Assembly (NCBI GenBank): GCA_048939995.1
Contig: JBHLOY010000008.1
Span: 1-64,000 of the forward strand
DNA length: 64,000 nucleotides
Source of the DNA: Promethearchaeota archaeon
GTDB lineage: Archaea > Asgardarchaeota > Lokiarchaeia > Sigyniarchaeales > SOKP01
Reading direction: 5' to 3'
Below the pieces are notes generated by a model. The model searched no databases, was not told the origin of the DNA, and worked only from the letters and a program-made list of their open reading frames with translations. The stretch's first letter is position 1, and the number at the start of each line of letters is the position of its first letter. Positions 1-64,000 of this stretch are shown here, piece by piece. Position numbers and translations under genes: made by a program.

Positions 1-609
1 GATATAAATACTAATCCTGAAAAAGCTGATACTGATGGGGATGGGTTAAGTGATGGAGACGAAGTGAATACACATGGCACTGATCCTCTTAACCCTGATA
101 CCGACGGGGATGGGTTAAGTGATGGAGACGAAGTGAATACACATGGCACTGATCCTATTAACTCTGATACCGATGGGGATGGATTAACTGATGGAGACGA
201 AGTGAATACACATGGCACTGATCCCCTTAACCCTGATACTGATGGGGATGGATTAACTGATGGAGACGAGGTGAATACACATGGCACTGATCCTCTTAAC
301 TCTGATACTGATGGGGATGGATTAACTGATGGAGACGAAGTGAATACACAAAACACTGATCCTCTTAACCCTGATACCGATGGGGATGGATTAACTGATG
401 GAGACGAAGTGAATACACATGGCACTGATCCTCTTAACCCTGATACTGATGGGGATGGATTAACTGATGGAGACGAAGTGAATACATCTGGCACTGATCC
501 TCTTAACTTTGATACTGATTGTGATGGATTAAGCGATGGGGATGAGATCAATGTATATGGAACTGATCCACTCAATCCTGACACCGATGAGAAGGAGCAA
601 GATGATTGA
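1..609 (+). CDS. C-terminal part of a protein with thrombospondin type-3-like Ca2+-binding repeats (starts upstream of the window)
   Basis: Frame +1 is open from base 1 (DINTNPEKADTDGDGLSDGDEV...), with about 8 copies of the 23-aa unit DTDGDGLTDGDEVNTHGTDPLNP. Stop at 607-609. Confidence 0.85.
   Translation, partial: DINTNPEKADTDGDGLSDGDEVNTHGTDPLNPDTDGDGLSDGDEVNTHGTDPINSDTDGDGLTDGDEVNTHGTDPLNPDTDGDGLTDGDEVNTHGTDPLNSDTDGDGLTDGDEVNTQNTDPLNPDTDGDGLTDGDEVNTHGTDPLNPDTDGDGLTDGDEVNTSGTDPLNFDTDCDGLSDGDEINVYGTDPLNPDTDEKEQDD
28..588 (+). repeat. 69-bp coding tandem repeat, about 8 copies
   Basis: Near-identical units gatactgatggggatggattaactgatggagacgaagtgaatacacatggcactgatcctcttaaccct. Confidence 0.9.
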
Positions 610-676
610 AGATTTCCATGGTAAAATTAAAATTATTTAAAATTTTTTTTTTTTTTTAAAATAAGAGATTTGTTAA

Positions 677-3600
677 TTAAGAAAATAAATACAATTTTTT
701 TTGCTTGAGAATCTTTCTTAATTCTTCTGTGTGATGATAAATAATTTTATTCGAATTGAAATTCTTAGAAAAATCGAAGATCTTAAAAAGATCACTTCTT
801 TTTTTACTATTTAATCCTAGAAAATCAGCAAACAAGGCATTGCTTACGCATCTTATGTTATCCCCATGTTCAATATTTATCTCTTGAATAAGAGAATTGA
901 TAAGTTCTAATTCGAATTTTGAAACATTTTCAATATAAACAATAAGAAGTAAAATTTCAGGGTGATAATATTTATTACAATAGTCGGCTATAGTATCTTG
1001 AGAAATATCGTCAGTATATATAAATTGAAACGCTTTAAAATTTGTTAATGTTTGTAGATTCATACTTAATTTTTGGTTTAACTTATCCTTCTTAAGATTA
1101 ACTAATATACCACGTAAAAAAAGAACATCATTTAAAATTAAGCCATTTATTTCATTTTGATTTCCCGGATAGATTTCTGGATTAGAATAATATTTGATTC
1201 CAGAGATATCAAAATATAAAGTTAAAAAGGCATTGATGTTAGTTTTAATGAAAGAAATTTTTCTTTCTTGGATTTGAAAAGTTTTAAATCTCTTATTTGC
1301 ATAATATTTTGCCTTTTCTGCCTCAGAAATTATACCATGTTTAAATAAATCATTTGAAATATCCTCACACTGCTTATAAAGCATGGAAGCTTTCTTATAA
1401 TTTCCAGCTTTAACAGAAGTATTTGCATCTTTTTCTAAATTTAATCTATCAGTTCTCAAGTTTTTTATAATAATATTATAGTCTTTCACCTCAAATTTTT
1501 TATTCAGAGGTTTTATATTCTTTCCCATCTTAACTTTTCTAACTATTGCATATCCAGATATCCCAATTAAAGAAGTCGCTATTATAATGAGAAAAAAAGG
1601 CATCATATTGCTTGTGTCAATTACTTTTGGGATTTCTCCTTTAGGTAAGGTTATAAAAAATTCTCCAGTTGCTGGAAGACTTTGATGTCCTACACCGTCA
1701 ATCTGATAAAGGAAAAAGTAATAAGTTCCCGGCAAAAATGATTCTTCTAATTCGAGATAACTGCTTTCAGAGCCAGTATTACTAATATTGACTTCAAAAA
1801 GCACACCAAGAGTAAAAAATGGATCAGATTCATTATCGATAATTAATCGATAAAAATCAATTCCACTTGGATCATTACCATCCTCCCAGTTAAAAATAAT
1901 TTTGCCACTTATTTCTCCAAGTGGAAAGTCTATTAATTTGGGAATGGTTGGGGATTTTGTATCATTAACTTCGATAGAACTCTTAACCATACCCCAATTC
2001 TCGAAATTATCTCCCATATATATTATATAATCGTAAATGCCAATATTCAATGGAGTAAAATCTTCAAATTTCCATACATCTCCTCCAAGGTAAGCCATTG
2101 GATGGAGAATTTTGTCAATTTCGATTAAAACTTTATTGACTCCAGAGAGATCAGTCACTTTAATTAAAATTGATTTAGAATCACCTAATTCTAGGGGACC
2201 GGTATTATTTGTCAGGAGTTTACCAATTGGAGGAGTGCTATCTATCACTTGAATATAATTACTAATTGAACTCATATGATTATAAAAATCTTCCATATAT
2301 ATTGTATATGGATAATTTCCTACACTTTTGGGAATCCATGAGTCATAATGCCATTTTTCTTCACCGATTTTCATCATTGTATGGTTAGATCCTTCAAATT
2401 CAATCAAAACTTGACTAACTCCAGAAAGATCAGTAATCTCAATCGATATTACTTCTACTTTTCCTAGTTCTAAAGGATCTGCACTTTCAATCAATTTTGA
2501 ATAGGCTGGCGGTTCAGTATCTTCCTTAACTTCAATTGAATCACTTACAGAATTCCAATTATTATTATTATCTTCCATATAAATTGTGTAGGGATAATTG
2601 CCTGTATTTGAAGGAGTCCAAGAATCGTATTGCCATGTTTCTTCATAAATATTTGTCATAGAATGATTAAGTCCCTCAAACTCAATTAAAACTTGATTTA
2701 TTCCAGAGTGATCAGTAATCTCAATTCTTATTATTTCCGTATTACCAAGTAGTAATGGATCTGCACTTTCAACTAAATTTGAATAGACTGGTGGAGTAAT
2801 ATCCGGGCCAAAGGCATTTGTTGCATCGATTCTGCCATATCCATAATAAGAATCAAAACCAGGATCACCTAAGTCTAAAGCAGAATCATAAATTAAACTA
2901 GCGATCTGTTCAGCATTATAAGTTGGAAATGCACTTATAAGCAGTGCAGCAAAACCCGATACATGAGGAGTAGCCATTGAAGTACCAGAAGCTGAGTAAT
3001 AATAAGATCCCTTTATTTCATATGGAACAGTAGAAAAAATATCAACCCCTGGTGCCGAGACATCAATCCAATCACCATAATTTGAAAATCCTGCCTTATG
3101 ATCATCTCGATCAGTAGCACTAACAGCTACAACCCCTGGATATGCAGCAGGGTAATGTGAGGCATTAGAATTGGTGTTCCCAGCAGCAGCTATCACCATA
3201 ACACCTTGATTAATAGCGTAATTTATTCCCTCTTCTAGAGTTTGAGAGTGAGAGCCACCCCAACTACAACTAATTATGTCAGCGCCCATATCGGCAGCAT
3301 GCATTAATGCTAATCTACAGTCTATATGTGATCCAGATCCCAAATAACTGAAAGCTTTTTCAGCAAAAATCGAAACATTTGCCATCCCAGCAACTCCGAT
3401 TTTATTGTTAATAAGGGCTGCAATTGTACCAGCACAATGCGTCCCATGATAATGATCATCCATCGGGTCACTATCATCATTAACCCAATCATACCCCCAT
3501 GAAAGATAATTACCACTGAGATCGGGATGAGTATAATCAATGCCAGTGTCGACAACTGAAACAACTACTTCATTAGATCCTAATTCATAATCCCAGGCTG

Positions 3601-4189
3601 ATTCCATGCCAATATGTGGTAATGCCCATAGATCACTTTTGTAATATTCATCGTTAGGTATAAAATCAAGTTCGACATAGAAGTTAGGTTCAATATAGGA
3701 GATCCCAAAAATCGATTCTGATTCTGATATAAATTCACCCAGGTTTTCTACTGGGGTATAAATTATACTCGCATTGAAATATGGGACATCTTCATGAATT
3801 TGTACATTATATTTTGATAGAAATTCATTAACTTCTTGAGAGAATTCTAAAGTATCTCTTTTTACAATGAATTCAATTTTATTATCATTTCGAAGGTTAA
3901 CTAAAGCATCATCAGGATAGGAAATAATATTATCGATGTTAGATAAATTAGAATTATTGGCTATTAGTTCACCCCAACTAATAATTTTGGCATGCAATTC
4001 TGTCTCGACTTCTTCACTTATCCTGACTACTGGTCTTTCTGTGTTTGGTATCGAGTTTGTGTAATTTTGCGCTAAATTTGAATTTAGATAGCTCATAAAA
4101 TATAAATTAAATATAGAAATAAATAAAACAACTGCTAATATAAAACCCTCTTTTAACTCTTTTTTTCTAAATAAAATTAAAACCACCAC
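677..4189 (-). CDS. Membrane-anchored S8 (subtilisin/thermitase-like) serine protease with Ig-like repeats, a TM helix and a cytoplasmic tail
   Basis: Catalytic motifs VVDTGID, HGTHCAG, AAAGN, GTSMATPHV. N-terminal hydrophobic segment. About three ~95-aa repeats (DxTPPxYSxLxESADPLxLG...YPYTIYMED). TM helix MMPFFLIIIATSLIGISGYAIV followed by RKVK, then a ~285-aa tail. Confidence 0.9.
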   Translation of the reverse strand: MVVLILFRKKELKEGFILAVVLFISIFNLYFMSYLNSNLAQNYTNSIPNTERPVVRISEEVETELHAKIISWGELIANNSNLSNIDNIISYPDDALVNLRNDNKIEFIVKRDTLEFSQEVNEFLSKYNVQIHEDVPYFNASIIYTPVENLGEFISESESIFGISYIEPNFYVELDFIPNDEYYKSDLWALPHIGMESAWDYELGSNEVVVSVVDTGIDYTHPDLSGNYLSWGYDWVNDDSDPMDDHYHGTHCAGTIAALINNKIGVAGMANVSIFAEKAFSYLGSGSHIDCRLALMHAADMGADIISCSWGGSHSQTLEEGINYAINQGVMVIAAAGNTNSNASHYPAAYPGVVAVSATDRDDHKAGFSNYGDWIDVSAPGVDIFSTVPYEIKGSYYYSASGTSMATPHVSGFAALLISAFPTYNAEQIASLIYDSALDLGDPGFDSYYGYGRIDATNAFGPDITPPVYSNLVESADPLLLGNTEIIRIEITDHSGINQVLIEFEGLNHSMTNIYEETWQYDSWTPSNTGNYPYTIYMEDNNNNWNSVSDSIEVKEDTEPPAYSKLIESADPLELGKVEVISIEITDLSGVSQVLIEFEGSNHTMMKIGEEKWHYDSWIPKSVGNYPYTIYMEDFYNHMSSISNYIQVIDSTPPIGKLLTNNTGPLELGDSKSILIKVTDLSGVNKVLIEIDKILHPMAYLGGDVWKFEDFTPLNIGIYDYIIYMGDNFENWGMVKSSIEVNDTKSPTIPKLIDFPLGEISGKIIFNWEDGNDPSGIDFYRLIIDNESDPFFTLGVLFEVNISNTGSESSYLELEESFLPGTYYFFLYQIDGVGHQSLPATGEFFITLPKGEIPKVIDTSNMMPFFLIIIATSLIGISGYAIVRKVKMGKNIKPLNKKFEVKDYNIIIKNLRTDRLNLEKDANTSVKAGNYKKASMLYKQCEDISNDLFKHGIISEAEKAKYYANKRFKTFQIQERKISFIKTNINAFLTLYFDISGIKYYSNPEIYPGNQNEINGLILNDVLFLRGILVNLKKDKLNQKLSMNLQTLTNFKAFQFIYTDDISQDTIADYCNKYYHPEILLLIVYIENVSKFELELINSLIQEINIEHGDNIRCVSNALFADFLGLNSKKRSDLFKIFDFSKNFNSNKIIYHHTEELRKILKQKKLYLFS

Positions 4190-4894
4190 TTTTTACATTT
4201 TAGAATATCCAATTATAACTTAACTTAAATTATTTTAAGTGCTAAATTCATGTGACTGAAATGACTTTTCATCAAATTTGTCAAATATGATTCTAAAGTC
4301 GTCTATAATATATCCCAGTTTCTACAACTAAAAAAAGAGTACCCATATTTAAATGTTTACTTTGTCCAACGACAAATGGGAAATTCTAAATCCAATTTCA
4401 TAATAATATCTATTTAATGCTAGTTATTCTAATAATTAAATGAGAAGGCTAGGTATTTCACAAATTCTAAAATGGAATTCTACAGCATAAATATTGTTAT
4501 CATTTTAAAATCTTGAATGCATATTACCGAAGAGTGTTCAATTTTGTCGATTACTAACATAATTTTTAAACCTAAATAAAATAAATTTCTCTTAATTTTA
4601 TATAAATAGAATATACAAAATTACATTTTTTATGGTTTACTATATAAGACATATAAAAATTATTCATCTCTAATTCAAATAAGAAAGTTTTAATTAATCT
4701 TATATTTAAGGCTTATGAAAAAAATTCAATAGGATTTAGATACAAAACGGAGTTTTGTATATTAGAAGATCTTAGTAATATTAATGAAGAAAATATTGAT
4801 CTTTTTAAAAAAGCTGGAATGGATACAATTGATAAATTATTATCATTTAATCTTTTTATTAAAAAAATTTTAGAGCTCCAAAAGACTTAAAATC

Positions 4895-6733
4895 TCATTC
4901 TCTTGATAACCATTTATCTGTGCTTATAAAACTTTCAGTAATTAGATCTTGAAGATTTGGAAAATTTTTTAATTCTATTGTGTTAAAGTTATGCAAAAAA
5001 TCATTGAATATTTGCCATATAGAAGAAGCGTCCTTCATTTTGCCGGTAAAATAGCCTAGCTTTTGTTTAGCAAAATATGATTGCCCTTTAAATAAGTAAC
5101 AAACTAGAAAGTCCTCAATTGCATTCATAAGAATCGTGTGATGGCCAAATTTTGCTCTGTCTAATCCCTCAGAAAAAACTTCTTTACTAATTGAATCAAA
5201 TGTTGTCAGAAATCCACTAAAAAGTTCATCTGAAAAGTCCCATTCTTGAGAAAAAGCGTGAGAAAATGCTGGAATTCCACCTTCAGTTATAACCAACAGT
5301 AATAGAGGTTGTTCTTCTGTTAATTTCGGCATATCTATTATTCGTTTTTGTATTAGTCTTTTCATTTGATCTTCTATTTGTGCTAATCTTAATCTTTCCA
5401 CAATTGGTGAATTAGTTTTCTTTAAATCCTCCCATAAATCTAATTTCCTTAATAGCTCATCATGTTCAATTGAAATTTTCATTGAATATCGATTAAAGCC
5501 ATACTTTTCAGCTATTGTTTGTGCTTCAGATAAAAGTCGTCGAGCGTCTTTGGTATCAAAGATCAATAGCGCTAATCTTGCTTGTAGTAGTTTTGTCTCA
5601 GTAATTAATGGAAATGAATTATTTTGTTTTGCAATATCTAATAATCGTGAAATATAAGGCTGTATTTCTTTAAGGATTCCAAGATCATTAGTATTACCGA
5701 GATCTATAAGTAATAGATCACACAAATTAAGTAAAGCATCAACATGAGCTTCATATAAAACAATATCTTGTTCTACCGCCTTTCTTAATATTTTTTCTGC
5801 TTTAGAAAGATTACTTGCTCGAGGTTTAGCTTTTAGAAGTAATGCTTTATTTATCTTATAATCTAACTTAATAATCTCATATTCATCATGTTTCTTATCT
5901 TTGAGTTCCTTCATCTTATCCAAGTAGTTTTGTGCCAATTTTAGATCCCCTTTATCTAAAGCAACATGAAAAAGAGAATCAAGAATAATAGGGATTTTTG
6001 AGCTTTCTATTTCTTTACAAAGGATGTAACTTTGATCAATATTTTCATATGCTTCATCAAGTTTTCCTTGCATTCTGTAAATCCAGCCTAAGTTATTAAG
6101 AGCAATGATGACATTTTGGATGTCATTTATTTCTCGTGCAACTGCTAATGCTTGACTACTAGAATTGACTGCCATCTCTAAGTTACCTTTTATACCATAA
6201 TAAGTGCCAGAATTAAGTGTAAATTGCATTAATAACTTTTTATCATCTATTTGTTTAGCTAATTCTAAACCTTGCTCTAAACATTGCTTTATGAGATTTA
6301 ATTCGCCCTTTGCAAAATAAATGCCCCCTTTTATTAAAAATAGAGAAGCGCGCTTTTTCTTTATCTCTATACTAGGTTCATGAAATTGAATTTTAATAAT
6401 CTGTTCGGCTTTATTTATAGTTTTAAGAGCTTCTTCTAAATTACCAAGTCTCCAAAGTATCCATGCAATGAGATTCAAAGCCTCTATTGATTTTTCAAAA
6501 CATTTTTCTTCTTCACTTTGAAGTAGCACTGTTTCTGCTAGTCTTTGTGCTTCTTTTAAGTTTCCAAGATCCATTAATAAAGAACTCTTTAATAGATGAA
6601 TTGAGAATAATTCCTCCTTTGATTGTTCTTTATTCTTTTCCAAATCAATTACAACATCGAGGGCCTCTTGAAATTTGCCAGCACTTTTAAGTTCTTCTAC
6701 ATGCTTTAATTCCTCTAGATCTAGTTCAGGCAT
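4895..6733 (-). CDS. TPR protein with C-terminal longin-like domain (paralog 1)
   Basis: TPR motifs (ALNNLGWIYRMQGKLDEA). C-terminal LLLVITEGGIPAFSH...LFSGFLTTF...EGLDRAKFG...FLVCYLFKGQSY, shared with six paralogs. Confidence 0.8.
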   Translation of the reverse strand: MPELDLEELKHVEELKSAGKFQEALDVVIDLEKNKEQSKEELFSIHLLKSSLLMDLGNLKEAQRLAETVLLQSEEEKCFEKSIEALNLIAWILWRLGNLEEALKTINKAEQIIKIQFHEPSIEIKKKRASLFLIKGGIYFAKGELNLIKQCLEQGLELAKQIDDKKLLMQFTLNSGTYYGIKGNLEMAVNSSSQALAVAREINDIQNVIIALNNLGWIYRMQGKLDEAYENIDQSYILCKEIESSKIPIILDSLFHVALDKGDLKLAQNYLDKMKELKDKKHDEYEIIKLDYKINKALLLKAKPRASNLSKAEKILRKAVEQDIVLYEAHVDALLNLCDLLLIDLGNTNDLGILKEIQPYISRLLDIAKQNNSFPLITETKLLQARLALLIFDTKDARRLLSEAQTIAEKYGFNRYSMKISIEHDELLRKLDLWEDLKKTNSPIVERLRLAQIEDQMKRLIQKRIIDMPKLTEEQPLLLLVITEGGIPAFSHAFSQEWDFSDELFSGFLTTFDSISKEVFSEGLDRAKFGHHTILMNAIEDFLVCYLFKGQSYFAKQKLGYFTGKMKDASSIWQIFNDFLHNFNTIELKNFPNLQDLITESFISTDKWLSRE

Positions 6734-6894
6734 TAGACTCCACTCTGTTTTGTTCTTCTTAGTATGTTTTGCCTAACCTAATATCAAATAGCATTGGATA
6801 TTTTAAAATCAAAGAAAGAGAAGTATTTTTAACTTAAAAGAGTTTTTCTTCTAATCATCCGATTGGATATTAAAATAAAAATTTTAAAAAAAAA

Positions 6895-7068
6895 TTATTC
6901 TTTTTGAGTTTTTTGGTATAAATATAACCACTTTTTACCCATCATTCCATAGAAATAAGTCGAAACTTCAAAAAACCGGCTCTCTGAACCATTACTATCT
7001 AATTTGTTGCTTAGCTCATGCTTTTCCTTATTCTTTTTATTTCCATATATATCTTTCTCCTTAATCAT
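6895..7068 (-). CDS. Small hypothetical protein, 57 aa (not in ORF track)
   Basis: ATG overlaps the stop of the upstream gene by 8 nt. MIKEKDIYGNKKNKEKHELSNKLDSNGSESRFFEVSTYFYGMMGKKWLYLYQKTQKE. Confidence 0.5.
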   Translation of the reverse strand: MIKEKDIYGNKKNKEKHELSNKLDSNGSESRFFEVSTYFYGMMGKKWLYLYQKTQKE

Positions 7069-7468
7069 GAATTAATACACCTTGAAAATATTCTTCAGGT
7101 GTAAAACCAAATATTAAAGCTCCATGAAGTAATTGTAAATTTATTTGATCTGTATTCGAAAAATTGTTATTTCTAAGATCAAATTCGTTGAATTCTTTTA
7201 ATCTTTTATAAATTGAAGATTTAAGTTTTTTAAACTTACCATAGTACCCTCCATAAGCATTGAAAAGATTTAACATCAATTCAATATCTTCTTTAGAAAA
7301 TTTTCTATAGCATAATTCACAAATGACTCGATGATTGACTCCTGAATCATAAAAAGCAGCTCTATATCTGATTTCTTCATTGCAAACATCACACGTTATC
7401 AATTTATGCTCCGGTATATGATTATGAGTTACCTCTGACTCCTTTTTACTTAAAACAATTTGTTCCAC
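7061..7468 (-). CDS. Small zinc-finger protein (CxxC...CxxC)
   Basis: CDVC and CELC motifs. GTG start at 7468 is preferred because AGGTGG lies just upstream (the ORF track starts at 7498). Confidence 0.7.
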   Translation of the reverse strand: MEQIVLSKKESEVTHNHIPEHKLITCDVCNEEIRYRAAFYDSGVNHRVICELCYRKFSKEDIELMLNLFNAYGGYYGKFKKLKSSIYKRLKEFNEFDLRNNNFSNTDQINLQLLHGALIFGFTPEEYFQGVLIHD

Positions 7469-7478
7469 TATATACCAC

Positions 7479-7712
7479 CTACAGATCTTTAAGTCCAAAT
7501 TCGAATTTCTCAGGCTTTTGGTAATAATAATTCAGCGAACTTTTCCATCTCTTCATCGCTCTTTCCTTATCTATTAAATCTGAACCTGAATCATCCTTTA
7601 CAGCGGGTTTATACCTATAAACTGCTTTGGTTTCTTGCTTTATATTGTTTTTAAAAGTTTCATGCAAAAATTCTCTTATATCGGTTATTACTTTTTCTTT
7701 ACTCTCTGTCAG
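7479..7712 (-). CDS. Small hypothetical protein, probable CTG start
   Basis: The ORF-track frame extends in frame to CTG at 7712, which has GAGGTG 7 nt upstream. Confidence 0.5.
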   Translation of the reverse strand: MTESKEKVITDIREFLHETFKNNIKQETKAVYRYKPAVKDDSGSDLIDKERAMKRWKSSLNYYYQKPEKFEFGLKDL

Positions 7713-7759
7713 GATTATACACCTCTTATTTTTATTTCAAAATTAAAAAAAATTCTTGT

Positions 7760-7804
7760 GGAGAGCTCATATTGCTATATAATGTATAAGCAACTGAGCT
7801 CTCC
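7760..7804 (-). terminator. Stem-loop followed by a U-rich tract on the minus strand
   Basis: Perfect 10-bp inverted repeat ggagagctca/tgagctctcc, inner ttgct/agcaa, A-tract on + at 7745-7752. Confidence 0.55.
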
Positions 7805-8020
7805 TTGATTCACGCCCTTCTTCTCTCGTTTACAGTTATCATGTTTTCTAACTTATTTTTTTTAACTTTGTTAAGTATAATTAAATTAAAAGTATATAAT
7901 TAGGTTCATATCGAAGACTAAGATTGGACTTTTGGATCTTGAATAGATTTTTATAAAGAACTAGAAAATTAAAGTGAAAAGCTTCTTCTCTTTGAGAAGG
8001 AAGTTTATTAAAAAATTAAG

Positions 8021-8596
8021 TTATTCCAAACTACTCAAATTTTTATATTTATAATATAGCTTTTTAATAATTGCTTTAAATGCTTCTATTACTCCTTCCC
8101 CTGTTTTTGCAGAACTAATATAGTATCCGAGAAAATTATTTTCTTTGACTAAATTTTGAACTTCAAGTTCATTTAAATTATTTGGATTAACCAAATCAAC
8201 TTTGTTGGCAAAAATAACTACAGGAATGGCACCACAATACTTTTTTAATTCATCATACCAGTTAGTTATATGTGTGAAGCTATTTTTACCTAACTCATTC
8301 GGTTCAAGACTATATACTATTATTGCTGCTTTGGTTTCTTTATAAAACAGGTGATGTAAAAAATTCAAATCATCTTGACCTGCTATATCCCAAAATATTA
8401 ATCTAATCATATCTTCATTAATTTCTTCATTATATTTTGAAAACTGAGCTCCAATTGTTTTTACATAATCCCTTTCAAATGTTCCTTTCGTGAATTTCTT
8501 AATTAAGGATGTTTTACCCACAGCTCCGTCTCCTATGACTACAATTTTAAATCGAAATTCCTCGTGTTTCATTAGATTTCTAGACCTTAAAATCAA
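8021..8596 (-). CDS. Rab-like small GTPase
   Basis: G1 GDGAVGKTS, G2 TIGA, G3 WDIAGQ, G4 NKVD, G5 SAK. No C-terminal prenylation Cys. Confidence 0.92.
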   Translation of the reverse strand: MILRSRNLMKHEEFRFKIVVIGDGAVGKTSLIKKFTKGTFERDYVKTIGAQFSKYNEEINEDMIRLIFWDIAGQDDLNFLHHLFYKETKAAIIVYSLEPNELGKNSFTHITNWYDELKKYCGAIPVVIFANKVDLVNPNNLNELEVQNLVKENNFLGYYISSAKTGEGVIEAFKAIIKKLYYKYKNLSSLE

Positions 8597-8674
8597 AATA
8601 TCAGTTTTTAATGTAAGATTGGGTTTAGTTTAATATAAAACTTTGGCAAACCAAAGTAATCGAATAAAACAATT

Positions 8675-10792
8675 TTACTGAAGAATTTTCTTAATAAAGA
8701 TGTTAGTTATCAATGATTCCAGGGTTGGAATATCATTTAATTGAACAGAGGTACTCTTTATGAGAAATTTCTGTAAAGATTGCCAAATATTACTATCATT
8801 TTGTATGGAATCACTAAAACTTTTTATCTTAAATTGCGCAGAATACGAATACCCTTTAAAAATGTAACATATTAAAAATGGTTGAAGGGTGGTCATAAGA
8901 AGAGTATATTGACCAAAAACGGCCCTATCAAGTCCCTCAGAAAATGCTTCATTAATAAAGTAATGAATCGCAGTTAAAAAGCTCCCTAAGATATCATCTT
9001 CAAAGGTAAAATCAGATAAAAATTTTTTAGAGAATAGAAGATTACCACCTTCAGTTAAAATTAAAATCATTACAGGATCTTCTTCGGAATGCTCAGGCGA
9101 TTCAATCATCTGTCTGCTTACCATTTTTTCTATTTGTTCACTCAGACCAGCGAACTTCAAGCGTTCAGATAAAGATGCTTCTGATTCTTTTAATTTCTCC
9201 CATATTTTCATTTGTTTTAGTAATTCATCATGTTCATGTGATATTTGCATTGCTAATCGTTGTATCCCATACGATTCAGCTATCTTTTGAGCTTGAGTTA
9301 ATAATCGCCGGGCTCCTTTCATATCCAAATTTATTAAAGCAAGTTTGGCCTGTAAAAGATAAGTTTCTCCTAAGATCCAAATTGAGTGAGACTTTTCAGA
9401 TAAATATAATAATTGTTCAATGACAGGCTTGACTTCTTCTAATATTTCTAATTCATTAGTAATTTGGAAGTCAGTTAAGAGTAATTCACATAAATTAAGT
9501 AAGGCGATTAAACGATCTTCATAAAAAAACCTCTCATCTTTAAGAAGATTGGTTAATATTTCTTCAGCCATTCCGCGATCTCGAGCTCGGGAACTTGTTT
9601 TCAATACTAAAGCTTTATCAAGAAGATACAGAAAATTATGTCTACCAGGTGATTTGCGCTTTAATCGATGGTTTAATTGCTCAAAATCACGAAGAGAACT
9701 GCGTGCTCTTTCAAGATCATCTATATCAATCAAAATTGGAATTAAAATATCATAATTAAGAGCAAGCCAATAGGAAAATCCCGATTCACGGTTAAGTACC
9801 ATTGCTTGTTCTATACACTCTAATGCACGTTCCAAATCTCCTACCATATGATAACAGAAAGATACACTGGCAAAAGCATCTGCTATAGCCCATTTATAGT
9901 CAATTTCTTTGGACAGTTCTAAACTTTGCTCAAAAAATCTAATACTACGATTAAGTTCTCCTTTTATTGCAAAACTTTCCCCCAGAGTGGCAAGAACTCT
10001 TGCCTCCATAAATTTGTTCTTAATATCATGAAAATTTGCCAAGGATCGCTCACTAACCGTAATACGATGATCTACTTCACCTTTAACCCGATACAACAAT
10101 CCCATATAGTATAGAGTATGTCCAATAACCCCCTTATGACCACTTTCCTCTGCAAAGGTTAAAGCTCGTTTAAAATATTTCGAACTAAGTTCAACATTCT
10201 TTTTTAGACCTATAAATACACGAGCAATTGAATAAAGGGAGTGGGCAATTTCAGTCTTATTTCCAAGTTCTTCTCGTAATGATAAACTTAGCTCATACTG
10301 CTTTATTGCTTGATCAGAATCACGTTTTGCAAAATACAACATTCCTTTAAGCCAAGCTATATACGCTTTTCTCTGTTTGTATTCTGCTTCTACCAACTCT
10401 GATTTTAACGTTTTTAGTAATTCTGCTCCCTCTATAATAATCTTTTGAGCTTCATCTGTTGGATCTCCCTCTTTGATAATCTTTTGAGCTTCATCTATTT
10501 CATCAAGAGATAATAGAGCCTCAGCCATAATTAATAAGGAATCAACTGATAAAATGATTTTTCCTAGTTCTAAACTCTTTTTATATGTTTCTTCGGTAAT
10601 TTTTACAATCTCTTCATGTAAACCTCGTATAGATAGAAGTTCACATTTTAAGAGATGACAAGAGATCATATCATATTGAGAGTGTCCTGCTTCTTCTTCA
10701 AACCCCTTAATTAGTTGGCATGCTTCATCAAGCTCAAAATTATCAATGAGTTGCTTTACATGAACTAGTTTCTGAGGTTTTAAGTAAGACAC
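8675..10792 (-). CDS. TPR + longin-like protein (paralog 2)
   Basis: Multiple TPRs and the conserved C-terminal ILTEGG...EGLDRAVFG...FLICYIFKG module. Confidence 0.8.
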   Translation of the reverse strand: MSYLKPQKLVHVKQLIDNFELDEACQLIKGFEEEAGHSQYDMISCHLLKCELLSIRGLHEEIVKITEETYKKSLELGKIILSVDSLLIMAEALLSLDEIDEAQKIIKEGDPTDEAQKIIIEGAELLKTLKSELVEAEYKQRKAYIAWLKGMLYFAKRDSDQAIKQYELSLSLREELGNKTEIAHSLYSIARVFIGLKKNVELSSKYFKRALTFAEESGHKGVIGHTLYYMGLLYRVKGEVDHRITVSERSLANFHDIKNKFMEARVLATLGESFAIKGELNRSIRFFEQSLELSKEIDYKWAIADAFASVSFCYHMVGDLERALECIEQAMVLNRESGFSYWLALNYDILIPILIDIDDLERARSSLRDFEQLNHRLKRKSPGRHNFLYLLDKALVLKTSSRARDRGMAEEILTNLLKDERFFYEDRLIALLNLCELLLTDFQITNELEILEEVKPVIEQLLYLSEKSHSIWILGETYLLQAKLALINLDMKGARRLLTQAQKIAESYGIQRLAMQISHEHDELLKQMKIWEKLKESEASLSERLKFAGLSEQIEKMVSRQMIESPEHSEEDPVMILILTEGGNLLFSKKFLSDFTFEDDILGSFLTAIHYFINEAFSEGLDRAVFGQYTLLMTTLQPFLICYIFKGYSYSAQFKIKSFSDSIQNDSNIWQSLQKFLIKSTSVQLNDIPTLESLITNIFIKKILQ

Positions 10793-10949
10793 GAATATGC
10801 CCCTTAAATAATCACTTAAAGGACTTGCAATTTCACTTCAAATATAATTAAAATATTAAGTTTGTTATGATTTTAAATGTAATGAATTTCAAATTGAATT
10901 TATGGAACAAATTCGAACTGAATTAATAAATAATTTTTCTTAGATAATT

Positions 10950-10991
10950 CTACTAAAGAATTTTCTTAACAAAGATATCTATTTTCAACGA
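10950..10991 (-). pseudogene. 3' stub of a deleted TPR-longin paralog
   Basis: Translates SLKIDIFVKKIL** versus SLITNIFIKKILQ* of paralog 2. 33/42 nt identical to 8675-8716 by manual alignment. Confidence 0.55.
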
Positions 10992-11011
10992 TAAATTTAA
11001 AATTCAGCTTC

Positions 11012-11044
11012 AAAAAAAAAAAGGAGAGTTTGTTTTACTCTCTT
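11012..11044 (-). terminator. Hairpin plus U-tract after the secreted gene 11072-11617
   Basis: gagagt/actctc stem followed on the minus strand by an 11-T run. Confidence 0.55.
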
Positions 11045-11071
11045 TATTACTTTCTAAAGAACGTATGTTCT

Positions 11072-11617
11072 TTAATTTGGAATTAAGATTGTACCAGAAA
11101 GCCCATTTATTCCCCAATATGGATCGATGTCCCAGACTATACCAAAAAGCTTCATTCCTTCAAAATCTCCAGCACCTTGCAATATAAATTTACCATTGAG
11201 GGGTCCAACCCCTCCCGTGCCCTTAGCAATAACAGGTCCATAGAACGTTCCTACTAGTCCGTTCCATTCTATATACATTTTTACTTTCCCGATAGTTATA
11301 TATTCGAAAGTAGCTAGGTCCATTTTTACATGTAAATCTAATTCATTATGACCCGTAAATTCAATTCCGTCAATAGTTCCAAAAGTATCTGCAGCTTTAT
11401 AGACTCTCATATGTAGATACTTACCATCCCCCCACATTTCGTAAGGTGCCCAAATTGTTTGGTGTTCTTCACCTTCAAAAGTTAACCTAGTTGAACTCTG
11501 ATTATTCTCATTCGCTGTTACAAAAATACCTGCAAATCCAGTAATCATAGTAATCATTAAGATTGCGAGGATCATTAATTTTGGCACTAATTTTGTTCTA
11601 TTAATTTTCTTCACCAC
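11072..11617 (-). CDS. Secreted beta-rich protein of unknown function
   Basis: Basic N-region plus hydrophobic signal peptide (MVKKINRTKLVPKLMILAILMITMITGFAGIFVTA). Gly/aromatic beta-strand pattern. Confidence 0.75.
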   Translation of the reverse strand: MVKKINRTKLVPKLMILAILMITMITGFAGIFVTANENNQSSTRLTFEGEEHQTIWAPYEMWGDGKYLHMRVYKAADTFGTIDGIEFTGHNELDLHVKMDLATFEYITIGKVKMYIEWNGLVGTFYGPVIAKGTGGVGPLNGKFILQGAGDFEGMKLFGIVWDIDPYWGINGLSGTILIPN

Positions 11618-11635
11618 TTTTTTAATTTTAAATTT

Positions 11636-11756
11636 ATCATCTTTAAGATGATTAATTAAAGGTTGAGATATACTTGCATTTATAGTTAAGCTTTCGATAA
11701 TTTCTCAGAATTTCTGAAAAGAGATGAAAGTTTTGAAAAATAGATATAAATAGAAA
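11636..11756. promoter_or_regulatory. Divergent promoter cassette copy 1: 17-bp palindrome, TATA, spacer, opposite-strand TATA
   Basis: ATCATC-tttaa-GATGAT at 11636-11652, tttata at 11679-84, agctttcgataa, aaaaatagatataaatag. Conserved with copies at 15177 and 16611. Confidence 0.75.
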
Positions 11757-11798
11757 CATATCCAATTTATACCTATAAAACATATTATTCAATTCTCA

Positions 11799-13733
11799 TT
11801 GATTATCGGAAAAATGAATTATCCTTCAAAAGAGATTCTTAGCCCCTCGAAATTGAAAAGAAAGAATTATGAGCATCTTATCCTTTGGATGCTAGCCAAC
11901 AATAAAAGTTGTGAATGGTCTCACTTTGAACAAAAGCCTATTGAAATTCCTATATCAACAATATCACGCCATTTAACAAAATTAATCATGCAAGGATTTA
12001 TAGAAAAACTTGCTAGAGGCCATTACAAAATAACTCCAGAAGGGGAAAAAAGGTATCATGAGTTATCAAAAGAAAGGAAGAGGGAACGAAAGTTAAGTTA
12101 CCCTCCTGAAATAATCTTAAAAAGAGGGAGGATTTATCACCATTGGATTATATGGATGGTATACAATAATGGCTTTTGTAAAAGGTCTGATTTTCTTGAA
12201 AAACCATTGTCTATAAATCAATCATCTTTATCAAAAGTTCTCAGTTCATTAGTTCAAAAGGGATTTATCGTTAGAGAAAATAAAAGATATATAATTACTC
12301 AATCAGGTAAATCAGAATATTCACGGATTCTGCATAATTATGATCTGGACAGACAAACAATCCTAGAAGAGGAAAGAAAAAGAATTGATGAAATTACTAC
12401 AAAAACAGCACAGTTTTTTGATAAATTTAACGTAACTGATGATCTAGTTAAATTTAGATTTCTCAACAATGTATTAAAATTAGATTATTCAAAAGTTGAT
12501 ACAATCTTAAAAGATGACGAAGATTTTTATAAAATTTTACTATTTATTTCAATTAATCATCCGAATTTTTATCCTGATTATCTGTCTCTTGAAAAATTTT
12601 CGAGTTATTATGATATTAAAAAGAGAACACTTGATTTTTGGGTGAATGAGATTATAGAAAGTGACTTATATGACTTAAAGTTTTTTAAATTAGAAATCTC
12701 TCCTAATAAACATTATTATTTTCATTCAGATGAAAAATTAGAGAAGATACTTCGAGCGATTACTGAAGAACATATCGCAACAAACAAATATTTAGAAAAA
12801 TTTGGGAGATTTGGGGGCTTAAATTCCATTATTGATGATATTATCGAAGAACTTTGCCAAGCTGCATTCAATAAGCATTTCAGGGAATCATTGAGGGAAT
12901 TTTTACCAGGATATATAAAATATTTAGCATATAAAATTGAGACAAAAAAAGAGTTAAAAGAAATATATGATAAATTAGAAGGAATAATTTGGCAAAACAT
13001 GACAGAGATTATGCTATCACAGAATTCTGAAACTTTAGAATCTCAATATGAGGAAAAACTTAAAGAAATTGAAAAAGAAATCAAATTGGCCCCAATGGAT
13101 TATGAATTATATAATTCAAAAATACGAATTTTACTCTATTTTAACCAATACACAGATGTATTAAAGGTATTAGAGAAGATGATGAAGCTATTTCCCAAGA
13201 AAGAAATTGATCTTATGATAAAAAAGGCTTACACTCTTAAAAAAGAAAAAGACTTAGATGGAGGATTAGAGATTATTGAAGAATTACTCAAAAAATATCC
13301 AAAAGACAATACTCTTCATAGTTATAAAGCATATTGGTTATCTTACTTGGATCAAAAGCAAGAAGCATTGCAGATTCTTCGCAAACTCATCAAGAGTGAC
13401 CCAGAGAAAGGAATTTATCATGACACATACGGAGAAATCTTAATAAGTTTCAAAGAATATGAAGAAGCCATAGAAGAGTTCCAAAAAGCAATCGACTTTG
13501 ACTCTAATGCTTGGTTTATCAACCAGACTTATATCAAAATTGGAATTTGTTATGCAACACTTGAAAACATTGAATTAGCAATTCAAAATCTTAAGAAAGG
13601 AAAAGAGTTAACAAGCAAAATTGTGAGCGATTTGGAATCAAAAAATAAGTGGTTAGCAGTTGCAGACCTTTTTCTAGCAGATATAGAAGAACAAAGAGAT
13701 TTGTTATCTTCAAATTCATCTATTCAGAATTAG
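11799..13733 (+). CDS. Transcription regulator with tandem winged-HTH domains and C-terminal TPRs (paralog A)
   Basis: Two repeats of YPxE...ILWM..NN..C....F...P..I..STxSxxLxxLxxxGFI......YxITxxG, a third HTH-like segment, and TPRs (YHDTYGEILISFKEYEEAIEEFQKAI). Confidence 0.8.
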   Translation: MIIGKMNYPSKEILSPSKLKRKNYEHLILWMLANNKSCEWSHFEQKPIEIPISTISRHLTKLIMQGFIEKLARGHYKITPEGEKRYHELSKERKRERKLSYPPEIILKRGRIYHHWIIWMVYNNGFCKRSDFLEKPLSINQSSLSKVLSSLVQKGFIVRENKRYIITQSGKSEYSRILHNYDLDRQTILEEERKRIDEITTKTAQFFDKFNVTDDLVKFRFLNNVLKLDYSKVDTILKDDEDFYKILLFISINHPNFYPDYLSLEKFSSYYDIKKRTLDFWVNEIIESDLYDLKFFKLEISPNKHYYFHSDEKLEKILRAITEEHIATNKYLEKFGRFGGLNSIIDDIIEELCQAAFNKHFRESLREFLPGYIKYLAYKIETKKELKEIYDKLEGIIWQNMTEIMLSQNSETLESQYEEKLKEIEKEIKLAPMDYELYNSKIRILLYFNQYTDVLKVLEKMMKLFPKKEIDLMIKKAYTLKKEKDLDGGLEIIEELLKKYPKDNTLHSYKAYWLSYLDQKQEALQILRKLIKSDPEKGIYHDTYGEILISFKEYEEAIEEFQKAIDFDSNAWFINQTYIKIGICYATLENIELAIQNLKKGKELTSKIVSDLESKNKWLAVADLFLADIEEQRDLLSSNSSIQN

Positions 13734-14274
13734 ATAACTTTTTATATTTATAGTATAGTTTTTTAATAATTGCATTAAATGCTTCTATTACTCCCTGACC
13801 TGTTTTAGCAGAAGTAATATAATATCCAAGAAAATTATTTTCTTTTACTAATTCTTGAAGTTCACTTTCATTTAAGTCATTTTGATTAACCAAATCAACC
13901 TTATTAGCAAATATAACTACAGGAACAATACCACAATACTTTTTTAATTCATTGTACCAATTGGAAATATGATTAAAACTATCATTACCCAAGTCGTTTT
14001 CTTCGAGACTATATACAATAATAGCCGCCTTACTTTCCTTATAAAACAAAGGGTGTAAAAAATTGAAATCATCTTGTCCAGCGATATCCCAAAATATTAA
14101 ATTTATTAGATCTCCATCGATTTCCTTATCAAATCTCGAGAATTGAGCACCTATTGTCTTAACATAATCTTTCTCAAACGTTCCTAGGGTATATTTTTTG
14201 ATTAATGAGGTCTTACCGACCCCTCCATCACCAATTACGGATATCTTAAATCCAAATTCCGAAGAATTAGTCAT
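13720..14274 (-). CDS. Rab-like small GTPase (paralog of 8021-8596)
   Basis: GDGGVGKTS, TIGA, WDIAGQ, NKVD, TSAK. Overlaps the convergent regulator's 3' end by 14 nt. Confidence 0.92.
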   Translation of the reverse strand: MTNSSEFGFKISVIGDGGVGKTSLIKKYTLGTFEKDYVKTIGAQFSRFDKEIDGDLINLIFWDIAGQDDFNFLHPLFYKESKAAIIVYSLEENDLGNDSFNHISNWYNELKKYCGIVPVVIFANKVDLVNQNDLNESELQELVKENNFLGYYITSAKTGQGVIEAFNAIIKKLYYKYKKLSNSE

Positions 14275-14333
14275 TAATGTAAAATTAGGAACTGCATAAT
14301 ATAAAATTTTAGCTAAATGGATTTGAGATCCCT

Positions 14334-14405
14334 AAAAAAAGAAAAAAAAAAGGATATAGAATGGGATTATTGGTAATGTACTTTCAAATCCCATCAACTA
14401 TATCC
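14334..14405 (-). terminator. Long hairpin plus U-tract after the secreted gene 14441-15145
   Basis: Nested inverted repeats ggatatag/ctatatcc (14352-59/14398-405) and atgggatt/aatcccat (14361-68/14387-94), then a long T-run on the minus strand. Confidence 0.65.
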
Positions 14406-14440
14406 CGATTTAAAACCAACATGCCCTCTATTATGTACTT

Positions 14441-15145
14441 TTAGTGGAAAAAAACAATTTCAACTGGCCAAAATTGCTCAAGATCCGGGTAGTAATTAGG
14501 ATGACCGTCCTCAAAATCTTTATCAAGCAGTCCTACTTCATTCACTTTTACCTTAACTTCTTCATCAGGATCGAAACCATAGTAGAGTGCCATATTAGGA
14601 TCCAAAAATGTTCCTGTGCCTTTCCCTGTTATGTGTGAAAAAGTCCCTTCGCCTATAGGATCGATTAATGGATCACCCCAAGGGAAAGCCTCGGGGAACC
14701 ATATCTCAAGAAGATTTGGAACAGGATCTCCAAGTTCTCCATCATACAGAATTATTGTTACTTGGAAGATATAATCCATTTCTCCAATTACTAGAATTAC
14801 ATCTGAGGCGATAACCATCGTTGCTCCTTTTACATGTAAATTCACTTGATACATAATTCGTCCATCTTTCAAATCTTTTTCCAGAACAGAACCAGAGGGA
14901 TTGCAGTCAGCAATGCTTTCTAGAGCATCTGGAAATCCGAATACATACCATCCATGAGGGAAAATTGTTAATCCAGATTCAGGGTCTGCCCAAGCGGCGA
15001 TGTTATTATTGGTATCAGTGAAGTCAGAAATTGGCCTTGTTGTCGCGATAGCTAAAACTGAAGAAGAAAAGAAAATGAGTAGAAGTCCCATTGCAGCAAC
15101 TGTCGTCAAACTTGTTATTAATTTTGTCCTTCTCACTTTTATCAA
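14441..15145 (-). CDS. Secreted acidic protein of unknown function
   Basis: Signal peptide MIKVRRTKLITSLTTVAAMGLLLIFFSSSVLAIA, followed by an Asp/Glu-rich mature region. Confidence 0.75.
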   Translation of the reverse strand: MIKVRRTKLITSLTTVAAMGLLLIFFSSSVLAIATTRPISDFTDTNNNIAAWADPESGLTIFPHGWYVFGFPDALESIADCNPSGSVLEKDLKDGRIMYQVNLHVKGATMVIASDVILVIGEMDYIFQVTIILYDGELGDPVPNLLEIWFPEAFPWGDPLIDPIGEGTFSHITGKGTGTFLDPNMALYYGFDPDEEVKVKVNEVGLLDKDFEDGHPNYYPDLEQFWPVEIVFFH

Positions 15146-15176
15146 CTCTTTTTTTTTTAATTATAGATTAGATTTT

Positions 15177-15285
15177 ATCACCTAGATGGTGATCGATGAA
15201 GTCTTGGGATTTGCTTGTATTTATAATTCAGCTTCCGATAATTCCATAGAACTTCCTATTTTTAATGGAATAATGAAAAATACAA
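15177..15285. promoter_or_regulatory. Promoter cassette copy 2 (no adjacent regulator gene)
   Basis: ATCACC-tagat-GGTGAT at 15177-15193, tttata at 15220-25, agcttccgataattccatag. Confidence 0.75.
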
Positions 15286-15413
15286 CTCTATAATTTAAAA
15301 CATAATTCGAGTTATAGGTTTTTTTCGGCTTAATTCAGAAGAATTAATCAATAATGTAAAATTAGAAAAAAAAAGAAAAAAAAATTAATTTGAAATTTTT
15401 CCATTTTATACAT

Positions 15414-15824
15414 TTAGCTTCTCTGTTTGATATAAGCGATAAGTAGAAGAACTAAAATTGCGGACATTATAATAAGATCTAAAATGTTCTGAGAAATAGC
15501 TGTGGGAGTAAGTGTCGGAGCATATATCGCAAGAAGTGTGCCTTCAACGAGTAAGTTAATTGGTACCCATAATGATAAAACTTGATATGCCAGTTTAATC
15601 TTTTCCCAATCCAAATTCTTTTTAAGCAGTACTAAAAGCATGAAAATTACTACTACTAATAAGGCTCCACCAAACATTCTGGGATGATATGGATTTCCCC
15701 AGGTAGGCATATTAATGATTGCTAGGAAAACATCCAGAAAAAATATGACATATACCGCAAAGAATAAAGAAACTATACCGTACATTAAGATGGCAATTTT
15801 TGTAAATTTTTTAATTTCGGTCAT
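15414..15824 (-). CDS. Small 4-TM membrane protein
   Basis: Four hydrophobic segments; PYHPRMFGGAL motif. Confidence 0.75.
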   Translation of the reverse strand: MTEIKKFTKIAILMYGIVSLFFAVYVIFFLDVFLAIINMPTWGNPYHPRMFGGALLVVVIFMLLVLLKKNLDWEKIKLAYQVLSLWVPINLLVEGTLLAIYAPTLTPTAISQNILDLIIMSAILVLLLIAYIKQRS

Positions 15825-15853
15825 TTTTTTTCAACTTAATTGTTTTTAATTGT

Positions 15854-15870
15854 ATCATCAAATTGATGGT
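15854..15870. promoter_or_regulatory. Palindrome copy 3 upstream of the membrane-protein gene
   Basis: ATCATC-aaatt-GATGGT, 29 nt upstream of the ATG at 15824. Confidence 0.55.
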
Positions 15871-15936
15871 AATTGCGTTTTTAAAAAAAAAAGATTTTAG
15901 AATATATTTTTTATCTGTTACAGTTGGTTATGGAAC

Positions 15937-16566
15937 CTATATTTCCATATATTTTGTCAAATAAGTTACCACACCGACAGTCGGAATTCCACCAATCGTA
16001 AGTACGACAGTAGCCCATCCTCCTTGTGGCCAAATAAAAACTTCATTGGGATCTTCTAAAGTGTATTCACCTTTAGGGTTTATCAACATCCAAAAGGAAA
16101 ATGGGACGTATCGGCCTTTTGTATTTGGTAAAGTTATCATACCAACATCTCGAAAGTCTATCTCGATATTTGCATCTGTAGTTTTAAGTTTTCCCTCACC
16201 CATAATAAACCAAAGGTTAACCCACATGACCTCTCTTACTGTGCAATAATATTGAAAGCTATCGCTTATTACTAAAGCATCTTTAAGCTTTCCTTTCATC
16301 GAATAAATTTTCTTTCCTGATTCATCATATAGTTTTGTTTGGAATTCTATTTGTGCCACTGAAGGGACGCTAGAGTTATCAATTATTGCTATGATTGTAG
16401 TAGTAGCTCCAGCTATATCTCCGTCATCCCCTTTTGCTATGGCTAAGATGCGACTAGGGGTATACCCCGCGTTCACTGTTGAAACAATTGCAATGATAGT
16501 TAGTAAAAATGTTGCTGCGATCAGTGTTTTAGTCATTTTTGATTTCTTTTTCACTACTATTTTCAC
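15937..16566 (-). CDS. Secreted protein of unknown function
   Basis: Signal peptide KKKSKMTKTLIAATFLLTIIAIVSTVNA, followed by a beta-rich mature region. Confidence 0.75.
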   Translation of the reverse strand: MKIVVKKKSKMTKTLIAATFLLTIIAIVSTVNAGYTPSRILAIAKGDDGDIAGATTTIIAIIDNSSVPSVAQIEFQTKLYDESGKKIYSMKGKLKDALVISDSFQYYCTVREVMWVNLWFIMGEGKLKTTDANIEIDFRDVGMITLPNTKGRYVPFSFWMLINPKGEYTLEDPNEVFIWPQGGWATVVLTIGGIPTVGVVTYLTKYMEI

Positions 16567-16610
16567 CTCAAATATTTTTTTTATTCTAATCTTTTTTTTA
16601 ATTTAGTTTT

Positions 16611-16732
16611 ATCATCGTATTGATGATTAATTAAATTTTGAGAGATAGTTACCTTTATAATTGAGCTTCCGATAGTTCCATAGTAGTTCCGATTCCTAGT
16701 GGAAGTTCTAAAAAATAGATATAAATAGAAAA
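16611..16732. promoter_or_regulatory. Divergent promoter cassette copy 4
   Basis: ATCATC-gtatt-GATGAT at 16611-16627, tttata at 16654-59, agcttccgatagttccatag, aaaaatagatataaatag. Confidence 0.75.
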
Positions 16733-16778
16733 CAAACCGATCTATATTTTAGCAAATAATGGTTATTTTTCTCAAACA

Positions 16779-18683
16779 ATGGGAAGCATAATTTATCCTC
16801 CAGAAGAAGTTTATAGCCCGCCCAAATTGAAAACGCCCAATTATGACCACATTATACTTTGGATGTTATGTAATAATAATAAATGTAAATGGGCAGATTT
16901 CCGTCAAGAACCAATTGAAATTCCAACTGGCACGTTATCGAGACATTTAGATAAGTTAAAGCGTAAAGGATTCGTAGAAAATTTTACTAGAGGGCAGTAT
17001 AGAATCACTACTGAAGGAAAAAAGAGGTATCATGAGCTATCAAGTGCGAAGAAGAAGTCACATAAACTTAATTATCCTCCTAATATCATCTTAAAAGGAG
17101 GGCGAAATTACTCTCACTGGATTTTATGGATGGTTTATAACAATAATTTCTGCAGAAGGGCTGAATTCCTTGAGGAACCATTATCTATAAATCAATCATC
17201 ATTATCAAAGAATTTGAGTTTGTTATTAGAACAGGGTTTTATAACAAAAGAAGATGGAAAGTATGTAATTACACGAGAAGGTAAATTGGAGTATTCTAAA
17301 ATGCTCCAAAATTATGATTTAGATAGACAAACTGTTTTAGAGGAGGAAGGTAAACGAATTGAAGAGATAACTAAAAAGACAATTCAGTTTTTTGAAGAGC
17401 ATAATATCAAAGATGAAGAGATCCAATTTAGGTTTTTAAATAATATATTAACTTTAGAATATGAAAAAGTAAAACCGTTGCTAAAAGACGAGGAAATTTT
17501 TCGTAAAATTTTACTCTTTCTTTCATTAAACCATCCGAATCAATATCCAAATTTTATTTCCTCTGAAGACTTCTCTAAAACCTATAAAATTAAGAAAACT
17601 ACACTTGATTATTATATTGATGAAATTTCAGAAGGGAAAATATATTCTCTGAGATTTTTTAAACTAAAAAGACCATCGGGTGAGCAATATTACTTTCAAT
17701 CAGAAGGAGTGCTAGAAAAAATGCTTCGAGTGATTACTGAGAATAAAATCACTAAAGTTTCTTATTTAAATAAACTCTTTTCTAAGCCAACGCCAATTTT
17801 AGATATGAGCTACATTATTAATGATATAGCGAACCAGACCTGTGAATTCTTATTTAATAAAGATTTAAAGGCATCAATAAAAGAGTTTTTACCAGATTAT
17901 ATTAAATATCTAGCTTATAAAATTGAAACTAAAAAGGAATTGAAACAAACTTATGATAAATTGGAAGGAATAATTTGGCAGAATGTAGCAGACATTTTTC
18001 AAACACAACTCTATGAGAGTTTAGGAGATCAATTTGAGGAACAAATAGAAGAGATAGATAAGGAAATTGAATCAGAACCTGAAAATCTCAACTTATATTA
18101 TTTAAAGGTTCGAATTTTAACTTATTTTAATCATCATAAAGAAGCGATAAAGTTATTAGACGAAATGTTGAATATTTTTTCTGATAGTGAAAAGGATATT
18201 AAAATTTTAAAAGCTGCTGTCCTTAGAAGGAGGCAGGATATCCAAGCAGGGTTGGAGATTATCGAATCTTTAATCGAAAAATATCCTGAAGACAATGATC
18301 TTCTTAGCTATAAAGCCTATTGGTTTCAATTTTTAGATAAAAAAGAAGAAGCAATAGAAGTAATTCAAAAAGTCATTGAAAGTGAACCCAAAAGGGGAAT
18401 TTATTATGACACTTATGGTGAAATTTTAATGTATTTCGAAGATTATGAAGAAGCAGCCAAGAAGTTTACAAAATCGATGGTCTTGGGAACCCAAGAATGG
18501 TATATTTTCCAGACCTATATCAAGTTAGGTATTTGTTATCGCCAAGTTCCTGAGAAGCGTAATTTAGCAATAGAGAATCTCAAAAAAGGGATAACCCTCA
18601 CAAAGAAAAATGTAAAAGATCCTGAAACAAAGGAAAAATGGCTTTCTATTGCTAATCTTTTTCTATCAGAACTAAACCAGTAG
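16779..18683 (+). CDS. Tandem wHTH + TPR transcription regulator (paralog B)
   Basis: Full-length paralog of 11799-13733 (shared SINQSSLSK, NYDLDRQT, YIKYLAYKIETKKELK, YDKLEGIIWQN, DTYGEIL). Confidence 0.8.
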   Translation: MGSIIYPPEEVYSPPKLKTPNYDHIILWMLCNNNKCKWADFRQEPIEIPTGTLSRHLDKLKRKGFVENFTRGQYRITTEGKKRYHELSSAKKKSHKLNYPPNIILKGGRNYSHWILWMVYNNNFCRRAEFLEEPLSINQSSLSKNLSLLLEQGFITKEDGKYVITREGKLEYSKMLQNYDLDRQTVLEEEGKRIEEITKKTIQFFEEHNIKDEEIQFRFLNNILTLEYEKVKPLLKDEEIFRKILLFLSLNHPNQYPNFISSEDFSKTYKIKKTTLDYYIDEISEGKIYSLRFFKLKRPSGEQYYFQSEGVLEKMLRVITENKITKVSYLNKLFSKPTPILDMSYIINDIANQTCEFLFNKDLKASIKEFLPDYIKYLAYKIETKKELKQTYDKLEGIIWQNVADIFQTQLYESLGDQFEEQIEEIDKEIESEPENLNLYYLKVRILTYFNHHKEAIKLLDEMLNIFSDSEKDIKILKAAVLRRRQDIQAGLEIIESLIEKYPEDNDLLSYKAYWFQFLDKKEEAIEVIQKVIESEPKRGIYYDTYGEILMYFEDYEEAAKKFTKSMVLGTQEWYIFQTYIKLGICYRQVPEKRNLAIENLKKGITLTKKNVKDPETKEKWLSIANLFLSELNQ

Positions 18684-18713
18684 AAAAATTGATTAAATGT
18701 AAGAGTTCGAATC

Positions 18714-20405
18714 TTAAGCAGGAGGCCCTGTTTTTTTTATAAAGATTTCAGTAATTATTGGTTCTAAAGTAGGAATATCAGTTATTTTTATTTTCCTATT
18801 AGCGTGATAAAATTCTTCAAATGTGTCCCACACTTCACTATGACTCTTTAGCATATTTATGAATGATTTCATTCGCTTTTGGGCTAAATAAGATTGTCCC
18901 TTATACACATAGCACATTAAAAATGGTGAAACTGAGTCCATAAGAAGAGTATGTTTACCGAAAGAAGCTCGATCTAACCCCTCAGAAAACATTTCGTGGA
19001 TAAAGGAATTAATTGCGGTAAAGAATCCTCCAAATAAATGATCTTCGAAAGCTTTATCTTTATTAAATGAGTGAGAGAAAAAAGGGATACCTCCCTCAGA
19101 TACGATTAAAAGAAGTACAGGTTGCTCATCTGTAAGCTTTGGATCTTCTATTATTCGTCTCTTTATTATATAATCTATCTGTTCATTCAAACCAGCGAGT
19201 TCTAAACGTTCTGATAAAGAAATCTCTGATTGCTCGAAATTTTCCCATATTTTTTCTTGATTAAGTAATTTATCATGCTCATTTGAAATGTTTGCTGCTA
19301 ATCGTTTGAGACCATATATTTCCGCTACATTTTGTGCCTGAGTTAAAAATCGTTTAGCTTCCTTTATATCCAAAGTTAATAGTGAAAGTTTGGCTTGCAA
19401 AAAATAAGTTTCGGCTAAATATATATATAAATGTTGATCTTCAGCAATATCTAACAACTTTTGAACAAATGGTTGAATCTCATTTATTATCTCGAGGTCA
19501 TTAGTTATCCGAAGTTCAATTAGGTATAAATCACATAACTCTATGATCGCTGTAATCCGTGCCTCACCAAATAATGTATCGTCCATTGCGAGCATTTTAA
19601 ATATTTCTTCTGCTTTAATACGGTCTCTTGCTCGCAGACTTGATTTTAATATCAAAGCCTTAGAACTATAGTACCAAGTTTTAGAAATTTCGTCATCAAG
19701 TTTCTTGAAAAGAGAACGCAATTGTTCAAGATAAACTTTCGCTTCTTTAATATTTCCTTTACTGTTATAAATATAAATTAAGCTAGCTAACCCAACTGGG
19801 AGGGACGGGTTAACCTTAAGGGCTTTTTTAGCATATTTTATTGCTTTATCATATTCTTTCATATGGTAATATTGGTCAGCAATATTATTAAGACTCGCAG
19901 AAATCAATGGTTTACTACCTGTATCTTTAGCTAGTTCATAAGCTTTTTTATTCAATTCAAGAGATGTGTGAATATCTCCCTTAAAATGGTAAATACCAGC
20001 CTTTATCCTTACCAATAAAGATTCTCTTTCTCTAAGATTTATTGAAAGTGTTTCTTTAATAACTTTAAATAGAATCTCTGCTTGCCTAATTATATCTTCA
20101 CTTTGAGTAATGTTGGCCATTATCAAATAGGAATAAGCTTGAATGAGTAAAGCATCTAAAGATGATAATAAATCTCCTAGTTTCTGAAATTCTTGATAAA
20201 TTTCCTTAGCTATCTCGATTGCGTCTAAAAATTTTCCTAATCCACGTAATAGATTAGCTTTAACAAGTTTATATAAGAGCAATTCTTTAGGAGAGAGATC
20301 GCCTCTTTTTTCTAATTCTAAAATAACATGAAAAGCTTCCTTAACTTTACCCTCTTCTAGAAGTTGATTAACTTGAATCAATTCTTTAGTTTCAGGACGA
20401 AACAT
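18714..20405 (-). CDS. TPR + longin-like protein (paralog 3)
   Basis: TPRs; LLIVSEGGIPFFSH...FEDHLFGGFFTAINSF...EGLDRASFG. Confidence 0.8.
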   Translation of the reverse strand: MFRPETKELIQVNQLLEEGKVKEAFHVILELEKRGDLSPKELLLYKLVKANLLRGLGKFLDAIEIAKEIYQEFQKLGDLLSSLDALLIQAYSYLIMANITQSEDIIRQAEILFKVIKETLSINLRERESLLVRIKAGIYHFKGDIHTSLELNKKAYELAKDTGSKPLISASLNNIADQYYHMKEYDKAIKYAKKALKVNPSLPVGLASLIYIYNSKGNIKEAKVYLEQLRSLFKKLDDEISKTWYYSSKALILKSSLRARDRIKAEEIFKMLAMDDTLFGEARITAIIELCDLYLIELRITNDLEIINEIQPFVQKLLDIAEDQHLYIYLAETYFLQAKLSLLTLDIKEAKRFLTQAQNVAEIYGLKRLAANISNEHDKLLNQEKIWENFEQSEISLSERLELAGLNEQIDYIIKRRIIEDPKLTDEQPVLLLIVSEGGIPFFSHSFNKDKAFEDHLFGGFFTAINSFIHEMFSEGLDRASFGKHTLLMDSVSPFLMCYVYKGQSYLAQKRMKSFINMLKSHSEVWDTFEEFYHANRKIKITDIPTLEPIITEIFIKKTGPPA

Positions 20406-20485
20406 CTATTCATAAAGCTTGTTAAATGTAAATTTGGTTGAATATATTTACTATTATAAGCTAATTTATATTTTAAATCTAATCT

Positions 20486-22165
20486 TTAATGAAGCTTTTT
20501 CTCAATAAAAATCTCGTGTATTAGTGGTTCTAAGGAAGGAATATCAGTTATTTGAACTTTCCTATTAACTTGATAAAATTTTTCAAATGTGTCCCACACT
20601 TCACTATGACTCTTTAGCTCATTTATGAATGATTTCATTCGCTTCTGAGCGGAATATGATTGCCCCTCATATATATAGCACATTAAAAATGGTGAAATTG
20701 AGTCCATAAGAAGTGTGTGTTTACCAAAAGAAGCACGATCCAGTCCTTCAGAAAACTTTTCATTAATAAAGGAATTGAATGTAGTAAAGAATCCTCCAAA
20801 TAAGTGATCCTCAAAAGTCTTATCTTCTATAAATGAGTAGGAGAAAAAAGGAATACCGCCCTCAGACACGATTAAAAGAAGAAGAGGCTCCTCATCTGAA
20901 AGTTCTGGGTTTTCTATTAATCGGTTTTTTATCATATAGCCCATTTGTTCATTCAAACCTGCAAATTCTAAACGTTCTGATAAAGATACATTAGAATTTT
21001 TAAAATCTTCCCAGATTTTTTCTTGATTAAGTAATTTATCATGTTCATTTGAAATATTTGCTGCTAATCGCTTTAAACCATAAGTTTCCGCTATATTCTG
21101 CGCTTGTGTTAAAAATTTTTGAGCAATTTTTATATCAGAAGTTAATAATGAAAGTTTCGCTTGTAAGAAGTATGTTTCTGCTAAAACTAAATACATATGC
21201 TGATGGTTAGCAATTTCTAATAATTCATGAATATAAGGTTGTATTTCATTTATTATTCCAAGATCATCAGTCATTTTTAGTTCAGTTAAACATAAATCAC
21301 ACAAGTTTATAATCGCATCAATCCGTTGTTCACTAGATATTTCAGTGTTTAAAGCAATGCTTTTAAAAAGATCTTCTGACTCAATACGGTCTCTTGCTCT
21401 TAAACTAGATTTTAATAATAAAGCCTTTGTATAAATGTAAAGAGTTTTATTTCGTTTAAATTTCTCAGTATAATCACAGAGATTCTTAAGATAAGCTTTT
21501 GCATTTTCAATATCTCCTGTACCAACAAAAATTTCAATTAATGTACCTAATGCCGTTGGATAATATATATTTTTCATAACAGCATCTTTAGCAAAATTTA
21601 TTGCTTTGTCATATTCCTTCATATGAAAGTAAATTTGAGCAATATTGTTAAGACATGCTGATATCATTCTTTTATTCTCTGTTTCTTTTGCTAGTTGATA
21701 AGACTTTTGATTCAATTCTAGTGCAGTTTGAATTTCGCCCTTAAAAAAACTAATTCCAGCTTTTATCCTTGTTAAAAACGATTCTCTCTCTCTTAGATCT
21801 ATTGAAAATGTTCCTTTAATAATTTTAAATAAATTTTGTGCTTTTTCAACAAGATCTTCACTTTTATTTACATTTACCATAAAGAGATACGAATGTGCTT
21901 GAATAGTCAAAGCATCAAAAGATAAAAGTAAATCTCCTAACTTTTGAGACTCTTGATAAACTACTTCAGCATATTCAATAGCATCCAAGTAATTTCCAAT
22001 GAGTCGGAAAAGATTAGCCTTAATAAGGGTATATAACACTCTTTCTTTAAGAGAGAAATCATCTCTTTGTTCAATTTCTAAGATAACTTGAAGAGCGTCC
22101 TTTAGTTTGTCCTCTTCAATAAGTTGATAAACTTGGATCAATTCTTTAATTTCAGGTTGATACAT
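20486..22165 (-). CDS. TPR + longin-like protein (paralog 4)
   Basis: Same architecture; closest to paralog 3. Confidence 0.8.
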   Translation of the reverse strand: MYQPEIKELIQVYQLIEEDKLKDALQVILEIEQRDDFSLKERVLYTLIKANLFRLIGNYLDAIEYAEVVYQESQKLGDLLLSFDALTIQAHSYLFMVNVNKSEDLVEKAQNLFKIIKGTFSIDLRERESFLTRIKAGISFFKGEIQTALELNQKSYQLAKETENKRMISACLNNIAQIYFHMKEYDKAINFAKDAVMKNIYYPTALGTLIEIFVGTGDIENAKAYLKNLCDYTEKFKRNKTLYIYTKALLLKSSLRARDRIESEDLFKSIALNTEISSEQRIDAIINLCDLCLTELKMTDDLGIINEIQPYIHELLEIANHQHMYLVLAETYFLQAKLSLLTSDIKIAQKFLTQAQNIAETYGLKRLAANISNEHDKLLNQEKIWEDFKNSNVSLSERLEFAGLNEQMGYMIKNRLIENPELSDEEPLLLLIVSEGGIPFFSYSFIEDKTFEDHLFGGFFTTFNSFINEKFSEGLDRASFGKHTLLMDSISPFLMCYIYEGQSYSAQKRMKSFINELKSHSEVWDTFEKFYQVNRKVQITDIPSLEPLIHEIFIEKKLH

Positions 22166-22271
22166 TAATTCATAAAGCTTGTTATATGGAAATATTTTTA
22201 GATATATTTACTAATATAAGCTAAATTGGGTTTTAAATATAATGTCTAACTCAATTCTAAATTCTTTTATT

Positions 22272-24236
22272 TTAACGATATGTTTTCTCAATAAAAATCT
22301 CTTTTATGAGCACCTCTAAAGAAGGAATGTCAGATATTTGAATTTTTCTGTTGGATTGATAAAACTTTTCAAATGTGACCCACATTTCTCTAGTACTCTT
22401 TAATTCATGTACAAATGCTTTTATTCGCTTTTGAGCTAAATAAGATTGCCCCTTATACACATAGCACATTAAAAAGGGTGAAATTGAGTCCATAAGGAGC
22501 GTATGTTTGCCAAAAGAAGCTCGATCTAGCCCTTCAGAAAAAGATTCATGAATAAAGGAATTAATAGCAGTAAAGAATCCACCCAACAAATGGTCTTCAA
22601 ATTCTTTGTCTGTAATAAATGAATATGAAAAGTAAGGCACTCCTCCCTCTGATACAATTAAGAGAAATACTGGCTCCTCATCTACAAGCTCTTGGGCTTC
22701 AATACCTTTTTTTTTTACCATATTCTCAAGTTGTTTGTTCAACCCTGCGAGTTCCCAACGCTCAGACAAAGATGCATTTGATTCTTTTAAGTTCTCCCAA
22801 AATTTTATTTGTTTGATTAAATTATCATGCTCATGTGAAATCTTTATCGCTAACCGTTTTATACCATAAGATTCTGCGATTTTTTGAGCTTGAATTAAAA
22901 ACCTTCGAGCAGCATTCAGATCAAAATCTAATAAAGCTAATTTGGCTTGTAATATGAAAACTTCACAAAAAATTAAATAAGAGTGTGATTCTTCAGCGAT
23001 AGTTAATAACCGAGAAATATAGGTATTTAGTTCATGAATAACATCAGCACTTTTATTTATATGATATTCTGAAAGCAGCAAGTCACAGAGATGAATCAAT
23101 GCGTCTCTTATAAGATCAAAAAATATGGTTTTAGTTTCAACAATTTGTTTTAATATCTCTTCAGCCATTGCTTTATCTCGAATTCGATTACTTCTTTTTA
23201 AAATTAAAGCTTTTTCGTATTTGTAAATGATTTCTGTATTTTTATCTTTTTTTTGAATACTTAAATTTTCCAAATGATGGAAATATTGTTGAGCAAGTTC
23301 TATATCTCCCATTTCGAGAGCTACCTCTATCAAACCGCCAAAAATGCCTGCAAACCCCCCATAAATACCATAATTACTTTCGGAAGTCTTTTTACGAAGT
23401 AATAAACATTCCTCAAAATATTCTAATGCTAGACGATATTCACCTTTTCCACAATATAATCCCCCTAAATTGTTATATATTGCTGAAATATACCATATAT
23501 TATTAATTTCTTTGAATATTGTTAAACTCTTCAAATGGTACTTAAAACTAATATCAAGTTCCCCAATAGCATAATACATTACTCCTAAAGCTATGTCACA
23601 AAAACCTAACCAGTAGTGGTTAAACTTAATACTCTTTGCTATTGATTTTGCTTTTTTTGCGTATTCAATAGCAAGATCGTATCGATGTTTTACTTGAAGC
23701 ATAATTTGTGAAACTAACATATTTGCCCAGACAATTTCAAATATATTCCCCACTTGTTTTTGTGAATTAGATATCCATTCTAAACATTTCTCTGCTAAGT
23801 CAGTATTACCTACATATAGATTAATCCAGGCTTTTAACACTCTTAAACGAATTTTACATTTAAATACAATATCATTAGAGAAATTTGAAATATGTTCCAT
23901 TAAAGCCTCAGCTTTTTCAATCAAGTTGGAGGCTTCGTCCCATTTATTACTTAAACCTAATCCAGTGAGCATTAAGAATAAACCATCAAATGACTGGAGT
24001 GGTCTATTGAGTTCCTGTCCTTCTCTATATATTTGATCTCCTAAATCAATAGCTTCTTCATTTTTATTCTGATAAATATATATTAAACCTTTGAGAAATT
24101 GATAATAATCTTTTTCTTGAGAATTAAGAGCTTCGAGCTGGTTATGATCGTTTAATATTTCAAGTGAGTCATCAAGTTTACCAGCATCAAAAAGCTCTTC
24201 CACTCTTGAAAATTTATTTATTTCTGGATCAGGCAT
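22272..24236 (-). CDS. TPR + longin-like protein (paralog 5)
   Basis: Same architecture. Confidence 0.8.
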   Translation of the reverse strand: MPDPEINKFSRVEELFDAGKLDDSLEILNDHNQLEALNSQEKDYYQFLKGLIYIYQNKNEEAIDLGDQIYREGQELNRPLQSFDGLFLMLTGLGLSNKWDEASNLIEKAEALMEHISNFSNDIVFKCKIRLRVLKAWINLYVGNTDLAEKCLEWISNSQKQVGNIFEIVWANMLVSQIMLQVKHRYDLAIEYAKKAKSIAKSIKFNHYWLGFCDIALGVMYYAIGELDISFKYHLKSLTIFKEINNIWYISAIYNNLGGLYCGKGEYRLALEYFEECLLLRKKTSESNYGIYGGFAGIFGGLIEVALEMGDIELAQQYFHHLENLSIQKKDKNTEIIYKYEKALILKRSNRIRDKAMAEEILKQIVETKTIFFDLIRDALIHLCDLLLSEYHINKSADVIHELNTYISRLLTIAEESHSYLIFCEVFILQAKLALLDFDLNAARRFLIQAQKIAESYGIKRLAIKISHEHDNLIKQIKFWENLKESNASLSERWELAGLNKQLENMVKKKGIEAQELVDEEPVFLLIVSEGGVPYFSYSFITDKEFEDHLLGGFFTAINSFIHESFSEGLDRASFGKHTLLMDSISPFLMCYVYKGQSYLAQKRIKAFVHELKSTREMWVTFEKFYQSNRKIQISDIPSLEVLIKEIFIEKTYR

Positions 24237-24295
24237 TTATTTTATTGATTGGATTGTAACCTTATGAATAGAGTAAGCAAATTAGGATTTTAAAT

Positions 24296-26254
24296 CTAGT
24301 GTTTAAAGAGGTTTTTTTGGATAAAAATCTCTTGTATTAGAGGTGCTAATGTAGGTATGTCTCTTATGTTAATTTTCCTATTCATATGATAAAATTTGTT
24401 AAAATCATCCCAAAGTTCTTTATTACTCTTTATTTCCTTTATAAATGATTTTATTCGATTTTGGGCAGAATAAGATTGACCCTTGTATACATAACACATT
24501 AAGAATGGTGAGATAGAGTTCATTAGAAGTGTATATTCTCCGAAAGAGGCTCGATCAAGCCCCTGGGAAAAAATTTCATTAATAAAGGTATTAATAGCAG
24601 TAAAAAACCCACCAAAAAGGTGATCTTCAAATTTTTTATCTTGGATAAAAGACTGAGAGAAAAAAGGTATACCACCTTCTGAAGCAATCAATAAGAAAAC
24701 CGGTTCTTCATCGGAAAGCTTTGGAACATCGGCTTTTCGTTTTTTTGCCATATTTTTTATTTGCTCATCTAATCTGGCAAGTTTCCAGCGTTCAGAAAAT
24801 GGCGCTTCCGTTTCCTTTAACCTCTCCCACAAATTTAATCTTTTAAGCAAATCATCATGTTCAAAAGAAATTTTCATTGCTAAGCGTTTCATATTATAGG
24901 ATTCTGCTATCTTTTGTGCTTGGGTTAAAAACAGTCGAGCCGATTTTATGTCAAAATTTAATAAAGCTAATTTAGCCTGAAGTATGAAGGTTTCACAAAA
25001 AACAAAATATGAATGTTGCTTCTCCGCGATAGTTAATAATTTGGCAATGTAATGATTTATTTCAAACAAAATTTCGCTATCATTATCAATACGGTATTCC
25101 ATGAGAAGTATCTCACAAAGATGGATATGAGCTATGATAATAAGATCAAAAGCTATAGTTTTAGTTTCTACAATTTCTTTGAGTAATTCTTCTGCTTTTG
25201 CTTTATCTCGGATTCTAGAACTTGTTTTCAAAATTAGGGCTTTAGCGAATTTGTAATTAAGTTCAATTCCATCACTTCTTTTCTGGTTATAAATTTCTTC
25301 CAAACGATGAAAATATTTTTGAGCACGCTCGTTATCTCCATGCTCAACAGCTAAGGGAATTAAAGTTCCAATAACGCCTTGAATAGAAACAAAACCTTGA
25401 GGAAGTTGTTCTAAAAGATTTATACTCTCCTCTAAATGTTCCACAGCAAGTTCATATTCACCTCTTTCACCATACATATCCCCCATATTATTTAATAGAA
25501 TTGCGATATTAAAACTACTTTTTATCTTTTTAAATAACTCTAAACTCTTTATGTTATATTTCAAGCTTTTATCCATTTCACCAATAGATGAATAAAATGC
25601 TCCAAAATAGAGTTGACATAGAGCAATCCAGTAGTGATTAAATTTAATTTCCTTTGCAAGAGATAATGCCTTTTTAATGTGCTCCCTACAAAGATCAAAG
25701 TTGCTTTTTACTCGGAATAAATAACTAGCCATTATCAGATTAGCCCAGACGATTTCGAATGACTTTTCGAATTTTTCTTGTGAATTTAAGATCCACACTA
25801 AAGATTTCTCGATCAAATCTACTTTTCCACCACGTAATCCAACAAAAGCTTTTGTTACACTTAAACGAGCTTTTCTTTGGGTTATGAGTTCTTTAGACAC
25901 ATCTGAAATAGATTTTAATACTAACTCAGCTTTTTCAAAAATTTTGAAAGTCTCCTCAAATTTACCAGCTATAGCTAATCCAGTAATAATAAAATATAAT
26001 CCGTCAAAAGATTGGAGATTATCATTACATTTTTGACCTTCTTTATAAATTGTCTCGCCTAAATTAATAAGATCTTCGCCGTAATTAAGATATAAGAAGA
26101 TTAATCCCCTAAGAAACTGAAAATAACTTTTTTGCTGAAGATTAAGCCCCTCATATTGACTCGGATCATTTAATATTTCAAGAGCTTCTTTAAGGTTACC
26201 GTCATCAAAAAGCTCTTCCGCTTTGGTTAACTGCTTTAGCTCTGGATGGGACAT
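24296..26254 (-). CDS. TPR + longin-like protein (paralog 6)
   Basis: Same architecture; N-terminal half closest to paralog 5. Confidence 0.8.
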   Translation of the reverse strand: MSHPELKQLTKAEELFDDGNLKEALEILNDPSQYEGLNLQQKSYFQFLRGLIFLYLNYGEDLINLGETIYKEGQKCNDNLQSFDGLYFIITGLAIAGKFEETFKIFEKAELVLKSISDVSKELITQRKARLSVTKAFVGLRGGKVDLIEKSLVWILNSQEKFEKSFEIVWANLIMASYLFRVKSNFDLCREHIKKALSLAKEIKFNHYWIALCQLYFGAFYSSIGEMDKSLKYNIKSLELFKKIKSSFNIAILLNNMGDMYGERGEYELAVEHLEESINLLEQLPQGFVSIQGVIGTLIPLAVEHGDNERAQKYFHRLEEIYNQKRSDGIELNYKFAKALILKTSSRIRDKAKAEELLKEIVETKTIAFDLIIIAHIHLCEILLMEYRIDNDSEILFEINHYIAKLLTIAEKQHSYFVFCETFILQAKLALLNFDIKSARLFLTQAQKIAESYNMKRLAMKISFEHDDLLKRLNLWERLKETEAPFSERWKLARLDEQIKNMAKKRKADVPKLSDEEPVFLLIASEGGIPFFSQSFIQDKKFEDHLFGGFFTAINTFINEIFSQGLDRASFGEYTLLMNSISPFLMCYVYKGQSYSAQNRIKSFIKEIKSNKELWDDFNKFYHMNRKINIRDIPTLAPLIQEIFIQKNLFKH

Positions 26255-26321
26255 GGATTCAATTGATATGGATTATAACCTTATGGATAAATTAAGCTTA
26301 ATATAATTTTAAATCTAATGA

Positions 26322-26459
26322 TTAATGATGAGTTTTTGAAATAAAAATCTCTTTTATGAGAGGCTCTAAAGAAGGAATGTCTTCTATTTGAATTTTCCTA
26401 TTGGTTTGATAAAACTTTTCAAAAATATCCCAAATTGCTTTGTTACTTGTACTAATTCC
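26322..26459 (-). pseudogene. 3' stub (45 codons) of a TPR-longin paralog, in frame behind the TGA stop of the TIR gene
   Basis: GISTSNKAIWDIFEKFYQTNRKIQIEDIPSLEPLIKEIFISKTHH* matches paralog C-termini (VWDTFEKFYQVNRKVQITDIPSLEPLIHEIFIEKKLH). Confidence 0.85.
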
Positions 26460-36141: not shown

Positions 36142-37227
36142 ATGAAAATTAATACTGAAAGAACTATTACATTAAAGGATCAAATCAAGAGATTTGCTAT
36201 AGAAAGTTTATATGGATTTAACATTATCATTTTAATCGGAATGGGCAGAAAATTAGGTATATTTGATTATTTTTATCTAAAGGGTAAAAAAGTGCCAACA
36301 TCTGATTATACAATTTTAAGATTCACACCTCAAGAATTATCCGATAACCTTGGTTTAGATAAAGAATATTTAGATGCATGGATTCATTTAGCACTTGAGT
36401 GTGATATATTTGAAATAGATAATGCTCAAAAAGAACAGTTAAGGTCCTCTCCTTATATTTATGAGTTACTTATTGATTTCAACCATAATTCATATGTGGG
36501 AGGTACTCTTGGTGCTTTTTATAATATAGCCTTACTTCAAGAGTTGATGTTAAATAATTTCAAAACAGGTAAATCAATAAATCTCCTTCAATTACCTCCT
36601 GAGATTGTAAAAGAATTGCAAGAACGAAGTAGAAGATTTGGAAATTTGATATATAGTCTATTTGCAAAACATTATAAAGATTTCTGTGAAAAGTTAAATG
36701 AAAGTGGCATAATTCTCGAAGTTGGATGTGGTTATGGATATAATCTTGAAACTTGGGTAAAAATGTTCAAAAAAGCACGATTCGTGGGGATTGATATAGA
36801 CCCAGTAGCTATTTCATCAACACAGAAAATGATAGAACAAAATAATTGGAATCAAAGAGTGAAATTAATTAATTGTAATATTCATGAATATAAAAATGCT
36901 ATAAAAGAGAAGTTTAATTTAATCATTTTAAATCAAGTTCTTCATGAAATGAATCTTAACGATGATTCCAGCATCCTCCTCTTTAAAGATTTATATAATC
37001 TGTTAAAAGACGAAGGAATTTTGCTTGTTGGTGAGAGTATGATTCCTGACACTTTTGCTCCCAAGAGTAAATTTCAACTTTTTGACATTACTCATAAGTT
37101 CTCTGAAGCGGGTTCTGCGCGCTTTTACAATGAGAAATCATTTAAAGAGTTTATTGATTCAACGCCGTTTACGAAAACCAAATTTATAAGAGAAGGAGGA
37201 ACTTATTTCTGGGTTATAAAAAAATAA
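36142..37227 (+). CDS. Class I SAM-dependent methyltransferase with N-terminal wHTH/dimerisation domain
   Basis: ILEVGCGYG, GIDID, LNQVLHE motifs. Confidence 0.85.
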   Translation: MKINTERTITLKDQIKRFAIESLYGFNIIILIGMGRKLGIFDYFYLKGKKVPTSDYTILRFTPQELSDNLGLDKEYLDAWIHLALECDIFEIDNAQKEQLRSSPYIYELLIDFNHNSYVGGTLGAFYNIALLQELMLNNFKTGKSINLLQLPPEIVKELQERSRRFGNLIYSLFAKHYKDFCEKLNESGIILEVGCGYGYNLETWVKMFKKARFVGIDIDPVAISSTQKMIEQNNWNQRVKLINCNIHEYKNAIKEKFNLIILNQVLHEMNLNDDSSILLFKDLYNLLKDEGILLVGESMIPDTFAPKSKFQLFDITHKFSEAGSARFYNEKSFKEFIDSTPFTKTKFIREGGTYFWVIKK

Positions 37228-37326
37228 AAATGACAAAAAAAATATTTTTTAGGTTGGTTTTGTAGATTTAACGTTTATTCCTTAAAGCTGTTTGAACTTT
37301 AGGATTGCCAACTAAAGTTTGGTATT

Positions 37327-37464
37327 TTAACCGCAACAAGATTTATTACTTGATTGCTCCTTAGTACTTTTTTCTACAGTAGAAGGAGAACCACAACAAC
37401 TTGAAGATTTTGGTACTTTATCTCCGCTTTCTTTAACAACCTCTTTTATTTTAGGCTCTTCCAT
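37327..37464 (-). CDS. Unannotated 45-aa peptide with two SCCG motifs
   Basis: MEEPKIKEVVKESGDKVPKSSSCCGSPSTVEKSTKEQSSNKSCCG*; AGGAGTG SD upstream of the ATG. Confidence 0.75.
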   Translation of the reverse strand: MEEPKIKEVVKESGDKVPKSSSCCGSPSTVEKSTKEQSSNKSCCG

Positions 37465-37622
37465 ATAAATGATCACTCCTTTTTAATTATTGAAAGTTGA
37501 TATTAATATTTAAAAAATTATTTTGTTTGAATATTTATAGTTAACTTCCATATATAAAGGTTCCGTAAATTTCGGTTCCGAATCATCCTAACGAAATTTT
37601 TGAATTAAAAGGAGGTTATTAG

Positions 37623-38102
37623 TTAACACTCTTCTACCTCGTCAGGATCGAAAGACGAAGATAATTTTTTAAGCAAGGTGATGAGCTGGTTAATCTCATC
37701 GACTTTCAAATCTCCACAACAACTTTTTAGTATGGGTTCTATTGGAGGAGTCATATTCTCAATCTTTTTTCCTTTATCTGTAAGAACAACTAAAATACTT
37801 CGTCTATCATTTGGATTTGCTTTACGGTAAACTAATTTATTCTTTTCCATTGTGTCTATAATGCCTGTTATGGTAGATTGTGAACAACAACAAGCAGATG
37901 CCAAATCTTTAAATGGCCTAGCATCAGATTCCCATAGTTGTTGTAAAATAGAGTATTGCGCGGATGTTAGATTTTCATCTTGTATTATTTTGCGCTGCAA
38001 TTTTTCATATTTCTTATTAATTTTATTTATCAAATGAAAAATTTGATTAAAGTTAATGGTCCTTAAATCTTCTTTTTCACATGTAGATTTATCTTCAAAC
38101 AT
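37623..38102 (-). CDS. MarR-family regulator, Cys-rich
   Basis: LTSAQYSIL, STITGIIDTME, DRRSILVVLTDKG; CCC in the HTH and SCCG near the C-terminus. Confidence 0.9.
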   Translation of the reverse strand: MFEDKSTCEKEDLRTINFNQIFHLINKINKKYEKLQRKIIQDENLTSAQYSILQQLWESDARPFKDLASACCCSQSTITGIIDTMEKNKLVYRKANPNDRRSILVVLTDKGKKIENMTPPIEPILKSCCGDLKVDEINQLITLLKKLSSSFDPDEVEEC

Positions 38103-38238
38103 TAATTAAAATCCTAAATATTTGGTATTGAATAATCTATATCCTTAATATAATTATTTTTTATTCTTTAATATTTTTCTCATTACTTTTAAGTAGTAGA
38201 GGATTTTCAAGGAGATATAAAAAAAATTAATTTAAATT

Positions 38239-39585
38239 TTATTTTAGGTTTTCATTTCTTATAATGGTTGCGGCACCCATTCCTAAGCCTACACACATCG
38301 AAGATATTGCGAACTCTTTTCCTGATCTTTCTAATTGATGGAGATTTGTACCAATTAATCTACAACCAGTGGCACCTGTTGGATGACCCAATGCAATAGC
38401 ACCACCCCATGGATTAAGTCTCTCATCTCTCCAATCTAATCCTAGTTCATAACAAGAGGCATAAACTACAGGGCTAAATGCCTCATTTATTTCAATGAAA
38501 TCCATATCATTTAATTTCATATTGGCTCTTCTTAAAGCTTCAGGAATGGCATCGATTGGACCCGTGAGCATTAATACTGGATCTGTTCCAATTGCTATAT
38601 AATCTACAATTGTAGCTCTAGGTTTTAAGCCTAATTCTTCAGCTAGACCTCTAGTCATCCATAATTGAGCTGCTGCACCATCACTGGTCGGGCAACTATT
38701 ACCTGCTGTAAGAAAAGCTTGGCTTTTTCTACCAATAATTGTTCTTAGACTTGCTAATTTTTCCATAGAAGTTTCTGGTCTAGGAGTCTCATCCTTCTTT
38801 GTTAATACGGAAAGACTTGCATCTTTAGCTACTTGATTTTTATCATTTAGCAGAGGCTTTCCATTTTCATCAAGCTTAGGACACCAAATTGGCTCAATTT
38901 CTTCTCCTCTCTCATCCCAAGTGGAACATGCTTTATTATGTGAGTGTAATGACAGACTATCCATTTCATTTCTAAAATCTTCTAAACTTAGTCCGGATTT
39001 TTTCATCCAAACTTGACCCATAACGTGAGCGGAGTTAATTTGACCTGCAAAAGAGGTTTTATGTTCTTCTAATTTTTGAGCTACAAATGGATGAGTTAAA
39101 ATTTTCCCATTAGGTGCTATCATAACTTGCTTTCCTTGATTCTCATCAAAAATGTATGAATCAGCCATAATAGGATAACGATTTTGTACCTCAACTCCAC
39201 CACATATTACACAATCATTAATCCCAGATGCGATAGCTTGCCATGCTGACATAACCGATTGAGCGCCACTCGCACATTGGCGATTTATGGAGAAACCTGG
39301 AACTGTTATGGGCAAATGAGCTGCCAAAGCGGCAGTCCTTCCAATATCCAACGCACAATCACCAATTTGGCTGTTGCATGAAACGATGGAATCTCCAATG
39401 ATTCTAGGATCAAAATCATTTCTATTAATAATTGTTTGATAACAATGTACAACTAAATCATCGCCTCTATGAAGCCCTACAGTTCCTCTTCTTTTGCCAA
39501 TTGGAGTTCTTGCATAATCAATTAATACAGGCTCTCGTTTCGGATCTTTAAAATACTTATTATATAAATTGATAGGTTCTGGCAT
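38239..39585 (-). CDS. Acetyl-CoA C-acyltransferase (thiolase)
   Basis: NRQCASG, EINEAF, GHPTGATG, MCVGLGMG. Confidence 0.93.
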   Translation of the reverse strand: MPEPINLYNKYFKDPKREPVLIDYARTPIGKRRGTVGLHRGDDLVVHCYQTIINRNDFDPRIIGDSIVSCNSQIGDCALDIGRTAALAAHLPITVPGFSINRQCASGAQSVMSAWQAIASGINDCVICGGVEVQNRYPIMADSYIFDENQGKQVMIAPNGKILTHPFVAQKLEEHKTSFAGQINSAHVMGQVWMKKSGLSLEDFRNEMDSLSLHSHNKACSTWDERGEEIEPIWCPKLDENGKPLLNDKNQVAKDASLSVLTKKDETPRPETSMEKLASLRTIIGRKSQAFLTAGNSCPTSDGAAAQLWMTRGLAEELGLKPRATIVDYIAIGTDPVLMLTGPIDAIPEALRRANMKLNDMDFIEINEAFSPVVYASCYELGLDWRDERLNPWGGAIALGHPTGATGCRLIGTNLHQLERSGKEFAISSMCVGLGMGAATIIRNENLK

Positions 39586-39813
39586 AATTATTTAATTAGT
39601 TGTAATTTTGGGGAGGTAAATGATTTTTTATTAATTAAATTTCTTTAAAATGGATATCTAAATGAATAAATACTCAAAATTTCAAAATTGTAAAAAATTA
39701 AATGGATTTTTTCCTTCCCTCTGATTCATAAGTAATAATTAAATCTTTTAATAAATAAAATTTAATACGATAGAAGTATTCATTTGTTTGGATAAAGTTA
39801 AATAAAGAAATAA

Positions 39814-40722
39814 ATGAATATTATGCTGAAAGGAATCCATTTCCTGTTAACTTATGCATGTAATTATGAATGTGATCACTGTTTTCTATATTGTGGACCA
39901 AATTCTAAGGGCACTTTTACAATGGATCAAATTGGGCAGATACTCAATGAGGCGGATAAAATTGGAACCATAGATTGGATTTATTTTGAAGGAGGGGAAC
40001 CATTTCTTTATTATCCCCTCATGATTGAAGGTATTAAAAAAGCTAAAGAGAAGGGTTATAAGGTTGGAATAGTTACAAATTCATATTGGGCTACTTGTGA
40101 GAAAGATGCAGAGATATGGTTAAAACCTATTTCAGAATTTGCCATAAAAGATTTTACTGTAAGCGATGATAGCTTTCATTATAATGTTGAGGCTGAAAAT
40201 CTCTCTAAAATCGCGAGGAAATCAGCAATTGCTTTAGGGCTTCCAGTAGGTTCGATAAGTATTGATGAGCCTACATTTGAGTATGGAATTGAGAAAGAAC
40301 ATGAAAAGGGAACTCCAGTAATCAAAGGAGGCGCTATGTTTCGAGGAAGAGCTATTGAAAAACTAACTAAGGATTTACCACAGAGACCTTGGGAAGATTT
40401 AAATAAATGCCCATATGAAGATTTAGAAGGTCTTGGTAGAATCCATGTTGATTCTTTTGGAAATGCCCAAATTTGCCAAGGTTTAAGCATAGGAAACTTT
40501 TGGAAAACTAATCTTTCTAAGATAATTAAGAAGTATGATCCATATTCCCATCCAATAATTAGCCAATTGCACCAAGGTGGTCCTGCCGCATTAGTAAAAA
40601 AATTTGATATTGAACATGAAAATACTTATGTCGATGAATGTCATTTTTGTTTTTTGGCTAGAAAAGCATTATTAGATATCTATCCGGAATATTTAGGGCC
40701 AAAACAAGTGTATGGCTTTTAA
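39814..40722 (+). CDS. Radical SAM protein
   Basis: CNYECDHC, GGEP, C-terminal Cys motifs. Confidence 0.9.
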   Translation: MNIMLKGIHFLLTYACNYECDHCFLYCGPNSKGTFTMDQIGQILNEADKIGTIDWIYFEGGEPFLYYPLMIEGIKKAKEKGYKVGIVTNSYWATCEKDAEIWLKPISEFAIKDFTVSDDSFHYNVEAENLSKIARKSAIALGLPVGSISIDEPTFEYGIEKEHEKGTPVIKGGAMFRGRAIEKLTKDLPQRPWEDLNKCPYEDLEGLGRIHVDSFGNAQICQGLSIGNFWKTNLSKIIKKYDPYSHPIISQLHQGGPAALVKKFDIEHENTYVDECHFCFLARKALLDIYPEYLGPKQVYGF

Positions 40723-40734
40723 TCTTTCACCTTT

Positions 40735-43626
40735 TCAATCGACATCTATATATATTGCTGGTTTATAAGGAATAGACTTACTTGATTTATTTTGAGGGTC
40801 AAATTTAGAGTTTATAATAATTTTTGAATTTACCTTGTTTTCAATGTAGCCTTTATATTCTCTTAGCAGTTGTTTCTCATCTGACTTAGGGATAGAGTTA
40901 TCCCAGCTTCGTCTATTTATTTGATTTTTGATAAACGGGATCAGTTCTTTATTTTTCATCAAGTTCGGTTGCTCCTTTAATTCGGATATAATAGCCTTAA
41001 AATCGCCCTTCTTATTAAGTATTAAGCGATTTACATTGTGCTTCCAACCAACAGCAGTGTAGATGTAAATAATTTTTATATTTCGAGTCTTAACTACCTT
41101 TTTTATATTTAAAATATCATCAATAAGGTTTGAAATATAATTAAATTCAATTTCAAGTTCTTTATCAAGATATCTATTGTCTAATCGACCCCAAACTGAT
41201 TTTGAAATAAATCCCTGATTTCCTGAAATTTCCCATAACTCTTCAGACAGATGAGGCATAGTTAATGATATTATTTTAAGCCACTCCCTATAAATTATAC
41301 TGAATACAATCTCAAAGTCATTATAATCCTCGACATACTTTTGTAAATCTTGTATTAAATTAAACGTCTCATAGAAAGATAACTGAAGATATTTCCGTAA
41401 ATTGAAGTCCTTCAATGCATCGTCAGCATCTAAAAAGTTCTGAGCAATTTTTGATACAATTACACGTGCATATTTTGATTGAATATCATTGTAATGATAA
41501 TCGAAATTCTTTACATTTTCAATATGTAGATGCATGAATTCATAAAATCTAGCTATATGGTTTCTAACCGCTTGAATTTCCTTCTCTCTCCAATCCATAT
41601 TAATTCCTAAATCAGCAGTATGTGAAATATAAAATCTAAATAAATCTGCAGAGTATTTAGTCTGTATATCCCCAAGAGAGATTATATTCCCTTTTGATTT
41701 TCCCATCTTTTGACCTTCAATTAGTACAGGCTCTATTAATGTTATAATTTTTGGCCAGTAGTAATTAGGAAATATAGCAACATGATGAAATATGTAAAAA
41801 CTTAAATGATTTGAAATATGCATAATTGCTGTGTGTCTATGATCAACTGGATACCAATACTGAAATTCATCTTGCATCTTGTTTAATAAGTTTTCATCAA
41901 TTCCTGTCTTTTTAGATACTTCTTTTACAGTTCCTTCGTTTAAATAAATAAAATCGAAGAATTCAGGGATTAATTGCTTTGGCTTAATTTCATAATTTTT
42001 GAGGTGGTGGACAATCGTATAGAAACTCATATATATTGTTGAGTCGCTTAAAGATTCAACAATCCATTCTTGGTCAAATGGTAGGTGTGTTCCTAATCCT
42101 CGTTTCCGAGCACATGGTCTCTTTTCTAACCAATGAAAGACATTTTCAAAATTCATCCTATATTTTTTTGGAATGATGCTCATATCAGATAAACATTCAA
42201 AGGCATCTTTTTTCCATTCTCCAGCATCAAAATTGAGGAACCATTGATCCTTAAGAATAGTAACTATTATTTTTTCTCCGCATCTACATCTCAGATTTTT
42301 TGTAACTGGGATATAGATCTTATCCGCTTGATTGCTATTTAAGAGTTCTTCAACAACAAGAGTCACTGCTTCACTAACTGGCTTATCAACATATTCGCTA
42401 CATTTCTCATTTAATACACCGCTATAAAACTCGCTTTTATAGTTTTCGGCAGTTGCTTTATCCAATTTTTTCTTATCAGCCTGTGATTTAACCTCAAATT
42501 TTTCGCAATAAATTTTAGCGGGATAATCTTCAAAATCCTTTAGATTTATTATTTGAATAGGTTTTATATTTTCAATCTCTTTCTTATTCATCTTGAATTT
42601 ATCTAATGACTCAGTGCTTCTTTGTAAATCAATTAAAGCAATGTAATCAAAGGGCGCATGGGCGGGTACAGAATAAACGACCCCTGTAGCTGAGGAAGTA
42701 TCAACGAAATAACCAGGTAAAATGGGTAAATCTTGAGCATTGATAATATTTTTAGCTTTCTTTCCTATCAGTTTTTCTCCTTTAAAGGTTTCAAGGGCTT
42801 TAACTGTTTTATTTTGATTTTCCAATTTCTTTATCGCTTCCTTTGAGATGAACCAGATTTCTCCATCTACTTTTGCTTTTACATAATCTCCATCAGGATT
42901 GATCCATAAATTGGTTACTCCAAATATAGTTTCTGGTCTTAATGTAGCTGGCACTAGAAATCCTTCCTCAAAAGGAAATTTTATACAGATGTATTCGTTA
43001 ATATCAAGATTTAATTCATCACCTCTCGCAATATCATCTTCACCAACAGCATTCATACACCTTGGACAATAGAGTATTGGATATTCACCTTTTTCCAGAT
43101 ACTTCTTTTCTGCTAATTTGTAATACTGCCATTCAATTAGTTTATTATATATTTTATCACCGGTAGTGAATTCCCTCCTCCAATCTATGCTCATTCCAAT
43201 CGACTTAAAGTCCAATTTCATGGTATTTGAAAAATAATTTACAATATTCCAAGGATCAATAAAACTTTCTACTATTTCTTCTACTTTTTTTGGATTTTCT
43301 GTGTGCAATGAAACATAATCCTTCATTCTAGCTATAATTTTTTTATCTTTCCTCTTTATTGATGAAGAAATTGCTAAAACAGGTGTTCCTGTTATATGAA
43401 ATGCCATTGGATATAAAACGTTGTATCCTTTGGCTCGATAATAACGGGCAAAAATATCACCATTAACAAAACTTCTACCATGACCGATGTGAAGAGTTCC
43501 TGATGCATAAGGATAAGGTGATGTAATAAATTTTTTGCCAATTGATTTATCTGGATTTGCTTCAAATATCTTAGCACTTTCCCATCTTTCTTGCCACTTT
43601 TTCTCAATTTCTAGAGCTTTATACAT
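40735..43626 (-). CDS. leuS: Leucine--tRNA ligase, archaeal type
   Basis: PYPYASGTLHIGH, editing-domain ATLRPETIFG and GVVYSVPAHAPFD, ESLSDSTIY, KMGKSKGN. Confidence 0.96.
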   Translation of the reverse strand: MYKALEIEKKWQERWESAKIFEANPDKSIGKKFITSPYPYASGTLHIGHGRSFVNGDIFARYYRAKGYNVLYPMAFHITGTPVLAISSSIKRKDKKIIARMKDYVSLHTENPKKVEEIVESFIDPWNIVNYFSNTMKLDFKSIGMSIDWRREFTTGDKIYNKLIEWQYYKLAEKKYLEKGEYPILYCPRCMNAVGEDDIARGDELNLDINEYICIKFPFEEGFLVPATLRPETIFGVTNLWINPDGDYVKAKVDGEIWFISKEAIKKLENQNKTVKALETFKGEKLIGKKAKNIINAQDLPILPGYFVDTSSATGVVYSVPAHAPFDYIALIDLQRSTESLDKFKMNKKEIENIKPIQIINLKDFEDYPAKIYCEKFEVKSQADKKKLDKATAENYKSEFYSGVLNEKCSEYVDKPVSEAVTLVVEELLNSNQADKIYIPVTKNLRCRCGEKIIVTILKDQWFLNFDAGEWKKDAFECLSDMSIIPKKYRMNFENVFHWLEKRPCARKRGLGTHLPFDQEWIVESLSDSTIYMSFYTIVHHLKNYEIKPKQLIPEFFDFIYLNEGTVKEVSKKTGIDENLLNKMQDEFQYWYPVDHRHTAIMHISNHLSFYIFHHVAIFPNYYWPKIITLIEPVLIEGQKMGKSKGNIISLGDIQTKYSADLFRFYISHTADLGINMDWREKEIQAVRNHIARFYEFMHLHIENVKNFDYHYNDIQSKYARVIVSKIAQNFLDADDALKDFNLRKYLQLSFYETFNLIQDLQKYVEDYNDFEIVFSIIYREWLKIISLTMPHLSEELWEISGNQGFISKSVWGRLDNRYLDKELEIEFNYISNLIDDILNIKKVVKTRNIKIIYIYTAVGWKHNVNRLILNKKGDFKAIISELKEQPNLMKNKELIPFIKNQINRRSWDNSIPKSDEKQLLREYKGYIENKVNSKIIINSKFDPQNKSSKSIPYKPAIYIDVD

Positions 43627-43662
43627 AAGTTCATATCAACTTCTTTATACATTAATTATCAG

Positions 43663-43759
43663 AAAAAACCCACCTATGATCCCTTTCGAATAAATTTCAC
43701 TCCATGCGAAATAATCCACCAAAAATTTAAAAGAAAAAGATTAGGCAGACTTATTCCGC
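43663..43759 (-). promoter_or_regulatory. Putative leuS attenuator RNA (alternative hairpins plus U6 tract)
   Basis: GCGGA/UCUGC short stem competes with a long helix UCUGCCUA-AUCUUUUUC : GAAAGGGAU-CA-UAGGUGGG that is followed by UUUUUU. Confidence 0.65.
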
Positions 43760-43849
43760 TTAAAGTAATAATAATAACACTGCAAGCAAATCATCTAACC
43801 AGGATCTTGACTTTATGAATGAATGTGAAGCAGTATTATTTGAAATCAT
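43760..43849 (-). CDS. Putative leuS leader peptide (29 aa, Leu-rich)
   Basis: MISNNTASHSFIKSRSWLDDLLAVLLLLL*. 8 Leu in the last 12 codons. TTTATA box about 24 nt upstream of the ATG. Confidence 0.75.
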   Translation of the reverse strand: MISNNTASHSFIKSRSWLDDLLAVLLLLL

Positions 43850-43942
43850 TATATAATAATCACTTTTTTTAATATAAAAATTTTTTCTATCAAATCATTA
43901 AATATTTATCCAAAGAGCTATTGATAAGTTTAAAAATCAATC

Positions 43943-44449
43943 GTGATACAAACTATGGATAAAAAAGTGTTAATTGCATATTATTCTCTTACAGGTAACA
44001 CACAATTCATTGCAGAAGCAATCCAAGAAGCTCTTCAAGTTGATATCGAAGAATTAAAACCAGTTAAAGAACTTAATCCTAATAGTTCGATGAGATTTAT
44101 GTGGGGTGGAATGCAAGCAACAATGAAAATGAAACCAGATTTATATCCAACTGGGAAAAATCCTCTTGATTATGATATAATTTTCTTAGGTACCCCAGTT
44201 TGGGCTTGGACTTTTTCACCTCCTTTAAGAAAATATATATCATTGTTTGATCTTTCTACTAAAAAGGTAGCAATTTGGGTTTGTTGTGCAGGAGATGGTA
44301 AGAAAGCGTTAGATCGATTTAAAGAGGCTTTGAAGGAAACTCAAATCCTTGGAACGAATATATTTCAGCAACCATTAAATAATAACTCTAAAGAGGAGAA
44401 AGAAAGAGCAATCTCTTGGGCGAGTGAGATTGTTAATAAGCTCTCTTAA
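43943..44449 (+). CDS. Flavodoxin-like protein
   Basis: IAYYSLTGNT, FLGTPVWA. Confidence 0.9.
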   Translation: MIQTMDKKVLIAYYSLTGNTQFIAEAIQEALQVDIEELKPVKELNPNSSMRFMWGGMQATMKMKPDLYPTGKNPLDYDIIFLGTPVWAWTFSPPLRKYISLFDLSTKKVAIWVCCAGDGKKALDRFKEALKETQILGTNIFQQPLNNNSKEEKERAISWASEIVNKLS

Positions 44450-45237
44450 AATTTTGAACTATTTAAAAAAGGGAAGATTTTCTTTATCAAAAATTTTAAA
44501 CTTATTAAACTTTTAGAATCATCTGGTAAATCAATAAGGGGTTTGCCTTTTAAGTCATATTCAATTACGAGATTATCCTGCGGAATAGTCCCAATTAATG
44601 GTAAATCTAATTCTTTTAACTTATTAATCAATAATCCAATATTTTCATTAGCTTTATTTATTATTATTCCTAACTTTTTGTAGCTTGTGAATTTTTTTGC
44701 ATGTTTTTTTATTGATTTTGCCGTTTCCAAACTTCTTAAAGATGTATCAGTTATAATTATGAGAAAGTCAATAGATTTAAACACCATTCGACTAATTTGC
44801 TCAAGTCCAGCTTCTCCATCTATTAAAATGATCTCAAAATCTTGGGAAATTGATTCTATTACTCTTCTTAATAGTATATTTGAAGGACAAAAGCATCCTG
44901 GTCCCTCTGGTTGGCCAATTGAAAAAATGCAAAAATCTTTACTTTCAGCCATTCCTTCATATAGATCGAAATCAATCTTTTCAGCTAGTATCTGAGGATC
45001 TTTTTTTTCATTATGGGCATTTCTTATAGCATCCAACCTTAATTCCTCCAGAGATTTTCTTGGTTTAACTTTAAGCATATTACATAAATGTGGGTGTGAG
45101 GGATCCGCATCTATTAATAATAATTTGTAGTTGTAATCTTCTGAAATAATTTTAGTGAGTAAAACTGTTATTAGAGTTTTCCCTACTCCGCCCTTTCCTA
45201 CAATAGCTACTTTGACAGGCTGATTAGATTTATTGAT
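44446..45237 (-). CDS. CooC/AcsF-type nickel-insertion ATPase (MinD family); N-terminus extends beyond the ORF track
   Basis: The in-frame upstream region encodes KVAIVGKGGVGKT and LIDADP; GPGCFCP and DGEAGLE follow. Only a non-canonical ATC start (45237) is available. Confidence 0.8.
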   Translation of the reverse strand: MNKSNQPVKVAIVGKGGVGKTLITVLLTKIISEDYNYKLLLIDADPSHPHLCNMLKVKPRKSLEELRLDAIRNAHNEKKDPQILAEKIDFDLYEGMAESKDFCIFSIGQPEGPGCFCPSNILLRRVIESISQDFEIILIDGEAGLEQISRMVFKSIDFLIIITDTSLRSLETAKSIKKHAKKFTSYKKLGIIINKANENIGLLINKLKELDLPLIGTIPQDNLVIEYDLKGKPLIDLPDDSKSLISLKFLIKKIFPFLNSSKF

Positions 45238-45992
45238 TAATCAAGCACCTCTCTCTTTTCTAACACTTCCTTAATATCCTCACACACATCATAATACGGG
45301 CAATCGTTGCATTCCCAATCAAAATCACAATCTATTCTCCTTTTCCACTCAGAGACTTTTTCCTTCCATTTTAGATTAATCTCATTTTGAATTGAAGAAG
45401 TCATACCAATAAAAGAATTTATAATATCTAATTCTGAATTTATTAAGATTATTTCGATTGATCTGATTAAACTCCCAAATTTAGTATTATAGAGATATAA
45501 TATCGCATTTGCTAAGAATTTAAAAGAAATTTTACATATCACACTGCTACTGATTCGACACCAAAATCTCCTTGGAATTGTACGTATCATAAATCCCTCA
45601 ATTCCGTTTGAAATGAAAGTGGTACTCCTAAATTCATCAAAATTATTTTCTGAATCTGTTCCAATTAATATTACAATTCCAAAATCTAAGGCTTTAACAG
45701 ATTGTTCATTAATTTCTGGACCAATGAGTACTATTTTTCCGTCATCTAACAAATTTGAATCCTTTAGTGGATAGATAATGGAGAAAGACTTTCTTTCAGG
45801 GCCACCTAATTCTAAACCGGTTTCTTCTTCAAGAATTATATCTTTAAACTCATCTAAATTAACTCTTATATCAACTTCTTTAAAATATTTTTGAGGATTT
45901 TCTTCTTTCTTATAAATTTTTATTTTCTTTCCATTTTGAGACAGCCGATTTAAGAATCCTTTTATCTTTATTATGTTTTCTTCGGGTTTCAA
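45237..45992 (-). CDS. Short CdhC/acetyl-CoA synthase beta-subunit-like protein with a C-terminal Cys cluster
   Basis: GLELGGP, DGKIVLIGPEI, GFMIR...WCRIS; CDFDWECNDCPYYDVC; adjacent to cooC. Confidence 0.65.
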   Translation of the reverse strand: MKPEENIIKIKGFLNRLSQNGKKIKIYKKEENPQKYFKEVDIRVNLDEFKDIILEEETGLELGGPERKSFSIIYPLKDSNLLDDGKIVLIGPEINEQSVKALDFGIVILIGTDSENNFDEFRSTTFISNGIEGFMIRTIPRRFWCRISSSVICKISFKFLANAILYLYNTKFGSLIRSIEIILINSELDIINSFIGMTSSIQNEINLKWKEKVSEWKRRIDCDFDWECNDCPYYDVCEDIKEVLEKREVLD

Positions 45993-46084
45993 TGCATTAG
46001 CTCAAAAAAGTTATTTTTCTTAAAATTTATTTCAATGCATTAATAATATATATTACTATATTTTGAGATTATTGAAACTTTATT

Positions 46085-47239
46085 ATGAATTGTTTTGATA
46101 GAATTTGGGCAACGCTAAATCTAGAGCAACCAGATAGAGTCCCCACTCATACAATCCAATTTGATGGTAATATAGCTGATCAAGTGATTGGTAAACCTGA
46201 AAGAACAGCTTTTGATATTTTTGATGAGATGGAAAAAAAATATGGAGATGATTGGATAGATAAAATAAATCTCATGCTTGATGATATTGAAATATCTGTT
46301 TTTGCCAAATGTGTTAGAGCGGCTTATGAATTGGGATTCGATGGGGTTGGGATTCATTATATTCCTTTCATTATAGAAAGTAAAACTGAAATGACTGACA
46401 TTTTTGGAAAGAGACATAGAATAAGAAATATTGATGGAAATCCTTATCCTGATTATTATGGAGGTTACATTAAAAATAGGAAGGATTGGGAAGCTTATCC
46501 TAAACCAGATTTAAAGGAAGAGTATAAGCGAGCAAAAAAGTTTTATAAAGGAGTATTAAGAAAGTGTCGTGACATAAAAGATGATATTTGTATAATAGCT
46601 CAAGACGCCCTCACATCTATTTTTCCACCTGTATGGCAAGGAATGGGAATGAATTATTTTGTTCGTGCCTTAAAAAACGACCCAAAATTAATTGAAGAGA
46701 GGTTTCGATTTACTACAGATTTTGTTTTAAAAATTTTTGAAGCGTATCATGATTGTGGGGCTAAGATATTTCTTGAAGGAGGGGATATTGCTCATACTCA
46801 TGGTCCAATGATAAATCCAAAGTATTTCTATAAATATGTACTGCCATGTTTTCAAGAAGTTTCTGAAACAATTCACAAATGGGGTGGTAAATACATTTTA
46901 CACACTGATGGAGATGTTACAGAACTTTTAGATTTTATTATTGAATCTGGTTTTGATGGTTTACAATGCTTAGAACCACCCGTAGTAGATCCCTACTTAG
47001 TTAAAAGAAAGGTGGGAAATAAGTTATGCCTTTCGGGAAATATAGATACCAGACATATCTTAGTTAAAGGGACTAAACAAGAAGTTGAAGACGCCGTAAG
47101 ATCTGCAATTAAAGCATTAGGGCATGATGGAGGTTATATGCTATCTCCTGCAAACTTCCATCCAGCTATTTCAGTAGATAGATTAAAATGGATGATTGAA
47201 GCAACCAACAAGTTTGGTAAGTACCCATTAAAAATTTGA
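46085..47239 (+). CDS. Uroporphyrinogen decarboxylase / MtaA-CmuA methyltransferase family
   Basis: PDRVP, LHTDG, LSGNID, GGYMLS. Confidence 0.85.
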   Translation: MNCFDRIWATLNLEQPDRVPTHTIQFDGNIADQVIGKPERTAFDIFDEMEKKYGDDWIDKINLMLDDIEISVFAKCVRAAYELGFDGVGIHYIPFIIESKTEMTDIFGKRHRIRNIDGNPYPDYYGGYIKNRKDWEAYPKPDLKEEYKRAKKFYKGVLRKCRDIKDDICIIAQDALTSIFPPVWQGMGMNYFVRALKNDPKLIEERFRFTTDFVLKIFEAYHDCGAKIFLEGGDIAHTHGPMINPKYFYKYVLPCFQEVSETIHKWGGKYILHTDGDVTELLDFIIESGFDGLQCLEPPVVDPYLVKRKVGNKLCLSGNIDTRHILVKGTKQEVEDAVRSAIKALGHDGGYMLSPANFHPAISVDRLKWMIEATNKFGKYPLKI

Positions 47240-47254
47240 GAACACGAAGGATAT

Positions 47255-47578
47255 TTAATCAGATAATTGAGCATTTTCTAAAAATCCAATTCCACGAGGA
47301 GTTAATTTCCATCCTTCTTCTGTATCTAAAAGATAAAAAGTTTGCTTTAACATATTAAGATGATAAAGTAATTGGGAATCATCCAGAAGAAATTCCTTTT
47401 TAATCTCATCGAGCTTTTTAATAGTATATCCAATAAAATTTAGAATATCCCTTCTAATAGGATTAGTAAGAGTTCTATATGCACGACCATGATCAAGTTT
47501 TTTATCTAAATTTTTTATTTTAGCGTAGAATTCCTTTAATTCTTCCCTAGATAATTTTGAAGAGTTATTCTCTTTCAT
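47255..47578 (-). CDS. ArsR-like winged-HTH protein
   Basis: LTNPIRRDIL, LLYHLNML, WKLTPRG. Confidence 0.8.
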   Translation of the reverse strand: MKENNSSKLSREELKEFYAKIKNLDKKLDHGRAYRTLTNPIRRDILNFIGYTIKKLDEIKKEFLLDDSQLLYHLNMLKQTFYLLDTEEGWKLTPRGIGFLENAQLSD

Positions 47579-47697
47579 ATTTTTGTGATATAATCTTATT
47601 TAATAGGTACCAGTAACTTACCTTAAAATATAGTAAGGTAGGATCTATATATAAGATTCTTTAAAGATTATACAAATTAAAAACAGATATGGTTTAA

Positions 47698-48939
47698 ATG
47701 GATTCACGGCAAAGAATTCTTGAAACTATTAATCATAAAGAGCCTGACAGAGTACCAGTAGACTTGGGATCAACTCCTTGTACTGGAATATCAGCTATCG
47801 CTTATCATAATTTAAAGCAATATCTAGGTATTTTTAAAGGTCACACAAGAGTCTATGATCTTGGCCAACAATTAGCTCAGCCAGAAGACTTTATCCTTGA
47901 ACGTTTTAAAGTTGACGCATTAGATATTGGCAGAACCTTCAATACAAAAGTAGAAGATTGGTATGATATTCATGTAAATGGGATAGATATGCAGTGGCCT
48001 AAATGGTTTCAGCCACGCCATAATTCTGATGATTCATATGATGTCCTCCATCGTGATGGAACTGTACTTTCCAGAATGACAAAGGATGCCTTAGTATTTG
48101 ATCAAACCTACTACCCATGTTTGGATCACTATCCAGAAAACTATGAAGATTTCCAGAAAATAATTAGAAAAAGCGCATGGGCAGCTATGCCTGTTCCTCC
48201 TTTTAGTAACATTGGAGAGAAAAAATTTTGGAAGCTACTAAGACAAAATACAATAAAATTAAAGGAGCACTCTAAAAAGGCTATTGTCCTTAATTATGGA
48301 AGTACAAGTTTTGAATTTGGGAATAGTTTCTTACGTATGGATAAACAACTCATTGATATTCGTAGAAATCCCTCTAAAGTTGAAAGATTACTCGATTATA
48401 TACAGGAATTTTCTCTTAATTCATTAAAAGTAATTTGTGGTTATGTTGGAGATGTTATAGATATAATCCGAATTGGAGATGATCTCGGAGAAAATAATGG
48501 TCCTTTCTTTAGCCCCCAGATTTATCGTAAAATGTTTAAACCTAAACATAGCGAAATATGTGACTTTATAAAAACACATAGTTCAATGAAAATTATGTTT
48601 CATACATGTGGCTCAATAACTCAAATACTTCCAGACTTGATTGAAACTGGAATAGATATTCTTAATCCAGTGCAAATAAATGCACGTGATATGGATCCAA
48701 AATTTTTAAAAGATAATTTTGGAGATGATATTACATTTTGGGGAGGTGGAGCAGATACTCGTAATGTTATAAATCGTAAAACAACTGAAGAAGTTAAAGC
48801 CCATATCTTAGAATTATTGGAAATATTTGGTCCGGGAGGAGGTTATGTCTGGAATACAGTTCATAATATCTTGCCTGATGTTCCCCCTCAAAATATTGTA
48901 GCTATGTTTGAAGCTATAGATCAATTTAATAATAACTAG
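47698..48939 (+). CDS. URO-D / MtaA-CmuA methyltransferase family
   Basis: EPDRVPVDLG, GDDLG, FHTCG, LNPVQ, FWGGG, GGGYV, HNI. Confidence 0.88.
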   Translation: MDSRQRILETINHKEPDRVPVDLGSTPCTGISAIAYHNLKQYLGIFKGHTRVYDLGQQLAQPEDFILERFKVDALDIGRTFNTKVEDWYDIHVNGIDMQWPKWFQPRHNSDDSYDVLHRDGTVLSRMTKDALVFDQTYYPCLDHYPENYEDFQKIIRKSAWAAMPVPPFSNIGEKKFWKLLRQNTIKLKEHSKKAIVLNYGSTSFEFGNSFLRMDKQLIDIRRNPSKVERLLDYIQEFSLNSLKVICGYVGDVIDIIRIGDDLGENNGPFFSPQIYRKMFKPKHSEICDFIKTHSSMKIMFHTCGSITQILPDLIETGIDILNPVQINARDMDPKFLKDNFGDDITFWGGGADTRNVINRKTTEEVKAHILELLEIFGPGGGYVWNTVHNILPDVPPQNIVAMFEAIDQFNNN

Positions 48940-48950
48940 AGATATTAACG

Positions 48951-50441
48951 ATGATAAAATTAAATATAGGAATAGTGTTTATCGGAAAACCTCAATGGGA
49001 GGCAGGTTGGCCATACCTAGGGTATAATAATGAAACTTGTATCAAATTAATTAAAGATTATTTAGAAAATAGTTTCCCTGAGTTAATGTATATTTGGTAT
49101 GAGATTCTTACAAACTATAATGCCAATTTAGTTAAAGAGATTAAAAATTCAATCAAAGATGTTGATGGTGTGATTATATTTACTATAGGGCATTACGGAG
49201 ATCCTGGTATCGTTCAAGCAGGAATTGAAATTATTGAGAGTCAAAAACCAGTCATTTTAACTAATCTTATTTACAGAGGAGATCACACATTCACTAAAAT
49301 CTTTTCAAGCATAAAAAATAAAAATTTTAAGATTTTGCCAATATCTATAGAAAAATTAGAGAATCTTAGCGAATCTATTAGAATTTTAATAAAGCTGCTC
49401 AAATTGCGAGGGAATAAGATTTTAGTTTATGCTCCTGAGAAAATAGAAATGAATTGGCAAAAAATTTTAGAGCTATTCAATCCAGAGCGAAATCGAATAA
49501 GAATTAAGGATCCAGAATTTCTCGAGAAAGTGATAAACCTAAGTTCTGACCAAAGATTTGAATTTTTTACAGACATAGAGGGAAAGGATCAAGCTCATCA
49601 ATGGAGAAGGGATGAAGACAGATATAGCAGGAACCTTAAAGAAATATTTAACATTGAGATGATTAAAGGCAATCCAGAGGAAATTATGGATTTTTATGAT
49701 AATGTAGATGAAGAGGACGCTAACAAAATCGTTGAAAAATGGAAAGAAGAAGCCTTAAGAGTCGAGCCCAGTGAAAATACGCTACTAAATTCAGCTAAAT
49801 TATATATTGCGTTAAAAACCTTGTTAAGTGAGAAGAAATTTAATATCTTTACACCAGATTGTGGTACTTTTTTATTAACGGGAGTGCTGCCTGCATATCC
49901 TTGTATGGCTTTTATGGAATTAATTAAGGATAATATATACGGGATATGCGAATCTGATATGGACTGCACTATAAGCTACCTTTTTGGTTTATATCTTACT
50001 AATCGTCCAGGATTTGTTTCCAATCATACATTAGATACTTCAAATAATCAGATTACATATATGCATTGTCTTGCACCAAATAAATTGTATGGAAATACCG
50101 GTCCTAAATCAGATTATGAAATTTTATATCATGGAGAAACTCATTATTTAGGAGCTTCTCCTTGTGTAAAGTTTCCGGTTGGGGAATATGTCACCACTAT
50201 TAAAATAAGTATATTAAACAAGAAGATAGCATTACGCAAAGGGAAAATTATTGATAATGTTGTTGATAAAAATGGATGTGTTTCAAAAATGTTAGTCGAA
50301 GGCAATGTAAGTAAAATTATGGATAATTATGATTGGGATACTTTTGGATGGCATCGAGTTACATTTATTGGGGATTGGAAAAATGATTTCATTACTGGAG
50401 CAAAATTATTAGGTTTAAAAGTAATAGAGGAGGATATATAA
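48951..50441 (+). CDS. L-fucose/L-arabinose isomerase-like protein
   Basis: YPCMAF, CESDMD, MHC, GWHRV metal-site pattern. Confidence 0.7.
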   Translation: MIKLNIGIVFIGKPQWEAGWPYLGYNNETCIKLIKDYLENSFPELMYIWYEILTNYNANLVKEIKNSIKDVDGVIIFTIGHYGDPGIVQAGIEIIESQKPVILTNLIYRGDHTFTKIFSSIKNKNFKILPISIEKLENLSESIRILIKLLKLRGNKILVYAPEKIEMNWQKILELFNPERNRIRIKDPEFLEKVINLSSDQRFEFFTDIEGKDQAHQWRRDEDRYSRNLKEIFNIEMIKGNPEEIMDFYDNVDEEDANKIVEKWKEEALRVEPSENTLLNSAKLYIALKTLLSEKKFNIFTPDCGTFLLTGVLPAYPCMAFMELIKDNIYGICESDMDCTISYLFGLYLTNRPGFVSNHTLDTSNNQITYMHCLAPNKLYGNTGPKSDYEILYHGETHYLGASPCVKFPVGEYVTTIKISILNKKIALRKGKIIDNVVDKNGCVSKMLVEGNVSKIMDNYDWDTFGWHRVTFIGDWKNDFITGAKLLGLKVIEEDI

Positions 50442-50442
50442 T

Positions 50443-51822
50443 ATGGAAACAAGCAAGAAGAAAGATAAAGTACATTCCCTAGGTGGTCATTTATTATACT
50501 CTCTTGGAGCAGTCCCATCTGCTCTTCCATACAATATGATTTCAGCAAGTGTTTTACTCTTTTATGTAACTGTAGTCAAATTAGACCCTATTCTATTTGG
50601 AATTGTTTGGATTCTTTATGGAATATGGAATGCGGTTAATGATCCCTTAATTGGATATTTAATGGATAAGATTCAACTAAAGAAAGGTAGAAGAATTCCT
50701 TATATTATATATGGAACAATCCCATTAACATTTGGGTTTATATTTCTATGGTGGGTGCCTTATCCAAGCTCAGCCCAAACCTTAATTTTTATACATTGCC
50801 TCATTATGTTATTCCTTTTTGATTTAGGATTTACTTTCTGCATGATAAGTTGGTCAGCTTTGTATACTGAAATGTATGAAACTGAGAAGGAGAGGGCTAG
50901 TGTGGTGGCTATAAAAGACTTGATAGCATTTATTGCCTCATTTATAGGAATACTTATACCACCTGCTTTAGCAGCTGCAATTAGTTGGGAGTTTACAGGA
51001 CTTTTAATAGGTTTATTTATTCCTATTACGATGTTTCTTTCAATTCTTGGAAGTCAAGAAAAAAAAGAATATCAGATTGACAAACCATTACCATTTTTAT
51101 CAGCGATTAAAGAAGCATTTTCAAATAAACCGTTTGTAATTATTACTTTAACTTATACATTAATCGATTTTGCTTTTGGATTGACTATTATGGTTTTACC
51201 TTTGTTTGCTAAATATGTACTTTTAGTTCCTACAGGTATGGAAGGATTGAGTGCCGCAGGAGTAGCTATTGGTATTATTTTAAGTGTTCCTTTATGGAGA
51301 TGGATATATTCCAATAAAGGGCCTAAATTTGGATTATTATTTGCCTTAATATTTTACACAGTTACAATTTATCCCTTGTTTCTAATTGGAGATTTTATGA
51401 CATTACTACTAGTTACTATCATTCCAGGGATAGGCGTTTCCGGAATGCTCATGACGGAACCTGCTATTAGTACCGCGATCGATTATGATGAAATAAGAAT
51501 TAGCAAACGTAGAGAAGCCACTTATAATGGCATATTAACTTTAATTGCTAGGTTATCTCTTGTAATTTCAGGAATTACTCTAATAATCGTGCAAGAAATT
51601 AGTGGATTCGATCCAAACATTGAGGATCCATTATTACAACCTATATCGGCTATTGCTGGTTTGAAAATTCTAGTTTCACTGGTACCAGTTTTAGGAGGTT
51701 TCTGTGCAACATTGATTTTTGCTTTTTTTCCAATTAATCTTGATCGATTTAATGAAATACAGAAAAAATTACAAATATTTCATGAAGAAAGAAGAGATAA
51801 GGCACGAAAAGCCTTAAATTAA
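50443..51822 (+). CDS. GPH (MelB-like) MFS sugar:cation symporter
   Basis: WNAVNDPLIGYLMD, GRRIPY, DYDE...RREATY; about 12 TMs. Confidence 0.9.
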   Translation: METSKKKDKVHSLGGHLLYSLGAVPSALPYNMISASVLLFYVTVVKLDPILFGIVWILYGIWNAVNDPLIGYLMDKIQLKKGRRIPYIIYGTIPLTFGFIFLWWVPYPSSAQTLIFIHCLIMLFLFDLGFTFCMISWSALYTEMYETEKERASVVAIKDLIAFIASFIGILIPPALAAAISWEFTGLLIGLFIPITMFLSILGSQEKKEYQIDKPLPFLSAIKEAFSNKPFVIITLTYTLIDFAFGLTIMVLPLFAKYVLLVPTGMEGLSAAGVAIGIILSVPLWRWIYSNKGPKFGLLFALIFYTVTIYPLFLIGDFMTLLLVTIIPGIGVSGMLMTEPAISTAIDYDEIRISKRREATYNGILTLIARLSLVISGITLIIVQEISGFDPNIEDPLLQPISAIAGLKILVSLVPVLGGFCATLIFAFFPINLDRFNEIQKKLQIFHEERRDKARKALN

Positions 51823-51870
51823 TTCTAACGAAAGAAGTAAATTTAAAAAAAATTTTAATTAATTTTTATT

Positions 51871-52149
51871 TTAAGCCTTTCTTCTAAAACGGTTTATTAG
51901 TTTTACCAATAATATTAAACCAATTATGGCCATTGCAAATAAGATTAATGTACTGAAAGGTGTGAAGGAACAATGTGCATAATATCCTAAAAAACATAAC
52001 TTACTTGCTTCATCAGGTATTAAAGTAATTATCCCCGAAGAAACTCCGCCAGCTATTAATCCGATTAAAAGTATTAAGTAGATTCCTAGAAGTATTGCTT
52101 TAATTACTTTTGACAATTTACTTATATTCAAATTTTCATGAATCTGCAA
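51871..52149 (-). CDS. Small 2-TM membrane protein with a Cys pair
   Basis: Two hydrophobic helices flanking ASKLCFLGYYAHCSFTPFST. Confidence 0.65.
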   Translation of the reverse strand: MQIHENLNISKLSKVIKAILLGIYLILLIGLIAGGVSSGIITLIPDEASKLCFLGYYAHCSFTPFSTLILFAMAIIGLILLVKLINRFRRKA

Positions 52150-52442
52150 AATTGTTCACACAATGTTTTTGATTTAATTAATCATACACATTTTTAATCA
52201 TTTAATTCCATGTACGACAAGGATTAAATAAAAAAATAAACATATATCGTTGAAATAATAAGTATTTATATTATATAGCTAATAAAATCTGGATTGTATA
52301 TTCCATCTCTCAACTAGGTAGTTGAAATTTTATCACTTGTATAATATATATAAAGAAGGTCCTTTAGAAGGCTGCAATTCCCGTACAATAGAGCAAATAA
52401 GTCTATTTATTTCAGATAAATTAAAGCCATAATAGGCAATTC

Positions 52443-53354
52443 TTATTTATATAATAGCTTTTCTTTCCAAGTTTCATAATAAAAGACTTTATACATAATA
52501 TCAACAATTATTGAATCAATCTTTTCTTTTTTTATATTTTCAACCAAATCTGTTAACTCTTTCATATTATTAGCCCATACCCAACAAACAATTAGATTTG
52601 GTAAATTACTAAATGTCCAGCAGTAGAAGAGCATAGGTTCATATTTACTGTTCAAATGTTTTGCAAAATCGTTTTTATCAATTGGGGGGTTTACAGTGAT
52701 TTGAAAAAGGGCAAATATATCATTAGAGCCCTCAGGATTAAAATTAATCGAAAGTTCAATTATCCCTTCTTGAATTAGTCTAGTTAAGCGACGGCGAATT
52801 GTATTTGAGGTACTAGTAAGATCGTCAGCAATCTCTGATATAGGTTTTCGGGAATCTTTATTCAATGATCGAATTATCCCTAGATCTAGTTTATCATAAT
52901 TCATAGATCTGGATTTTGGAACAATATAGGGAACGGGGACTTTATATTGCACACCAGAAAGTAGTCCAATTTCTGGAGACTGAATCTGAGCTGTGTGAGA
53001 AATAAATGAGGAATAATCATCTAATTGATGAATACTTTCCAACATCGCACCAATATACAAATAATTCCTACCAGATAAGATTATCTGCCATGTATTTTCG
53101 TGTTTTCCTAGTTCAGATACTACTTTATCCAAATCTTGAGCCTCGCTTTGCCCAAAGATAAAACAATAGATTGCATTAATCGCATATGGTTTTAAGCTTG
53201 CGGTAAATCTTTCAATAATGTTTAAATCCATAAGGTTCTGTATTCTTTTATAAACAGCGTTTACAGAAAGTCCTAGATAATCTGAAATCTCTCTATATGT
53301 TAATCTTGAATTATTAAATAAAAGTAGAATAATCTTGAGATCAATTTCATCCAT
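52443..53354 (-). CDS. Tandem (duplicated) Lrp/AsnC-family regulator
   Basis: DEIDLKII...SRLTYREIS and DKLDLGII...DSRKPISEIA HTHs. Confidence 0.9.
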   Translation of the reverse strand: MDEIDLKIILLLFNNSRLTYREISDYLGLSVNAVYKRIQNLMDLNIIERFTASLKPYAINAIYCFIFGQSEAQDLDKVVSELGKHENTWQIILSGRNYLYIGAMLESIHQLDDYSSFISHTAQIQSPEIGLLSGVQYKVPVPYIVPKSRSMNYDKLDLGIIRSLNKDSRKPISEIADDLTSTSNTIRRRLTRLIQEGIIELSINFNPEGSNDIFALFQITVNPPIDKNDFAKHLNSKYEPMLFYCWTFSNLPNLIVCWVWANNMKELTDLVENIKKEKIDSIIVDIMYKVFYYETWKEKLLYK

Positions 53355-53414
53355 AAAGTATAGAAATTAAATAAGAAATAAATGTGTTTAGTTCAATGTC
53401 TTGGAAAAGAAGAG

Positions 53415-54587
53415 TTATAGGTATTGAATTCTTCCATCTTTAATTTTACACTTATCTTTTAAAATTTCAGGATAATATTTAATAGTTTGATTTATCAATT
53501 CTCTATACTTTTCGGAGGTTTCAATAATTTTATGAGGAGGATTCTCTCCAATTGCCTTTTGGACTAACTCTAATATATGATATAACTCTAAATTACTTTC
53601 TTTTGCAGGTTTTGCTAGTGCTAAGCAACCAGTACAGCTAACAGCAATAGTGGTTGCCTCAATTTCTTTAGCTTCTGAAATTCTCATCCCTGAAACAACT
53701 TTGAAATATTCTTTATTTGAACCTGCTAAAGATGAGCCACAACACAGAGTTTTGTTTAAGTTATGTTTCATCTCGACTACTTCAGCACCCAATATCTCAA
53801 GTAATTCACGTGGACTATCAAAAATCTTTTTATCTAAATTCCTCCAAGCACATGGATCATGAAACGTTATCCTTTCCTTGATTTTATTCTTAATTTTTAA
53901 TTCATCTTTATGATATTTCTCAATAAAATAACTACTAAATGTTTGTAGTTCAATACTTTTTTTAAATTCTGGAATAAGATTAGAATACGTATTCAACATT
54001 CTTATACATCCAGGACAAAATACAATGAATTTGTGTATTCCAAGAACATTAAAATCTTCTAAAAGTGTCCTTCCTTTTATTATGACTTCTTCTTCTCCAA
54101 ATATTTTTGTGTATGAACCACAACAATATTTAACTCCACCCATTTTGGGGAATTCATCCAGTAATTTTGTGTTTATTAAATCCGTCTGAACATAAGAAAG
54201 TCCGCATCCTAAATAGAACATGTGACTACTTTTTGGTGGATGTTGATATTGTTGAATATTCTGTCTCAATCTCTCATCTCCTAGATATAATGCCAAAGTT
54301 GCATCATTGAGTTCTATTTCTTCATGTGGTAAATAAAAACATGGTAAACCTTCATTTTTTAGCTCTTTAGTTGTTACTTCTCTCATCAATTCCTTAGGAT
54401 TAGATTTTGTTGGGCAGATAGTGTCACAATATGCACATCCTATGCATTTTTTAATACTTTCGCTCGCAATCTTCGTTTCTATTAAACTAATTACTTCATT
54501 CTTTGCATCCTCTTTTGTAAGATCTAGATATGGACACTCAGCTAAACAAGTTCCACAACGTTCACATCTTTCTTCAATAAACATCAT
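53415..54587 (-). CDS. HdrD/GlpC-like Fe-S oxidoreductase (ferredoxin + CCG domains)
   Basis: CERCGTCLAECP, CIGCAYCDTICP, YCCGS, FHDPC, LCCGS. Confidence 0.88.
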   Translation of the reverse strand: MMFIEERCERCGTCLAECPYLDLTKEDAKNEVISLIETKIASESIKKCIGCAYCDTICPTKSNPKELMREVTTKELKNEGLPCFYLPHEEIELNDATLALYLGDERLRQNIQQYQHPPKSSHMFYLGCGLSYVQTDLINTKLLDEFPKMGGVKYCCGSYTKIFGEEEVIIKGRTLLEDFNVLGIHKFIVFCPGCIRMLNTYSNLIPEFKKSIELQTFSSYFIEKYHKDELKIKNKIKERITFHDPCAWRNLDKKIFDSPRELLEILGAEVVEMKHNLNKTLCCGSSLAGSNKEYFKVVSGMRISEAKEIEATTIAVSCTGCLALAKPAKESNLELYHILELVQKAIGENPPHKIIETSEKYRELINQTIKYYPEILKDKCKIKDGRIQYL

Positions 54588-54603
54588 TTCTTATCACATA
54601 TTT

Positions 54604-55860
54604 TTAATTTGTTGAGAAAAAGCGTTTAGATAAAGAGAGAGCACAATATTCCCCACACATTGAACACATATCTTGGGTAATTGGATGTTTTTTTGATGGT
54701 TCCTCAGGATCTAAACTATACTCAAATTGCTTACGCCAGTTTTTCTGAAATCGATACTGAGAAAGAGAGAGATCATTATTAAAAAGATAGTTTAACCCAA
54801 ATTTCATGGAATCTCCCACATGAGCAGCAATTTTACATGCAATTATTCCTTTCTTTATATCCTTGACTGAAGGTAAACATAAATGCTCTGCAGGGGTAAT
54901 TGAGCATAAATAATCAGCACCATATACTGAAGCGAATGACCCACCTATTGCTGCGGCAATATGATCATATCCAGGAGCAAAATCAGTTGGAAGAGGTCCT
55001 GAGACAAATAAGGGTCTATTGTTCGTAATTTTTTTATATAATTGAATTTTTTCTATCAAACTTTTAACCACGACATGACCTCCTAAACTTTCAATTATAA
55101 CTTGTATCCCCTTTGAATTCGCTCTTTTTGCAAGTTTGGCATTTAGTTTGACTTCTGAAAGTTGGAACGTATCCACTTCATCATGAATACAACCACTCCT
55201 TAAAGTATTACCTAGATTTAACACAATATCATTTTCTCGAAGGATATCCATAAGATAATCAAAATTTTTAAGAAAAGGATTTTCAATGGATTGCTCCATC
55301 ATTAAAGTCGCAGTAAAACTGCCACCTTTAGATACAATACCCATTATTCTTTTCCCTTTCATTTTTTCCAAATCATCGAGAGAAAATGCGCAATGAAGAA
55401 CAATAGAACTTATTCCATCTTTAATTTGCTTCCTTATTATATTAAAGATCATATCCTCTGTAATGTTAATTATTGATTTTGCTTCGGCAACTGCTTGGTA
55501 TATAGGAACTGTCGTTATTGGAACAATTGAAAAATCTATTATCTTTCTTCGAATCGTATCAATATTTCCACCCATGGAGAGATCTGATATTGTATCAGCA
55601 CCATATTTCTGTGCGACCTTCACCTTTTCAATCTCCTCATCTAATTCAACTAAAGAGGCAGAAGTACCAATATTAACGTTTATTTTTGTTCTAAATGGCA
55701 TACCTATACCCAGTGGAAGGTGATCTTTTCTTTTCATTATTACTGATTGGCCTTTTGATATGCTTTTCATAATAGTCTTAACATCGACTCTTTCAATCTT
55801 GGAAACTGCTATAATACCAGGATTCACTTTACCCTTTAACGCTTCTTCATATAAAGTCAT
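54604..55860 (-). CDS. thiC: Phosphomethylpyrimidine synthase ThiC / Bza family radical SAM enzyme
   Basis: TKINVNIGTS, DLSMGG, TVPIYQ, GYDHI, TPAEHL, CSMCGEYC. Confidence 0.8.
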   Translation of the reverse strand: MTLYEEALKGKVNPGIIAVSKIERVDVKTIMKSISKGQSVIMKRKDHLPLGIGMPFRTKINVNIGTSASLVELDEEIEKVKVAQKYGADTISDLSMGGNIDTIRRKIIDFSIVPITTVPIYQAVAEAKSIINITEDMIFNIIRKQIKDGISSIVLHCAFSLDDLEKMKGKRIMGIVSKGGSFTATLMMEQSIENPFLKNFDYLMDILRENDIVLNLGNTLRSGCIHDEVDTFQLSEVKLNAKLAKRANSKGIQVIIESLGGHVVVKSLIEKIQLYKKITNNRPLFVSGPLPTDFAPGYDHIAAAIGGSFASVYGADYLCSITPAEHLCLPSVKDIKKGIIACKIAAHVGDSMKFGLNYLFNNDLSLSQYRFQKNWRKQFEYSLDPEEPSKKHPITQDMCSMCGEYCALSLSKRFFSTN

Positions 55861-56191
55861 TTTATTTCACGATTTATATGTCTAGAAAATCATGTTTCAA
55901 AGAAAAATACATTTAATATATGTTAAAAATACTTTTTTTCAAATAAAGTTATTCGCATTTTATAATTCTTAAAAAAATTTTCAAATTCTTAAGCATGAAT
56001 AATTAAAATGATTCACACGAGTACTTCTATCCTTTTTCTATCAATATTATTATAGAAAATCTCATAAAAATTGAATATTTTATTTCAATTTTCTTTAAAA
56101 AGCAAAAATTTAATTGCTTTTGATTCCTCTTAAGATTAGTTCTCTAAGAACTTATATATATTTGAATAAAATAAGAAATTTGGTAATTTAA

Positions 56192-56437
56192 TTGCAAGGA
56201 ACAGTAAAATGGTTTAATGGCCGTAAAGGCTATGGATTTATAACCTCTGAAGAGGGAAATGATATTTTCGTTCATTTCTCGGCTATTACTGGAGGCGATA
56301 ACGAATTTAAGACATTAAATGAAAACGATAAAGTTGAATTCGATGTCGTTGAAGGTCAAAAAGGACCCCAAGCAAGTAACGTTGTCGTTACTGAAAAGGC
56401 TCCTCAACAAAGTAGCTCATATAATAGATTCTATTAA
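56192..56437 (+). CDS. Cold-shock domain protein
   Basis: GTVKWFN, RNP1 KGYGFI, RNP2 IFVHFS, KGPQA. Confidence 0.93.
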
Positions 56438-56685
56438 TCTTATGGAAAATTATAAATCTAAATAAGTAACAAATTAAAATAAGTAGTATGTAATAAGTAG
56501 TAAAACTCCTTTTACGATTATTATCAACACTTATCATTTTTTTCTTTATTTTCAAAATACGGTAGATTTCTTTTATTTTTTGAATAAGAAATTTTTTCTA
56601 ACATCTGAAAAAAGTTAAAATTTATTATGGTTGTACCTTATTTCTAATTAGATTTAAATTTAAAAAGATATTAAGAATTAGAAAT

Positions 56686-56946
56686 TTGGTTTTAAAGTTG
56701 GTAAATGGAACTGTAAAATGGTATAATCACCGTAAAGGCTATGGATTTATAACCTCTGAAGAGGGAAAAGACATATTTGTACATTATACTGCTCTAGTTG
56801 GTAGGGATGACGAATATGTCACTCTTAATGAGAATGATAAGGTTACTTTCGATGTAGTTCAAGGTCAAAAAGGACCTCAGGCAAGTAACGTTGTCATTAC
56901 AGAGAAAGCGCCTCCTCAACTTCGAAAAGGCGGTTTTCGAATTTAA
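56686..56946 (+). CDS. Cold-shock domain protein
   Basis: GTVKWYN, KGYGFI, IFVHY. Confidence 0.93.
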   Translation: MVLKLVNGTVKWYNHRKGYGFITSEEGKDIFVHYTALVGRDDEYVTLNENDKVTFDVVQGQKGPQASNVVITEKAPPQLRKGGFRI

Positions 56947-57173
56947 ACTTGTAAATAATTATGAACCTACAAAATTTGATAAACTGTTCTATGAAGTGAA
57001 GATACTTCTATGATCTTTATCGAACTTTATTCTTTTTTTTTATTCTAATGGCTCTATTTAATAGTATTTAGCATTAATTTTTCGATATCCCTAGAAACCA
57101 AAAGCTTAATTGAGATGCTTTTTTTTTATAATTAATTCTCTTAGATATACGAGAATTTTTTTAAAATAAGAAA

Positions 57174-57473
57174 ATGGTTTTAAAATTGGTACACGGAACA
57201 GTAAAATGGTTTAATGGCCGCAAAGGCTATGGATTTATAACATCTGAAGATGGAAGTGATGTCTTCGTTCATTTTTCCGCTTTATCAGGTGGAGAGGATG
57301 AATATAAAACATTAAATGAAAATGACAAAGTTGAGTTTGAAGTTACTGAAGGTGAAAAAGGACCACAAGCTAGCAATGTGGTAGTAACTGAGAAGGCACC
57401 TCGCCAAGCGAGTTCATTTAACAAAGGTGGAAGTCGTGGTGGTCGAGGTGGTAGACGATCTCCTCGTTTTTAA
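57174..57473 (+). CDS. Cold-shock domain protein with RGG tail
   Basis: CSD motifs plus [16 protein letters not shown]. Confidence 0.93.
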
Positions 57474-57678
57474 AATTTATGACTTGTTATAAATCACAAA
57501 TAAGTAATAATAAATAGGAATTAGAAATTAGTAAAAATCTGTTTTTGCGAGTTATCGAACCCTATCTTTTTTTTTTGATTTTTTATTCTTTTAATTTTTA
57601 AGTTGAATTGATCTCCGTTATAGAAGAGTCTGATATAGAAAGTAAAATTCGCTTAGTTTATTATTAAAAAAAATTTGA

Positions 57679-58068
57679 TTAAAGAGGAATATTATTTATG
57701 TCCAGATTTTCTGGTATCAAGCCTTTCCGTTGTAACCAAGAAACTTCATGTTTTAAGTATCTCCAAAAAATTTCACACCTTTCACTTTGACCTTTAATTT
57801 CAGTCTCGAATTTCCAGGGATTGATTATGACTAAATCACCTTTTCTTATCCAGACTCTCTTCTTTATTTTTCCTCGAATCCGTCCTAAACGATGTTTTCC
57901 ATCCTCGCAATAAACCCCCATCCGTTCTTGTCCATAAATATCGGTTACTCTACCATACATTTCCCCATTTTTCCTATATGGAGTTTTTACACGACTTATT
58001 TCTGGTTGTGGATTTGGTCCAAAAGTTCTTCTTCCTTTCTTGGTTTGCTTTTTTTTCATCTTTGGCAT
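57679..58068 (-). CDS. eif1A: Translation initiation factor aIF-1A
   Basis: CEDGKHRLGRIRGKIKKRVWIRKGDLVIINPW...WRY. Confidence 0.93.
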   Translation of the reverse strand: MPKMKKKQTKKGRRTFGPNPQPEISRVKTPYRKNGEMYGRVTDIYGQERMGVYCEDGKHRLGRIRGKIKKRVWIRKGDLVIINPWKFETEIKGQSERCEIFWRYLKHEVSWLQRKGLIPENLDINNIPL

Positions 58069-58535
58069 AAAATATACACTTTTTTTGTATTAAAATTGTA
58101 AATCCGATTTTCTAAAAACATCGAAATTCAAGTAATAACTCAATATATTGAAATTCGAAAATAAGTATAGAATTTCGCAATCTGCGAATTAATATTTCTA
58201 TGATAAAATATTATCTATCTTTATTTACAATCTAATATGGTAGAATTAGATCATATATGTATTTTATGGAATTTTTCTTTCCATTTTTTTCTAAATTCTA
58301 TTTTTTTCTATTACCAATCATCAAAAATTGTCATTAAAAGTAAGCAAACGAAAAAATCATTGAAAATCATTTTAAAATTAATCTTGATTTTCGCTTTGCC
58401 ATTATTAATAGAAATGTTGGACTTTTTTGTATTTTAATCATAGGATTAAAAAATAAAGTAAAAATAGTTAAATGTAAAGAAAAATAAATTAAAATATATA
58501 AAAGATTTAATAAGAGTTCATATGGTGTGTAAATC

Positions 58536-58883
58536 TTGGCTGATTATAAAGAAATAATTGGTTGGTTTTTTGGTGCAGCTATTGCTGTCGTTTGGATTGC
58601 TTTTGGAATTCTCGGAGCAGGGAATATGTTGTTTCTTGCTGTTGCCATCTCCCTTACTATATTGTTTGGGGTATTGTCTGGAGGATTCATTGCGCTAAGC
58701 AAAGGAAAAAATAATTATAAAGAAGTCATTGGCTGGTTGTTTGGCGCAGCTATAGCAGTTGTTTGGATACTCTTTGCATTAATTGCACCGGGGGATTTGG
58801 TGTTTCTTGTTGTTGCCATCTCTCTTACGATATTATTTGGTGTATTAGCTGGTGGACTTATTAAGTTAGGCACAAAATCTTAA
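58536..58883 (+). CDS. Small 4-TM membrane protein built from two ~57-aa repeats
   Basis: YKEIIGWFFGAAIAVVWI...VAISLTILFGVLSGG and YKEVIGWLFGAAIAVVWI...VAISLTILFGVLAGG. Confidence 0.8.
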   Translation: MADYKEIIGWFFGAAIAVVWIAFGILGAGNMLFLAVAISLTILFGVLSGGFIALSKGKNNYKEVIGWLFGAAIAVVWILFALIAPGDLVFLVVAISLTILFGVLAGGLIKLGTKS

Positions 58884-58994
58884 ATAGACTAAAAAAATTT
58901 TTATAAATTTTCTTTTTTTTTAAAATCCTCAAAAAAAAAGCGAAAGAGAAGGAAAAAAGTCTTTAAACGAGGAAATAAAAATAACTTTGTAGAT

Positions 58995-59645
58995 ATGGAA
59001 GAACACAAGATAGTGGAATCAAAAAATCTTAAAGAATATATTAAAAATTTAGACATTGACATTTTTGGTTTTGCTGACATGCATTTATTATTGGAAATGG
59101 AGACAGGAATTCCCACAGATTTGAAGAAATTCATAAATATGTTTCCATATGCCATTGTATTAGGTGCTCAATATGGAAAGTTAGGGAAAAAAGCCTCCGG
59201 TGGCAAAACAGCATTATTCTTGGAAGAAGCTGCTTTTTCTATAATGGAATATTTAGAAAGTAAGGGTTATAAGCAACTTATTATCCATACCGAAGATGAA
59301 TTTGATCCTATTAATCGGTTAGGATTTATGTCTCTTAAACTTTTGGCAAAAACAGCAGGTCTTGGCTGGCAAGGTAGATCGCTATTAATTATTTCTCCAG
59401 AATATGGCCCCTTACATCGCTTAATCGCAATTTTGACAGACTTGCCACTTCAAACTAATCAAGTAATAAAAAATAAATGTGGTAATTGTCGAAGATGCAT
59501 AGAAGCTTGTCCTCAAAGCGCACTTAATTTTGTTGCCTTTGAGGATCATCCTTCACATCGAGAAGAAGTTTTAGATATAAAGACTTGTTTAGGCGATAAT
59601 GGATGTTTAGTATGTCTTTTATCTTGTCCTTGGCTAAAAAAGTAA
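58995..59645 (+). CDS. QueG/reductive-dehalogenase-like Fe-S protein
   Basis: FGFAD, KLLAKTAGLGWQGRS, PEYGP, CGNCRRCIEACP, CLVCLLSCP. Confidence 0.8.
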   Translation: MEEHKIVESKNLKEYIKNLDIDIFGFADMHLLLEMETGIPTDLKKFINMFPYAIVLGAQYGKLGKKASGGKTALFLEEAAFSIMEYLESKGYKQLIIHTEDEFDPINRLGFMSLKLLAKTAGLGWQGRSLLIISPEYGPLHRLIAILTDLPLQTNQVIKNKCGNCRRCIEACPQSALNFVAFEDHPSHREEVLDIKTCLGDNGCLVCLLSCPWLKK

Positions 59646-60036
59646 AAATTTAAAGTTGCCAAGGATAAAATAAGCCAAACCTCGTTTGACATTATTATTT
59701 ATTACGAATATCAAATAAAAATTTAACACAATCAGCATTAACGTTTTTACCTTTAAATCCAGCTAATTCTAAATGTTCTTTACTTGCTCGCCAAAACTCA
59801 CCTGAAGATATCAGGATAAATGTGAAGAGAAATATTCTTTAATTTAATTAAGGTTAAAAATAATGGATTTACTTTTATTATTTCCTCTTTTATTGCTTCC
59901 ATGAAGTATTGATTGGTGGAAATAGATTGATTCAAATATTCTAAGCATTTTTTTATTTGTTTATAACCATTTCTATGACTAATTTCATTTATATATAGTT
60001 TATTTCAAAAAAAAATTGAAAACAAAAAAAATAATA

Positions 60037-62034
60037 TTATTGAAGCTTATCCTTCATTTCCATATAAAAGTCAAGCGATTCAGGGTTTCTAAGAGCGCCA
60101 CGATTCGCAACTTCCATGCCATGGATGATTTTAGTTACGGCAATTTCGACTTTTTTGTTTGAAAATGTATAAGGTATGCCATCTGGTGGAGCCGCATAAA
60201 TGAGTTTGGGTACGTGTCTTGGACTAGTTTTTTCTCTAATTTTTTGTCGGATTTTAGCTTGTAATTCATCGGTCAATTCATACCCCTCATTCAATAACAC
60301 AAACATCACAATCCGGATGTCGTCGGCATATTGTTGACCGATTACCAGCGAATCAGCGATTTCAGGCAATTGTTCCACGACATTGTAAATTTCCGCAGTA
60401 CCAATCCTTACACCTGATGGTTTTAAAACGGCGTCGGAACGACCCCAAAAAGTTATTCCGCCTGTATCGCTATGAATTACTATATAATCACCGTGCCTCC
60501 ATACATTCTTTCCTGTATCCTTAAAGTGATCAAAATAAGCAGTCTTATATTTTGTCATATTTTCATCATCTCCCCAGAAATATACTGGCATTGAAGGAGC
60601 GGGTGCTTCACATACAAGCTCCGCTTGCTCATCTTCAACAGATTCTGCATTATCATTGTAAGCTTCTACTTTCATTCCTAATGCACGTCCTTGTAATTCA
60701 CCAGAATAAACAGGAAGAATTGGAATAGCTCCTGCGAAACATCCATTGATGTCAGTTCCACCGCTGATTGAATTGAAAAAAAGATCTTTCTTAATTTCAC
60801 GATAAACGTATTCAAAACCTTCTGGAGAAAGAGTCGATGCCGTTTGTGATATTTCCCGTAAAGCGCTCATGTCATATTTCTCGGCTGGTTTTACGCCAAG
60901 ACCCATTAAATAATGAATATAAGCAGCACTAGTACCAAATATCGAGATTCCGTGTTTTTCTATTAATTCGAAAAATCGAAGTGGACCGGGGTAAAGAGGA
61001 TTCCCATCGTATAAAAAGACAGTTGCACCAACTGCTAGAGCACTAATCAACCAATTCCACATCATCCAACTTGGGGCAGTGATATAAGTTATCACGTCAT
61101 TTCTTTTGCAATCAGTGGAAAGGATGAGTTCTTTTAAATGATTGATAAGAACACCCCCAGCACTTTGTACGAGACATTTAGGAGCTCCAGTAGTTCCAGA
61201 AGAAAACATTATATAAACTGGATGATCGAAGGGTAATTGTTCAAATTCAAGTTTAGGATTTTCATCTTTAGAAATAAAATCCTCCCAATTTATAGCTTTT
61301 GGAATACCAGAAACATCCACTTTACCATCAGAGATGTAAGATACCAGTATTACTTTTTCAATTGAAGGAATAGCATTGATAACAGCTTTTATATTTTCTC
61401 TAATATCAAAAACTTGACCTCGGTAGAAATACCCATCAACCGTAAATAGAACTTTAGGCTTGATTTGGCCAAACCTATCAATTACAGCACTTGATTGAAG
61501 TTCAGCGCCGCAGGATGCCCAAATAGCACCTATAGCTGTAGCTGCGAGCATAGCAGTAGGAGTTTCGATTAGATTTGGAATATATGAGACTACTCGATCA
61601 CCAATTCCTACGCCAATCCCCCTTAAGGCGTTGGATAATCGAGCTACATTTTTATTTAGTTCTACATAAGTTACTTTCTTAGAAACCTTTGTCTCTCCTT
61701 GAAAAGTAAATGCTAATTGATTATCTTTATATTTTAAAAGGTTCTCTGCAAAGTTTAGTTTTGCTCCTGGAAACCATTTAGTCCCTGGAAACTCTTCTAA
61801 ATTCTCTACAACTTTTTCATATTTTTTTGATGCAATTATGCCACCAAACTCCCACATAGCTGCCCAGAATTCGGGTATACTTTCAACAGACCATTTATGG
61901 AGTTCTTTTCCATCTTTAATGTTTAATCCATAATTTCTATTGACAAAATCAATAAATCGAGTTACCTCAACATTTTTTATCCAAGCGACTGAGGGTTCCC
62001 ATAGCTTTTTCCTCACATCTGAAATAAATAACAC
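60037..62034 (-). CDS. Acetoacetate--CoA ligase
   Basis: WFPGAKLNFAENLL, SSGTTGAPK, SISGGTD, WRHGD, GRSDAVLKPSGVRIGTAEIY. Confidence 0.92.
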   Translation of the reverse strand: MLFISDVRKKLWEPSVAWIKNVEVTRFIDFVNRNYGLNIKDGKELHKWSVESIPEFWAAMWEFGGIIASKKYEKVVENLEEFPGTKWFPGAKLNFAENLLKYKDNQLAFTFQGETKVSKKVTYVELNKNVARLSNALRGIGVGIGDRVVSYIPNLIETPTAMLAATAIGAIWASCGAELQSSAVIDRFGQIKPKVLFTVDGYFYRGQVFDIRENIKAVINAIPSIEKVILVSYISDGKVDVSGIPKAINWEDFISKDENPKLEFEQLPFDHPVYIMFSSGTTGAPKCLVQSAGGVLINHLKELILSTDCKRNDVITYITAPSWMMWNWLISALAVGATVFLYDGNPLYPGPLRFFELIEKHGISIFGTSAAYIHYLMGLGVKPAEKYDMSALREISQTASTLSPEGFEYVYREIKKDLFFNSISGGTDINGCFAGAIPILPVYSGELQGRALGMKVEAYNDNAESVEDEQAELVCEAPAPSMPVYFWGDDENMTKYKTAYFDHFKDTGKNVWRHGDYIVIHSDTGGITFWGRSDAVLKPSGVRIGTAEIYNVVEQLPEIADSLVIGQQYADDIRIVMFVLLNEGYELTDELQAKIRQKIREKTSPRHVPKLIYAAPPDGIPYTFSNKKVEIAVTKIIHGMEVANRGALRNPESLDFYMEMKDKLQ

Positions 62035-62168
62035 CTCTAATTTTGAAATTTCTTAAGTTTATTTTAGTAATTTCGGATAAATTTTAAAATTAGATATTTT
62101 TGATTTTAGTTCTTTTAATACTTTTTTATTAAATTTTATCTAATGGCGTTAATTTTCTAGCTAATAAA

Positions 62169-62993
62169 ATGACGTATATTGAACATGAATTTGAAGTAGT
62201 CAAAAAAACCAATGTCCCAAACACCATTGATTCATTAAAACATGACCTAAAAAGTCTTGGAGTGCAGAAAGGGGCGGTTATAATTATGCACAGTTCTCTT
62301 AGCAGCATCGGATGGACGGTAGGGGGTCCTATCTCCGTTATTACTGCTATGATGGAACTATTAACACCAAAAGGCACACTAGTAATGCCAACATTTAGTG
62401 GAGGTAATACAGAACCTTCAAATTGGCAGTATCCCCCCGTGCCAGAAAGTTGGTGGGAAATTATTAGAGAGAATATGCCAGGATTTGAACGAAAAACCAC
62501 ACCGACAAGAGGGATGGGATGTATTGTTGAAACTTTTCGTAGTTTTCAGAAAGTCTTTAGAAGCGATCATCCAATTTCATCTTTTGCAGCTTGGGGAAAA
62601 CATGCAAAAAACATTACAAAGGATCACAAATTAAATTCTGATCTGGGAGAGAATTCTCCATTATCCCGTATTTATGACTTAGATGGGCAAATTTTACTTT
62701 TAGGAGTTTCACATGAGAGTAATACATCCATCCATTTAGCTGAATATAGATGTGATTATCGAGATAAACAATTCATGCCTAATGCTTCCGCTATAAAAGT
62801 TAAAAATGGAAGAAATTGGGTAGTTTGGAATGAATTAAACCATTGTATCGATGATTTTGAACAATTAGGCCAGGATTTTGAGCGATTAATCCAATATAAG
62901 CCTAAGAAAGTAGGACGTGCAGAAAGTCGTTTGCTATCTCAAAGAAAGATGGTTGATTTTGCTATGAAATGGATAACAGAAAATAGAATTTGA
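62169..62993 (+). CDS. AAC(3)/YokD-family N-acetyltransferase
   Basis: MHSSLSSIGW, GTLVMPTF, RSDHP, NTSIHLAE. Confidence 0.9.
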   Translation: MTYIEHEFEVVKKTNVPNTIDSLKHDLKSLGVQKGAVIIMHSSLSSIGWTVGGPISVITAMMELLTPKGTLVMPTFSGGNTEPSNWQYPPVPESWWEIIRENMPGFERKTTPTRGMGCIVETFRSFQKVFRSDHPISSFAAWGKHAKNITKDHKLNSDLGENSPLSRIYDLDGQILLLGVSHESNTSIHLAEYRCDYRDKQFMPNASAIKVKNGRNWVVWNELNHCIDDFEQLGQDFERLIQYKPKKVGRAESRLLSQRKMVDFAMKWITENRI

Positions 62994-63041
62994 TCTTTAT
63001 GATAATCGAAATCATCCTAAGGAAAAGCAAGAAAACGAGAA

Positions 63042-64000
63042 CTAGCTTTTTAGCTTGTCAATCCTACTTACATAATCCATAATTTTCGCTAGTGCATTTA
63101 CAGGACGATCCCACAACTTATATAATATTGCTCCATTATCGCGTAACCTTTTTGACCAAGGGCTATTTAAATTCATTGGACTAACATATAATATAGGAAT
63201 TGAATGCCTCATTGAGTTCCTTAAAGTTGGTTGGATTAAATTTCGGGCTAATTCGTCAATCTTCTCTTCAGAGATACTCTGAAGTTTAACATTTTTAATT
63301 ATTTGCTCATATTTAAGATACTTATCCAAAACATCTTGAAATCCATAGACTCCATATTGAATAAGAGCATCTATTTCTCCTGATTTCATCAAAATTTCAG
63401 GCAATGTAAGATAAAAACTTGAAAAGTCTACGTCAAATGTACAATCTAGAGGATTCTTATAACTTGCTGTGGGGGGTATTATTTCTTTTAATTCATTTTG
63501 AAGTTGGTCTGAAAATTCTGGTACCAATATTCCATGTTTTTCTGCATTATTTGCTACCATTGCTCCTGGTCCTCCTGAATTTGTTATAATGCCCAATCTT
63601 TTCCCTTTTGGTAATATTTTTCTTGACAAAATGAGACCAATATCTAAAAACTCTTGTACATAATCAATTTTTATTATCCCTACTTGTTTAAAAACACTTT
63701 CATAGATTTTAGAATTACCCGTTAAGGATCCAGTATGACTTTGTGACGCTCGATTACCAGCATCAGTACCTCCGCCATATATAGCGATTATAGGTTTTTT
63801 TGGTGTAATATCTTTCGCTACTTTCAAGAATTCTCTTCCTCTTTTAATCTCCTCAAGATACAATCCTATTATTTCCGTATACTTATCATCTTTGTAATAC
63901 TCTAAACAATCTACTATATCAATATTTGCTTCATTTCCAACAGACAAAGATTTACTCAAACCTAAGTCTAAGTTCCGAGGATCCCACCAAATCTGGCAAG
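63042..64000 (-). CDS. ADP-forming acyl-CoA synthetase alpha-type subunit, C-terminal part (truncated by window)
   Basis: SVGNEANID, SHTGSL (phospho-His), TNSGGPG, NPLD. Confidence 0.88.
   Translation of the reverse strand, partial: CQIWWDPRNLDLGLSKSLSVGNEANIDIVDCLEYYKDDKYTEIIGLYLEEIKRGREFLKVAKDITPKKPIIAIYGGGTDAGNRASQSHTGSLTGNSKIYESVFKQVGIIKIDYVQEFLDIGLILSRKILPKGKRLGIITNSGGPGAMVANNAEKHGILVPEFSDQLQNELKEIIPPTASYKNPLDCTFDVDFSSFYLTLPEILMKSGEIDALIQYGVYGFQDVLDKYLKYEQIIKNVKLQSISEEKIDELARNLIQPTLRNSMRHSIPILYVSPMNLNSPWSKRLRDNGAILYKLWDRPVNALAKIMDYVSRIDKLKS

Follow-up and report, generated by a model that had tools for sequence, protein, structure and literature searches.

The stretch analysed here (64,000 nucleotides from a Lokiarchaeia-type Asgard archaeon, hereafter the window) carries, according to the calls of open reading frames (ORFs), two head-to-head pairs made of a signal-peptide gene on the minus strand and a regulator gene on the plus strand. 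In the first, S1 (11072-11617) faces R1 (11799-13733; 644 aa, with an alternative ATG start possible at 11814); in the second, S3 (15937-16566) faces R2 (16779-18683; 634 aa), a paralogue of R1 with 54.9% identity. A third signal-peptide gene, S2 (14441-15145, minus strand), has the same promoter and lacks a regulator of its own. Thus far the ORFs are as given in a preliminary description of this DNA, which had reported two secreted-protein genes divergent from regulators of about 640 residues and a third such gene without one. The same interval also holds two genes that went unmentioned there, both on the minus strand: a Rab-like small GTPase of 184 aa (13720-14274), which shares 14 nt with the 3' end of R1, and M (15414-15824), a membrane protein of 136 aa with four transmembrane segments (4-TM). 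The array behind R1 comprises a TPR protein with a conserved C-terminal alpha/beta domain (8675-10792, minus strand), located between S1 and a GTPase, and that second GTPase, which belongs to the same clade as the first, is 77% identical to it and is the last gene of the array (8021-8596, minus strand). Five more TPR proteins form an array convergent on R2 (18714-28817, minus strand); four of them share the aligned C-terminal domain of the 8675-10792 protein, for which Pfam and PDB sequence searches gave no match, to a longin domain or otherwise, and the last has a TIR domain. An S8 protease gene lies 7 kb away from S1.

Both regulators have two winged helix-turn-helix (wHTH) regions (about 26-91 and 117-175), which arose by internal duplication (hhalign probability 99.9), followed by a middle domain of about 230 residues and by C-terminal TPRs, in R1 about five plus a capping helix, at about 410-644. 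The preliminary description had counted two or three wHTHs; two of them and the TPRs stand, and the third is not supported (profile comparison probability <1, with a weak Atlas lead at 0.81-0.83 only). The middle domain belongs to no known family and is as conserved as the TPRs. In 109 paralogues the residues of the TPR groove are nearly invariant, and D544, E548, Q578 and K582 show 100% conservation throughout the four regulator clades. The family is confined to one family of Lokiarchaeia, where it was found in 44 of 54 genomes; outside, 196 genomes gave a single weak match. No published description of it was found in the literature searched, which mostly excluded subscription journals. Pfam, NCBIfam and PDB profile searches returned only generic TPRs and MarR/ArsR-type wHTHs for R1 and R2, and no RRNPP match. 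The best reading is that R1 and R2 are one-component transcription factors.

The products of S1, S2 and S3 are proteins of 181-234 aa, with signal peptides called from hydropathy and the A-x-A pattern only, followed by folded beta domains of 150-200 residues whose sequences are conserved within each family. S1, with 33 homologues, is predicted to form a DUF3224-like beta-barrel: its model matches the DUF3224 cluster in the Atlas (TM 0.83 over 135 residues), while at the sequence level the likeness to PF11528 is negligible (best Pfam E 0.07, in one of the 33 members). The resemblance is one of fold; S1 differs by its signal peptide, and the match assigns it no function. S2, which has six paralogues elsewhere in the genome, has a beta-rich domain without a clear structural match: fold searches reached at best Z 5.6 and, by query, TM 0.39, a result that does not imply a new fold. 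The S3 model (pLDDT 87.5) shows an eight-stranded antiparallel beta-barrel-like domain of no specific family: the best fold match (Z 9.5, rmsd 4.3, 123 aligned) ties with several small barrels, and Foldseek gave no match at E <= 0.001. Common ancestry of the three mature parts was considered and rejected, as BLAST and profile comparisons gave nothing, in agreement with the earlier remark that they have no evident similarity. The basic N-regions, also said to be similar, do all contain [RK][TS]K[LIVM], but this pattern is not specific to the cassette: it occurs in 9 other of 203 signal-peptide-like proteins of the genome, among them paralogues of S2 and S3 without this promoter.

Each of the three genes is preceded by a promoter cassette on the minus strand. 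For S1 (11636-11735) it consists of an extra half-site (11735-11726), a 20-bp operator (11715-11696), a TATA box (11685-11678) and a 17-bp palindrome (11652-11636); the S3 cassette (16611-16710) has the same parts (16710-16701, 16690-16671, 16660-16653 and 16627-16611, respectively), and that of S2 (15177-15256) comprises an operator (15256-15237), a TATA box (15226-15219) and a palindrome carrying a compensatory change (15193-15177). Back-to-back with the S1 cassette lies a TATA-like box of R1 (11741-11753, plus strand), and R2 has an identical 13-mer (16716-16728, plus strand). From the sequence, a fourth copy of the palindrome is present upstream of M (15854-15870, minus strand); no operator scores there and the site is absent from the matrix hits. 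A matrix built exclusively from 52 copies in other genomes gave the three cassettes scores of 50.8, 43.0 and 26.4 bits, the next best among the 7.5 million positions of this genome being 11.4. The promoter shared by S1, S2 and S3 exceeds chance. In all three copies, as in 89 matrix hits overall, the 20-bp element stops 10 bp short of the TATA box. A strict palindrome was tried as the operator and rejected: a family-wide scan showed no peak, and in this clade the arms pair at only about 4 of 8 positions, so that direct repeats 11 bp apart fit no worse than an inverted repeat. The variants of the operator track the regulator clades, and so does the first recognition helix. A TPR-less paralogue on contig C17 has four copies of its own operator variant within 11 kb; a relaxed scan found this variant nowhere else.

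The comparison of regulator loci supports the view that regulator and promoter form the conserved unit and that the gene behind the promoter is interchangeable. Among the 54 regulators of the R1/R2 clade, 45 have the motif, with the operator at a fixed offset from the regulator start, and 46 face an exported (30) or a 4-TM (16) gene; genome-wide, signal-peptide-like genes account for about 7% in this genome. The operator precedes S1 in 3/3 cases, S3 in 21/21, S2 in 9/17 and M, the other common cargo, in 23/39, and it was found before none of 94 TPR genes and none of 97 GTPase genes. Regulators only 0.02-0.03 changes per site apart carry either M or S3. The earlier proposal of an interchangeable cargo is supported; that cargo is often a 4-TM protein.

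What the cargo is for is another matter. The preliminary description had suggested an archaeal analogue of the RRNPP circuits, with cargo possibly processed by the S8 protease; spelt out, this protease would cut the secreted proteins outside the cell and a peptide from the mature part would return to the TPRs. The receptor-propeptide systems of Bacillota known as RRNPP(A), i.e. PlcR/PapR, Rgg/SHP, PrgX, NprR and AimR (PMC12700828), do share with R1 and R2 an N-terminal DNA-binding domain, about five C-terminal TPRs, an adjacent exported gene, here head-to-head, and many paralogues per genome, and the S8 protease is close to S1. However, RRNPP receptors have one HTH, where R1 and R2 have a pair of winged HTHs plus the middle domain of 230 residues. 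RRNPP receptors also have a small propeptide next door and a pocket that varies with the peptide; R1 and R2 have swappable neighbours that are folded proteins or membrane proteins, and a nearly invariant groove. The cargoes belong to three unrelated families, they are exchanged between near-identical regulators, and the four groove residues named above do not change in any clade. As for the S8 protease, its homologues are absent from 100 other regulator loci, which speaks against it as the processing enzyme. Cell-cell signalling of this kind is consequently very improbable.

A different peptide could still bind the groove, possibly in competition with a GTPase: in a sister clade the product of a 23-30-codon ORF, and in the R1/R2 clade a fragment of the basic signal peptide. 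Enterococcus pheromones derive from lipoprotein signal peptides. In the sister clade, 15 of 21 regulators face micro-ORFs of this size that have a ribosome-binding site as well as a T-run, so that a peptide ligand is still in play for the family as a whole. An RTKLVPK-like N-region is common to S1, a fourth family and part of S2, and some regulator loci adjoin genes for oligopeptidase F and for an oligopeptide-binding protein. Yet none of the 54 regulators of the R1/R2 clade has a micro-ORF behind the promoter, and those of the sister clade lack a hydrophobic export core and vary greatly whereas the groove does not. Moreover, the N-region is present in unlinked proteins too, and block copying of promoter, leader and N-region explains it simply. 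We consider control by a peptide improbable.

The GTPase locus, treated as background in the preliminary description, looks like the input side. The GTPase at 13720-14274 matches Pfam Ras at E 1e-40 with G1-G5 boxes intact (P-loop, switch I Thr, DxxGQ, NKxD and SAK conserved), and its best PDB matches are Rab23, Rab21 and Thor-Rab; unlike eukaryotic Rab, it has no prenylation cysteines near its C-terminus. GTPases of this clade are the steadiest neighbours of the regulators: for 26 of 31 regulators in the R1/R2 clade, and for 29 of 42 others, one is located within 9 kb. Each of the four closest among the 40 small GTPases of this genome has a regulator within 4 kb. Copy numbers of GTPase and regulator correlate across 101 genomes (rho 0.86) and within two genera (0.68 and 0.67). 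Kinship and tandem co-duplication inflate this correlation, as do genome completeness and a scoring ceiling. Genomes devoid of the regulator have 0-2 copies of the clade GTPase, which is also found, single-copy, in genera without the regulator.

Modelling of R1 with the GTPase and GTP/Mg, the sole nucleotide state used, gave a complex score of 0.64, against 0.00 for the best of three controls (unrelated proteins, none of them a non-cognate GTPase). Of 80 solved complexes 58 attained the score mark, as did 2 of 110 mismatched pairs; these counts are only roughly valid here since our complex had its own alignments and a ligand riding along. At least 82% of contacts were common to the runs, and the partner pLDDT was at least 85. 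The modelled interface joins the TPR groove and cap to GTPase residues 36-47 and 67-76, i.e. switch I/II. Complexes between TPR proteins and small GTPases are known, e.g. Rac-p67phox, and for this reason the pass may partly reflect likeness. A natural control comes from 24 long paralogues. In the 6 that have a GTPase as neighbour, Q576, K580, I583, K617, W618 and I621 are retained; in the other 18, K617 and I621 are gone throughout, and Q576 or K580 in many. This contrast rests on a few lineages. Taken at the strength of a model, the GTPase is most likely the ligand of the TPR groove, bound through switch I/II in the manner of an effector.

The same data may also be read as an ordinary local regulon in which the operator-bound regulator controls envelope genes and the input is a small molecule, sensed by the middle domain, or some other protein; GTPase and TPR genes would then be adjacent through block duplication, or linked only indirectly. 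The TPR-less and the long paralogues do keep the layout of regulator and divergent promoter with no GTPase nearby, the middle domain is as conserved as the TPRs and unaccounted for, and a conservation test was neutral, with no extra conservation at the predicted interface compared with the rest of the domain (0.69 vs 0.67; 0.75 vs 0.75). But the complex model passes with an interface at the switch regions, the contact residues are kept only where the GTPase adjoins, and the GTPase stays close although gene order around the regulators varies (convergent, divergent, array end). We regard this reading as rather unlikely.

We propose instead, with a probability of about 0.6, that R1 and R2 are GTPase-gated transcription factors in charge of a local regulon whose envelope genes are swappable. 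The tandem wHTHs would bind GAA-N-T(T/A)C half-sites, 11 bp apart, which end 10 bp ahead of the TATA box of the divergent promoter, a position that would suit an activator recruiting TFB; activation rather than repression is a guess from this position. The extra half-site beside the regulator's own TATA box makes autoregulation likely. Copies of the promoter cassette would draw nearby genes for exported beta-domain and 4-TM proteins into a small local regulon, whose genes, as the comparison of loci shows, are freely gained, lost and reordered. The TPR groove would be the input site, with the neighbouring Rab-like GTPase as its modelled ligand. The adjacent TPR proteins perhaps set the nucleotide state of the GTPase, and this state would in turn act as the switch for the envelope genes. 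The secreted proteins would be output rather than signal. The full path, from variable TPR proteins through the GTP-bound Rab-like GTPase and the tandem-wHTH factor to the swappable exported and membrane proteins, is more tentative, and we would sooner bet slightly against it than for it.

No direct link from a small GTPase to a transcription factor in prokaryotes was found in the literature searched. MalT and AfsR-type STAND regulators control transcription by uniting a DNA-binding domain and TPR repeats with an NTP switch. In their case an ATPase in the same chain does the switching, whereas for R1 and R2 this would fall to a separate Ras-superfamily GTPase. In Myxococcus xanthus, the Ras-like GTPase MglA acts in its GTP-bound form, and specifically so, through the C-terminal TPRs of SgmX, a protein consisting entirely of TPRs that activates type IV pili (PMC7668184). 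Common to both cases are a prokaryotic Ras-superfamily GTPase and the C-terminal TPRs of an effector, binding being only modelled for R1; unlike SgmX, R1 and R2 carry two wHTH domains and are associated with a promoter motif, and their GTPase is Rab-like. On the output side, TFB-RF1 of Pyrococcus is an archaeal activator bound just upstream of BRE/TATA (PMC5937170), likewise a wHTH regulator whose operator abuts the BRE/TATA region of the target promoter; regulators of that type have neither a TPR input domain nor a GTPase partner, and for R1 and R2 activation is suggested by position only.

Lokiarchaeia encode dozens of Rab-like GTPases, whose pairing with partners by gene order has been called difficult, and the two cultured strains are not known to have the compartments served by eukaryotic Rabs (PMC10933270). 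At the locus described here, both GTPase and effector are named and their interface is modelled; a candidate operator and output genes come with them. Its narrow distribution, in one family, marks it as a local invention rather than a demonstrated forerunner of any eukaryotic pathway. If the proposal is true, at least one Asgard Rab-like lineage would serve transcriptional signalling and not membrane traffic, which would bear on the roles of these switches before eukaryotes.

R1 (11799-13733) and R2 (16779-18683), 54.9% identical, each contain two winged HTH domains, a middle domain without match in family searches, and C-terminal TPRs. According to profile comparison, the two winged HTH domains result from an internal duplication; the third one envisaged in the preliminary description found no confirmation there. 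The window is the beginning of contig C38 in a 3.75 Mb genome of 30% GC. Homologue searches found the regulator in 44 of the 54 genomes of the source genome's own family, with about ten matches at most in any one of them, and gave a single weak match (E 1.6e-18) outside it among 196 genomes of the phylum; by this sequence criterion it is restricted to that family. Literature searches, covering only a minority of subscription journals, found no published description of it.

As previously described, the signal-peptide genes S1 (11072-11617, minus strand) and S3 (15937-16566, minus) stand head-to-head with R1 and R2, and S2 (14441-15145), lying between the two pairs in the same orientation as S3, has the same promoter cassette: a 20-bp element (the operator), followed after a 10-bp spacer by a TATA box and, 33 bp beyond that, by the 17-bp palindrome ATCAYC-N5-GRTGAT. 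A matrix trained on copies from other genomes only scored 50.8, 43.0 and 26.4 bits at the three window cassettes and at most 11.4 in the rest of the genome. Across 62 copies, pairing within the palindrome is kept in 98% of cells, 9 cells being compensatory (kinship inflates this figure), and the sequence fits an RNA hairpin and a symmetric DNA site equally. Further cassettes precede inner genes of the arrays. The motif was found upstream of S1 (3/3), S3 (21/21), S2 (9/17) and the membrane protein gene M (23/39), and, in the regulator loci surveyed, of none of 94 TPR genes and 97 GTPase genes. Regulator and promoter thus form the unit, with the cassette marking the envelope genes of a local regulon. 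Copies of S2 and S3 also turn up at sites without any regulator, behind other promoters; four such paralogues (C6:12837, C26:8368, C28:282080, C17:346217) share a different upstream motif, AATGTTAAATA.

In a tree of 120 regulators from about 50 genomes, 55 of them in the R1/R2 clade, the first recognition helix differs between clades and the second is constant; the operator shifts in step with clade and first helix. A TPR-less 431-aa paralogue on contig C17 (C17:229923-231218; block C17:220156-235590) has its own operator variant, with four copies around it. Because first helix and operator vary together by clade, and because of the clustering on C17, we infer that the operator is read by its regulator. 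One of the C17 copies precedes an S2 paralogue, and the block also contains, by eye, ubiquitin-system-like genes.

A divergent gene is present at 107 of the 115 regulators with a visible neighbour. Among the 54 members of the R1/R2 clade that have one, the first gene opposite is S1, S2 or S3 in 21, another exported protein in 9 (with LVIVD, NosD beta-helix or beta-propeller domains in the homologues scanned), the 130-residue 4-TM protein M in 16 and something else in 8. The proposed tabulation of neighbours thus gives 30/54 exported, against about 7% of the source genome's genes under the same crude rule. Sister regulators whose branches to the node joining them measure only 0.02-0.03 changes per site face M or S3 depending on the genome, which bears out the suggestion of interchangeable cargo. 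A fourth secreted family (L075:9834-10382; about 180 aa, six loci) lies behind the same cassette; its N-region resembles that of S1 and Pfam gave no match.

Structure prediction, also proposed at the outset, yielded folded beta domains. S1 matches DUF3224-type barrels (TM 0.83); the S3 model (pLDDT 87.5) has an eight-stranded barrel-like domain, for which OmpA-like, PliC-like and other small barrels matched equally well in the search (best Z 9.5, rmsd 4.3); that of S2 (pLDDT 86.2) is beta-rich, with no clear match in fold searches. Profile comparison agrees that the mature parts, conserved inside each family, are unrelated between families. Named homologues of all three proteins are labelled Promethearchaeota, Lokiarchaeota or other Asgard. 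S3 has a patchy distribution (6 of 25 genomes in its own family), with one strong match in another Asgard family (G142:C39:49872-50471, E 3e-92), and gene transfer is possible. The cargoes have the look of functional proteins, secreted or at the surface, rather than of propeptides; cell-surface ligand binding or enzyme inhibition would be a guess from fold class.

RRNPP receptors bind a small secreted peptide through their TPRs (PMC12700828), and the preliminary description suggested that this could be an analogous circuit, with secreted cargo possibly cut by the S8 protease (677-4189, minus strand). We consider this very improbable, and do not find RRNPP membership supported: no small propeptide lies behind the cassette in the R1/R2 clade, cargo swaps freely, groove residues D544, E548, Q578 and K582 (R2 numbering) show 100% conservation across the four clades, and none of 100 other regulator loci (up to 9 kb upstream) has an S8 homologue. 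Residues 463-754 of the protease match a repeat in long tandem arrays elsewhere, e.g. C28:345900-362700. Because they do not vary, the groove positions suggest either a common ligand or a structural function. That the ligand is some other peptide is slightly less improbable: a sister clade, with a different operator, has 23-30-codon ORFs opposite 15 of 21 regulators, but the R1/R2 clade lacks a small propeptide. These ORFs (C37, about 24,250-24,440, minus strand, upstream of an 822-aa paralogue at 24513; also L057, L059, L061, L062, L064, L067, L072 and L074) have a ribosome-binding site, a basic N-terminus and a T-run past the stop, without hydrophobic core, and are two or three in tandem at some loci. 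Opposite long paralogues (820-990 aa; L149, L150, L152, L155, L157, L158) are genes for small charged proteins, some 80 residues in length and starting MAQV or MVQV. In another clade, with a different operator, the gene opposite is mostly a GTPase; there, downstream of the promoter lie a purine-rich stretch and an inverted repeat, GAGAGCTC...GAGCTCTC, without consistent ORF, a candidate non-coding RNA (upstream of L057 7994, L058 14348, L120 8986, L126 8980, L072 3879 and L125 6986).

The Rab-like GTPase gene (13720-14274) overlaps the end of R1. Counting regulators with enough flank only, a member of this GTPase's clade lies less than 9 kb away from 26/31 regulators of the R1/R2 clade and 29/42 others. 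Among the 40 small GTPases of the source genome, the four closest, with a distinctive switch II in common, are each within 4 kb of a regulator. Copy numbers of regulator and clade GTPase correlate (rho 0.86; 0.68 and 0.67 within genera), values inflated by kinship, co-duplication and completeness; where the regulator is absent, genomes carry 0-2 copies of the GTPase. For R1 modelled together with the GTPase, GTP and Mg, the score was 0.64 (0.64, 0.64 and 0.68 in the runs), the best of three controls, all unrelated proteins, giving 0.00. The mark for this score is attained by 58 of the 80 solved complexes tried, as well as by 2 of the 110 mismatched pairs, counts that are approximate because own alignments were supplied and the ligand included. 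The runs have at least 82% of contacts in common, with partner pLDDT of at least 85. On R1 (644 residues) the contacts involve the TPR groove and capping helix (446-452, 481-484, 512-518, 546-552, 583, 587, 616-631); on the GTPase, residues 36-47 and 67-76, i.e. switch I and II, where effectors usually bind. The regulator has no solved close relative by sequence; Rac-p67phox is reportedly a known TPR-GTPase complex. SgmX-MglA is another such case (PMC7668184), and likeness to known complexes may account for part of the score.

The interface residues are not conserved above the remainder, as would suit an ordinary regulon with an input other than the GTPase. We hold this alternative to be rather doubtful, because among 24 long paralogues the six adjoining a clade GTPase keep Q576, K580, I583, K617, W618 and I621, whereas K617 and I621 are lost in 18/18 of those without one, a contrast with few lineages behind it. 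D542 and E546 are kept in all, with or without GTPase. Such loss seems a more telling test than interface conservation. Five of six TPR-less paralogues also have no GTPase neighbour.

Building on what was observed (the gene layout, the promoter cassette, the exchange of cargo, a groove that does not vary and the linkage to the GTPase), we favour a model in which the GTPase gates the regulator and the regulator controls a local envelope regulon, at a probability slightly below 60%. The GTPase switch regions would sit in the TPR groove, as modelled, and the regulator would bind the operator and, judging from its position beside BRE/TATA, activate, for which TFB-RF1 offers a comparison (PMC5937170). 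Regulation would be GTP-dependent, and the TPR proteins nearby may act as GEF or GAP; searches with the sequence of their C-terminal domain did not confirm the longin label given to them. One TPR-array protein (26460-28817, minus strand) ends in a TIR domain (Pfam TIR_2, E 9e-16). Most similar in its working would be SgmX-MglA, where a TPR protein is the effector of a small GTPase; to this, the R1/R2 family would add a DNA-binding output.

What the first reader, a model, noticed from the sequence alone, without database searches (positions are those of the whole stretch)
43626..43880. Leu-codon leader peptide and alternative hairpins upstream of leuS: an apparent ribosome-mediated attenuator in an archaeon
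Seen in sequence: a minus-strand TTTATA box (43878-73) lies about 24 nt before an ATG (43849), implying a leaderless start. The ORF reads MISNNTASHSFIKSRSWLDDLLAVLLLLL*, ending TTA TTA TTA TTA CTT TAA, with 8 Leu in the last 12 codons. Right after the stop, GCGGA (43759-55) can pair with UCUGC (43749-45). Alternatively UCUGCCUA-AUCUUUUUC (43749-33) pairs with GAAAGGGAU-CA-UAGGUGGG (43687-69), with an inner UAAAUUUU/GAAAUUUA helix and UUUUUU (43668-63) immediately after, 36 nt before the leuS ATG. Established: this is the layout of bacterial attenuators (leuL, trpL, and pheM in front of the synthetase operon pheST). I know of no well-established equivalent for archaeal aminoacyl-tRNA synthetase genes. 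Inference: a ribosome reaching the stop masks GCGGA so the long terminator forms, while stalling on Leu codons lets the short stem disrupt it and allows readthrough.
Basis: partly seen in the sequence, partly recalled or inferred. Interest (0 to 1): 0.92.

Follow-up and report, generated by a model that had tools for sequence, protein, structure and literature searches.

The report
Leucine-sensing leader before Asgard leuS
A tiny upstream reading frame ending in leucine codons, followed by an RNA switch, sits in front of the second leucyl-tRNA synthetase gene of this Asgard archaeon and of all 43 family members checked; it looks like the ribosome-based amino-acid gauge of bacteria, which I found no published report of in archaea, but it probably ends transcription by the archaeal U-tract route and not by a bacterial-type hairpin terminator.

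Summary
The 29-codon Leu-tailed ORF (43849-43760) lies before 43 of 43 archaeal-type leuS genes checked in this Lokiarchaeia family, before three separate LeuRS lineages, and changes length in whole codons. Paralogues with Ile- or Val-rich tails precede other genes; a model finds the element in 107 of 125 family genomes and in none of the other families searched. The conserved alternative fold is a 15-bp helix A:C (43759-44 with 43720-06; 11 of 12 pairs with double changes), not the 5-bp stem. The U6 after the long hairpin is not conserved, whereas the U-rich tract B (43740-21) inside the A:C loop is. The regulated gene is an accessory LeuRS; a bacterial-type LeuRS without this leader lies elsewhere in the genome. 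Best reading: a ribosome reaching the stop masks A and leaves B open to the termination nuclease FttA/aCPSF1; stalling on Leu lets A:C form and allows read-through. Leu sensing is about 85% likely, this output about 45%. Nothing is shown experimentally. This scan noted the same element in another genome before (e1-5498619).

The parts
43873..43878 (-). TATA-like box, preceded by an A-rich BRE-like run; start site predicted at or within a few nt of the ATG (leaderless or nearly so)
   Evidence: a TATA-like word starts 28-35 nt before the ATG in 64 of 72 family elements. The start site itself is inferred.
43760..43849 (-). Leader ORF, 29 codons, 8 Leu in the last 12; its stop abuts segment A
   Evidence: 43/43; frame test; amino-acid match to downstream gene
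43830..43840 (-). 5' strand of helix P0 inside the leader ORF (codons 4-7)
   Evidence: own-partner duplex -13.5 versus cross-partner -9.0 kcal/mol, better in 64/72
43773..43783 (-). 3' strand of helix P0 (Ala-Val-Leu-Leu codons); may close the ORF to further ribosomes after the first has passed (inference)
43744..43759 (-). Segment A: begins right after the stop; pairs first with C, later with D and E; first 9-10 nt lie under a ribosome on the stop codon
   Evidence: footprint from PMC7261190
43721..43740 (-). Segment B: conserved U-rich tract (U5, U4, U5); candidate FttA/aCPSF1 terminator; in the loop of A:C or paired with D. Predicted premature 3' end near 43724-43723
   Evidence: rules from PMC11616081 and PMC8716108
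43706..43720 (-). Segment C: complement of A; A:C is the early, covarying helix (proposed read-through state)
43669..43698 (-). Segment D: complement of B and of the 3' end of A; forms the long late hairpin
43660..43668 (-).
40735..43626 (-). Archaeal-type leucyl-tRNA synthetase, 963 aa, uninterrupted; the accessory copy (bacterial-type leuS at G000:C23:45103)

Best explanation
A ribosome-read leucine gauge that controls how much of the accessory archaeal-type LeuRS is made. Shown by comparison: the ORF, its Leu tail, helices P0, A:C and B:D, and the U-rich tract B are conserved. Inferred: (1) a ribosome starts at the 5' AUG and follows RNA polymerase. (2) With plenty of charged tRNA-Leu it reaches the stop and covers the first 9-10 nt of A, so A:C cannot form; tract B stays single-stranded next to the polymerase and the termination nuclease FttA/aCPSF1 cuts near 43724; transcripts that escape fold B:D and expose E as a weaker second site. 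(3) When charged tRNA-Leu is short (starvation, or failure of the bacterial-type LeuRS), the ribosome is delayed upstream, A:C forms and closes B into a loop, the polymerase reads on, and the leader then settles into the long AB:DE hairpin that hides both pyrimidine tracts. Here hairpins would act against termination. Odds by layer: translated, Leu-sensing cis switch 0.85; more leuS on Leu shortage 0.75; output by FttA-type termination at B 0.45.
For: Conservation 43/43 in four genera. The element precedes three separate LeuRS lineages, including the bacterial-type gene in genus g14, where no archaeal-type gene was found (tree). The tail follows the gene: Leu 7.2 and Ile 0 per 12 codons before archaeal-type leuS, Ile 4.9 before an FrhB-TrmB gene, Val 8 before an acyl-CoA dehydrogenase. 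A:C: 91.6% of cells paired, 11/12 pairs with double changes, 0/500 shuffles as high. Masking to stop+8 weakens the early fold from -17.1 to -5.1 kcal/mol on average. The stop ends within -6 to +9 nt of the start of A in all 72. Only about 2.6 of 7.5 Leu codons lie close enough for a stalled ribosome to touch A, so stalling mostly spares A:C. B holds a U4 run in 68/72 and two or more in 49/72, E none in 50/72; the published FttA pattern (U at -23, U-rich at -30 to -36) peaks on B in 45/72 and reaches at most 7/72 from position +76 onward. The genome encodes FttA/aCPSF1 and its gene ends are U-rich without hairpins.
Against: No transcript, ribosome or reporter data. Timing is tight: at the best FttA register the polymerase is at A+57, when most of C is still inside it, and A:C completes only about 10 nt later. 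A ribosome on the stop may itself exclude FttA (hypothesis in PMC11616081). B is U-rich partly because it must pair with D, and the genome is AT-rich, so the register match is not independent. The model gives D and E only a secondary role although B:D is conserved. One paralogue precedes an acyl-CoA dehydrogenase-etf operon, for which the opposite direction would be more natural. Covariation counts are inflated by kinship, and alignment A4 was fitted to the A:C structure.
Confidence: 0.45

Rival explanations
1. Same sensor, but the output is after transcription: the two folds set mRNA decay (nuclease access to B, C or E) or how ribosomes reach the leuS start, for example by re-initiation across the long hairpin.
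For: The long AB:DE hairpin is the most stable end state (-29.4 versus -17.1 kcal/mol) and can form only after E is made; A:E pairing shows weak covariation (own partner better in 49/72); Shine-Dalgarno words are rare in this genome, so initiation is poorly understood; in a few leaders freed E can pair near the start (L011, L018).
Against: The leuS start lies 121-184 nt after A, outside both folds, and its mean accessibility is the same in both states (0.61 versus 0.57). P0 would tend to silence the ORF on finished transcripts (inference).
Confidence: 0.22
2. One reading: a ribosome on the stop lets B:D form, and B:D plus the following U-run ends transcription near 43665 like a bacterial intrinsic terminator; A:C prevents it.
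For: In this genome B:D is followed directly by U6; B:D is conserved (84% paired) and takes the 3' end of A, so it excludes A:C; it gives D a direct job; E is pyrimidine-leaning in many members.
Against: U4 or more after the hairpin in only 14/73, mean 4.1 U in 10 nt, about the background after gene ends; purine-rich tail in g14; archaeal terminators are reported not to need hairpins (PMC8716108); hairpins of -10 kcal/mol or better at only 3% of gene ends here.
Confidence: 0.16
3. Opposite direction: the A:C state is off and passage of the ribosome switches the gene on, so leuS and the paralogous targets are induced when branched-chain amino acids are plentiful (or a stall on the last codons masks A, as in mycobacterial poly-Cys leaders).
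For: The cognate run reaches to within 2-9 nt of A in 71/72; in A:C the U-tract is displayed in a loop and in B:D it is hidden; one target is a catabolic-type acyl-CoA dehydrogenase-etf operon; leuA and ilvC were not found in this 98%-complete genome, so it may live on imported amino acids.
Against: In g14 the element controls the only LeuRS found, where positive feedback makes little sense; two thirds of the Leu codons are too far upstream to mask A.
Confidence: 0.1
4. An RNA-only element (protein- or ligand-binding leader); the Leu/Val codons are a by-product of helix P0 and the ORF is not a sensor.
For: Part of the Leu/Val run is the 3' strand of the covarying helix P0; for the Streptomyces ilvB leader, codon changes had no effect on regulation (PMC1262725).
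Against: The P0 loop changes in steps of three in 58/64; only 10% of shuffled bodies are free of stops; the tail amino acid follows the downstream gene; the last Leu codons lie outside P0.
Confidence: 0.07

Closest known systems
Predicted classical attenuators upstream of leuS and trpS2 in Streptomyces (Seliverstov et al. 2005, PMC1262725); E. coli pheM-pheST, leuL, trpL (own knowledge)
   Same: Short leader ORF with cognate codons near the stop, mutually exclusive helices starting at the stop, target is an aminoacyl-tRNA synthetase.
   Different: No conserved GC hairpin plus U-run; the conserved U-tract lies in the loop of the early helix; TATA-type promoter with the AUG at the 5' end; extra helix inside the ORF; no Rfam family matched.
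Leaderless poly-Cys short-ORF attenuators of mycobacteria, the 'ribulon' (Canestrari et al., bioRxiv 10.1101/834739)
   Same: Leaderless short ORF ending in a cognate run at the stop; several copies in a genome before different genes.
   Different: [quoted passage not shown]
Auxiliary TrpRS of Streptomyces coelicolor under ribosome-mediated attenuation (Vecchione and Sello 2010; own knowledge, paper not held); Bacillus thrZ/tyrZ under T-boxes (own knowledge)
   Same: A second synthetase copy under control of tRNA charging while a housekeeping copy carries no such leader.
   Different: Archaeal host; the housekeeping copy is bacterial-type and the regulated copy archaeal-type; no inhibitor is known.
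FttA/aCPSF1-dependent archaeal terminators (PMC11616081, PMC8716108)
   Same: Two or more U4 tracts within about 20 nt; U at -23 and U-rich at -30 to -36; enzyme present in the genome; the Lokiarchaeal orthologue works on such tracts.
   Different: Known cases lie at gene ends or between operon genes; control of such a site by a leader ribosome and an RNA switch was not found in the papers searched.
Rfam leuA-Halobacteria (RF03001)
   Same: Archaeal RNA motif at a leucine gene.
   Different: No match in this genome; seven copies read show no Leu-rich leader ORF. Not a precedent.

Membership tests
Classical ribosome-mediated transcription attenuator (trpL/leuL/pheM type) | Short conserved leader ORF enriched in the cognate codon | tested here: met
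   43/43 leuS leaders; 7.2 Leu per last 12 codons; frame kept
Classical ribosome-mediated transcription attenuator (trpL/leuL/pheM type) | Mutually exclusive helices placed so that ribosome position selects between them | tested here: met
   A:C versus AB:DE; covariation; geometry
Classical ribosome-mediated transcription attenuator (trpL/leuL/pheM type) | Intrinsic terminator: stable hairpin followed at once by a U-run | tested here: not met
   Present in this genome, but U4 or more in only 14/73 members; absent in g14
Classical ribosome-mediated transcription attenuator (trpL/leuL/pheM type) | Read-through depends on charging of the cognate tRNA and on translation of the leader | not testable with these tools
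   Needs reporter, Term-seq or Ribo-seq
Classical ribosome-mediated transcription attenuator (trpL/leuL/pheM type) | Homology to a described leader family (Rfam Leu_leader and kin) | tested here: not met
   Only two sub-threshold snoRNA matches
Leaderless short-ORF translational attenuator (mycobacterial poly-Cys type) | Leaderless ORF with cognate run at its C-terminus | tested here: inconclusive
   Run at the stop is met; TATA spacing fits a start at or a few nt before the AUG, start site not mapped
Leaderless short-ORF translational attenuator (mycobacterial poly-Cys type) | [quoted passage not shown] | tested here: not met
   Start region accessibility 0.61 versus 0.57 in the two states
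FttA/aCPSF1-dependent terminator | Two or more U4 tracts with the -23 and -30 to -36 spacing | tested here: met
   Three tracts in the window; two or more in 49/72; register peak 45/72. Caveat: AT-rich genome, and B must also pair with D
FttA/aCPSF1-dependent terminator | FttA/aCPSF1 encoded | tested here: met
   TIGR03675 over cut-off at G000:C28:156541
FttA/aCPSF1-dependent terminator | Cleavage and a 3' end at the tract | not testable with these tools
   Needs 3'-end mapping or in vitro transcription
T-box riboswitch | Stem I with specifier loop and the T-box antiterminator bulge | tested here: not met
   No Rfam match; no such helices in the consensus folds

The most novel reading that the evidence does not exclude
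One Lokiarchaeia family runs a multi-gene, branched-chain-amino-acid 'ribulon' in which a leader ribosome gates the CPSF73-like termination nuclease FttA/aCPSF1 through an RNA switch: attenuation with reversed grammar (hairpin protects, naked U-tract terminates), used to induce a back-up LeuRS, a putative redox-sensing regulator and a family of unknown 45-70 aa proteins.
Probability: 0.4. Interest if true: 0.9.

Novelty: new variant of a known kind. Interest (0 to 1): 0.78.

Why it matters
[quoted passage not shown] A compact 230-nt cassette with covarying helices and natural Leu, Ile and Val variants makes the open question directly testable in Methanococcus, where Lokiarchaeal aCPSF1 already complements (PMC8716108): can a ribosome control archaeal termination in a nutrient-dependent way? 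[quoted passage not shown]

Tried and rejected
Microsatellite or chance ORF: rejected. The 5-bp stem as antiterminator, or as a mini-terminator before B (it is the single hit of the terminator scan): not conserved. Conserved U-run after the long hairpin: rejected. Occlusion of the leuS start: no difference between states. Known Rfam family: none. leuA-Halobacteria as archaeal precedent, recalled from memory: the family exists but has no Leu-rich ORF in seven copies. Cognate leaders before other synthetases of this genome: none seen before the eight or so other synthetase-like genes inspected, including bacterial-type leuS, except pheS; not all synthetases were located. The element outside family f1: not found in 24 other genomes of the class or 120 other genomes of the phylum (strict filters lose weak matches). 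Identity of the small downstream proteins: no Pfam, NCBIfam or Atlas hit. A pseudoknot of A:C with the 8-bp B:D core cannot be excluded as an intermediate, but the full B:D helix takes the 3' end of A, so the complete folds exclude each other. Two older papers recalled from memory (Methanothermobacter trp leader, Streptomyces auxiliary TrpRS) were not held, so a published archaeal precedent may have been missed.
Full report
Observation. Named close relatives of this protein are mostly Promethearchaeota, that is Lokiarchaeia. Among 1310 TATA-preceded upstream ORF candidates of the genome this one has the strongest single-amino-acid tail, and the amino acid matches the gene.

Conservation of the ORF. 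Every archaeal-type leuS of the same family with enough upstream DNA carried the leader: 18, 18 more and 7, from four genera. Five archaeal-type leuS genes of other families did not. In the 24 leaders tabulated, lengths run from 26 to 32 codons. Leu codons vary synonymously. The other two frames hold stops in 72/72 and 65/72 elements, only 10% of shuffled bodies are stop-free, and the loop of a helix inside the ORF changes in steps of three in 58 of 64. ORFs were picked by requiring a start and a stop near the element, so these tests are not fully independent, but together they argue for translation and against a microsatellite.

Two LeuRS genes. The genome also has a bacterial-type leuS (G000:C23:45103) without such a leader. 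The bacterial type was found in 135 of 151 genomes of the class, the archaeal type over its cut-off in 70, so the regulated gene is the accessory one. The element precedes three separate LeuRS lineages on a tree: the window's clade, a clade 32% identical to it, and the bacterial-type gene in three genomes of genus g14, where no archaeal-type gene was found. The link is thus to the function and not to one gene lineage; the tree does not give the order of events.

RNA anatomy. After the stop come five segments: A (43759-44), B (43740-21, U-rich), C (43720-06), D (43698-69), E (43668-60). A pairs with C early (15 bp, -18.7 kcal/mol, z -3.5); later A and B pair with E and D in one long hairpin (-29.2, z -3.6). 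A:C is the consensus fold, with double changes at 11 of 14 pairs on an unfitted alignment and 11 of 12 on 74 sequences fitted to it. B:D is 84% paired. Own-partner against cross-partner duplex energies support A:C (70/72), B:D (62/72) and a helix P0 inside the ORF (64/72), A:E weakly (49/72), and a control pair not at all (32/72). Kinship inflates all such counts.

A family of elements. A covariance model found the element in 107 of 125 genomes of the family, often two to four times, and not in the other families searched. The 62 further hits fetched all have a 20-32 codon ORF in the same place, nearly all ending in branched-chain residues: Ile-rich before an FrhB-TrmB fusion, mixed Val/Leu/Ile before unknown 45-70 aa ORFs, Val-rich once before an acyl-CoA dehydrogenase-etf operon. 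This genome has one paralogue on contig C11. leuA and ilvC were not found in it.

Direction. Archaeal ribosomes protect 15-16 nt from the first P-site base (PMC7261190), so a ribosome on the stop covers 9-10 nt of A. Masking that stretch lowers the early fold from -17.1 to -5.1 kcal/mol on average. That A:C is the on state rests on the expected feedback for a synthetase, strongest in g14; it is inference.

Output. Gene ends in this genome are U-rich with no excess of hairpins. Segment B holds two or more U4 tracts in 49 of 72, the minimal aCPSF1 site reported in PMC8716108, where the Lokiarchaeal enzyme behaved alike. The structural rule for FttA (U at -23, U-rich at -30 to -36; PMC11616081) peaks on B in 45 of 72 elements, and FttA is encoded. 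I therefore favour termination at B, cut near 43724, prevented by A:C. Weak points: at that register most of C is still inside the polymerase, a ribosome on the stop might block FttA, B's U content is also explained by pairing with D, and D and E get only a secondary role. Occlusion of the leuS start is unlikely, but control of decay or re-initiation remains open.

Comparison. It works like a bacterial leader-peptide attenuator, closest to those predicted before leuS and trpS2 in Streptomyces (PMC1262725) and, in its leaderless start and multi-gene use, to the mycobacterial poly-Cys leaders. It fails the defining terminator test of the classical family and matches no Rfam model, so I do not file it as a member. 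Ten literature searches found no report of such a leader in archaea; the library is incomplete and two recalled papers were not held. Rfam leuA-Halobacteria is not a precedent. Earlier notes of this scan describe the same element in another genome (e1-5498619), a Phe leader before pheS in Lokiarchaeia (e1-2188069), which I found in this genome too, and similar leaders in other archaeal groups, which I did not check.

Verdict. All function is inferred from sequence. Interest 0.78.

Noticed in passing
G000:C28:7582-7499 (minus), upstream of pheS at 7295: TTG-started 27-codon ORF with five Phe in six codons near its end and a -18 to -19 kcal/mol hairpin over its stop: a second cognate leader in this genome, with a different RNA sequence.
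   Followed up: partly
L053:745-1160 (G000:C11 about 338160-337745, minus): Paralogue of the element with a Val/Ile tail in front of a 61-64 aa ORF with a perfect Shine-Dalgarno word; related 45-70 aa ORFs with a P[AG]E motif follow the element in many relatives, mostly facing the same aminotransferase gene; no family hit.
   Followed up: partly
L122:489-1940 and 20 or so similar loci: About 480-aa fusion of a ferredoxin-FrhB (F420 oxidoreductase beta) part with a C-terminal TrmB-like helix-turn-helix, under Ile-rich copies of the element; possibly a redox-sensing regulator.
   Followed up: partly
L164 and L165: Two copies of the element in tandem, each with its own leader ORF and small downstream ORF, one with a mixed tail and one Leu/Val-rich.
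   Followed up: no
L162:1-2650: Val-rich copy before an acyl-CoA dehydrogenase followed by etf-like genes; the enzyme's first 30 residues resemble the small ORFs, as if the operon was inserted behind one.
   Followed up: partly
G000:C23:45103-47889 (L051): Bacterial-type LeuRS is the near-universal one in this class (135/151); the archaeal type is patchy (70/151).
   Followed up: yes
whole genome G000: leuA and ilvC not found in a 98%-complete genome; Shine-Dalgarno words rare (GGAGG before 3% of genes).
   Followed up: partly
window 43943-44449 (plus): Flavodoxin-like gene transcribed away from the leader; its promoter must share the roughly 90-nt gap with the leader's promoter.
   Followed up: no
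L014 (leader at 1258-1503): One leuS leader has lost the end of D and all of E by a deletion yet keeps the ORF, A, B and C, a natural hint that E is dispensable.
   Followed up: no
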